Below, one piece after another: positions 1 through 24,000 of a stretch of 24,000 nt of DNA. The DNA comes from Bacteriovoracaceae bacterium (GTDB lineage Bacteria; Bdellovibrionota; Bacteriovoracia; Bacteriovoracales; Bacteriovoracaceae): contig JBBARE010000001.1 of assembly GCA_040399915.1 (NCBI GenBank), positions 44,100 through 68,099 on the forward strand, written 5' to 3'. How positions within the stretch are numbered: position 1 is the first letter of the stretch; every line of letters starts with the position of its first letter. A program made the position numbers and the translations under genes. The notes beneath the pieces were generated by a model, which was not told where the DNA came from, ran no database searches, and was given only the letters and a program-made list of their open reading frames with translations.

Positions 1-148
1 TAAAACTAACCCTTTTCAAGGATGATATTATCTAATGTCAAAGATGAAGATCCTTCGGTATTTTACGAATGTGCCGAGGTTCATAAGAACAGGCCCGAAC
101 CTCCCAAATAACGATGGATAGGCGTCTCGTAAAACAAGCGGCCTTCAT

Positions 149-1195
149 TTACTCATGATCATCTGGTTCAGCTACGAGTTCTGCATCCGGCTCAATGATC
201 ATCCCAGAAAAATAAGAGTTTTGCTCAACCCAGTCCCGATCAACCCATTTAAATTTTCTAGAAAACACATCGAGGTTGTTTCTGTCTTTGATGGTCATCG
301 TTATAACGGGCGCAGCACCTTCCCAGGAAATATCCACAAGGCCAAAACTTAGCCCAAAAAAACTTGTTTCATATTTCCTGCCGAGATACCACCATGTATT
401 TTTTGGTGCAATGTGAGTCATCCCACTCGACATGAATTCAAGGTACCCACGCGCTCGAAAAATGCTCGAGAAATGCTTATCTCCTGTGAGAAAGACGATA
501 CCCTTGGTTTTGTATTTTTGCAGAAGACTTGTCATGCGGTTAAGTTCAGTCGTGTGCTGCGCCCATTCTTCTGTGATAGGAAGAAGGGGGGACAGAACGG
601 AGAGGCCAGTCATTATAAAGTTAACTCCTGCAGATGAATTTTTAAGCTCTTCCTCTAGCCATAACCACTGGGCTTCTCCCAAGAGAGGCGTCTTGGTATC
701 AAGCGCCTTAAAGTAGCGGTTATCCAAAAGGATGAGCTTAACTTGATGATCGTCTCTTCCAAAATCATAACTGGTATAAATACCATCACGTCCCCGCCTT
801 GGTGAATCGCTTGGTTCATTTACAAAATCGAGAAAGAATTTCTGGCTCGCTTTCTTATTTATGAAAAATCCATCGGCATTATCACCGGCAAAATCATGAT
901 CATCCCAAGTTCCAAGAACAGGAACTGTAGATGAAAGTTGTTTGTAATCGGTATTATTTTTCTGCTTAGTATAAGAAGCTTCAATATTATAAGTTTGATC
1001 CCAATCAGCATAAATAGCATCTCCCGCCCAGAGAAAGAGATCTGGCCTAGAAGCGATAATCGGCTTCCATAAGGGTTGGGCATGAGTCTGATCATTACAA
1101 GATCCAAAAGCAAATCTTGTGAGCTTATCTGGTAGAGTTTGGGCATTAAGAGAGAATGTGACCAGCATAACGATGACAGCAAATCCGTTTTGCAT
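149..1195 (-). CDS. Secreted PhoD-like phosphatase / metallophosphoesterase
   Basis: 348-aa ORF with an N-terminal hydrophobic signal peptide (MQNGFAVIVMLVTFSLNAQ). Metallophosphatase-type motifs are present: FGSCND, WAGDAIYAD, GTWDDHDF, LTGDKH, SSGMTH. A GGAGG sits 4 nt upstream of the ATG at 1195. Confidence 0.75.
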   Translation of the reverse strand: MQNGFAVIVMLVTFSLNAQTLPDKLTRFAFGSCNDQTHAQPLWKPIIASRPDLFLWAGDAIYADWDQTYNIEASYTKQKNNTDYKQLSSTVPVLGTWDDHDFAGDNADGFFINKKASQKFFLDFVNEPSDSPRRGRDGIYTSYDFGRDDHQVKLILLDNRYFKALDTKTPLLGEAQWLWLEEELKNSSAGVNFIMTGLSVLSPLLPITEEWAQHTTELNRMTSLLQKYKTKGIVFLTGDKHFSSIFRARGYLEFMSSGMTHIAPKNTWWYLGRKYETSFFGLSFGLVDISWEGAAPVITMTIKDRNNLDVFSRKFKWVDRDWVEQNSYFSGMIIEPDAELVAEPDDHE

Positions 1196-1393
1196 ATGAC
1201 CTCCATGGCGAGTTAAATAGTTGCACTCATTGGTGGAAATGAAAAAAGAAAGAGTCGTCTTAAAAGTAAATTAATCTAATCTTGATCTGAACTTAACATT
1301 GGTAAAGGATTCTTAATAAAAGCCTCTATGCAGGAGATTTTAAATTTATTTGTGTATGATGAAGTTTAGCTTTAGCAGTAACCTTATTCTGTC

Positions 1394-1428
1394 GCCGCTC
1401 TGAGAAGCGGCCACTTTTCTCTTTTTTT
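1394..1428 (+). terminator. Possible rho-independent terminator or attenuator hairpin (GCCGCT-CTGAGA-AGCGGC followed by a T-rich tract)
   Basis: A 6-bp GC-rich stem (1394-1399 / 1406-1411) is followed by CACTTTTCTCTTTTTTT. No annotated plus-strand ORF lies upstream of it. It sits about 190 nt upstream of the lipoprotein gene at 1621. Confidence 0.3.
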
Positions 1429-1620
1429 AGTACCACTACCTCTCCCCCTTGAGCGGGACAGAATCTTGAATAGAACATACTGAACCATCGGTCTTTGGAT
1501 AAACGTCCCTAGCATTTTTTTTCTTAAGAAGACTCATGATTTCAGTACCTTGAACGAGTTCACCTCTAAGAATATTGTGCTTAGATTAAGTATTTTTTAA
1601 ATAAATGCCGAAATATTAAA

Positions 1621-2379
1621 ATGAAGTTTAGTTATGGAATCAGTCAATTAATTGTCTATGCCATGCTCACGGGGTGCGTTGGTGGTGGGCAAGGTAGCTT
1701 GTTTCAACCAGGCAGTTCCACTGATACCAGTGGAAATTTTCAGGGTTGTGTAACCGGTGATCCAATTGACTCATCTAGAATTCGGGTCAATTTCAGTTGG
1801 CCAGCGGATGCATCAGAGATGGACATCTACCGAAATGGGAGCTTAGTTGCGACATTTACTGACGAATCAGTCACTAGTTTTATAGATTTAAATCTTCAAG
1901 AGGGTGGTAGCTACCAATACCGTTGTGACGCTAAAATCAATGGAATCTTGAAGCAAGGGTCTAACGTTCTTAACTTAAGTCCCATCAACGTTAATGCTCC
2001 TATTTTTTCGGGTATCTTTTCGGCGACTCCAAAATTGAATGATCCGGACAACGATTCCATCACTGTTTCGTGGAATCCAGCAAGTAGTTCTGGACCACTT
2101 GTGAGCTATTACAAAATTTACGCTAAACCAGGTTGCTCTATGATTGGAGCTGATTTTCAGGCTCCACCAAAAATCATTTCTACACTTGGGAACCTCTCAG
2201 TTGATATTGATGGTATTGGCGACGAAATTCCGTTTTCATTTGCAGTGCGGGCGTGCACTTCAAACGACATTTGCGATGAAAATTTAAATGTTAAATATAT
2301 TACGCCAGTCTGTTCGGATTCTGGACTACCTGATACTGGAGCTCCAAAAAATTTAAAGGCTATCGCTAGACTGTTTTGA
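1621..2379 (+). CDS. Lipoprotein with fibronectin type III-like repeats (function unknown)
   Basis: Lipobox AMLTG|C at the N-terminus. Two FN3-like stretches are visible: IRVNFSWPADASEMDIYRNG...GGSYQYRC and SITVSWNPASSSGPLVSYYKIYAKPG. Confidence 0.6.
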   Translation: MKFSYGISQLIVYAMLTGCVGGGQGSLFQPGSSTDTSGNFQGCVTGDPIDSSRIRVNFSWPADASEMDIYRNGSLVATFTDESVTSFIDLNLQEGGSYQYRCDAKINGILKQGSNVLNLSPINVNAPIFSGIFSATPKLNDPDNDSITVSWNPASSSGPLVSYYKIYAKPGCSMIGADFQAPPKIISTLGNLSVDIDGIGDEIPFSFAVRACTSNDICDENLNVKYITPVCSDSGLPDTGAPKNLKAIARLF

Positions 2380-2697
2380 TCAAATAAAATCCGTAACACA
2401 TAAACAGCCAGAGCTGGAGATGAGCTACACCCTGTTTTTTTAAAGGTGACCAAGAGGCATGTTCAGAAGCTACCCAACAGCTCCCAAACAGGCCACTGTT
2501 AAAAAATTGTACAGTCCCTGGTAATCTCTACAATCCAAACCGCCGCCTCGCAAATTTTGACTAGAATCCCCCTATATCAATAAAGGTCGAAACAATTAAA
2601 ACGCTAGCACTATTCTTTCTTTTACTTAGTCCTGCGTTTTTTTGCGGCTGATTTAAAAATTGAAGAAAATCTTACATTTAAGGCAATCGTTCAGGAG

Positions 2698-4746
2698 TTG
2701 AGCTCGCCTGGATCGACACCTGAAATCTATCCTCTATCTGAAAAATACAGACTAGACCTAACGCTAGAAGATCTAATAGATCAGACCTCGATCATAACTG
2801 AAGACCTAAAAGGCATTCACGAGCGTCTTAAATTGGCCCTTCATATTGACGGCCAAAATATAAACTTCCTTCGCTGGTTTAAAGAATTAAAGGAAGTGGC
2901 TTCAGAAGATGAATCTCTCCTTAAAAAACTTAACACTCATCTTTATTTACAATTCTACTCCGCAGGTGGAACAGCTCTGCTTCCAGACTATAAATACATC
3001 GATTTCAAAAAAATAAAGGATAATGGCAAACTTTCACGCATCAGGAAATACAACAAGATTGCATCTGATCCGGAAGCTCAAGGCCTGTTAATGGCGTTTG
3101 CTAAAATGCCGGACGTTCGTTTCTTTAAGAATAATTTGACTGTCGCAAAACTTAAAAAAGTTAAGTTTAGAGTCCTTGTGAAACTAAAAAAGCAGTATTA
3201 CGAGAAACTTGCTGAACTTTATAATGCGAAGGATCCTTCCGTCATTTATGAAAACAGAGGTGGCAAATTAATCGCGACGAACGTTCTAAAAGATATTCCT
3301 CACAAAGTGAAGAAACTCTTTAAAACCTTGCAGGCCCTTTCAAACAAACATCAAATTTTCTTATATCTTGCAGGAGAAGTACCAAACTTCCCCTATTCAA
3401 ACTCAATGCATCTTTTGACGATTCAATTCATCGAGAAAAACTTTGATGCGATATTAGAGAGTTTAAAAGATTATACTTTTTCTCAAATTATTAATGCTGA
3501 TGATGACGAGTACATTCTCGCACTTAGAAGATGGATGGATAAGAACATTCTAACTATTGAAAAGGATCTTAAAGAATACAACCAGAAGAACGCTACTAGT
3601 CTAAAGATATGCTTTAAAGATCATTCAAAGAAGCCACGTCGACTAGAGGCGATCATTTCTCAAGAAACACTTCTAAAATTGTATCCTCAAGCCCCTTGGA
3701 TAAAGGGAAAACATGGTGTTGTTTTTAACCAAAACGGTAAAGAAATCTACTTTGATAAAAATATCTTTCAAACTGCTGGTCGCGCCCTCGCTAAACTTGG
3801 TCATAATCTAATCCAAACTGAAACTTACTTATCACTTTTGGCAGGAACGACAACTCTAGTCTTAACACAAGGGAATGTACCTCTTGCGATGGGAACACAA
3901 AGTCTTGTTAAAAATGCTATTGAAACAGCTCGATATGATAGAGAGTGGAGTGAGTTTTTAAAAGATGCGCCTCAGGAAGTCATAAATACGTTTCTTCTTT
4001 CTTCAGGTTTTGCTGCTGGCAGATTTTATAAAATCCTTGCACTCGGAGCTGGGCAAGGTGCCCTACAGAGTTATTTTACAGGTCAAGACATCCGCACAGG
4101 TGCCTTGGTAGGAGCAGGAATTAGCCTTCTTCAGTATTACGTTATACCAACAAATATTAGTCGACCTATGACTAAGGGCTATGATGCTAAATCGCTGGCC
4201 TTAAACCGTCGCTTAGAAACTCTCGAAAAGTCCGTCCGTGGTCTACTTCAAGGTTCAACGGTGGCGTTAATTGAGGGGGAATCAATTGCAAAAGCATCAA
4301 TAAAAGGTCTTCTGTTCGGATTTGTTTCAGCAAAAGTTATGATTTGGTTTTACGGTACACGCTATTATGCTTTTAAAGATTTTGATCCCGCTGAAGTAGA
4401 TGAAATGATCGCACTTGAAAATGAATATCAAAACCAGGTTGGTCGTGGGGGATCCTACAACATCAACCGTCAACTTATTTTGGATGCTAACTACCGTATT
4501 GGAGGAGTACTTCCAGATATGATTACAGCATCAATTACACTTCCCGGTAACGTCTCAGTCTCCGATACACATTTCAATAAACTTACAGTACTTACTCACG
4601 AAGCTCATCACTTAATGCAGCAGCATCAATCGGGAGTTTTTGGTTTCTATCTCTTTCGATATTTACCGACTTCATTTATAACTGGATACAGTGGACATCC
4701 TGATGAAAATTTCCTTAGGGATGTATTGGGTCATGGTCACTCATAA
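2698..4746 (+). CDS. Large hypothetical protein with a Lys-rich helical N-terminal region, a central Gly-rich hydrophobic region and a C-terminal HExxH motif (DUF4157-like HEAHHLMQQ)
   Basis: 682-codon ORF with no obvious signal peptide. HEAHH is encoded at 4597-4611 and followed by LMQQ, resembling the HExxHxxQQ signature I associate with DUF4157-type putative metallopeptidase domains. The start is uncertain: the ORF opens with TTG at 2698 directly abutting an AGGAG (zero spacing), and there is no nearby in-frame ATG. Confidence 0.6.
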   Translation: MSSPGSTPEIYPLSEKYRLDLTLEDLIDQTSIITEDLKGIHERLKLALHIDGQNINFLRWFKELKEVASEDESLLKKLNTHLYLQFYSAGGTALLPDYKYIDFKKIKDNGKLSRIRKYNKIASDPEAQGLLMAFAKMPDVRFFKNNLTVAKLKKVKFRVLVKLKKQYYEKLAELYNAKDPSVIYENRGGKLIATNVLKDIPHKVKKLFKTLQALSNKHQIFLYLAGEVPNFPYSNSMHLLTIQFIEKNFDAILESLKDYTFSQIINADDDEYILALRRWMDKNILTIEKDLKEYNQKNATSLKICFKDHSKKPRRLEAIISQETLLKLYPQAPWIKGKHGVVFNQNGKEIYFDKNIFQTAGRALAKLGHNLIQTETYLSLLAGTTTLVLTQGNVPLAMGTQSLVKNAIETARYDREWSEFLKDAPQEVINTFLLSSGFAAGRFYKILALGAGQGALQSYFTGQDIRTGALVGAGISLLQYYVIPTNISRPMTKGYDAKSLALNRRLETLEKSVRGLLQGSTVALIEGESIAKASIKGLLFGFVSAKVMIWFYGTRYYAFKDFDPAEVDEMIALENEYQNQVGRGGSYNINRQLILDANYRIGGVLPDMITASITLPGNVSVSDTHFNKLTVLTHEAHHLMQQHQSGVFGFYLFRYLPTSFITGYSGHPDENFLRDVLGHGHS

Positions 4747-4993
4747 TTGCAAGATATCAGCTGAAAGAACTTTCCCGAATTTTCCTAAAAGATTTGTTAT
4801 AACGGTGTCTTGCTGAAATTTTTCAAAGCAAAGCACAACTTTCTTAACTGAAGCAACATCTGACTTTACGATGATCTCCTCCATCTTACTGATACTTTTT
4901 AAGTAGACTTCGTCTTTTTTAATTTTATTGCAGCTCTAAGTCATCAATATTTGCATCTCCGATGCTATAGTTTTATCTGTAATAAGGAGCTTT

Positions 4994-5695
4994 ATGAAAC
5001 AACTATTTCTCGCACTTTTCCTGTGCCCTATTTTTCATGCACACGCGCAACTCACAAATGAATCAGAGGTGGGTATTGCCTCGGCAAATGGAAACACCCG
5101 AACACAAACCTATAACATAAAACAACTTAATGATTATAAGTGGGAGCAAAAAACCATTGGTTTTCGTTCACGCTATTTAAATGCTAAGGCCAATGGTATT
5201 GAGACAGCGCGCTTTTTTATGGCGGGAACCAGATTTGAACAAAAAACGACAGACTTTATTTCGCTCTACTTAGGTGAGACTTTCGAAAAAGATAAATTCG
5301 CCAACATTGACAAACGTCTCATGACCGACGCCGGTGCAAAATATATTGCTCTAGAAACTGAAAGAACAAAATTTTTCACAGAGCTGGGTTATCGCTATAT
5401 GCATGAAGATCGCCTTGACGACTCTACCGCGTTTAGTAGTTACGGCCGCCTTTATTCAGAGTGGGAACATAAATGGAACCCGGGATTTTCAACTCGTTAT
5501 TTGGGTGAATACCTTCCGAACATTTCTGAAGCAAACGACTGGCAATTTAATACTGAGCTTTCTGCGTCTGCTGTGATGACGAGCATTTTCTCGTTAAAAA
5601 CAGGTATTCTTCTTCGCTACGATCACTTGCCAGCACCGGGTGTAAAATACAAAACAGATACTCTCTTTACGACAGCGATTGTAGCGAAATTCTAG
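4994..5695 (+). CDS. DUF481 / YdiY-family outer-membrane beta-barrel protein
   Basis: Signal peptide MKQLFLALFLCPIFHAHA|Q. The family-typical GIASANGNTRTQTY motif (compare GYLAQSGNTKSS in E. coli YdiY) is present, with alternating beta-strand pattern and a C-terminal aromatic residue (VAKF). AAGGAG lies 7 nt upstream of the ATG. Confidence 0.8.
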   Translation: MKQLFLALFLCPIFHAHAQLTNESEVGIASANGNTRTQTYNIKQLNDYKWEQKTIGFRSRYLNAKANGIETARFFMAGTRFEQKTTDFISLYLGETFEKDKFANIDKRLMTDAGAKYIALETERTKFFTELGYRYMHEDRLDDSTAFSSYGRLYSEWEHKWNPGFSTRYLGEYLPNISEANDWQFNTELSASAVMTSIFSLKTGILLRYDHLPAPGVKYKTDTLFTTAIVAKF

Positions 5696-5715
5696 ATCTT
5701 GAGCTGCCTGCAACA

Positions 5716-6552
5716 CTATTTAAAGCTATTCCCTTTACTGTAGAAAGTAAAACCTCCGCGGGTAAATGAACTGAACGGAAACTCAATTTTTGAAATGGAA
5801 TCAGTAGAGCCAATAACCAATATGCCGTCTGCTTTCAAACAAGAGGCAAAATTCTGCAGGATGAGTCTTTTATTAGCATCAGAGAAGTAGATGAAAGCAT
5901 TACGACAAAATATTATATCATAGCGCTGAGAACTTTGAGGTACTCGAAGCAGAAGATTTTCAGTACGAAAATCACACATGCCTTTAATCTGAATTCCAAC
6001 AGAGTGAGCATCTTCTTTTTCTTTGAGAAAATAACGACTGAAATAACCGCGGGGAACATCTTTAAGCGAACGCCCAGAGTAGACACCTTTTTTCGCCTTA
6101 TCAATAACTGCACGATCTAGGTCTGTACCCAAAACTCGTATGGAAGGAAAAACATTTCTGTCGAGTAATTCATTCAGAATAATCGCCATGGTGTAAGCTT
6201 CTTCCCCACTTGAACAAGCAGCAGACCAGAAACTAAAGGTAACGTCCCCGTTTCTTCTTTTTTTATCTACAATTTCAGGTAAAAGTAATTCTGAAAAAGC
6301 TTGAAGCTGACGAAACTCACGAAAAAAATACGTTTCATGTATTAAAAAATTTTCTGCAATTTCGATTAGTTCTTTGGACGTTGGAGATGCTGTTAAGAAA
6401 TTAAGAAAATCATGCTCGTGCAAAAATCCCGCTTTTGACTGGATAGAGCCGAGGGTAGACATTTGGGACATGAGCTTATTTTCATCGCAACGAATGCCGT
6501 ATTGTTTTTCGATGAGTAACGAAAGAGAGCGAATGGTTTCTTTATGCCACAT
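5716..6552 (-). CDS. cheR: Chemotaxis protein methyltransferase CheR
   Basis: Motifs ETYFFREFRQL, FWSAACSSGEEAYTMAIIL, VLGTDLDRAVIDKAKKGVY and IFCRNAFIYF. The ATG overlaps the cheB stop by 11 nt. Confidence 0.9.
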   Translation of the reverse strand: MWHKETIRSLSLLIEKQYGIRCDENKLMSQMSTLGSIQSKAGFLHEHDFLNFLTASPTSKELIEIAENFLIHETYFFREFRQLQAFSELLLPEIVDKKRRNGDVTFSFWSAACSSGEEAYTMAIILNELLDRNVFPSIRVLGTDLDRAVIDKAKKGVYSGRSLKDVPRGYFSRYFLKEKEDAHSVGIQIKGMCDFRTENLLLRVPQSSQRYDIIFCRNAFIYFSDANKRLILQNFASCLKADGILVIGSTDSISKIEFPFSSFTRGGFTFYSKGNSFK

Positions 6553-7459
6553 CAGAATTTCCCTTTATCACTCTTGACCATTTATGGATAAAGTCAGGGA
6601 TATCTAGCAAGCTAATCTCATTTGAAGTCGCTCCCATTTCGAGAGCAGTCTTAGGCATCCCAAATACAAGGGCAGATTGTCGTGATTCAGCAAAAGTCGA
6701 CGCCTCTAGATCTCTGGATAGTTTTAGCGCAAGCGCCCCATCGCTTCCCATTCCTGTCAAAATACCTGCGAGAAGATTCTTCCGAAATGCCAACGCAATA
6801 GAATAGAGAGAGAGGTCAATGAGAGGCTTGTGAAGTGTTTCTGGTGTGGTTGTTTGAAAAAAAACGGGCTTATGATTCCTATCTACCCCAAAAAATGATT
6901 GAAAACCTGAGGGCAAAACATACCACTTTCCTGGATTTAAAGGCCCAAGATGAGAGGCTTCGCAAATCATTAATTTGTCCTTGCGAGATAGATGATCCAC
7001 TAACCCTTGGGTCTGACCAGCAGGCATATGTTGAGCTAATACATAAATTGTTTGAGAGTTTAGCTGTATTTTAGGGAGAATTTTTTCAAGTGCTGCAGGC
7101 CCACCTGTACTAAGGCCAAGGAAAACGATATTTTGACTCGGCGTCATCCGGTAAGTAGCGGTCTTAAAGAGATGCCAGTATTCAGGGATCTGCGAAAAAA
7201 TATAAGGAAGGACACCAAACTTCATATCCTCTAGACCTTGATGAACAGGAACATGAATAGTCTTATTAAAACCAGCCAATGCCATAGACTCATCTGCAAT
7301 TAAAATATTAAAAAAATTTTCGTCGAGTGCTTGAAATTTATTATCTGCTCGTATTTTTGCATAAACTCGAACGCCAGCAGATAAAAGGTTTGATTCAATC
7401 CAGCTTCGAAAGACGGGTGAACTTGAATGAATAAAAATACGGATGTTACTAGGCTGCAT
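6542..7459 (-). CDS. cheB: Chemotaxis methylesterase CheB with a degenerate N-terminal receiver-like domain
   Basis: The catalytic domain carries GLSTGGPAALEKILP (Ser), AQHMPAGQTQGL (His) and LTGMGSDGA (Asp). The N-terminal ~100 aa are receiver-like but have IFIHSSSP where the DD acidic pocket is expected. The maximal ORF extends to a GTG at 7507. I prefer the ATG at 7459 (MQPSNIRIFIH) because it gives an 11-nt overlap identical to three other junctions in this block. Confidence 0.85.
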   Translation of the reverse strand: MQPSNIRIFIHSSSPVFRSWIESNLLSAGVRVYAKIRADNKFQALDENFFNILIADESMALAGFNKTIHVPVHQGLEDMKFGVLPYIFSQIPEYWHLFKTATYRMTPSQNIVFLGLSTGGPAALEKILPKIQLNSQTIYVLAQHMPAGQTQGLVDHLSRKDKLMICEASHLGPLNPGKWYVLPSGFQSFFGVDRNHKPVFFQTTTPETLHKPLIDLSLYSIALAFRKNLLAGILTGMGSDGALALKLSRDLEASTFAESRQSALVFGMPKTALEMGATSNEISLLDIPDFIHKWSRVIKGNSDVA

Positions 7460-8339
7460 GCTTAACAAACCAGTCTGAGTTAATAAAAAAGATTGTTCTG
7501 TCTTCACTAATACGCAACATTTTATGAATCCACGATTTACCCATACCGCTAAAAGTATCAGACAATAATTCCAAGCCGCTTTGCGAGAATGGAGTGACTT
7601 CTGTCATAAGCTCTACACGGTAGCCTATTAACTGATCCTCACACTTCACTACAATAATCTTTGAGGTATCTTTCCCCCCATTAAGATCTAAGTTCTGAAT
7701 TCCGGCAATTTTTCTGAGATCAATAACGGGAAGAACAATTCCACGCAAGTTTATGACCCCTTCAATAACAGATTTTGTATCAGGTACGGAACGGGATTCT
7801 TTACCTCTGATAATTTCAACAGTTTCTTCAATCGAAAAAGCATACTCACAGTTGCCGAGCTTAAAACAAATCGCTCTAGACGATGGAGTTGCTTCTTTAA
7901 CTAATGCAGCCGTATCAGAATCTACATTTTTTTCAGTTACAGACTCATCAGAAAAGAGATGATCCAAATCCAATAAGTAAATCGGTGCTAAAAAATCAGG
8001 CAAACTAAAAATGCGCTGACAAAACTTCGGAGATCCGCTGCTTTGTCCATGCGGTTTCTGTTGAACAGAATCCGAGTCCACATCAAAAATTCGACTTACC
8101 GAAGAAGTTGATAAACCGAGCATGTTCCCTTGTCGCTCTAACAAAATTGTTTTTTTGACTGTTTCTGATGAAGGAGCTCCCATTAAGAAGCTTCCGGCAT
8201 CACAAACCTTAATAAATTTCCCTCTGATACACTCCACTTGCTCTGAAACTGAAAGGCCATCACGTCGTATGACTTCTCTTACGTCACTTAAGGATACGGC
8301 AAAGTTGGTATCCGAAGCTTTAAATATAATAACTTTCAT
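7449..8339 (-). CDS. cheW: Double CheW-domain coupling protein
   Basis: There are two CheW-like modules. The N-terminal one is divergent (KVIIFKASDTNFAVSLSDVREVIR). The C-terminal one is canonical (ICFKLGNCEYAFSIEETVEIIR...VINLRGIVLPVIDLRKI...IIVVKCEDQLIGYRVELMTEV). The ATG at 8339 is preceded by GAGG at 5-nt spacing. The ORF track starts 2 codons earlier at a GTG (8345). Confidence 0.85.
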   Translation of the reverse strand: MKVIIFKASDTNFAVSLSDVREVIRRDGLSVSEQVECIRGKFIKVCDAGSFLMGAPSSETVKKTILLERQGNMLGLSTSSVSRIFDVDSDSVQQKPHGQSSGSPKFCQRIFSLPDFLAPIYLLDLDHLFSDESVTEKNVDSDTAALVKEATPSSRAICFKLGNCEYAFSIEETVEIIRGKESRSVPDTKSVIEGVINLRGIVLPVIDLRKIAGIQNLDLNGGKDTSKIIVVKCEDQLIGYRVELMTEVTPFSQSGLELLSDTFSGMGKSWIHKMLRISEDRTIFFINSDWFVKHAA

Positions 8340-8348
8340 AGGCACCTC

Positions 8349-10265
8349 TTACATGTATCCAAATTCTTTAACCATCGAAGACACCTGCTCAACCTGGAGA
8401 CTTAAATCTTGAGTTGAGGTTGACTGGCGTTTAGCAATTTCTGCAGACGACTTAGCACTCTCAGAAATGATTCCGGCAGCACGACTTACTTCCTCAACAA
8501 TAACAGATCCGTTTTTACAAGATTGTTCAGACTCAACTGCTTTTGAGACCATTTCATTTGCAAGTTCAGTAAATGATTTAGCGCAATCGATGAGGTTTTG
8601 CATTTGAACAACAGATTCTTCTGCTCTAATGAAATCACGCTGAGCAGATTGATTCACGCGACTGATGTAATTCTGAACAAGGATTGTTTTTTCGTAAATT
8701 TTATCTAGAAGATCTTCAATAAGATCTGAATTAGAAGAAGTATCTGATGCTAGCGAGCGAATATCGCCTGCCACAACAGAAAATCCCTTCCCTGACTCAT
8801 TTGCCCTTGCCGCTTCTACACCACCACTAACTGATAGCATATTAGTCATAAGGGCGTTTTCACGAATAGAGCGTATGAACTTTTGAATTTTTGATACAGA
8901 AGATTTTAATTCCGATGCGTTGTCCTGAGATTGGCGCGAGGAATTTGCTGTTTTTGAAAGACTTTGTTGGATTCCAACAATAATTTCTGTCAGTTTCTGA
9001 AAAGTTTGCTCAATTGAATGCCCTGAAGCTTTAAAACTTTCAGCACTCTTAAGAATTGATTCAATTTTTGCCCGAGCATCCTGAATGACGATAAGAGATG
9101 AATCAGCTTGTTCAGACTGAGAGCTTGCACCTTCAGCAATTAGACTAATGGCCGCTGCAACTTCCTGAGCAGAAGCATTTGTTTCCTGAACAGTTGCTGT
9201 GAGCTGCTGGGAAGAAGAAGCGAGCATATCTAAGTATTCGGAGCTGTTGTTTAACAAATACTTTCTTGATTTGTCGCTAAGAAGCTTGGAAGATTCCATA
9301 ATGTCAGTCATGGCAACAAATTGTTCTTCACAACTTGCGAGAGCTTCAGCTCCAGAAGAAGAAGTTTGTGCTGTTGCCGCTGCAACTGAATCTACACGTT
9401 GTTTAAACGATAAAGCGTCTCGAGTGACGTCTTCAGTATCTCTTGCCATCTTACCGGCTTCAGTTGAAACCAGCTTAATGACTTCAGAAATTTCACCCAA
9501 ATGATTAATGACGACTTTAACATTTTCAATATCCGTTTTAGCTGATTCAGCACCACTATTTGAAAGAGACATGATAAGTTGAACATGTCCATGAATAGAA
9601 GAAATTGTTTCTGTGACAAGACAAGCACTCTTTTCAGCAATTTCTGCAAGATTTCTTACCTCATCCGCCACAACTGCAAATCCTAAACCCTCGCTCCCAG
9701 CGCGTGCAGCCTCGATTGCAGCATTTAATGCAAGAAGATTCGTTTGTTCAGCAATGTCTGCCACCGCTGTAATAACAGAACTAATTTCTTTTGAAGATTG
9801 CTGAAGTTCAAGCACTAAGCGACTAGTTTCAAGACACACGCCCCCTGCATCTTCAACAGAATGTTTCCAACCACTGACACCACGAAAAAACTCTTGGATT
9901 TGCGATTGTAAAAGTCCTGCTTTGTTGTGAGCAGTCTGAGAATGGTCATTAAGATTCTTAGAGTTATTTAGAATCAAGTCACCTATTCGAATAGATTTAT
10001 CAACTAGAGATCTGACGATATTACTTTGGTCGTTGACTTCAGACATGGTCACTTTTAGTTCCTGAGCAGAGTCTGAAATGCTTTCAGAAGTCGAGGCGAG
10101 ATCTTCAGTCAAAAGATTTAATCGCTCAGCAGCTTGCTGCTTAAGCCATTTCTTACGCTCTGAGATTCTACTCCCAGTATCATTGGCACTATTGACGACC
10201 TCAAGAATTTGGCGTTTTTGGGGGGAAGGCGAATCAATTTTTGTAGGTTGCTCTAATTTCTTCAT
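8349..10265 (-). CDS. Soluble (no TM segment) methyl-accepting chemotaxis protein with two tandem signalling-hairpin modules
   Basis: Canonical tip [38 protein letters not shown] (aa ~170-208) plus a second, divergent tip [39 protein letters not shown] (aa ~469-507). Heptad-spaced methylation-consensus matches ATVQETNA and ASAQEVAA are present. The N-terminus is hydrophilic. ATGA overlap with the cheA stop. Confidence 0.9.
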
Positions 10266-11950
10266 GCGCTTTTCTCCTTGAGCGTGAGTTCGAGATTATC
10301 TCGATCGTTTATTTTTTCTGTAATAAGTTTTTTTAAATCTAGAAATGGAACAGGTGTACCGTCTCCGATAATGGACATACCGAGCATACCAGGTGCGGTA
10401 CTCATCCAACGGCCTACTGGTTTGACCATGTGCTGCCCTTTAGAGCCGACATGATCAACTGGGATGCAGAAGTAACTGTTATTAACATTAACGATGATCC
10501 CAGTCGCTTTTTCGGAAACGATGAGATTATCAAGATTTGTATCAAGAGGAATAAATTGATGAGAAACTCCGGCCATCTGATAAACGATTAGATCAGGAAC
10601 TGGAGTTCGAATTTTCTTACGATCGATATTTATTACTCGAGTCACACCATTGATTGATACAAGATATGATTTTCCGTTGTGTTTTATAGAGAGAGCTTCC
10701 GAAAGACCATTGCACAACGGAATTTGTAAATTAAACTGAGTCCCAAAATTAATTTCCGTATGAATTCGTAATGAACCACCTAATGATTCAATATTTGTCC
10801 GAACAACATCTAAACCAACACCTCTGCCTGAAAACTCAGAAACCTGTTCTGCGGTTGAAAATCCAGGTGCAAATAAAAGCTCTAACACTTTGCCTTCAGA
10901 CCAGACATCTGCTTCGGCGCCAACGATGCCTTTTTCTTTTGCTTTTGCGAGAATTTTTTTTCCATCAATTCCACGCCCATCATCTTTGATGGTTATTTCA
11001 ACGACTGTTGGTTCAACATTAATGTGAATAGATAAATTTCCAGTTTCAGTTTTTCCTCTTCCTAATCTTTCTGACGGAGTTTCTAACCCATGATCAAGAG
11101 AGTTACGTACCATGTGAACGAGTGGATCTACTAAGGCATCTAAAATGGGTTTTTCAACGTAGTCAGTATTTGATGTGAAATTAAATAAAATTTTCTTATT
11201 TAACTTGTGGGCGGTATCTCTCACGACTCTGGAAACTCGTTGTTTAAGGGGATCAAGAGAACTTTTTTTCATATCAAGGACACGTTCGTTTAGTTCACGG
11301 ATATTTTTGTCCATAAGGCCAACAACGATTTGAAGTTGACGAGGCTCAAAAATATTTGAAAGAAGCTGTGCTCTGAGAGTTGCAAGCTCTCCAACAACTT
11401 GTTGAATATTATTAACCCGATCTAATGGAACCTTTAGTACTTGTTGATTGGGTTGTCCGACTTTCCTAGGCCCTGCTTGCTCTGGTTCTTCATGGTTAGT
11501 TTCTGATGCTGGACTTGCCTCAACAACATTCTTTTGGATTGCCATTTCAGCTTCAACGATTGAAACTTCTGCATTAATACGCTCGATCATTTTTTCAACT
11601 GCTACTTTGTCAATATCTTGCTTTGATGCAACAAAATTGAAGCAGTTTTTTAGAAGATCAGTTGTCTCAAGCATGAGACCGTTACGTTCCTTTGAATTAA
11701 GGTCAGGCCTTTGTCTTAAATAAGTTAAAAGATTTTCAAATTTATGTGCAAAGCCTGAGATATATTCAAGACCAACTGCTGCTGAAGACCCCTTTAAATT
11801 ATGGGCCACCCGGAAAGCTTCATTCAGAGCATCCACAGAACCAGGATTCTCATCTAAAATGAGGAATTTCTTTTCCATCGATTCAATCAGCTCAAGCGCC
11901 TCTTGAACGAAAATCTGCATAATTTCAAAAAGTTCGTCATCATTTTCCAC
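10262..11950 (-). CDS. cheA: Chemotaxis histidine kinase CheA (P1-P3-P4-P5; no recognisable P2)
   Basis: Hpt motif [16 protein letters not shown], dimerisation region [22 protein letters not shown]-box [17 protein letters not shown]1 DDGRGID, F-box [12 protein letters not shown]2 GRGVGLDVV, and a C-terminal CheW-like domain. Only about 40 aa of linker lies between P1 and P3. GTG start at 11950 ([20 protein letters not shown] fits typical CheA N-termini). Confidence 0.9.
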
Positions 11951-13232
11951 AGTGATCCTTTGAACACATCAACTGCTGTGTCTCAAAAAAATGAGATAAA
12001 TCTTTTCCGCGTGAATTTTCTAGTAAATTCTCTGTTCGGTCATCAACGACAATTTCATAAAGAGAACAGGTCAAACCAGAGAACTGGTAGAGACGTTCAA
12101 TCGCGCAATCTTTTTTTGTTAGACTAAGATTAAATTCAACAAACACAAAAACTTGAAGTCCATTTTGAGTCGGTTTTATAGAGACATTAAGTGCATTGAT
12201 ATCTTTTAAAAGATTTTCTTCCAGGGTTTTAAGATTTATCCATTGTCCAGACGAGGATTTAATCTTCTCTGATGCGCGACAAATGACATCAATCCTTCCA
12301 TCATCGGTTTCTACGCATAAGTCATTTGTTGGTTGCCAATCACACGGAGTTTTAAGGTCATCACCAAGACTCCAACTTTCTGATTTCACAAAAAGCTCAC
12401 CGTCTTTGATTTTAACTTCGCATCCGATCGCGCGACCATTTAATAAAACACCAGGCCCAGCTTCAGTTAAGCCGTAACCTTCATAAACTTTCCCTTCTTT
12501 AATCCAGTCCTTGCAACGTTCAGCGAGAGAGTGATTTAACCTAGCACCACCAATAAAAATTGAATCAGGTGCTCGAGGAGTTTGACGATTATTATAAAGA
12601 ATAAGCTCTAATTGTCTTGGAACCAAAGAAAGGTGCTGAATATTGTATGTATCAAGCATCGTCGTCATCCACTTGCGAGAACCTCGTAATTTTTGATCAG
12701 CTGGGCAGTAAACGACAGACTTTGAATAAAGACCAAGAACAAGATCAAGAACAAGCCCAAATGCATGGCCCCAAGGAAGTATAGCAAGTCGTTCAGTCTC
12801 AGATTGGTAACTAAAAAACTCACTATGATTTTTTAGCTGGAGAAGAATTCCTTGCCGAGTATAGTACCGAGTCTTAGGTTCACCAGTTGACCCAGAAGTT
12901 TTAAGTTCAAGTAGGATGTCTTTATTTCGGAGAGCGTGAGAGTTTGTTGATTGAAGAATACCTCTTGGTTTTGAGTCATCTGGTACAAAGACGTAGTGCC
13001 CGATAATAGACGCAAAAAAGTCTATGATAAATTCTTTACCAAATGAAGGAGAGGAGATTCTATCACCAGGGCGCGCCCCTAGCCTTTTTAATTCCGTTGA
13101 GCGTTCAAAAGCGAGCGACCAAATATTTGGTCCTGATAATACCTCTGAAACTTTACCAAACTCATCGCACCATGCAACAGATGGATGTTGTAGATCGCAA
13201 AGTATATTTCGAAAAGTGCGACTAAGATCCAT
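11940..13232 (-). CDS. pcl: Short adenylate-forming acyl-CoA ligase, probable p-coumaroyl-CoA ligase (pCL) for PYP chromophore activation
   Basis: AMP-binding motifs LKTSGSTGEPK and YEGYGLTEAGPG, and a TND..DDGRIDVICRASEKIK region (TGD-like). Its ATG overlaps the upstream lyase stop by 11 nt, and it is in one block with pyp. Confidence 0.75.
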   Translation of the reverse strand: MDLSRTFRNILCDLQHPSVAWCDEFGKVSEVLSGPNIWSLAFERSTELKRLGARPGDRISSPSFGKEFIIDFFASIIGHYVFVPDDSKPRGILQSTNSHALRNKDILLELKTSGSTGEPKTRYYTRQGILLQLKNHSEFFSYQSETERLAILPWGHAFGLVLDLVLGLYSKSVVYCPADQKLRGSRKWMTTMLDTYNIQHLSLVPRQLELILYNNRQTPRAPDSIFIGGARLNHSLAERCKDWIKEGKVYEGYGLTEAGPGVLLNGRAIGCEVKIKDGELFVKSESWSLGDDLKTPCDWQPTNDLCVETDDGRIDVICRASEKIKSSSGQWINLKTLEENLLKDINALNVSIKPTQNGLQVFVFVEFNLSLTKKDCAIERLYQFSGLTCSLYEIVVDDRTENLLENSRGKDLSHFFETQQLMCSKDHCGK

Positions 13233-14586
13233 AGGAATTCCAAGATTTTAAGTGGAGTTGTGGACTTACTTCTTCTCCGCGTCGGAGCGAAAACGCTCTA
13301 TCGAAGACGAAACTTGTTGCTCGAATCATCTCTCGAGCAATTTCCATTTGTTGAGAAAGACTATTAAGAGCTGCCATCCCACAGGGAACGATGTCTTGAT
13401 TGTTACCTTCACATGAGAAACTTAGCATGCGAGAAGGTACCTGATGCGATTTGAGTTGCTGCAGGAGTGAAGACATTAACTGATGAATGCCCTTCAAGTG
13501 TGATTCGCCTTGAAGTTCTAAATTTCTTGGCAAACCATTATTAAGATCAGGCGACATAAATATTAGCACTTGCCGATCAAGCATCTCACAAATACGAAAT
13601 ACTCCATCAGCGATAAGGTCAGCTGCCTGAGCAATTGGAAGCGCATAAAAATGGCCACCATGCCAGATCTCATTTTCAAGCACAACTGGGTTATCAGCAA
13701 TTCTTAGAGCTTCAAGTTCAATCCGTTCACCTGCTTGCTTAAAGCTCCAGAGAGCACTACCAAGAACATTTGGCGAGCAACGGATAGAGTATCTTGCTTG
13801 TTCTTCACCAGCACCTTGGATTGAAGTTGCAGTTTCCGATTTCTCAAAATCAGAGATAATATCAACCATTCGTTTTGCTACATAGGAAACATTTGTGCAC
13901 TGATGAGGAAGATCAATTCCAGAAGATGTAAAGTGACGAACACCGTATCCTGAAGCGTAACTCCCAATAGAAGCTAATCGAATGGCATCATAAAGGAAAT
14001 TATTGGCCTGTGAGAAAAGTTCAATCCCAAAACTTGCCATTACGGAATTTGTATTAACTAAAGTAAGGACATCCCTTGGACCCTGTACATCGTCTTTTTG
14101 ATTAAAAAGGGGAGCGACAGCATGTGCCATAGTGACCAAATCACCACTGGCACCGAGACTTCCATAACAAGGAACCTGGGGCATTGATTCGGATTCACAA
14201 AGTTCAATAAGCCGCTTAAAAGTTTCAGGATGAATACCTGAAAATCCAAGCGAACTTTTATACGCCTGAAGCTTTAGTGCACGACGAACAACCGATTCGG
14301 GTAGTGTCTTACCGACTCCAACTTGCAAATATTTTAAAAGAGCAAACTGATGTTCTTTCCAATCATTACTTGCAGAGGCTTTTACATCTGATCCAAACCC
14401 AGTGTGTAGACCATAAATTTTTCTATCGCTATTATTCGTATAGTTAAGAAGACGTTGATACGATTCAGAAACTCCTCGCTCGCTTCCCGCCGGTAAAGAG
14501 AATGAAGCTCTATTTCCCCAGGCAACAAGGTCTAGAAGATCAGGCGCAACTTTAGATGTTTTTATTTGAGTGTATTTTTCTATCAT
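13222..14586 (-). CDS. tal: MIO-dependent aromatic amino-acid ammonia-lyase, probable tyrosine ammonia-lyase (TAL)
   Basis: HAL/PAL/TAL family motifs YGLHTGFG and GSLGASGDL (the Ala-Ser-Gly MIO triad is encoded at 14143-14151). The substrate-switch position reads Tyr-Leu (LLKYLQVGVG), closer to PAL/TAL [F/H]-L than to HAL S-H. It is adjacent to pcl and near pyp. Confidence 0.8.
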   Translation of the reverse strand: MIEKYTQIKTSKVAPDLLDLVAWGNRASFSLPAGSERGVSESYQRLLNYTNNSDRKIYGLHTGFGSDVKASASNDWKEHQFALLKYLQVGVGKTLPESVVRRALKLQAYKSSLGFSGIHPETFKRLIELCESESMPQVPCYGSLGASGDLVTMAHAVAPLFNQKDDVQGPRDVLTLVNTNSVMASFGIELFSQANNFLYDAIRLASIGSYASGYGVRHFTSSGIDLPHQCTNVSYVAKRMVDIISDFEKSETATSIQGAGEEQARYSIRCSPNVLGSALWSFKQAGERIELEALRIADNPVVLENEIWHGGHFYALPIAQAADLIADGVFRICEMLDRQVLIFMSPDLNNGLPRNLELQGESHLKGIHQLMSSLLQQLKSHQVPSRMLSFSCEGNNQDIVPCGMAALNSLSQQMEIAREMIRATSFVFDRAFSLRRGEEVSPQLHLKSWNSYGS

Positions 14587-16001
14587 GATGCACCCTTTAA
14601 GTTATGAACATCAATTATATTGATCAGGCTATCGCCTCCGATAACGACTCCCAGGCAACTTTTACTTTCTTTGATTCCTATGCCCGGCTTAAGGGAGCCA
14701 CGAACGATTCCTACAACTTCCTCAACTTCAATGACAAACTGCCCTGCGCCCACATCATCAATCACAACGTATGAAGATTTAGAAGTTGTTGCTTGAGCAC
14801 CAAATCCAGTAGATTCTTTTAAAGAAATCAATGGAAGATTTTGAGACGAATTTATAGATGCGAGTCTTTTGATTTTATCCAGCTCAATGACTGAAACATT
14901 TTTTTCAATGCGGACAACATAGTTTGTAGAAATTCCAAAAAGCTGAAACTTATCATTTTGAGCTTGTCTCACGACCAGATATTCATGAAGACTGCGAAGA
15001 TCGCAGTGAAAAACCAAAGAACTCGACGAGTCAACCTTTGAAGTCTCTATCAAAACACCCAAGTGGGCAAAGCGTTTTAAATCAAGCTCTACCGGTGTAC
15101 TTGAGTCAGAATCCTCAATGAATTCGAAACGGAGTCGTCCCTTTTCGCGCTTTACTGACCAAGAAATGTTGACATGAGATTCATTAAAAGCATGTCGACT
15201 CTTAGCATTTTTTTCGCGAATTGAAAAAATACACTTCATCCATTCCTCAGCTATTGTTCGGAACGCAGTTGCAACTTCAGGTGCAATTCTTATGTTCTGA
15301 TCACAGTCGCCAATATTTAGAACTGCACGGGTGTTTGATTTTCGTAGCCACGGAGTTAATAGAACGAGAAGGTTTTCATTCAAATCTTTTACGTTTAACC
15401 AAACAGACTGAGCATAAATTTCAGCTACTTTAAGGATAGTATGATCCATTTTTTTAATTAAATCTGGATTGCGGATAACAATATCGTCGCGGGATTGAAA
15501 AAGGGATTCGTTAGTCAACTGCGAACATTTATCAAAGGATTCAACAAGATCGTAAAAACGATTAGCTAATGATGTTCTGTATTTTATCGATTCAACAGGC
15601 TCACTTGCAATTTTGTAAACCCAGAAAAGATCTTCCGAATTAATAAAGGTTTCAATGACACCAAGAATATAGGAGAGGCAGGCACCCTTTGCCATGAGAA
15701 AGGGTTTTGCCTCCCCTAATGAAAATGTTTGGTATTGCATTTGATTGTTGTATCGGTTCCACTCGAGTCGAATTTCAAGCCAAAGAGAAGGGAGAGAGCC
15801 GTGAGCTTCAGAGTCATCATCGTCGATACGGAGATCGTTGATACTTGAAGAAATTCCTTCAATTGTATCATTGTAAAACTTATGGATTAATTCCACTTCG
15901 TCTTGCTTTAGAGTATCGAGCCCTTCAACCATTTGATCGAATAAAGCACGTGTATCGCTGCTCTGTAATGTTTCAACTATTTCATTCGTTCTGAAGTTCA
16001 C
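14583..16001 (-). CDS. Hypothetical protein with a C-terminal CheW-like domain preceded by a degenerate CheA P4-like (pseudo-kinase) region; N-terminal ~210 aa unassigned
   Basis: The C-terminus YLVVRQAQNDKFQLFGISTNYVVRIEK...YVVIDDVGAGQFVIEVEEVVGIVRG...CLGVVIGGDSLINIIDVHNL resembles CheW/P5. The preceding AVLNIGDCDQNIRIAPEVATAFRTIAEEWMKCIF...GRLRFEFIEDSDS follows the CheA P4 layout but lacks N-box and G-box residues. GTG start at 16001 with GGGGAG 7 nt upstream. ATGA overlap with tal. Confidence 0.55.
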   Translation of the reverse strand: MNFRTNEIVETLQSSDTRALFDQMVEGLDTLKQDEVELIHKFYNDTIEGISSSINDLRIDDDDSEAHGSLPSLWLEIRLEWNRYNNQMQYQTFSLGEAKPFLMAKGACLSYILGVIETFINSEDLFWVYKIASEPVESIKYRTSLANRFYDLVESFDKCSQLTNESLFQSRDDIVIRNPDLIKKMDHTILKVAEIYAQSVWLNVKDLNENLLVLLTPWLRKSNTRAVLNIGDCDQNIRIAPEVATAFRTIAEEWMKCIFSIREKNAKSRHAFNESHVNISWSVKREKGRLRFEFIEDSDSSTPVELDLKRFAHLGVLIETSKVDSSSSLVFHCDLRSLHEYLVVRQAQNDKFQLFGISTNYVVRIEKNVSVIELDKIKRLASINSSQNLPLISLKESTGFGAQATTSKSSYVVIDDVGAGQFVIEVEEVVGIVRGSLKPGIGIKESKSCLGVVIGGDSLINIIDVHNLKGAS

Positions 16002-16011
16002 AATGGCTCCC

Positions 16012-16416
16012 CTATCCTACGTTTGGCATCCTACCGACAATTGCAGCCTCAAAAAGAGCAGATCCAAGCTCGCGAGCACGCTTTTGCATCTCTATACGCT
16101 CTTCACCACTTTTCGCAACTTTGTGCTCTAAATCCATCTTTTCATCAATGAGTGATTTTACCTGGTCCTCAAGACTAGTGATCATTTCTGTCACTTCAGA
16201 TGATCCAGATGATCCGGTTGAAGCAGTCGGGAAATTCTTTTCCTGGTAAATCGAATTTAATTGTTCTTCAAAGCTTGCTACAGCTTCGCGCAATTCATGA
16301 ATTTCTGATTCGTTACCGTCTGACTGCTTTTCATCGTACATGGCAATCAATTGATTCTCCATGCTCTGGAGAGATTCGCGCAAACTTTCAACAGTATCAC
16401 GATTGTTATTAAACAT
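16012..16416 (-). CDS. Small acidic coiled-coil protein with a three-fold internal repeat (unknown function)
   Basis: 134 aa from the ATG at 16416 (MFNNNRDT...). An AGGAG lies 7 nt upstream of this ATG and overlaps the pyp TAG stop. The repeats are ESLRESLQSMENQLIAMYDEK, ELREAVASFEEQLNSIYQEK and EMITSLEDQVKSLIDEK. The longer ORF-track start (16479) would overlap pyp by 53 nt and is unlikely. Confidence 0.65.
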   Translation of the reverse strand: MFNNNRDTVESLRESLQSMENQLIAMYDEKQSDGNESEIHELREAVASFEEQLNSIYQEKNFPTASTGSSGSSEVTEMITSLEDQVKSLIDEKMDLEHKVAKSGEERIEMQKRARELGSALFEAAIVGRMPNVG

Positions 16417-16426
16417 AGTAAATCTC

Positions 16427-16801
16427 CTAAGCAGCTTTTTTCTGAACGAAAACCCAGTTTGTTTTTGTACTCTTATCATGCAAAAGATGAATCTGAACGT
16501 TTGTCGGCCTCATTTTATAAGTGAAGGTATAATTGAAAGCAGAATTCAGATCTCCCATTTCAATACCAGACTTAAATTTTCCAAAAAAAAGTTTATTGTT
16601 CGTACAAGGAGCCACTTCTGTAAAAAAGTTTTTACCTTCTGCCGTTACTGCAGCAACACCTGCAAGTTCAGATTCATAACGATTATAAAGTAAAATTTTT
16701 CCATTATTATCTACTTTTACAATCCCGTAAGGAACATTATCCACCTCCCCGCGCGTGAGTGAACCAAGTTTAGAAAGGATGTCTGGCGTAACAAAACTCA
16801 T
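16427..16801 (-). CDS. pyp: Photoactive yellow protein (PYP), single-domain PAS blue-light photoreceptor
   Basis: It aligns along its whole length with Halorhodospira halophila PYP recalled from memory. [51 protein letters not shown] matches [61 protein letters not shown] matches ILQYNAAEGD, and the C-terminal NWVFVQKK matches YWVFVKRV. The chromophore Cys is encoded at 16604-16606. The ATG at 16801 has GGGAGA 7 nt upstream and gives 124 aa. The ORF-track start at 16822 adds 7 residues. Confidence 0.92.
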   Translation of the reverse strand: [124 protein letters not shown]

Positions 16802-16836
16802 ATCAATATCTCCCGTTTTCATGACTCGTCATTGAG

Positions 16837-17913
16837 TCAAGCTGCAATTTTAAATTCGTCTGATTGTTTTTTCTCTAATACGACACAAAGGCGTATGACA
16901 GTTTTCATGACTTTATCAAAAGCTAAGCTTTCTTCATTTTCTGATTGATTCTCCAGAAGATTTTCAAGCTTAAGACCTACATCGATCAATTTTTGTGCTT
17001 GTGTATGAAATTCTTCATCTGTCGTTGCCATCAAAATCCCGACTCGCAATTCTCTAAGGGTATTAGAAACCTCGGAGAACTCACTTGAAAAAGCACTACG
17101 AACTTCTCTTTCTTTAACAAGAAATTCGATTCCACTTGAGAATTCTTTTACCCATTCTTCGTAATCAAAACTATTAAGGAACGATGCATTTGTTAATTGT
17201 GCCTCTTTGAATACAGAGATTTCCTTAACCTGATGCTTTTTTCCAAGGAGATAAGCGACAGTTAAAAAAATGAAAACAAGAGCAACAGAGGGAAAGATTG
17301 GTAGCCTGGATTCTCTTTGCTCGCCTGCTGGAGAACGATCGCCCTTTGAAAGTTCTGCTCGTGCCTTTGAGACAAGTTCTTTGAGCTGATCAATTTGCTG
17401 TTTATCTAAACTAACAATAAAATTTGGATTTTGTTGATACCATCTGATTGACCAAAGAGAAGAAAGATCATCAATTGATTTTGTTAAAGCACCAGACTTC
17501 AATGGTTTTCTTGATTGATTAAAAAAGTTTTGATCACGAAGATCAAGAATACTTAAAAGTAATTTCTTGAAAGAAGACCACTCTTTAACAGATTCATCAA
17601 GCCCATAAAAAAGAGCTTCGTTTTCGAGTTGTTCCCAATCAGTTCGCAAACTCGACGTCAAAGAAGTTGACCGTAAAGATGCTGGCACTTCAGACGCAGG
17701 AATACCTGAGGGGTCATGCGCAATTGTAAAATAAAGCTTTTCTTCAAATTTTTTAAGTGACTGCCATTTAACAAGAGGGACTATTTTTTTCTGGTGATTT
17801 GAACTTAAGCTCAATTCAACTAAGCGAAGCGCTTCAGCTAGTTTTTCATTTGCTCCAAGAGAGTAACTCGCAGTAGAGCAAAAAATTAAAACAGTTAAAA
17901 TTATTTTGAGCAT
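16837..17913 (-). CDS. Membrane protein with receptor-like topology (N-terminal signal/TM1, ~180-aa periplasmic region, TM at aa ~204-224, ~130-aa helical cytoplasmic tail); function unknown
   Basis: N-terminus MLKIILTVLIFCSTASYSLGA, and a hydrophobic segment LPIFPSVALVFIFLTVAYLLG followed by KKHQ (positive-inside). Strong RBS GGGAGGA 5 nt upstream of the ATG at 17913. It is the first gene after a 337-nt AT-rich gap, and its stop is 35 nt from the preferred pyp start. Confidence 0.7.
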   Translation of the reverse strand: MLKIILTVLIFCSTASYSLGANEKLAEALRLVELSLSSNHQKKIVPLVKWQSLKKFEEKLYFTIAHDPSGIPASEVPASLRSTSLTSSLRTDWEQLENEALFYGLDESVKEWSSFKKLLLSILDLRDQNFFNQSRKPLKSGALTKSIDDLSSLWSIRWYQQNPNFIVSLDKQQIDQLKELVSKARAELSKGDRSPAGEQRESRLPIFPSVALVFIFLTVAYLLGKKHQVKEISVFKEAQLTNASFLNSFDYEEWVKEFSSGIEFLVKEREVRSAFSSEFSEVSNTLRELRVGILMATTDEEFHTQAQKLIDVGLKLENLLENQSENEESLAFDKVMKTVIRLCVVLEKKQSDEFKIAA

Positions 17914-18250
17914 TAAATCCTCCCTAATGAAATCTTAGAGACAATTCGGTTTAAAAACAGAGGGCATTATTTTCTAATCTTAAAATATTAAAAAGGAAAT
18001 TTCTGCTTCTCTCCTATTACTCAGACAAACTGCTGAATTCACTCTGGGAAGTTGTTAAGAACTATTTAATATGTTGGTTTATTTTTAATACTTTTTGAAA
18101 CCTTAAGAGACAAAAATATTTATCGCAAAGAATTCTCATTCGAGAAAAAATACAATTAAGAAAATTAAGAAACGACGACGCAAATACAATCTTAATTTTT
18201 AAAAATAAGACAAGAATATAAAAAAATCAGAGAAGTATTTTTTTAAAAAC
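17914..18250 (-). promoter_or_regulatory. AT-rich intergenic region, presumed promoter/operator region of the pyp-che block
   Basis: This is the only sizeable non-coding gap upstream of the 11-gene block. It contains AATTAAGAAA / ATTAAGAAA tandem copies (18154-18172) and an inverted copy (CTTAATTTTT, 18191-18200). I could not identify -35/-10 boxes confidently. Confidence 0.3.
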
Positions 18251-20347
18251 TTATTTAACTTTAAGACAAACACCAAAATAGCCTGGACCCTTATCAATCC
18301 GCCCTTCTGCCTCAAGAGGAATCATCGCCATTGGTCCTGAACCTGAGGAGAGAGGAATTTTAATAGTCTCACTTATCAATTCAGTTAATTTTTTATCGAT
18401 CGTGCTTTTCACGATACCGCTGAAGAAACTACTTTCTTTAAGTGCGTAGCGAGCAGTACCAGGAACAACGTTCCAATGAGCATTTCCATTTTCAAGACAG
18501 AAAGCACTGTCGTCACAGATGTTAGGAGTGAATCCAATTTCAAAATTAATATCACCGGCAATTTTACCTTGTCCAAGCGCAACTGCTCCACGAAAACATT
18601 CTTTTGTCTTAAAATCGACTTTATAGCCTCCAGACGTCTGATCAAATTTTAATTGGGGAGCACCATTTAAAAAGCAGCGCATTCCACCTTGGCTTTCTTC
18701 AATCGAAAATGAACAGCCATTTCCACGCGGAGACCCGTCTCCATTACGAATGATTTCATTTTTATTGTTTGTTTCTGGAATGAAGTCGCCCTTACCGCTA
18801 TGACAAAGTCTGCCGGATTTATACATCTCAGTCATGAGCGAGTTTATTTCATTTAAATCGACATAAGTCTGAATGGGGCAATTAGGAATGCTTTTCCTCT
18901 CGTGAGGAGACGGATTATCTATATCACATAATTCAGGAATACTTATCCTAAAACCTGCAGTTGATCCGTTTCCAAGATTTGTCATCAGGAGAACGTTGTT
19001 AAAGAGACCTGACTCGAGCTGCTTGTCTGCAATTTTCTTGTTGATAGGTTGAAGTTTTGATTCAAAAATTGATCCGAGATTCAAAGCTGTCATCCGCTCT
19101 TCAAAACTTGCTACTCTCTTTCTAATATCTTCAGACGTCACCTGATCATAGCGCACCATCTGATCCTCAATCATTTTGGCAGCATCTGCAGGTCGTGGAA
19201 TATCTTTAAGAAGTAGTGTTTTTTTCTTAAATGGGTAAAGCTGGTTTAAACACTTATGTTCAACAGGAATTGTTTTTTTCTCTTGTTTTAGAATTGAGCA
19301 ATCCATCAGGTCGACATATTTTTTCACGGCCATGTTTCCAACGCCCATTTCTGAAAGAAAAGAATTAGTGGGTACAGAAATTTGAGTAGGTTCTTTTTTA
19401 TCGAGTTCCGTAATCATGGTCGAAACCTGAAGCTGGAAAGTTTTCGCAAGAGATGCCTGAACAGCATCCTCCATGGTTGGTCTGAAATATCTGGCAAGGG
19501 GTGGAATCGCCGTTAATTTCAAAATACTTTGAGTGGCAGGAGAATAACCTGACAGTCCTCTTATATTTGAACCAGCAAGAGCTTCGTTAATCATACCGTC
19601 TGAAACGAAGTTTCCATTTTTTCTTTCAATCAAAATTTCTGATAACGGTTCTGCAGAAGTGAGATTGAGTTTCGCATTCATGCAAACTTCGCGCTTACCA
19701 TCAAGTTTGATATTGATGTTATCCATTCCCATACGTTCATACTCAAGGTTTTCTTCCTTACTGAACTCAACATCAACCCCAACGCTAATCTCCAACGCTA
19801 AAATATCAAAACAAGCTTTAAGCACTCCATCAGCTGCTGAAACACTCAAAGGCTTCATATCAAGCTTTTTAATGCCAACTGGTTTAGGGAAGTGAATCAT
19901 AGACGGGCGGGCAAGACTTTTAGGACCACATTTTTCCATTCCCTGGCTTCCCATGATTAGTGAACACGGCAGAGTTGTACAAATTTCTGTCTTCACTTCC
20001 ATGCTTGTGTCCGGACTCGCACAGATTCGTGGATCTTCACAATTAATGGCTTTAAACTTTGGATCTCCCTGCGCTTTTTCTTTTTTACAAATAATGATAT
20101 TGGGCGGGAATCCAACTGATTCCATGGAATAATCAGTTAGAACTTTTGCTTTGAAGCCGTCCGAATTAAAAAGAGCCGTGAGTGATGGTACAAGGGCATC
20201 ATGCAGTTTTGGAGAGCTTGATGAAGCAGTTTTCAGTGCTTCACCTTCAACTTCCATGCGCATAAGTTGCGACCGACAATTACAATCAATTTGTGCGTTG
20301 GTATTTGTGATAACAAATAAGAGAAGAAGCGAAGTCCATGTTCTCAT
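18251..20347 (-). CDS. Secreted cysteine-rich protein of unknown function (paralog B)
   Basis: Signal peptide MRTWTSLLLLFVITNTNAQ. It is collinear with the upstream paralog, for example IPELCDIDNPSPHERKSIPNCPIQTYVDLNEINSLMTEMYKSGRLC versus LPELCSDKPSPHAGKKIKNCPVQVYADLNEFNKVLKKMFDTGRLC, with C-terminal GPGYFGVCL versus GPGYFGACL. ATGA overlap with the upstream gene. Confidence 0.8.
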   Translation of the reverse strand: MRTWTSLLLLFVITNTNAQIDCNCRSQLMRMEVEGEALKTASSSSPKLHDALVPSLTALFNSDGFKAKVLTDYSMESVGFPPNIIICKKEKAQGDPKFKAINCEDPRICASPDTSMEVKTEICTTLPCSLIMGSQGMEKCGPKSLARPSMIHFPKPVGIKKLDMKPLSVSAADGVLKACFDILALEISVGVDVEFSKEENLEYERMGMDNINIKLDGKREVCMNAKLNLTSAEPLSEILIERKNGNFVSDGMINEALAGSNIRGLSGYSPATQSILKLTAIPPLARYFRPTMEDAVQASLAKTFQLQVSTMITELDKKEPTQISVPTNSFLSEMGVGNMAVKKYVDLMDCSILKQEKKTIPVEHKCLNQLYPFKKKTLLLKDIPRPADAAKMIEDQMVRYDQVTSEDIRKRVASFEERMTALNLGSIFESKLQPINKKIADKQLESGLFNNVLLMTNLGNGSTAGFRISIPELCDIDNPSPHERKSIPNCPIQTYVDLNEINSLMTEMYKSGRLCHSGKGDFIPETNNKNEIIRNGDGSPRGNGCSFSIEESQGGMRCFLNGAPQLKFDQTSGGYKVDFKTKECFRGAVALGQGKIAGDINFEIGFTPNICDDSAFCLENGNAHWNVVPGTARYALKESSFFSGIVKSTIDKKLTELISETIKIPLSSGSGPMAMIPLEAEGRIDKGPGYFGVCLKVK

Positions 20348-22509
20348 TGGCCTGACGCCTCTTTCGGAATTTCAAGACAAGCACCAAAATAACCCGGCCC
20401 ACTATCCACGCGCCCCTCCGCTTGCAGTGGGATATTCGCCATAGGCCCCACTCCCTGTGCCATCGGAAGACGGATGGTATTTTTCATGGAACCTGTAATC
20501 GCTTCATTTAACTTCTTAGTAATTAAACCTTTAAAGAAACTAGAATCAGAAAGTCCAAAGCGCTCAGTTCCAGGCACGACGCTCCATTTAATGTCCGGAT
20601 TCTCCATGCAGAAGTCACCATTACTGCAAGCCTTGGGTTGGAAGGCAAAATCAATATTGAAATCACCACCGAATTTACCAATTCCAAAAATAACCGGACC
20701 ACGGAAACATCCCTGAAGGCCTAGATTGAAGCCGTATTTTTTAGTTTTTGTATCGTATTTAATCTGAGGCGGTGCTTTCATGTGGCAACCCATGCCCTCA
20801 ACCTCAACGTAGCACCCACCGTTTGCCAGAGGTTTTCCTTTTTGATCGTAAGCTGGTTTTCCGAAAGCATCTAGTTTCGGGTCATACTCCCCTTCACCTT
20901 TCATACACAAGCGACCTGTATCAAACATTTTCTTTAACACTTTATTAAATTCATTTAAGTCAGCATAAACTTGTACCGGACAATTTTTTATTTTCTTTCC
21001 AGCGTGGGGTGAAGGTTTATCTGAACATAATTCCGGGAGACTGAGACCAATACTATTGGAAGTACCTTGATTTAACTGGCCTTGAATTTCCATAAAATCA
21101 TAGAGCTGATTTTCTAATTGATTATTTGCAATGGCGTCGATTAAAGGATTCATTTCTTCGTCAATTTTCCGTTGTGCAGCTTCAGTGTGCCACAGCTGGA
21201 TTTCTGCAATTTCTTCTTCGTTTCTTCCCTGTGTAAAAAAGCTACTCGGTTTTTCTGCGAGGATAACTTCTTTTAAAGCAATCAAGCGTTGCTTGATACT
21301 TTCAGAAGTAATTTTTTTTCCTTTCGCCATACTGAGGAAATAATCTAACTCTATGCCAGAGCCATCAAGCTCTGGAGTCACGACTCCTGAGAAATGAGGA
21401 AGACCCAGGCAAGGATGTTTAGGTGGAATCTCGCGTTTTGCCATTTTAATCTGAGAACACTCAGCTTTAGCGAGCTGATCTTTTACTTGCATGTTCACTA
21501 AACCTAATTCACTCATCATGTTGCGTGAATCAACAATAGTCGTTAAATTACTGGCAGCAATAGGTGCTACCGTTTTCTTAATAAGATCAGTAAAAACAGT
21601 ACTTAAACTATCTTTCAAACTTGTTTCAATTGAATCACGTAGTGGATGAAATAAGACTGGAATCAACTCGGCTTGAATCTGCGCCAGCTGATCCTGTGGA
21701 TAACCGCTTAAGCCCTGGATTTGGAGTTTTTTCGCTGCTTCCCTGATCATGCTATCAGAAATAAAGGGACCACTGCCTTGGGGAGTAAGCTTGATATTTG
21801 TGACCGGATCAATGCTTCCAATATTAATACTAGCACTCACGCAAAGTTCTCTAGGGCCCTCGAGCACAGGATTAATATTATTAATATCAATTGATTTATC
21901 AGGAAGTGATGTCTTTCTCGTATCCAGAGATAAACTCGTGCTCATCTTGATATCAAGTTCATTGATCCGAAAGCAAAGATTAGCCACTCCGTTTCTAAAA
22001 TCGACCTTCGTTGGAGTCATCCCCATTTTTTTTATTTCCAGCGGAGTTGGAAATGAAATTCCATTCGGATAAATATCTTTAGTCTCATTGCATTTACCGG
22101 GATTTAAAGTTCCCTCAAGAATCGGACAAGGAAGCTTGAAGCAAATTTTTTCTCTCACTTCAGCATCAAGATCCGATTCTGAGCAAAGACCAGGCTTGTG
22201 ACAATCAAGATTTTTGAACTTCTCATCACCTTCAGCTTTTTCACGTAAACAAGTTTCAAGTGTTTGCGGAAACCCGATGGGAATTAAAGGATAAGTTTTT
22301 TGAAGCAATGAAGTTAAAGCGGGTGACTCAGATAGATTTTTTAAAGCTGGTAAAAGTCCCTGCGCATTTCCTGAACTCAAAACATTAGCGGCAATTTCAA
22401 GACGCAAAAGTTGTGAAGCACATTTTGTCGCACAATCATTCTCGGCTTCGGCAAAGGATAAAAAACTAAATAAGAGAAGACCTACAACAAGCCAAATATG
22501 AGGAACCAT
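20344..22509 (-). CDS. Secreted cysteine-rich protein of unknown function (paralog A)
   Basis: Signal peptide MVPHIWLVVGLLLFSFLSFAEA. It has about 20 Cys, largely aligned with those of paralog B. Shared motifs include GLSGY, CFRG, GDFNI/GDINF, W.VVPGT.R and GPMA.IPL.AEGR.D.GPGYFG.CL. Confidence 0.8.
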   Translation of the reverse strand: MVPHIWLVVGLLLFSFLSFAEAENDCATKCASQLLRLEIAANVLSSGNAQGLLPALKNLSESPALTSLLQKTYPLIPIGFPQTLETCLREKAEGDEKFKNLDCHKPGLCSESDLDAEVREKICFKLPCPILEGTLNPGKCNETKDIYPNGISFPTPLEIKKMGMTPTKVDFRNGVANLCFRINELDIKMSTSLSLDTRKTSLPDKSIDINNINPVLEGPRELCVSASINIGSIDPVTNIKLTPQGSGPFISDSMIREAAKKLQIQGLSGYPQDQLAQIQAELIPVLFHPLRDSIETSLKDSLSTVFTDLIKKTVAPIAASNLTTIVDSRNMMSELGLVNMQVKDQLAKAECSQIKMAKREIPPKHPCLGLPHFSGVVTPELDGSGIELDYFLSMAKGKKITSESIKQRLIALKEVILAEKPSSFFTQGRNEEEIAEIQLWHTEAAQRKIDEEMNPLIDAIANNQLENQLYDFMEIQGQLNQGTSNSIGLSLPELCSDKPSPHAGKKIKNCPVQVYADLNEFNKVLKKMFDTGRLCMKGEGEYDPKLDAFGKPAYDQKGKPLANGGCYVEVEGMGCHMKAPPQIKYDTKTKKYGFNLGLQGCFRGPVIFGIGKFGGDFNIDFAFQPKACSNGDFCMENPDIKWSVVPGTERFGLSDSSFFKGLITKKLNEAITGSMKNTIRLPMAQGVGPMANIPLQAEGRVDSGPGYFGACLEIPKEASGQ

Positions 22510-22792
22510 AGATAACCTTATCGTAACAACAGGAGCAAACCATTAAGGAATTGTTGACCATAAGGGTGGCCTATAAAAAGCTCGCTATTTTAATAAGTTA
22601 TAAGGCAAACGCCCATTTTTATCATCCCTTTTTCGAAGACGGAGTTATGAAAATGAGTGAAGCTTATGATGAGTTTGGAAATCGCGAAGGCGAATCTAAT
22701 TATTAGGATAAAAAAATTTCTTACAGGCAAGTTTCGGATCATTTAGAAGTTAATGGCGATTCCAAACCCATGCTTTTTGAACTTTCAATCGA

Positions 22793-23293
22793 CTAACGTT
22801 TCCCAAATAGATGCAAGTACTCTTCGTAACCAGCTTTCTTCATCTCTTCAACTGGGATGAATTTGAGCGCAGCAGAGTTAATGCAGAAACGCTTTCCACC
22901 CTTATCTTCAGGTCCGTCATCAAAGACGTGACCCAAATGACTATTACCAGTTTTACTTCTGACTTCAGTCCTTGGCAGTCCTAAGTTCAGATCTAATTTC
23001 GTTGAAACACTTTTATCGTTTATACCTCGGGTAAAAGATGGCCACCCAGTACCTGAATCATATTTATCAAGTGAACTAAAAAGAGGCTCACCTGTGGCGA
23101 CATCAACATAAATACCGGCGCGCTTATTATCCCAATACTCGTTTTTAAAAGGCTGCTCAGTCGCGTCTTCCTGAGTGACTTTATATTGCATCGGAGTCAG
23201 TTCTTTTTTTAGAATTGATTTGTCCTTAGCAACCCATTTGGCGTGTGAGAAAGAACTAGAAAGAACAAAAATGCTTAGAATTAAAAATTTCAT
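22793..23293 (-). CDS. msrB: Peptide-methionine (R)-S-oxide reductase MsrB, exported form
   Basis: Signal peptide [18 protein letters not shown]. Motifs [16 protein letters not shown] and the catalytic RFCINSAAL. Both zinc-binding CxxC pairs are absent ([10 protein letters not shown] and [12 protein letters not shown]). Confidence 0.9.
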
Positions 23294-23666
23294 ATGGCTT
23301 CATTATACCCTATACGTACGAGAGTGCCAGAAAGTTAAAAGGCGTTTGAAAAGAAAAGGCAAAGTACCTAATAAAATCAGAATGATGATCATAGGCCAGC
23401 TGAGAATTACAGACGGAGTCTTGATTTCTGAAATCTTAAGACCTGCAAGATCTTAAATAAAGGTACCCGGTAACATAGCGATGAAGGTAATCCAGGCAAA
23501 TATTTTGAGCTTTATGAATGTAAGCCGACATAAATAACAAAACAGTTGAGAACGGTTACTGCTCTCTGAATATTTTAATTTTTACTAGATTCAATTGAAT
23601 GGTTTCAAATTTAAGACATTGATAAGTTCCTGAAAAAATAAATCTCGTCGTATGTTGAGTTGTGAA

Positions 23667-24000
23667 TTAATTGACAGGTTTAATTAATCCACAGGCAATT
23701 CTATCGCCGGAGTTACCACTTGGTTCTGATGTTAAATTATCAGGATCAGCATTGATAAGGACGGATTTACCGATCAACAGGCTTAAGTCATCTGTATTTG
23801 TTTTTGGTAGAATAATCTCTTTTTTTCCGACACCATTTTTATCTGTTTCAATGTTTCCCAAGTCACCTAAGTGTCTATTGCTCACTCCGGGGTGACCATG
23901 AGCTTTGTTGTGGGGATTAAAATGAGCTCCCGCTGATTTGTAATCAGGTCCCTCGCAAAATCCTTTCTCATGGATATGGATACCGTGCTGGGCGTTTGGT
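23667..24000 (-). CDS. sodC: Cu/Zn superoxide dismutase SodC (5' end lies beyond the window)
   Basis: My translation of the minus strand to the window edge is PNAQHGIHIHEKGFCEGPDYKSAGAHFNPHNKAHGHPGVSNRHLGDLGNIETDKNG...GNSGDRIACGLIKPVN, which contains the classic SodC metal-ligand motifs. The ORF track shows only the part after an internal GTG. Confidence 0.9.
   Translation of the reverse strand, partial: PNAQHGIHIHEKGFCEGPDYKSAGAHFNPHNKAHGHPGVSNRHLGDLGNIETDKNGVGKKEIILPKTNTDDLSLLIGKSVLINADPDNLTSEPSGNSGDRIACGLIKPVN

Follow-up and report, generated by a model that had tools for sequence, protein, structure and literature searches.

Which proteins could carry a light signal from the blue-light sensor PYP (photoactive yellow protein) into a chemotaxis-type signalling array? 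The question is raised by a 24,000-nucleotide stretch of a Bacteriovoracaceae genome (the window), in which PYP, pigment-making enzymes and a complete internal chemotaxis-type machinery are united in what appears to be a single operon of a predatory-type host.

Gene content and conservation of the cluster

The first-pass annotation had described eleven minus-strand genes between 17913 and 5716, and the ORF listing confirmed all of them at those coordinates. Pfam, NCBIfam and PDB matches upheld the gene identities. The closely packed genes, in the order of the cluster, and their flanking features are:

17914..18250, minus strand: upstream spacer, AT-rich and non-coding, 337 bp (read directly)
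16837..17913, minus strand: membrane protein, 358 aa (hydropathy analysis)
16427..16801, minus strand: PYP, 124 aa (TIGR02373, E 7e-36; PDB PYP chains, E 6e-30)
16012..16416, minus strand: "cc", soluble repeat protein (coiled-coil), 134 aa, of a PYP-adjacent family
15597..16001, minus strand: Ndom, residues 1-135 of the 472-aa CheA-like protein, all-helical in the AlphaFold2 model
14583..15596, minus strand: CheA-like P3-P4-P5 body of the 472-aa protein (Foldseek against PDB)
about 15405-15596, minus strand: P3-like helical hairpin of that body
about 15000-15392, minus strand: degenerate kinase-like P4 of that body
about 14592-14990, minus strand: CheW-like P5 of that body (Pfam CheW at residues 355-468, E 1e-5)
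13222..14586, minus strand: aromatic amino acid ammonia-lyase (TAL-like), 454 aa (PF00221 Lyase_aromatic, E 3e-72)
11940..13232, minus strand: short adenylate-forming ligase (pCL-like), 430 aa (PF00501 AMP-binding, E 2e-21)
10262..11950, minus strand: CheA histidine kinase, 562 aa (Pfam Hpt, HATPase_c and CheW; NCBIfam CheA, E 2e-84)
8349..10265, minus strand: soluble MCP, 638 aa (MCPsignal in two stretches, E 5e-48)
7449..8345, minus strand: concatenated double CheW, 298 aa (PF01584 in two stretches, E 1e-35)
6542..7507, minus strand: CheB methylesterase, 321 aa (PF01339 at residues 128-306, E 3e-37)
5716..6552, minus strand: CheR methyltransferase, 278 aa, the final gene of the cluster (PF01739, E 9e-50)
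4994-5695, plus strand: DUF481 gene, next beyond cheR and on the strand opposite to the cluster

From the membrane-protein gene to cheR, the successive junctions measure +35, +10, +10, -4, -11, -11, -4, +3, -59 and -11 nt. Overlaps and gaps had been put at no more than about 35 nt, which is right for nine junctions but not for cheW-cheB, where the longest ORF gives an overlap of 59 nt that recurs in loci L008 and L009. The pCL stop codon and the cheA start overlap by 11 nt. Upstream, a GGGAGG Shine-Dalgarno sequence lies 7 nt ahead of the ATG at 17913, and the adjoining spacer is likely the promoter region of the operon. Terminator-like sites within the cluster were at chance level (10 observed, 9.8 expected).

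The operon-like packing proposed earlier holds and is reinforced by conserved synteny in related genomes. A Bacteriovoracaceae MAG (L009) has an identical 11-gene order, L008 matches that order over eight genes, after which its contig ends, and L010, from a 58% GC MAG and on a contig shared with L001, has the same gene set with cheA shifted to the 3' end. Two of these three MAG loci are labelled Bacteriovoracaceae. The gene set thus spans genomes of 40% and 58% GC, with protein identities of 29-90%. Since order or set recurs in all three loci, the arrangement is not due to chance, and the view of the cluster as a dedicated PYP-plus-Che module holds.

PYP, the chromophore enzymes and PYP-linked proteins

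The PYP scored 123 bits against TIGR02373, below the curated cut-off of 143. Its Y39, E43 and C66 are the equivalents of Halorhodospira halophila Tyr42, Glu46 and Cys69, with Ala at position 50 and Val at 52. A search for homologues found 452 sequences; among 121 members of its clade, Y42, E46 and C69 are kept in all or nearly all, and A50 with V/I52 is the norm. The start at 16801 is backed by homologues of 122-124 aa and by a GGGAG Shine-Dalgarno sequence. Identity to Leptospira PYPs is 65-67%, and a published table lists the one from L. biflexa as photoactive (457 nm, photocycle of 0.35 s; PMC12826048, Table 1).

The TAL-like lyase carries the MIO-forming Ala-Ser-Gly triad, and its best NCBIfam matches were HAL and TAL models, every one under cut-off. 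Its substrate-selectivity position reads Tyr-Leu, with Tyr in place of the His of characterised TALs. The ASG triad and a KYLQVGVG motif are present in all PYP-linked lyases of the type found in the window. For the pCL-like ligase, NCBIfam matches were to generic acyl-CoA ligases only; its gene is conserved together with pyp and the TAL-like gene in nine loci (L001, L004, L007, L008, L009, L011, L015, L036 and L037).

Two further proteins accompany PYP. The first, cc, gave no significant Pfam match. The motif [LMF]E-x-Q-[LV]-x-x-[LM]-[YI]-x-E-K occurs in it three times (MENQLIAMYDEK, FEEQLNSIYQEK and LEDQVKSLIDEK), ahead of a C-terminal helix. Of 2099 ORFs, 23 contain this motif, and every one of the 23 is a cc gene. 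The family HMM locates cc beside pyp in Leptospira (8.5e-15) and in 'Erythrobacter', Planctomycetota and Kapaibacterium MAGs. In all seven loci retrieved with PYP, among them one from Leptospira, cc adjoins pyp; the MAGs or genomes concerned carry five different taxon labels. The Leptospira and Kapaibacterium loci have cc and no Ndom within 8-10 kb.

The second is the 472-aa protein, previously called CheA-P4/P5-like. It is more than this, with a new N-terminal domain ahead of P3, a degenerate P4 and P5. The AlphaFold2 model has a mean pLDDT of 84.6 overall and 80-95 across Ndom, and Foldseek aligned about 390 columns with the P3P4P5 regions of E. coli and T. maritima CheA (6s1k_A, 4.6e-17; 1b3q_A, 2.6e-16). 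There is no phospho-histidine (Hpt) domain in the protein, and degeneracy shows in the ATP-binding motifs: on visual reading alone, no His..N..H N-box is evident at the aligned P4 position, and the G1 box reads EDSDSS where most relatives keep DDGxG. Ndom itself, with the motif WLExRxEWxRYNxQMQYQ..G.A.P.LMA.G, found no relative in Pfam or PDB sequence searches. It was considered as an Hpt domain and rejected, as there is no conserved His. Elsewhere it occurs as stand-alone proteins of 130-200 aa and as tandem repeats.

Among loci retrieved with Ndom as the sole query, pyp lay within 1.5 kb in 16/16 informative cases, a count that leaves out nine loci where contig ends cut the side of the expected pyp. 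Ndom and cc also occur fused to each other (P0231 and P0186). On these neighbourhoods and fusions, we regard Ndom and cc as PYP-linked families, and since they adjoin PYP genes in many other bacteria they are candidates for PYP's missing signalling partners. The unassigned proteins of the cluster had been proposed as such links; comparative support is strong for 14583-16001 and 16012-16416, but weak for the membrane protein, since this is conserved in close relatives only. Only L009 (45% identity) and L010 (29-30%) have a homologue at that place in the cluster. The protein has an N-terminal signal peptide or anchor (residues 1-20), a transmembrane helix (202-225) and then a helical cytoplasmic tail, with no Pfam or NCBIfam match.

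Che components and the array they may form

CheA has P1, P3, P4 and P5 domains with no detectable P2, and its catalytic motifs are intact (H50 in HNLKG, the N box, G1 DDGRG and G2 GRGVG). The MCP has no hydrophobic, transmembrane segment and no sensor domain. Its two halves are homologous to each other (E 2e-11), each with a signalling hairpin tip (AAIEAAR and GGVEAAR, at about residues 182 and 481), and residues 349-390 contain candidate methylation sites. This double-headed, two-hairpin architecture is DosM-like. Few proteins of the cluster are as conserved as the MCP, which is 88-90% identical in L008 and L009. CheB has the catalytic Ser, His and Asp motifs (STGG, HMP and GMGSDG), and its N-terminal ~120 residues contain no recognisable receiver domain: Pfam was empty at E 10 for the N-terminal 110 aa, and the expected acidic pocket reads HSSS.

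As judged from domain architecture, the double-hairpin MCP and the concatenated CheW are hallmarks of F9-type cytoplasmic arrays. Canonical F9 systems have three CheW domains whereas two are found here. The published signatures of F9 arrays are DosM plus multi-CheW, and 98% of DosM homologues are without sensor domains, so that such arrays require separate sensory proteins (PMC9321776, PMC7534058).

The kinase/receptor/adaptation set described earlier is complete, but the pathway comes without an output. No cheY, cheZ or flagellar genes were found in the cluster or its relatives, and in all four genomes the cluster is without a gene for CheY. With no CheY in these loci and no recognisable receiver domain in CheB, phototaxis is plausible as only one possible output.

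Possible routes from PYP to the array and beyond

On balance we favour, with moderate confidence, a single operon for a blue-light-sensing cytoplasmic chemosensory array, with PYP acting through cc and Ndom on the array. In keeping with this, MCP genes lie at the end of three other Ndom/PYP loci (L012, L034 and L015, the last with two MCPsignal stretches). The direct basis for the favoured reading is gene identities, folds, motifs, synteny and co-occurrence and fusion statistics, from which we infer all physical contacts, the direction of regulation and the output. Following the H. halophila paradigm, the TAL-like lyase would make p-coumarate and the pCL-like ligase would activate it for attachment to Cys66 of PYP. 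CheA, the double CheW and the double-headed, sensor-less MCP would assemble into a soluble, two-layer array of the F9/DosM type with no ligand-binding domain of its own. Light input would be delivered by PYP via cc and Ndom, two dedicated partners that accompany PYP genes across phyla. Ndom, fused here to a catalytically dead CheA-like P3-P4-P5 scaffold, may be positioned in the array baseplate by the CheW-like P5 and P3 parts. A light-driven change in PYP would alter cc/Ndom binding and with it CheA autophosphorylation, and adaptation would proceed by MCP methylation via CheR and the receiver-less CheB. CheA~P would then pass its phosphoryl group to a response regulator encoded elsewhere, most likely a CheY acting on the flagellar motor to give a photophobic or phototactic response. 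Weighing against this reading are the absence of CheY from the clusters, the two-domain CheW, the Leptospira and Kapaibacterium loci that have cc and no Ndom, the Tyr of the lyase and the TIGR02373 score under the cut-off.

The idea that PYP couples to chemoreceptors has been raised before: clade-B PYPs next to sensor-less MCPs (PMC9664959) and a dozen (12) MCP-PYP fusions (PMC12826048) have both been published. An in vitro partner, PBP, has been reported for Rhodobacter capsulatus PYP (bioRxiv 10.1101/2021.06.01.446672), and the kinase domain of the PYP-containing Ppr binds CheW (PMC2993699). What the cluster supplies is concrete, testable candidates for PYP partners, cc and Ndom.

The same adjacency and fusions would also fit a PYP that acts on the MCP directly, as in the published CetA/CetB-like Leptospira model, with the 472-aa protein and cc being structural or accessory (scaffold, localisation, chaperoning or storing apo- or holo-PYP) and not relays. 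The strong conservation of the MCP agrees with this. So does a core of Ndom-CheA-like protein, TAL, PYP, cc and pCL that travels with the chromophore enzymes even without nearby che genes: none are adjacent in L007, L011 and L036, a PAS histidine kinase and a response regulator come after the core in L004, and in L037 it adjoins gas-vesicle genes. Maturation, storage or localisation of PYP, in place of signal relay, might therefore be the task of Ndom and cc. However, holo-PYP has been reconstituted heterologously with TAL and pCL alone, so further maturation factors are not needed as a rule, and such a role is hard to reconcile with Ndom being joined to a CheW-like P5 and P3-P4 scaffold. Stand-alone Ndom also sits between pyp and the MCP gene in L012 and beside the MCP in L034. 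We consider direct action with purely accessory partners unlikely.

It is similarly doubtful that the system, while chemosensory-like, has a non-motility output, so that light would govern gene expression, development or predation behaviour, second-messenger control or buoyancy instead of swimming direction. The absence of cheY, cheZ and flagellar genes would fit, as would V. cholerae F9 systems without a known motility phenotype (PMC7534058) and the kinase/regulator pair and gas-vesicle genes beside the PYP core in L004 and L037. Yet CheA, whose P1 is normal, would depend on a receiver protein, and it is common for CheYs to be encoded at other loci. Flagellar genes are present in 97% of species with F9 systems (PMC9321776), and the fast photocycle of the L. 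biflexa homologue suits the timescale of taxis (PMC12826048).

Finally, that the pyp-tal-pcl and che modules are merely juxtaposed with no signalling link, or that PYP senses a cue other than light, is very improbable: the PYP does fall below the TIGR02373 cut-off and substituted PYPs proposed as redox-state sensors exist (PMC9664959), but the clade retains Tyr42, Glu46 and Cys69, the cluster brings dedicated TAL-like and pCL-like genes, the pCL stop overlaps the cheA start, and the association outlasts both the L010 rearrangement and large sequence divergence.

Gene order, photoreceptor and chromophore enzymes

Eleven ORFs follow one another on the minus strand of the window from 17913 to 5716, and their successive junctions measure +35, +10, +10, -4, -11, -11, -4, +3, -59 and -11 nt. 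They encode, in order, a membrane protein, PYP, a coiled-coil protein (here cc), a 472-aa CheA-like protein, a TAL-like lyase, a pCL-like ligase, CheA, an MCP, a double CheW, CheB and CheR. The first-pass annotation had placed all overlaps and gaps at about 35 nt or less, which holds everywhere except between cheW and cheB, where an overlap of 59 nt is the sole numerical correction. With the longest ORFs taken, this unusually long overlap is found in the window (7449-7507) and in two Bacteriovoracaceae MAG loci, L008 (8511-8569) and L009 (10617-10675). Clear Shine-Dalgarno sequences precede several starts. An AT-rich spacer of 337 bp lies 5' of the first gene, beyond cheR the next gene runs in the opposite direction, and promoter-like and terminator-like matches within the cluster were at or below the level of shuffled sequence. 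Profile searches were run as a check on the domain identities assigned at first reading, and every call was borne out.

The same annotation had proposed looking for pyp-tal-pcl beside che genes in relatives, and this arrangement was found in three loci. L009 has all 11 genes in unchanged order with amino-acid identities of 45-90%, and in L008 the eight genes that precede the contig end are arranged in the same way (61-89%); PYP and the MCP are among the best-conserved cluster proteins in this comparison. The third locus, L010 (on the same contig as L001; 58% GC), contains all eleven genes with cheA relocated behind cheR. It shares the 11-gene set with the window (40% GC) at protein identities of 29-78%, and such sharing despite the difference in base composition implies that the operon was either retained from an old ancestor or transferred horizontally as a whole. 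The membrane protein, which has no known domain, is conserved only in this che-containing group.

The 124-aa protein aligns end to end with the H. halophila PYP structures (E 6e-30) and is 39% identical to H. halophila PYP. Tyr42, Glu46 and Cys69 (H. halophila numbering) are present and are kept in all or nearly all of 121 homologues. Thr50 is replaced by Ala and Arg52 by Val, both of which are the norm in the 121 close homologues. The protein scores 123.1 bits against the TIGR02373 equivalog model, below its cut-off of 143.05 bits; other PYPs also carry the flag 'photo_yellow (< cutoff)' in a published dataset (PMC9664959), and a sub-cut-off score is probably why several relatives are annotated merely as "PAS domain-containing protein". 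The window PYP is 65-67% identical to the Leptospira PYPs, which belong to clade B (PMC9664959) and of which that of L. biflexa is listed as photoactive (457 nm, 0.35 s photocycle; PMC12826048, Table 1).

The lyase has the Lyase_aromatic fold (PF00221, E 3e-72) with the Ala-Ser-Gly MIO triad in a GASGD motif. In characterised TALs the switch for substrate selectivity is His-Leu (His89-Leu90 of R. sphaeroides TAL). The corresponding motif of the window lyase reads K-Y-L-Q-V-G-V-G, with Tyr-Leu and not His-Leu, and so lacks the TAL histidine. Tyr-Leu is found in all the window-type PYP-linked lyases (window 13222-14586, L001, L004, L007, L008, L009, L011, L015 and L030), and the lyases of about 560 aa in L017-type loci have His-Leu (Y-H-L) at the same position. 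Specificity of the window lyase for tyrosine is no more than plausible, and the window-type PYP-linked lyases may form a distinct TAL-like subfamily. The ligase is an adenylate-forming enzyme (PF00501, E 2e-21) co-conserved with pyp in at least nine loci. Among its 25 NCBIfam matches listed there were only generic acyl-CoA and OSB-CoA ligase models, far below their cut-offs, and no dedicated pCL model. In H. halophila, too, the enzymes for the chromophore, one of CoA-ligase type and one a MIO ammonia-lyase, are encoded together with PYP, in a pyp-pcl-tal operon, but it consists of three genes, none of them for signalling, its PYP is just 39% identical to that of the window, and the window lyase has Tyr-Leu where His-Leu is usual.

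The Che components and the CheA-like protein

The 638-aa MCP consists of two MCPsignal stretches without a sensor domain or hydrophobic segment. Its hairpin tips read AAIEAAR near residue 182 and GGVEAAR near residue 481, its halves are mutually homologous (E 2e-11), and candidate methylation sites lie at residues 349-390. Such a tandem of signalling domains, lacking both a transmembrane segment and a sensor domain, is the DosM-type architecture. CheW has two domains in a single 298-aa protein, rather than the three of the F9 triple CheW (CheW3), and a further CheW-like domain is found on a separate polypeptide, the 472-aa protein. CheA (10262-11950) matches Hpt, HATPase_c and CheW in Pfam and has the P1 phospho-His, the N, G1 and G2 (GRGVG) boxes and P5. 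CheB has its catalytic Ser, His and Asp motifs; a Pfam search of its N-terminus with the threshold relaxed to E 10 detected no receiver domain, and HSSS stands at the place of the acidic pocket. CheR has a SAM-binding domain (PF01739, E 9e-50). No CheY is encoded in the cluster or in the clusters of the relatives.

F9 systems, whose arrays are cytoplasmic and two-layered, have as their published signature the DosM architecture of V. cholerae together with a concatenated multi-domain CheW (PMC7534058, PMC9321776). Since 98% of DosM homologues are without sensor domains, F9 arrays need separate sensory proteins, and the same papers report that neither their input nor their physiological role is known (PMC7534058, PMC9321776). 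Judged by domain architecture, the Che part of the operon looks like an F9-like cytoplasmic system. Like the V. cholerae F9/cluster I system, it has a soluble, sensor-less MCP with two tandem signalling domains, a scaffold receptor to which the sensory input would come from outside, a concatenated multi-domain CheW, and CheA, CheB and CheR in a single cluster. It differs in the number of CheW domains (triple in V. cholerae, two here), in having no cheY in the cluster, and in an extra CheA-like pseudokinase and a photoreceptor with its chromophore pathway in the operon. A Roseivivax halodurans protein with three CheW domains has a clade-A pyp and a pCL gene listed in its vicinity (PMC9664959 supplement), and proximity of PYP to F9-type components may recur outside this clade.

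By sequence search the 472-aa protein (14583-16001) showed just a weak C-terminal CheW domain. BLASTP against the CheA of the operon found nothing significant, and its relationship to CheA was seen only by structure comparison. A word-indexed search returned only 7 relatives. When 1.84 billion cluster representatives were searched exhaustively with an HMM, a small family emerged, of which 24 representatives scored E<1e-30 and 126 scored E<1e-3. A first AlphaFold2 model built from 7 sequences was mediocre (pLDDT 65.6) and was replaced by one from 27 family members (mean pLDDT 84.6, pTM 0.74), in which four parts are predicted.

Domains of the 472-aa protein in the AlphaFold2 model
residues 1-133: helical N-terminal domain
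residues 135-199: long helical hairpin
residues 204-334: alpha/beta domain
residues 338-470: beta-rich domain

In Foldseek, residues ~135-470 aligned over about 390 columns with the P3-P4-P5 region of the E. coli and T. maritima CheA structures (6s1k_A, 4.6e-17; 1b3q_A, 2.6e-16), with a further match to 3ja6_C (1.6e-15). No Hpt domain was matched in Pfam and no His is invariant across the family; no N-box motif was evident at the aligned position when the alignment was read by eye, and the G1 box, DDGxG in most relatives, has become EDSDSS in the subgroup of the window. Given these losses, the protein is CheA-like in its modelled fold but most likely not a kinase. We treat it as a scaffold whose P5 and P3 parts could bring it into an array baseplate.

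Split or atypical CheA proteins, CheA3 and CheA4, are known from the cytoplasmic cluster of R. sphaeroides. These and further array adaptors with a CheW domain, for example ParP (PMC5706961), resemble the 472-aa protein in its proposed role, as P5/CheW-like accessories that insert in the baseplate and bring another function with them. The 472-aa protein differs in having kept P3, P4 and P5 while being apparently catalytically dead, and in having P1 replaced by an N-terminal domain (residues 1-135, here Ndom) that is linked to PYP. An architecture reciprocal to this one was seen in a retrieved protein, P0246 (685 aa), which has Hpt and HATPase_c with Ndom at the C-terminus (residues 556-683) and no Pfam match to CheW/P5.

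Two protein families encoded beside pyp

The first-pass annotation had offered the membrane protein, the cc protein and the 472-aa protein as candidates for missing links between PYP and the chemoreceptor array. Comparative support was obtained for the latter two; the membrane protein did not gain it, being kept only where che genes are present.

Ndom has no relative among Pfam or PDB sequences. Besides the CheA-like fusions, stand-alone proteins (130-200 aa) and tandem repeats were also found to contain its motif, WLExRxEWxRYNxQMQYQ..G.A.P.LMA.G. Two or three tandem copies per protein were found (P0152, P0157, P0159 and P0198), and two or three consecutive stand-alone genes after pyp also occur, the loci with such multiplicity being L025, L026 and L035. 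In the profile search every source name found for a member was "hypothetical protein", and the others were unnamed. Loci were sampled with Ndom as the only seed, through a genome scan, a metagenome scan and look-ups of three stand-alone members, and were annotated with HMMs for PYP, Ndom and cc. This gave 25 non-redundant loci. A pyp gene lay at most 1.5 kb away in all 16 that had enough flank; in the remaining 9 the contig ends on the side expected to hold pyp. The loci span 37% to 70% GC, and their MAG labels include Bacteriovoracaceae/Bacteriovoracia, Bdellovibrio, 'Erythrobacter' and Planctomycetota. Several layouts are typical.

Gene layouts at Ndom loci
cc, PYP, Ndom (one or two copies), Ndom-CheA-like, lyase
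Ndom-CheA-like, TAL, PYP, cc, pCL
PYP, Ndom, GAF-MCP
Ndom, TAL, PYP, cc, pCL, 88-aa ORF, MCP

A published operon of Gemmatimonas phototrophica encodes, in order, 185 aa, PYP, 151 aa, a pseudogene and 491 aa; its proteins are listed as hypothetical without analysis, and its row is annotated "shares 51% identity with CheW" (PMC12826048 supplement). Compared by layout, it matches the cc, PYP, Ndom, Ndom-CheA-like arrangement. No fusion of PYP to Ndom was present among the proteins retrieved.

The cc protein of the window (16012-16416; 134 aa) belongs to a family built of 3 to 8 repeats of a SLEAQLxxLYEER-like motif followed by a C-terminal helix. Its own three repeats are MENQLIAMYDEK, FEEQLNSIYQEK and LEDQVKSLIDEK. 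A regular expression for the motif picked out 23 of the 2099 ORFs in all fetched loci, every one of them a cc gene. With the cc HMM, a cc gene was found directly beside pyp in 7/7 loci seeded with PYP, from two Bdellovibrionota-like lineages, a Bdellovibrio MAG, Leptospira, an 'Erythrobacter' MAG, a Planctomycetota MAG and a Kapaibacterium MAG. The Leptospira genome was hit at E 8.5e-15, and the Kapaibacterium copy is a short version. In L. biflexa a two-gene operon encodes a 134-aa hypothetical protein and PYP (PMC12826048); from the gene table, this protein has the size and position of the cc gene in the Leptospira locus L006. The Leptospira 134-aa neighbour of pyp had also been considered as an Ndom protein, which was rejected, since it is a cc protein. 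The Ndom and cc families appear functionally tied, because fusions of the two exist, as in P0186 and in P0231, where Ndom is joined to four cc repeats.

A possible route from PYP to the array

Ndom and cc are concrete candidates for PYP partners, since both strictly accompany pyp in distantly related lineages, the two are found fused to one another, and Ndom is in addition fused to a CheA-like scaffold. From gene identities, folds, motifs, synteny, co-occurrence and fusions we infer the following steps. The lyase and ligase would supply and attach p-coumarate. The DosM-like MCP, the double CheW and CheA would form a soluble two-layer array without a sensor of its own, and PYP, acting through cc and Ndom, would be that sensor. 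The CheA-like scaffold would place Ndom in the baseplate, so that a light-induced change in PYP would alter its cc/Ndom contacts and with them the activity of CheA. CheR and CheB would adapt the system by methylation of the MCP, and the CheA phosphoryl group would pass to a regulator encoded elsewhere. The overall picture, in which PYP feeds a cytoplasmic array by way of cc and Ndom, is the one we favour, with modest confidence. Its most specific form, with Ndom as the PYP docking domain, cc as a multivalent co-partner and the fusion of Ndom to a dead CheA turning an input-less F9/DosM array into a photoreceptor array, is a tentative proposal that we would call possible rather than probable.

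That PYP might couple to chemoreceptors is an existing hypothesis, based on adjacency in clade B (PMC9664959), on fusions (PMC12826048) and on the binding of CheW by the PYP-containing protein Ppr (PMC2993699). The dedicated PYP-Che module put forward on first reading of the operon gains comparative support, while the general idea behind it is not new and the cluster, having no CheY, defines no output for the pathway. Leptospira, for which a CetA/CetB-like phototaxis input has been proposed and in which the cc gene is listed just as a hypothetical protein (Xing, Gumerov and Zhulin 2022, PMC9664959), offers one comparison. Its clade-B PYPs resemble that of the window in sequence (65-67% identity), in Ala50 and Val/Ile52, in being single-domain and in having a sensor-less MCP nearby, and the cc gene is immediately upstream of pyp. 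In contrast to the soluble, double-headed MCP encoded within the operon here, the Leptospira MCP is described as membrane-bound and is divergently oriented in L006. No cheA, cheW, cheB, cheR, TAL-like gene or Ndom protein lies within 10 kb in Leptospira, whereas the window has a full kinase and adaptation set. A neighbour-encoded partner of PYP has a precedent in PBP of R. capsulatus (RCAP_rcc01067, 142 aa), encoded beside pyp, which forms light-switchable complexes with PYP in vitro (bioRxiv 10.1101/2021.06.01.446672). By size and gene position PBP can be likened to stand-alone Ndom or cc, although R. capsulatus PYP belongs to clade A and lies among gas-vesicle genes.

In a rival reading PYP would signal directly to the MCP, with Ndom and cc as accessory factors. 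The 12 known MCP-PYP fusions, such as those of Methylotuvimicrobium alcaliphilum and Nitrincola alkalilacustris (Dohmen et al. 2025, PMC12826048), are genetic evidence for PYP feeding a methyl-accepting chemoreceptor and CheA pathway. In the fusions PYP is covalently attached at the MCP C-terminus and is nearer the H. halophila type (60.8% identity), whereas the window PYP is free-standing and linked by the operon and by Ndom and cc. The 2025 survey, covering 113 pyp operons, has no operon with an MCP gene and records MCPs solely in fusions (PMC12826048, Table 2). We consider the direct route unlikely.

An output other than motility is partly compatible with the favoured route through cc and Ndom. 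The core of Ndom protein, TAL, PYP, cc and pCL is also found elsewhere without che genes. In L004/L005 (37% GC; 12078-14325) the genes that come after the Ndom-CheA-like/TAL/PYP/cc/pCL core encode a PAS-HisKA-HATPase kinase and a response regulator of a single domain, and this input module may feed a two-component output. In L037, a Planctomycetota MAG locus, an Ndom-cc-PYP-pCL-TAL module (11508-16435) directly adjoins gas-vesicle genes (GvpL/GvpF, AAA ATPase, GvpA), which resembles the pyp/gas-vesicle neighbourhood of Rhodobacter capsulatus. L007 and L036 have the core with nothing obvious adjoining. From these che-less cores the module appears to plug into different outputs. For the operon of the window we would give a non-motility output only a small chance. 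That the pyp and che halves are merely juxtaposed, or that the operon senses something other than light, is very improbable. The full gene set has survived both a rearrangement and strong divergence, which speaks for a functional link between its pyp and che halves.

In the accessible literature, outside which subscription journals lie, we found no pyp operon with cheA, an MCP gene, cheW, cheB and cheR, no link of PYP to a DosM/F9-type array and no account of Ndom or cc as conserved PYP-associated families; nor did the accessible literature hold anything relevant on PYP in Bacteriovorax. PYP has been a model photoreceptor for some forty years, and its signal relay is still called a key gap (PMC12826048; bioRxiv 10.1101/2021.06.01.446672). 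With PYP, the chromophore enzymes and a complete kinase, receptor and adaptation set all in one operon, the locus is the clearest genomic case that we found for a link between free-standing PYP and an array. The locus also provides a candidate stimulus for F9/DosM-type arrays, whose input is reported as unknown (PMC7534058, PMC9321776). If the proposed route is correct in its most specific form, with Ndom as the docking domain, it would be the first defined PYP signal-transduction chain and the first identified stimulus for an F9-type system, and the two new families would serve as markers of PYP signalling in Bdellovibrionota, Spirochaetota, Gemmatimonadota, Planctomycetota and Proteobacteria. 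The idea is directly testable, because cultured L. biflexa has a 134-aa gene in the cc position and G. phototrophica has a matching layout.

An Rfam search of the window returned no RNA family. Directly upstream of the putative promoter spacer, a pair of overlapping tandem genes on the minus strand (18251-22509) codes for paralogues of 698 and 721 aa with signal peptides, many Cys and common N- and C-terminal motifs (ending ...GPGYFG[VA]CL), and with no Pfam match. The 682-aa product of 2698-4746 on the plus strand has no significant Pfam match; with an HExxH-like motif, THEAHHLMQQH, close to the C-terminus, it may be metallopeptidase-like and as yet uncharacterised.

Follow-up and report, generated by a model that had tools for sequence, protein, structure and literature searches.

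A soluble chemoreceptor of the DosM family encoded beside a photoactive yellow protein module in a Bacteriovorax-like lineage

The gene at 8349..10265 on the (-) strand of the window, which is the whole 24,000-nucleotide stretch of DNA analyzed here, encodes a soluble chemoreceptor of 638 aa that was assigned to the DosM type from the ORF call, the MCPsignal profile, hydropathy and family membership. We estimate at roughly 70% the probability that it is a DosM-family, F9-type scaffold joining two baseplates, with the photoactive yellow protein (PYP) encoded nearby as the obvious candidate for its input. The double-tip architecture has already been published: it is that of DosM ('double signalling domain') receptors such as V. 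cholerae VC1403, by which F9-class cytoplasmic arrays are recognized, and the receptor alone adds just one divergent member to this known family. The unusual feature is the gene context, namely the linkage to PYP, and not the double-tip receptor.

The receptor starts with a disordered N-terminus (about aa 1-29), followed by hairpin 1 (about aa 30-339), a hinge and hairpin 2 (about aa 342-637). No transmembrane segment was found, the peak Kyte-Doolittle 19-residue mean being 1.04, which agrees with the original prediction of a receptor lacking any hydrophobic segment. That prediction had also placed two signalling hairpin tips in one polypeptide, and the Pfam MCPsignal profile bore this out. 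When the halves were searched separately, aa 1-341 scored 105.6 bits (E = 3.4e-30, aa 146-295) and aa 342-638 scored 71.6 bits (E = 9.2e-20, about aa 447-581), both far above the cut-off of 34.6 bits, giving two significant signalling domains rather than one. The whole receptor matched MCPsignal in three stretches, and no other significant domain was returned by a Pfam and NCBIfam scan. The halves are register-equivalent over about 300 residues, with a hydropathy correlation of r = 0.87 at an offset of 299 and of at most 0.51 at all other offsets. The duplicated unit is the entire hairpin of about 300 residues in tandem, beyond the tips alone. Both signalling domains of this soluble MCP are genuine, and it also has methylation-type sites.

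A non-functional product could in principle result if an assembly or frameshift error had fused two neighbouring MCP genes, or if the second region were only generic coiled coil. Beyond this prior possibility, such an artefact could point only to the modest identity of the two copies, 31% over 94 aa, and we give it next to no chance. An ordinary coiled coil is ruled out by the score that the C-terminal half reaches alone. A fusion or assembly artefact is ruled out by the identical 638-aa sequence on an independent Logan contig and by an architecture common to more than 100 cluster representatives at a spacing fixed at 300 aa; tip 2 also has many invariant columns. Of 106 family members, 93 have their tips 300 aa apart and another 7 have them 299 aa apart.

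Tip 1 (9642..9755, (-) strand; aa 171-208) carries the canonical MCP tip motif, and tip 2 (8745..8861, (-) strand; aa 469-507), located in the C-terminal half, a family-conserved variant of it. Both positions had been predicted correctly to within about 20 nt. In the alignment of 65 relatives, almost all columns of tip 1 were invariant. The description of tip 2 as degenerate did not survive this comparison, since column conservation showed its variant motif to be kept family-wide. Among the 37 tip positions conserved at ≥85% in both copies, 26 have the same residue in both and 11 carry copy-specific conserved substitutions, mostly conservative ones. Judged from the alignment, tip 2 is a variant conserved across the DosM family. 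We found no evidence for the related proposal that tip 2 is specialized for a partner other than CheA/CheW, and the V. cholerae archetype binds CheA/CheW layers at both ends.

The two hairpins are separated at the midpoint by a hinge (9240..9254, (-) strand; about aa 338-342, LNNSS). In the AF2 model, whose numbering is the protein numbering minus 1, DSSP gives a break at residues 339-340, where pLDDT dips to 75. The sole gap between the tips in the family alignment falls after aa 339 and corresponds to a single-residue deletion in the clade of the window; the remaining family has the polar motif LKxSTDxxKS at this place. The hinge is polar, resembles a helix N-cap and is tolerant of an indel. 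Methylation-type motifs of the form [ASTG]xx[EQ][EQ]xx[ASTG] that are conserved in the family start at aa 311, 350 and 357 (9174..9335, (-) strand), flanking the hinge where the two hairpins are farthest from their tips, and were present in 59, 63 and 59 of the 65 relatives, respectively. The receptor contains five matches to this motif, against 1.8 expected from shuffles (p ~0.04). Three had been reported before, ATVQETNA (aa 357-364), ASAQEVAA (aa 364-371) and SQSEQADS (aa 382-389). Their coordinates were right, but only the first is conserved, the sites at aa 364 and 382 being not conserved among the 65 relatives, and the motifs at aa 311 and 350 had been missed.

In about 100 full-length relatives, which are 640-670 aa long, PF00015 is the only domain. 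We counted 109 end-to-end alignments to the double-domain profile among the best 150 representatives of clusters at 50% identity. One relative, P0094, is about 28% identical to the receptor along most of its length (E = 3.7e-38, 82% coverage). It shares a 90%-identity cluster with WP_013175898.1 of Syntrophothermus lipocalidus, which appears as DosM in S6 Table of PMC9321776, and the receptor is therefore homologous to published DosM proteins. Like these proteins, it has two tandem signalling domains and no transmembrane or sensor domain, the homology being established through P0094 and not through VC1403 itself. The DosM homologues of that table share both the tip spacing and the variant form of tip 2. 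The clade of the window is nonetheless an outlier, its nearest relatives outside the clade being only about 30% identical. It differs from other DosM proteins by the one-residue hinge deletion, by the absence of the family's methylation motifs in the N-arm of hairpin 1, and by a tip 2 further from consensus (LSVSG and ARANE, against LAVNG and ARAGE in the family).

By its published description, V. cholerae VC1403 resembles the receptor: it is soluble and sensor-less, and has two tandem MCP signalling domains. It likewise lies directly upstream of a multi-domain CheW, followed by CheB and CheR, with CheA in the same cluster. VC1403 is listed in the 44H long-hairpin class; the arms measure 146-159 aa here. 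The repeat unit is 299-300 aa long, and Foldseek aligned 302 columns to the 44H receptor 2ch7_A at 6.1 Å. The phmmer alignment with TM1143 needs about seven extra TM1143 residues, and a gapless heptad-class alignment to the solved 44H receptors is ambiguous. A contig scan with generic MCP motifs gave mostly ordinary MCPs among the matches listed. A Vibrio mimicus locus (L024) was rejected as DosM, as it encodes a PAS/TM MCP.

V. cholerae DosM was reportedly studied by cryo-ET by Briegel et al. in PNAS in 2016. [quoted passage not shown] As 98% of DosM homologues are without sensor domains (PMC9321776), cytoplasmic arrays need other inputs. In our reading, the receptor, which has no sensor or membrane domain, arose when a complete long (42H-44H) MCP signalling hairpin was duplicated in tandem in the distant past. 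By homology to V. cholerae DosM, it would dimerize, with hairpins pointing in opposite directions from the short polar hinge near aa 340, and each tip would dock in a CheA/CheW lattice. The two baseplates, probably built from the adjacent CheA and two-domain CheW and tied together by the receptor, would form a two-layered, membrane-free array that CheR and CheB could adapt via the conserved Glu/Gln pairs beside the hinge. Since DosM senses nothing itself, other proteins must supply the input. The co-operonic PYP module would be the obvious candidate in this lineage and would make the cytoplasmic array responsive to blue light.

The predicted fold bears on the extended, spanning conformation that this scaffold would adopt. 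The AF2 monomer model (pLDDT 87.9) has four helices, at model residues 29-187, 189-338, 341-486 and 492-636, with a two-residue break at the midpoint. The Foldseek rmsd was 62 Å when the alignment covered a hairpin and about 100 further residues, 111-123 Å when whole extended MCPs were the target, and 17 Å over 723 columns for the folded cohesin elbow. These values were compared with idealized geometries, of which the folded-back one predicts 65-107, 138-181 and 14.7 Å, respectively, and the extended one 0-21, 42-69 and 142 Å. The folded-back set comes much nearer to the observed values, even if the first two of these lie slightly below its range. On this comparison of rmsd values, the chain of the AF2 monomer appears to double back so that the two tips lie at the same end, which speaks against the extended rod; the two-baseplate state is invisible to a monomer prediction, so the model leaves room for such a rod. 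Fully extended, 300 residues would reach about 44 nm, and the V. cholerae baseplates are 35 nm apart, so that some kink or overlap is needed.

The folded-back chain corresponds to the single-chain pseudo-dimer of the original prediction. Spelled out, the protein would fold back at about aa 340, the hairpins would pack as an up-down-up-down four-helix bundle that mimics an MCP homodimer, and the non-identical tips would sit side by side and enter one baseplate in the manner of an ordinary receptor dimer. Such a bundle is sterically possible and is the apparent fold of the AF2 monomer. It fits the confidence of this model, the helix break exactly mid-chain, the rmsd values and the polar, N-cap-like, indel-tolerant hinge, and arm H2, with 150 aa, matches H3, with 146 aa, in length. 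By analogy with the 31 nm of 36H Tar fragment sandwiches, the V. cholerae spacing might also represent two overlapping 22-nm layers. We still regard the pseudo-dimer as unlikely. A folded-back chain is the expected AlphaFold default for a single chain, in which the dimer contacts are satisfied internally, and does not count as independent evidence; the folded-back geometry was itself deduced from rmsd values; and cryo-ET of the archetype was reported to show a rod spanning both baseplates (PMC7534058). Charge complementarity between equivalent positions of hairpins 1 and 2 lent it no support either, with 17 same-sign against 2 opposite-sign conserved pairs.

Two chains opened at the hinge could instead share the hairpin 1:hairpin 2 interface in a domain-swapped antiparallel dimer; either end of the rod would then hold one tip of each kind, which would make the baseplates equivalent. 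This arrangement would reconcile the folded-back AF2 interface with the extended rod reported from cryo-ET, and would explain the strict conservation of two distinct tip variants and the flexible break at the hinge. The absence of a charge-complementarity signal weighs against it as well, and the data are also explained by a parallel homodimer, whose two ends would hold a pair of tips 1 and a pair of tips 2, respectively; we hold the swapped dimer to be even less probable than the closed chain. The apparent fold-back at a conserved, indel-tolerant hinge raises the question of whether DosM pairs in a parallel, domain-swapped or closed manner, which published low-resolution tomography may not settle.

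The two-baseplate scaffold favored here would draw on the chemosensory genes around the receptor, all located on the (-) strand. CheA (10262..11950), with Hpt, HATPase_c and CheW-like P5 domains, overlaps the start codon of the receptor by 4 nt. Immediately downstream of the receptor, a two-domain CheW (CheW-CheW; 7449..8345; 298 aa, two Pfam CheW stretches, 122.4 bits) occupies the position of CheW3 in the published F9 order, and domain scans identified a CheB methylesterase and a CheR methyltransferase at 5716..7507. The published F9 order is DosM W3 B. R Y A, and W1 and W4 variants are also found beside DosM (S6 Table, PMC9321776). The order in the window, CheA-DosM-CheW2-CheB-CheR, contains the published F9 core DosM-W-B-R, and the order in a relative of 65% identity (L001) is DosM-CheW2-CheB-CheR-CheA. 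The concatenated triple CheW (CheW3) of F9 is replaced by the two-domain protein, and no CheY or Response_reg match was obtained in the window among the proteins scanned from large ORFs. We describe the system as F9-like rather than as an established F9 member, because CheW3 is absent, though W1 and W4 variants have been published. Compared with chemosensory cluster I of V. cholerae, its F9 cluster, which has a three-domain CheW, the locus also differs by a CheB without detectable receiver domain, by the lack of a CheY in the window and by the junction of the cluster with a pyp/TAL/pCL module; except for this junction, these differences, together with the two-domain CheW, run counter to an F9-type scaffold. 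In the relative L084 (86% identity), a 131-aa receiver gene follows cheR. A distant Heliomicrobium relative adjoins a 490-aa CheW and CheB.

The pyp module (11940..17913) is located upstream of the receptor and belongs to the same closely packed run of genes, which extends from 17913 to 5716 on one strand and in which neighbours either overlap or lie at most about 15 nt apart. It comprises, all on the (-) strand, PYP, a blue-light sensor (16427..16822), a small coiled-coil protein with LExQLxSxYxEK repeats (16012..16479), a cryptic CheA-like protein of 472 aa (14583..16001), a tyrosine-ammonia-lyase-like gene (TAL; 13222..14586), a coumarate-CoA-ligase-like gene (pCL; 11940..13232) and, within the same limits, a 358-aa protein of unknown identity. 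The 472-aa protein is conserved in pyp loci; BLAST gave no match between it and the CheA of the window, and their relationship was seen only by fold search. The pyp-che arrangement recurs in the relatives L089 (89% identity), L084 and L001. The four closest relatives examined retain the arrangement of CheA-DosM-CheW2-CheB-CheR with pyp, TAL, pCL and the cryptic CheA-like gene as far as their contigs extend. Outside this clade, no pyp-DosM linkage was found in the three loci inspected: a Bacteriovorax MAG has a pyp module without che genes nearby (L086), another pyp module is paired with a histidine kinase and a response regulator (L087), and in Leptospira pyp lies beside a single-domain MCP (L088).

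We tentatively propose that this Bacteriovorax-like lineage possesses a DosM-scaffolded, membrane-free array wired to PYP, with blue-light input passing via the two partners conserved alongside PYP, the repeat protein and the CheA-like P3-P4-P5 protein. The latter might join the CheA/CheW2 baseplate by way of its P5-like domain. To our knowledge, no input to F9 arrays has otherwise been identified, DosM being sensor-less, and we know of no signalling partner found for single-domain PYP over decades. If the proposal is true, an F9-type array would have a natural sensory input, and single-domain PYP would be linked to a kinase by a route that is defined genetically. The operon context bears on what F9 arrays sense and on how single-domain PYP passes its signal. 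With PYP, chromophore enzymes, the cryptic CheA-like protein and a complete DosM/CheA/CheW/CheB/CheR set, this compact operon amounts to a defined list of proteins.

Genetic links between PYP and the chemotaxis machinery have been described in two other forms. In MCP-PYP fusions, PYP is located at the C-terminus of the MCP, whereas here it is a separate gene in a che operon; a survey table in the same paper lists no MCP in any of 113 predicted pyp operons (PMC12826048). In Leptospira, a single-domain PYP lies beside a sensor-less MCP, as here, and this neighbourhood was taken to suggest that PYP supplies the MCP input, in a CetA/CetB-like model (Xing, Gumerov and Zhulin 2022, PMC9664959). The Leptospira MCPs are transmembrane and single-domain, with no che operon attached (PMC9664959), in contrast to the soluble double-domain DosM with CheA, CheW2, CheB and CheR found here. 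The Leptospira pyp locus nevertheless shares with the window the small repeat protein next to pyp.

The 638-aa chemoreceptor (8349..10265, minus strand) has no membrane segment, its highest 19-residue Kyte-Doolittle mean being 1.04, and it carries two tip motifs, at aa 171-208 (nt 9642-9755) and aa 469-507 (nt 8745-8861), both within about 20 nt of the positions originally predicted. A Pfam search of the whole receptor gave three stretches matching MCPsignal. When the halves were scanned alone, aa 1-341 scored 105.6 bits (E 3.4e-30, match aa 146-295) and aa 342-638 scored 71.6 bits (E 9.2e-20, match about aa 447-581). Since each half by itself exceeds the curated cut-off of 34.6 bits, the receptor holds two significant signalling domains and not one, and its description as a soluble protein with two tips is confirmed. 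The second tip had also been regarded as degenerate and possibly specialised for a different partner. The degeneracy was not borne out, as the tip 2 variant is conserved across the family with many invariant columns, and the idea of another partner finds no support. At 26 of the tip positions that are ≥85% conserved in each copy, tips 1 and 2 have an identical residue; at the remaining 11, each copy has its own conserved residue, the exchanges being mostly conservative (V/I, I/V, L/M, L/V, A/G, A/S, D/G, E/D, V/I, S/N and R/D). Strong purifying selection acts on both tips. Tip 2 of the receptor and its close relatives (the window clade) strays somewhat further from the family consensus (LSVSG, ARANE).

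In a family alignment of 106 sequences, mean hydropathy at position p correlated with that at p+299 (r = 0.87), and all other offsets gave values of 0.51 or less, with secondary peaks at ±7 residues. This correlation, specific to offset 299, shows that the receptor is a tandem repeat of a complete signalling hairpin of ~300 residues, the duplication not being confined to the tips. The AlphaFold2 model built from a 65-sequence alignment (mean pLDDT 87.9, pTM 0.59) has four long helices (model residues 29-187, 189-338, 341-486 and 492-636), broken at both tips and, by two residues, exactly midway between them. Of the 106 family members, 93 have their tips 300 aa apart and 7 have them 299 aa apart. 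The residue that the window clade lacks is the one at the exact midpoint ('LLN-NSS' versus the polar 'LKxSTDxxKS' of the family), and this single-residue deletion indicates that the junction is an indel-tolerant hinge or break and not a continuous helix. Long-class MCPs are methylated in the tip-distal region of the hairpin. The consensus [ASTG]xx[EQ][EQ]xx[ASTG] occurs five times in the receptor, against 1.8 expected (p about 0.04), and three of these motifs, beginning at aa 311, 350 and 357, are each shared by 59-63 of 65 relatives. They lie on either side of the hinge, at the ends of the two hairpins farthest from the tips. Of the methylation sites proposed earlier, the one starting at 357 is therefore retained, and those at 364 and 382 lack conservation among the 65 relatives.

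In Vibrio cholerae, the cytoplasmic array of cluster I/F9 requires DosM (VC1403), a 'double signalling domain' receptor (PMC7534058). Full F9 clusters were found in 64 of 2,781 surveyed species; their signature is DosM together with a triple CheW, and a sensor domain is absent from 98% of the DosM homologues (PMC9321776). Sequence comparison places the window receptor in this DosM family. About 100 full-length relatives of 640-670 aa have PF00015 as their sole Pfam domain. Among these, P0094 (E 3.7e-38) falls into one 90%-identity cluster with WP_013175898.1, which is the DosM of Syntrophothermus lipocalidus according to S6 Table of PMC9321776, and a Heliomicrobium relative adjoins a 490-aa CheW and CheB. 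We searched 1.84 billion cluster representatives exhaustively with a 648-position double-domain profile. The matches listed extended only down to E = 1e-92, and 109 of the best 150 representatives aligned end to end, so the two-hairpin single-chain architecture, already published, is common. Longer representatives were also seen (P0313, P0315, P0316 and P0320, 744-747 aa; P0344, 1051 aa; P0359, 1174 aa), some with two profile stretches and roughly 100 extra residues and others with large extensions. They may be rare variants with additional, possibly sensory, domains.

The geometry of the receptor model was deduced from Foldseek rmsd values and an idealised-geometry simulation. A hairpin with ~100-125 preceding residues (9a65_B, 421 columns) gave 62 Å, for predictions of 65-107 Å if folded back and 0-21 Å if extended. 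Whole MCP chains (9a65_A, 8c5v_I) gave 111-123 Å (138-181 Å and 42-69 Å, respectively), and a folded cohesin elbow (7ogt_A, 723 columns) gave 17.2 Å (14.7 Å and 142 Å). All three agree much better with the folded-back prediction, the first two being a little below its range; a single receptor hairpin also matches solved MCP hairpins well (2ch7_A, 6.1 Å). The AlphaFold2 monomer is thus very probably a single chain folded into an up-down-up-down bundle that has its two tips at the same end, and the model shows that such a fold is sterically feasible. This is what the original prediction had proposed, a closed pseudo-dimer in which hairpin 1 packs against hairpin 2 within the chain. The modelled fold nevertheless says little about the conformation in the cell, since a chain predicted alone can form the usual MCP dimer contacts with itself, and cryo-ET of V. 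cholerae DosM, the archetype, is reported to show an extended state (PMC7534058). Feasible as it is and seemingly preferred by the monomer model, the pseudo-dimer is at odds with this imaging and we consider it unlikely. Length arithmetic does not discriminate between the two states: a 300-residue tip-to-tip helix would measure about 44 nm, and literature figures for baseplate distance are 35 nm in V. cholerae and 31 nm in sandwiches of 36H Tar fragments, the latter implying that opposed layers overlap. We favour a DosM-type spanning scaffold, with a probability of about 0.7. One way in which such a rod could pair, included in that figure, is a domain-swapped antiparallel dimer, which would reconcile the folded-back model with the extended cryo-ET picture. 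Equivalent positions of hairpins 1 and 2 show no charge complementarity (17 conserved pairs of the same sign and 2 of opposite sign, charge r = +0.48). We consider this pairing mode quite improbable.

The receptor lies within a minus-strand gene cluster in the order CheA (10262..11950), DosM, two-domain CheW (7449..8345), CheB (6542..7507) and CheR (5716..6552). Like the canonical F9 cluster, ordered [DosM W3 B. R Y A] (PMC9321776), it keeps the DosM-W-B-R core, with CheB and CheR downstream of the receptor. Unlike it, CheW has two domains instead of three (W1 and W4 variants are also in the published DosM table, PMC9321776), and no CheY is encoded within the window; a locus whose receptor is 86% identical (L084) has a gene for a 131-aa receiver after cheR. 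CheB also differs, having a methylesterase domain only (aa 128-306); Pfam and NCBIfam detected no receiver domain in its ~120-aa N-terminus. The system is therefore best described as F9-like. VC1403 is listed in the literature as heptad class 44H. The receptor arms measure 146-159 aa, and one of the hairpins can be superposed on 2ch7_A, a 44H receptor, over 302 columns. Sequence alignment to TM1143, however, requires about 7 extra residues in TM1143, so the class is put provisionally at 42H-44H.

The interest of this receptor lies mainly in its linkage to photoactive yellow protein (PYP), and also in how DosM pairs about its hinge. Upstream of the che genes, and in the same orientation, is a pyp module; successive genes overlap or are no more than about 15 nt apart. 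The single-domain PYP (16427..16822) matches H. halophila PYP over its full length (E 6e-30), with Tyr42, Glu46 and Cys69 aligned, and scores 123 bits against TIGR02373, under the 143-bit cut-off. Its closest named homologues are from Bacteriovorax (78%), Bdellovibrio and Leptospira, which makes a Bacteriovorax-like source probable, in keeping with a window GC of ~40%. As relatives are 124 aa long, the true start is probably 7 codons downstream of that listed. Pfam identified two chromophore genes, a TAL-like aromatic ammonia-lyase (13222..14586) and a pCL-like AMP-ligase (11940..13232). Directly downstream of pyp, a small coiled-coil protein (~130 aa; 16012..16479) repeats LExQLxSxYxEK; as listed, its ORF runs 53 nt into pyp, so translation probably begins further downstream. 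Homologues of this protein adjoin pyp in a histidine kinase-linked locus (E 2e-22) and in Leptospira (E 3e-8). Directly upstream of pyp is a 358-aa protein (16837..17913) with no Pfam or NCBIfam match, and a gene of 357-397 aa occupies the same position in L001, L084 and L086. Further upstream, two adjacent large ORFs (698 and 721 aa; 18251..22509, minus strand) match no Pfam family at E <= 0.001.

A 472-aa protein (14583..16001, minus strand), encoded between the coiled-coil and ammonia-lyase genes, has a marginal Pfam CheW match (25.4 bits), no NCBIfam match and no BLAST similarity to the window CheA. Confidence in its AlphaFold2 model is moderate (pLDDT 66, rising to about 80 over residues 200-360), and its eight best PDB matches are without exception CheA P3-P4-P5 structures (E 1.2e-11 to 1e-6, 264-409 columns), pointing to a cryptic CheA-like protein. 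Homologues at 26% identity flank pyp and the ammonia-lyase gene in two loci devoid of che genes, L086 and L087 (E 3e-47 and 1e-53). In the window protein, EDSDSS replaces their G1-box-like DDGxGK, so that it may be a pseudokinase. It is a candidate coupler or signalling partner between PYP and the array.

In Leptospira, PYP has been described beside sensor-less chemoreceptors, with a CetA/CetB-like relay model (PMC9664959). In a 2025 survey the sole MCP-PYP links were 12 fusion proteins, and none of the 113 predicted pyp operons was listed with an MCP (PMC12826048); our literature search turned up no pyp-linked DosM/F9-type cluster. The pyp-che arrangement recurs with the DosM relatives of L084 (86% identity), L001 (65%) and L089 (89%), the last on a contig that ends before pyp. 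Three more distant loci keep the pyp module with other outputs: L086, from a Bacteriovorax MAG, lacks che genes in its vicinity, L087 pairs the module with a histidine kinase and response regulator, and L088 (Leptospira) with a single-domain MCP. Among the loci examined, co-occurrence of pyp with the two-domain receptor is thus restricted to the window clade.

What the first reader, a model, noticed from the sequence alone, without database searches (positions are those of the whole stretch)
14583..16001. Unannotatable 472-aa protein between pyp and tal that looks like a catalytically dead CheA P4-P5 module
Seen in sequence: the last ~130 aa (nt ~14590-14990) have the CheW/P5 pattern, namely YLVVRQAQNDKFQLFGISTNYVVRI ... 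YVVIDDVGAGQFVIEVEEVVGIVRG ... LGVVIGGDSLINIIDV. The preceding ~120 aa (nt ~14997-15359) follow the CheA P4 layout. AVLNIGDCDQNIRIAPEVATAFRTIAEEWMKCIF can be compared with the genuine CheA in this operon, [51 protein letters not shown] can be compared with [14 protein letters not shown]. The N-box His/Asn/Asp and the G1/G2 glycines are missing, and the ATP-lid region is much shorter. The N-terminal ~210 aa match nothing I recognise. Inference: this could be a pseudo-kinase scaffold that inserts into the CheA/CheW lattice. Its unique N-terminal domain is a candidate docking site for PYP or the coiled-coil protein.
Basis: partly seen in the sequence, partly recalled or inferred. Interest (0 to 1): 0.7.

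Follow-up and report, generated by a model that had tools for sequence, protein, structure and literature searches.

The report
Dead CheA-like adaptor beside photoreceptor PYP
This gene encodes a kinase-dead copy of the chemotaxis kinase CheA whose front end is a previously undescribed domain found almost only next to the blue-light sensor PYP, which makes it a concrete, testable candidate for the long-missing link between PYP and bacterial swimming control.

Summary
The ORF at 14583..16001 (-) encodes a 472-aa protein (here called X) with four parts:
- aa 1-135: a new all-helical domain
- aa 136-222: a CheA P3-like dimerisation hairpin
- aa 223-337: a CheA P4 fold with the N-box, G1, F and G2 motifs gone and the ~55-residue ATP lid deleted
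- aa 338-470: a CheW/P5 domain

It has no Hpt domain. All four parts are under strong purifying selection.

X belongs to a family found in several phyla (Bdellovibrionota, Alphaproteobacteria, Planctomycetota, Myxococcota, Bacteroidota). Members are labelled at most "CheW" or "hypothetical". The N-domain has no Pfam or NCBIfam model and no significant PDB neighbour despite a pLDDT-96 model. It occurs alone, in tandem, in front of P3-P4*-P5 modules, appended to one intact CheA, and fused to the coiled-coil protein encoded beside pyp. All 22 distinct pyp-containing loci chosen through the N-domain have an N-domain gene within ~1.5 kb of pyp. Of three loci chosen through PYP, two had the N-domain and all three had the coiled-coil gene.

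Best reading (inferred): PYP, the coiled-coil protein and the N-domain form a light-input module that X plugs into a cytoplasmic chemosensory array. Binding and array insertion are untested.

The parts
15597..16001 (-). X aa 1-135: new all-helical 'PYP-locus' N-domain. Conserved block WLE.R.EWNR.N.QMQYQTF..G.A.P.LMA.G; W81 and N85 are invariant across 42 diverse members.
   Evidence: AF2 pLDDT 96, pTM 0.87. No Pfam or NCBIfam hit. No PDB sequence hit. Best Foldseek PDB hit E = 1.2. Not Hpt (hhalign probability 0.3%). It is the most conserved part of the protein, 36% identity against 17-18% for the rest. 129 domain hits in 124 proteins.
15336..15596 (-). X aa 136-222: CheA P3-like helical hairpin (putative dimerisation domain) plus the first P4 helix.
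   Evidence: The relative P0119 has Pfam H-kinase_dim at the equivalent position, 138-202. Foldseek matches to CheA-289 (1b3q) and P3P4 (4xiv) span it. hhalign covers it from aa 163. AF2 confidence is low here. dN/dS 0.020.
14991..15335 (-). X aa 223-337: degenerate CheA P4 (HATPase_c fold) lacking the N-box, G1, F-box, G2 and ATP lid.
   Evidence: dN/dS 0.031, so it is a maintained structural module.
14586..14990 (-). X aa 338-472: CheW-like / CheA P5 domain.
   Evidence: Pfam PF01584 at 25.4 bits. Profile hits to CheA P5 and CheW chains. dN/dS 0.023.
16427..16822 (-). pyp: genuine photoactive yellow protein. It is probably the 124-aa form starting at 16801. It ends ...KKAA.
   Evidence: E = 6e-30 to H. 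halophila PYP structures, with Tyr42, Glu46 and Cys69 kept. Cluster members are 124 aa.
16012..16416 (-). Coiled-coil protein (134 aa from the internal ATG, with AGGAG 7 nt upstream) carrying repeated L.S(L/M)E.QL..(L/M)Y.E motifs. It is the conserved partner of pyp.
   Evidence: Start inferred from the sequence and from homolog lengths. Homologs sit beside pyp in most loci, including Leptospira meyeri. It is fused to the N-domain in P0111 and P0066.
13222..14586 (-). tal (aromatic amino acid ammonia-lyase), which makes the chromophore. Its start overlaps the X stop codon.
   Evidence: Pfam Lyase_aromatic 3.4e-72; junction ATGA.
11940..13232 (-). pcl (AMP-binding CoA ligase), which activates the chromophore.
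   Evidence: Pfam AMP-binding 1.6e-21.
10262..11950 (-). cheA: an intact kinase with Hpt, HATPase_c carrying N, G1, F and G2 boxes, and P5.
8349..10265 (-). Soluble MCP with no membrane segment, no recognisable sensor domain and two tip-like signalling motifs.
   Evidence: Pfam MCPsignal with 2 stretches. Maximum 19-residue Kyte-Doolittle score 1.04, and two '(A/V)EAARA' tip motifs.
7449..8345 (-). Double-CheW coupling protein. It ends ...KHAA.
   Evidence: Pfam CheW with 2 stretches, 1.3e-35.
5716..7507 (-). cheB (6542..7507) and cheR (5716..6552), the adaptation enzymes.
   Evidence: Pfam CheB_methylest and CheR.

Best explanation
X is a CheA-derived pseudokinase that most likely works as the adaptor bringing the PYP light signal into a chemosensory array.

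Shown:
- It has a CheA P3-P4-P5 core. Its P4 cannot bind ATP (no N-box Asn or His, no G1/G2 glycines, no F-box, lid deleted), and it has no Hpt domain, so it cannot act as a kinase or as a phosphodonor.
- All four domains are kept by purifying selection.
- Its N-terminal domain belongs to a family tightly co-located with pyp. That domain is modular and is found naturally fused to the coiled-coil protein encoded beside pyp.
- The gene sits in a tightly packed cluster: pyp, coiled-coil gene, X, tal, pcl, cheA, a soluble sensor-less MCP, a double cheW, cheB and cheR.

Inferred:
- PYP, probably together with the coiled-coil protein, binds the N-domain in a light-dependent way.
- X dimerises through P3 (or pairs with CheA) and occupies a CheA position in the P5/CheW lattice of a cytoplasmic array built on the sensor-less MCP.
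- The light-driven change in PYP is passed through X to alter the activity of neighbouring genuine CheA.
- In relatives without adjacent che genes, the same adaptor would plug into arrays encoded elsewhere.
For: Architecture.

No Hpt.

Selection: dN/dS 0.02-0.08 in every domain.

Degeneration series from intact CheA to X, with N-box loss shared by all N-domain-P3-P4-P5 relatives.

Gene linkage:
- pyp, the coiled-coil gene, X and tal are conserved from 81% down to 24% identity.
- All 22 distinct pyp-containing loci have an N-domain gene within about 1.5 kb. In 16 of them it starts ~75-150 nt after pyp.
- Six of six sampled N-domain architectures are linked to pyp, tal or pcl.
- Two of three loci chosen through PYP alone carry the N-domain, and three of three carry the coiled-coil gene.

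Fusions and other attachments:
- N-domain fused to the coiled-coil protein in P0111 (5e-30) and P0066 (8.5e-8). P0111 lies next to tal.
- An intact CheA (P0126) has the N-domain appended after P5, directly followed by pyp, cheY and cheX.

The operon's MCP has no membrane segment and no sensor domain, so the array needs an outside input.

Precedents: a small protein encoded next to pyp binds photoactivated PYP in R. capsulatus (bioRxiv 10.1101/2021.06.01.446672). Ppr binds CheW (PMC2993699).
Against: No binding, localisation or activity data exist, and everything functional rests on gene context and domain logic.

- Most fetched loci were chosen through the N-domain, so the pyp linkage is one-directional. 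The PYP-first sample is only three loci, and Leptospira meyeri has pyp, the coiled-coil gene and an MCP but no N-domain. The N-domain is therefore not required for PYP signalling in every lineage.
- The che genes are adjacent only in X's own subclade.
- X's P5 scores barely above the Pfam cutoff (25.4 vs 23.5), and the P3 and P5 parts of the full-length model have low confidence.
- No cheY lies in the window, so the output of this Che system is unknown.
- A published model has PYP signalling directly to a neighbouring sensor-less MCP (PMC9664959).
Confidence: 0.55

Rival explanations
1. PYP, perhaps with the coiled-coil protein, signals directly to the sensor-less MCP, as in the CetA/CetB-type model proposed for Leptospira. 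X would then be only an extra structural coupling protein of the array and not part of the light path.
For: PMC9664959 reports clade B PYPs next to sensor-less chemoreceptors. Leptospira meyeri has an MCP, the coiled-coil gene and pyp but no N-domain. L028 and L037 also have an MCP near pyp. The window's MCP lacks a sensor.
Against: This does not explain why the N-domain is the most conserved part of X, why it is so tightly paired with pyp, why it is fused to the coiled-coil protein, or why it is appended to an intact CheA next to pyp with no MCP or CheW nearby. Most N-domain loci have no adjacent MCP.
Confidence: 0.2
2. X acts mainly by forming a heterodimer with the genuine CheA through P3. 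That would place the N-domain and PYP where P1/P2 would otherwise sit and gate the partner's autophosphorylation, instead of X acting as a homodimeric lattice element.
For: X keeps a P3-like hairpin under strong constraint, dN/dS 0.02. Its P3 aligns with CheA P3. A class of relatives has the N-domain plus a P4*-like region but no P5 (P0049, P0042), so array docking is not always needed.
Against: P3 identity to the operon CheA is low, and there is no evidence for pairing specificity. The P5 domain is conserved in X, which argues for lattice contacts.
Confidence: 0.12
3. X is a CheA3-like accessory enzyme, for example a CheY-P phosphatase, whose activity lies in the degenerate P3-P4 region.
For: R. 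sphaeroides CheA3 has a degenerate, non-functional HATPase_c and works in a cytoplasmic array (PMC10782961). From my own knowledge, not checked here, CheA3 has been reported to dephosphorylate CheY6-P.
Against: X has no Hpt domain, unlike CheA3. No cheY is encoded in the operon. No conserved catalytic-looking motif is seen in P4*, where the only invariant residue across the family is D297.
Confidence: 0.05
4. The N-domain and the coiled-coil protein serve holo-PYP maturation, that is chromophore delivery or attachment, and do not take part in signalling.
For: They sit among tal and pcl. Some stand-alone N-domain genes lie directly upstream of tal (L028, L038). Invariant buried-type polar residues (W81, N85, E117) could form a small-molecule pocket.
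Against: The only fusions found are to signalling modules (P3-P4*-P5, CheA, the coiled-coil protein) and never to TAL or pCL. From established knowledge, holo-PYP can be made with TAL and pCL alone.
Confidence: 0.05
5. X is a decaying relic of a duplicated cheA with no function.
For: All catalytic motifs are lost.
Against: There are full-length intact orthologs from 81% down to 24% identity. dN/dS is 0.02-0.08 in every domain including P4*. The gene has a good ribosome-binding site and translational coupling to tal.
Confidence: 0.01

Closest known systems
CheA histidine kinase core (P3-P4-P5), e.g. T. maritima 1b3q, E. coli 6s1k/8c5v
   Same: Same order and folds of the dimerisation hairpin, the Bergerat-fold domain and the CheW-like domain. 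Detectable sequence homology across the N-box to G1 region, the G3 region and P5.
   Different: No Hpt (P1) or P2. The N-box, G1, F-box and G2 are lost and the ~55-residue ATP lid is deleted. A new N-terminal domain replaces P1/P2. The published CheA survey finds P1, P3, P4 and P5 in all CheAs and notes that CheA lacks a sensor domain (PMC10782961).
Rhodobacter sphaeroides CheA3
   Same: A CheA paralog with a degenerate, non-functional HATPase_c domain and a P5, working in a cytoplasmic array beside a genuine kinase (PMC10782961).
   Different: CheA3 keeps a phosphorylatable Hpt and is a substrate of CheA4. X has no Hpt at all and instead carries the pyp-linked N-domain.
CheW / CheV coupling proteins
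   Same: A CheW-like domain used for lattice contacts and no kinase activity. Relatives of X are annotated 'chemotaxis protein CheW'.
   Different: X also has a P3 and a P4-fold domain, which gives it the CheA footprint in the lattice, plus an input-type domain.
Photoreceptor-transducer pairs: SRII-HtrII, CetB-CetA, and the proposed Leptospira PYP-MCP pair (PMC9664959)
   Same: A separate sensor protein encoded beside the chemotaxis component it is thought to signal to.
   Different: In those systems the signal enters through a receptor (MCP). Here the conserved partner is attached to a kinase-like scaffold, or in P0126 to a real CheA, and not to an MCP.
R. capsulatus PYP-binding protein PBP (RCAP_rcc01067; bioRxiv 10.1101/2021.06.01.446672)
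   Same: A ~140-aa protein encoded next to pyp that binds photoactivated PYP. This shows the principle.
   Different: PBP is predicted to be alpha plus beta, whereas the N-domain is all-helical. The authors found no PBP homolog in H. halophila. Sequence relatedness could not be tested because the sequence is held only as an image.
V. cholerae cluster I cytoplasmic array (DosM double-signalling-domain MCP with multi-domain CheW)
   Same: The window's operon has a soluble MCP with two tip motifs and a double CheW. This matches the pairing described in bioRxiv 10.1101/2022.05.07.491037, section 4.4.
   Different: That system has no photoreceptor or pseudo-CheA. The resemblance concerns the host array, not X itself, and homology to DosM was not tested.

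Membership tests
CheA (core domains P1, P3, P4, P5 per PMC10782961) | Hpt (P1) domain with a phosphorylatable His | tested here: not met
   No Pfam Hpt in X. hhalign of the N-domain profile against the operon CheA's Hpt gives probability 0.3%. No Hpt structures appear among the Foldseek hits.
CheA (core domains P1, P3, P4, P5 per PMC10782961) | P3 dimerisation hairpin (H-kinase_dim) | tested here: inconclusive
   No direct Pfam hit in X. The relative P0119 has H-kinase_dim at the aligned position. Foldseek matches to 1b3q and 4xiv span it. The AF2 model has low confidence there.
CheA (core domains P1, P3, P4, P5 per PMC10782961) | P4 HATPase_c domain | tested here: inconclusive
   The fold and homology are present. 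The Pfam model does not match X, and the catalytic motifs are absent.
CheA (core domains P1, P3, P4, P5 per PMC10782961) | P5 CheW-like domain | tested here: met
   PF01584 at 25.4 bits against a cutoff of 23.5. Profile hits to CheA P5.
GHKL / HATPase_c ATP-binding domain | N-box Asn (Mg-ATP), G1 DxGxG, G2 GxxGxG, F-box and a flexible ATP lid | tested here: not met
   The N-box aligns to CIFSIREK plus a gap, G1 to EDSDS, and the F-box, G2 and lid are deleted.
CheW-like domain proteins (PF01584) | A match to the CheW model above the gathering score | tested here: met
   Relatives score 25.7 to 86.6 bits.
R. sphaeroides CheA3-type degenerate CheA | A functional N-terminal Hpt, a degenerate P4 and a P5 | tested here: not met
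   The degenerate P4 and the P5 are present, but Hpt is absent.
R. capsulatus PBP (PYP-binding protein) | Sequence homology to RCAP_rcc01067 | not testable with these tools
   The sequence is held only as an image. The predicted secondary structure (alpha plus beta) differs from the all-alpha N-domain.
New 'pyp-linked N-domain' family (defined here) | A ~135-aa helical domain with the W..E.(K/R).EW.R.N..(M/L)(Q/N)YQ....G..(D/K)P motif, encoded near pyp | tested here: met
   X aa 4-141 matches the family HMM at 2.4e-58. pyp lies ~430 nt upstream with the coiled-coil gene in between.

The most novel reading that the evidence does not exclude
The N-domain, working with the coiled-coil protein, is the missing transducer of single-domain PYPs in this clade. 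It would be a new signal-input domain family that delivers a light signal into chemosensory arrays through a kinase-dead CheA paralog (or, in P0126, directly into an active CheA) and not through a receptor. That would be an input route not described for chemotaxis arrays, and it would give the first genetically defined path from PYP to chemotaxis.
Probability: 0.45. Interest if true: 0.9.

Novelty: new variant of a known kind. Interest (0 to 1): 0.78.

Why it matters
PYP has been a model photoreceptor for decades, yet papers from 2025 and 2026 still call its signalling chain an important gap and its partner unidentified (PMC12826048, PMC13250908).

This locus offers two small, conserved, co-encoded candidate partners, the coiled-coil protein and the N-domain. 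It also offers a ready-made physical route to the chemotaxis machinery through a pseudo-CheA carrying a CheW-like domain. All of this can be tested with simple binding and kinase assays.

For the chemotaxis field, it would show that CheA-family proteins can carry an input domain, and that a kinase-dead CheA can serve as a sensory adaptor. It also points to light-guided behaviour in predatory Bacteriovoracaceae.

Tried and rejected
1. N-domain as a degenerate Hpt: the motif LMAKGAxLS resembles HxLKGS. Rejected by hhalign (probability 0.3%) and by the absence of Hpt folds in Foldseek.
2. In P0126 the N-domain replaces P5: rejected. BLASTP shows P0126 aligns with CheA through P5, so the N-domain is appended after it.
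3. The N-domain is PYP's universal partner: weakened. Leptospira meyeri lacks it, while the coiled-coil gene is present in all three PYP-selected loci.
4. Pseudogene or relic: rejected by dN/dS.
6. The word-index homolog search with the N-domain alignment returned nothing, although the exhaustive search had found >100 members. I treat this as a prefilter limitation.
7. Promoter and terminator scans gave no more hits than shuffled sequence and were not used.
8. The PBP sequence could not be obtained for comparison.
9. The upstream 358-aa protein is not an HDOD protein. It has no Pfam hit and has a signal-peptide-like N-terminus plus one hydrophobic segment.
Full report
**1. The object.** A 472-aa ORF lies at 14583..16001 on the minus strand. 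I call the protein X. It starts at GTG, preceded by GGGGAG five nucleotides upstream, and its stop codon overlaps the start of the next gene as ATGA. It sits in a tightly packed minus-strand cluster, read 5' to 3':
- a 358-aa membrane protein
- pyp
- a coiled-coil gene
- X
- tal
- pcl
- cheA
- a 638-aa MCP
- a double cheW
- cheB
- cheR

The pyp gene is genuine. It matches H. halophila PYP structures at E = 6e-30 and keeps Tyr42, Glu46 and the chromophore Cys69.

Pfam finds only a CheW domain in X, at aa 355-468 (25.4 bits, cutoff 23.5). NCBIfam finds nothing. An AlphaFold model built on 7 homologs is moderate overall (pLDDT 65.6). It gives a helical N-terminal half, an alpha/beta sandwich at 224-334 and a beta-rich C-terminus.

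Its best PDB matches are all CheA P3-P4-P5 structures (3ja6_C 1.2e-11, 6s1k_A, 1b3q_A, 2ch4, 3ur1). These are followed by isolated histidine-kinase catalytic domains with target-normalised TM of 0.55-0.60.

At the sequence level, a 22-member family profile hits E. coli CheA at 1.4e-10 in two pieces. Profile 259-327 aligns to CheA 374-444 (N-box through G1). Profile 318-476 aligns to the equivalent of CheA 484-648 (end of P4 plus P5). CheA ~445-483 is left unmatched.

hhalign against the operon's own CheA aligns X 163-472 with CheA 183-545 (E = 3.8e-5). In that alignment and in a MAFFT alignment with genuine CheAs:

| CheA motif | X |
|---|---|
| N-box [10 protein letters not shown] | CIFSIREK plus a gap |
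| G1 DDGRG | EDSDS |
| F-box, G2 (GRGVG), ~55-residue lid | no counterpart |
| G3 GxGT | DSSSS |

**3. What the N-terminal 210 residues are.** The exhaustive profile search found 126 relatives, 24 of them at E ≤ 1e-30. More distant members carry recognisable Pfam domains behind the same N-terminal region:
- P0119 has H-kinase_dim (138-202), a weak HATPase_c match below the Pfam cutoff, and CheW.
- P0097 has HATPase_c above the Pfam cutoff plus CheW.
- P0123, P0052 and P0070 have weaker HATPase_c matches plus CheW.

X aa 136-222 therefore corresponds to the CheA P3 dimerisation hairpin and the first helix of P4. Only aa 1-135 is a separate unit.

The alignment shows a graded series:

| Group | State of P4 |
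|---|---|
| Intact CheAs | all boxes present |
| P0097, P0123, P0119, P0052, P0130 | N-box already lost, G1 kept (degenerate in P0119 and P0130), lid degenerate |
| P0070, P0075, P0056, P0082 | larger deletions |
| Core family | lid gone, DDGxG and GxGS kept |
| X subclade | those last motifs also gone |

Every protein with the N-domain in front of P3-P4-P5 lacks the Mg-ATP-binding N-box. Kinase death is therefore a family trait, and X is its most reduced form.

**4. Not a relic.** Between the two closest orthologs (L003 and L004), Nei-Gojobori dN/dS values are:
- N-domain: 0.084
- P3: 0.020
- P4*: 0.031
- P5: 0.023

Against the window, synonymous sites are saturated while pN is only 0.09-0.17. 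Across 18 distant family members, X is 36% identical in the N-domain but only 17-18% elsewhere. The invariant residues cluster in the N-domain.

**5. The N-domain is a new family linked to pyp.**
- *No known relatives.* It has no Pfam or NCBIfam model and no PDB sequence match. It is not related to Hpt.
They occur alone (130-170 aa), in tandem two or three times, in front of P3-P4*-P5, and in front of a P4*-like region without P5 (P0049, P0042). One copy is appended after P5 of an apparently intact CheA (P0126).
- *Gene context.* Across 34 fetched loci plus the window, all 22 distinct loci that contain pyp have an N-domain gene within about 1.5 kb. In 16 of them it starts ~75-150 nt after the pyp stop. 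Most loci without a detected pyp are cut by a contig end close to the N-domain gene, and two short contigs (L025, L027) are unclear. Six of six sampled architectures lie beside pyp, tal or pcl.
- *The P0126 locus.* In L030 the order is CheA with the N-domain, then pyp, a 136-aa gene, cheY and cheX.

**6. Controlling for sampling bias.** Those loci were chosen through the N-domain, so I also picked three PYPs by PYP similarity alone:
- Two Planctomycetota loci have a stand-alone N-domain gene, one immediately adjacent and one about 3.3 kb from pyp (E ~1e-35).
- Leptospira meyeri has none (E > 10).
- All three have the coiled-coil gene immediately upstream of pyp.

Within this PYP clade the coiled-coil protein is therefore the more universal partner.

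A coiled-coil family HMM then revealed natural fusions. P0111 has an N-domain followed by two coiled-coil units (E = 5.2e-30), and P0066 scores E = 8.5e-8. P0111 is encoded directly after a tal gene. By Rosetta-stone logic, the N-domain and the coiled-coil protein work together.

**7. The host system.** The operon's MCP has no hydrophobic segment (maximum 19-residue Kyte-Doolittle score 1.04) and no recognisable sensor domain. It has two tip-like signalling motifs and is paired with a double CheW. This resembles the cytoplasmic array components described for V. cholerae, where a receptor with two signalling domains works with a multi-domain CheW (bioRxiv 10.1101/2022.05.07.491037). A receptor without a sensor needs its input from elsewhere. 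The che genes are adjacent only in X's own subclade (window, L001, L003, L004). No cheY lies in the window.

**8. Mechanism.**
- *Shown:* the architecture, the loss of every ATP-binding determinant, the absence of Hpt, purifying selection, the gene linkage and the fusions.
- *Inferred:* PYP, probably with the coiled-coil protein, binds the N-domain in a light-dependent way. X dimerises through P3, or pairs with CheA, and takes a CheA position in the P5/CheW lattice. The light-driven change in PYP then modulates neighbouring active CheA.

I put about 0.55 on this. The main rival, at 0.2, is the published CetA/CetB-like idea that PYP talks directly to a sensor-less MCP (PMC9664959), with X as a passive scaffold. 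That idea fits Leptospira. It does not explain the conservation of the N-domain, its pairing with pyp, its fusion to the coiled-coil protein, or its attachment to a CheA in a locus without an MCP. Lesser rivals are regulation by X:CheA heterodimers, a CheA3-like phosphatase role, and a role in chromophore loading.

**9. Comparison with the literature.**
- The 2023 CheA survey identified CheA homologs by the presence of HATPase_c plus CheW, found P1, P3, P4 and P5 in all of them, and notes that CheA lacks a sensor domain. Its only degenerate-P4 case is R. sphaeroides CheA3, which keeps a working Hpt (PMC10782961).
- The 2025 survey of 113 predicted pyp operons lists GGDEF/EAL, HisKA/HATPase, pCL, TAL and BLUF. 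It never mentions CheW (PMC12826048).
- The 2022 study notes sensor-less MCP neighbours. It lists a few CheW neighbours only in a supplementary table.
- R. capsulatus PBP shows that a small protein encoded next to pyp can bind photoactivated PYP, but it is predicted to be alpha plus beta.
- Ppr binds CheW (PMC2993699).
- Public annotation of family members is 'chemotaxis protein CheW', 'chemotaxis signal transduction protein', 'Hpt domain-containing protein' or 'hypothetical protein'.

I found no description of X, the N-domain or the coiled-coil family in the literature I could search.

**10. Verdict.** X is a real, conserved, kinase-dead CheA paralog with a new pyp-linked input-type domain. 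I class it as a new variant of a known kind. The functional reading is inferred but directly testable, and it bears on a long-standing open question.

Noticed in passing
X C-terminus 14586-14597; pyp C-terminus 16430-16441; double cheW C-terminus ~7452; related loci L001-L034: Many proteins of this module end in two small residues. 50 of 124 N-domain proteins end in [AGS][AGS] (27 in -AA, 10 in -AS), against 6.2 expected from composition. 17 of 24 PYPs in these loci carry an -AA extension beyond the canonical ...FVKKK end. In the window, PYP (KKAA), the double CheW (KHAA), the 358-aa membrane protein (KIAA) and X (GAS) do the same. This could be an ssrA-like degradation signal or a docking motif. 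The six-frame background in GC-rich loci is high (42 of 397 end in AA), so a proper control is needed.
   Followed up: partly
window 16012-16416 (-); homologs in L001, L002, L004, L009-L037: The coiled-coil protein next to pyp forms a family of its own with repeated L.S(L/M)E.QL..(L/M)Y.E motifs and no Pfam model. It is present beside pyp even in Leptospira meyeri, which lacks the N-domain, and it is found fused to the N-domain in P0111 and P0066.
   Followed up: partly
window 8349-10265 (-) and 7449-8345 (-): The operon's MCP is soluble, has no recognisable sensor domain and has two tip-like signalling motifs (around aa 175-208 and 470-505). It is paired with a double CheW. This resembles the V. 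cholerae DosM / multi-domain CheW cytoplasmic array components. Homology to DosM was not tested.
   Followed up: partly
L030 8001-12233 (Bdellovibrionaceae MAG, MBC7741934.1): An apparently intact CheA (Hpt, with N, G1, F and G2 boxes and a divergent P5) has the N-domain appended at its C-terminus. It is followed by pyp, a 136-aa gene, cheY and cheX. A MerR/B12-binding (CarH-like) regulator lies upstream.
   Followed up: partly
L012 6564-7748; L037 4784-6373: An HDOD-domain protein is encoded between the stand-alone N-domain gene and the X homolog in several distant loci. In L037 it lies in an MCP-HDOD-N-domain operon divergent from pyp.
   Followed up: no
window 16837-17913 (-): A 358-aa protein with no Pfam hit lies directly upstream of pyp. 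It has a signal-peptide-like N-terminus and one hydrophobic segment near aa 205-225. It is conserved at the same position in L001 (29% identity) and L004 (45% identity).
   Followed up: no
L031 9748-12666; L032 4722-7640: pcl and tal are fused into a single 972-aa gene downstream of the X relative P0097.
   Followed up: no
L036 11508-16435 (Planctomycetota MAG): Gas-vesicle genes (GvpL/GvpF, Gas_vesicle, a CDC48-type AAA protein) lie next to the N-domain / coiled-coil / pyp / pcl / tal cluster. From my own knowledge, pyp has also been reported near gas-vesicle genes in Rhodobacter capsulatus.
   Followed up: no
P0034, P0036, P0040, P0042, P0049 and similar (295-351 aa): One class of N-domain proteins has a helical linker and a P4*-like region but no P5. 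The family's P4* HMM confirms this for P0049 (3.9e-8) and P0042 (1.7e-6). For the others it rests on alignment by eye.
   Followed up: partly
window 18251-22509 (-): Two large ORFs (698 and 721 aa) upstream of the cluster have no Pfam or NCBIfam match. The 721-aa protein has a hydrophobic N-terminus.
   Followed up: no
window 5716-17913: No cheY is encoded in or next to this che cluster, so the output of the system is not evident from the window.
   Followed up: no
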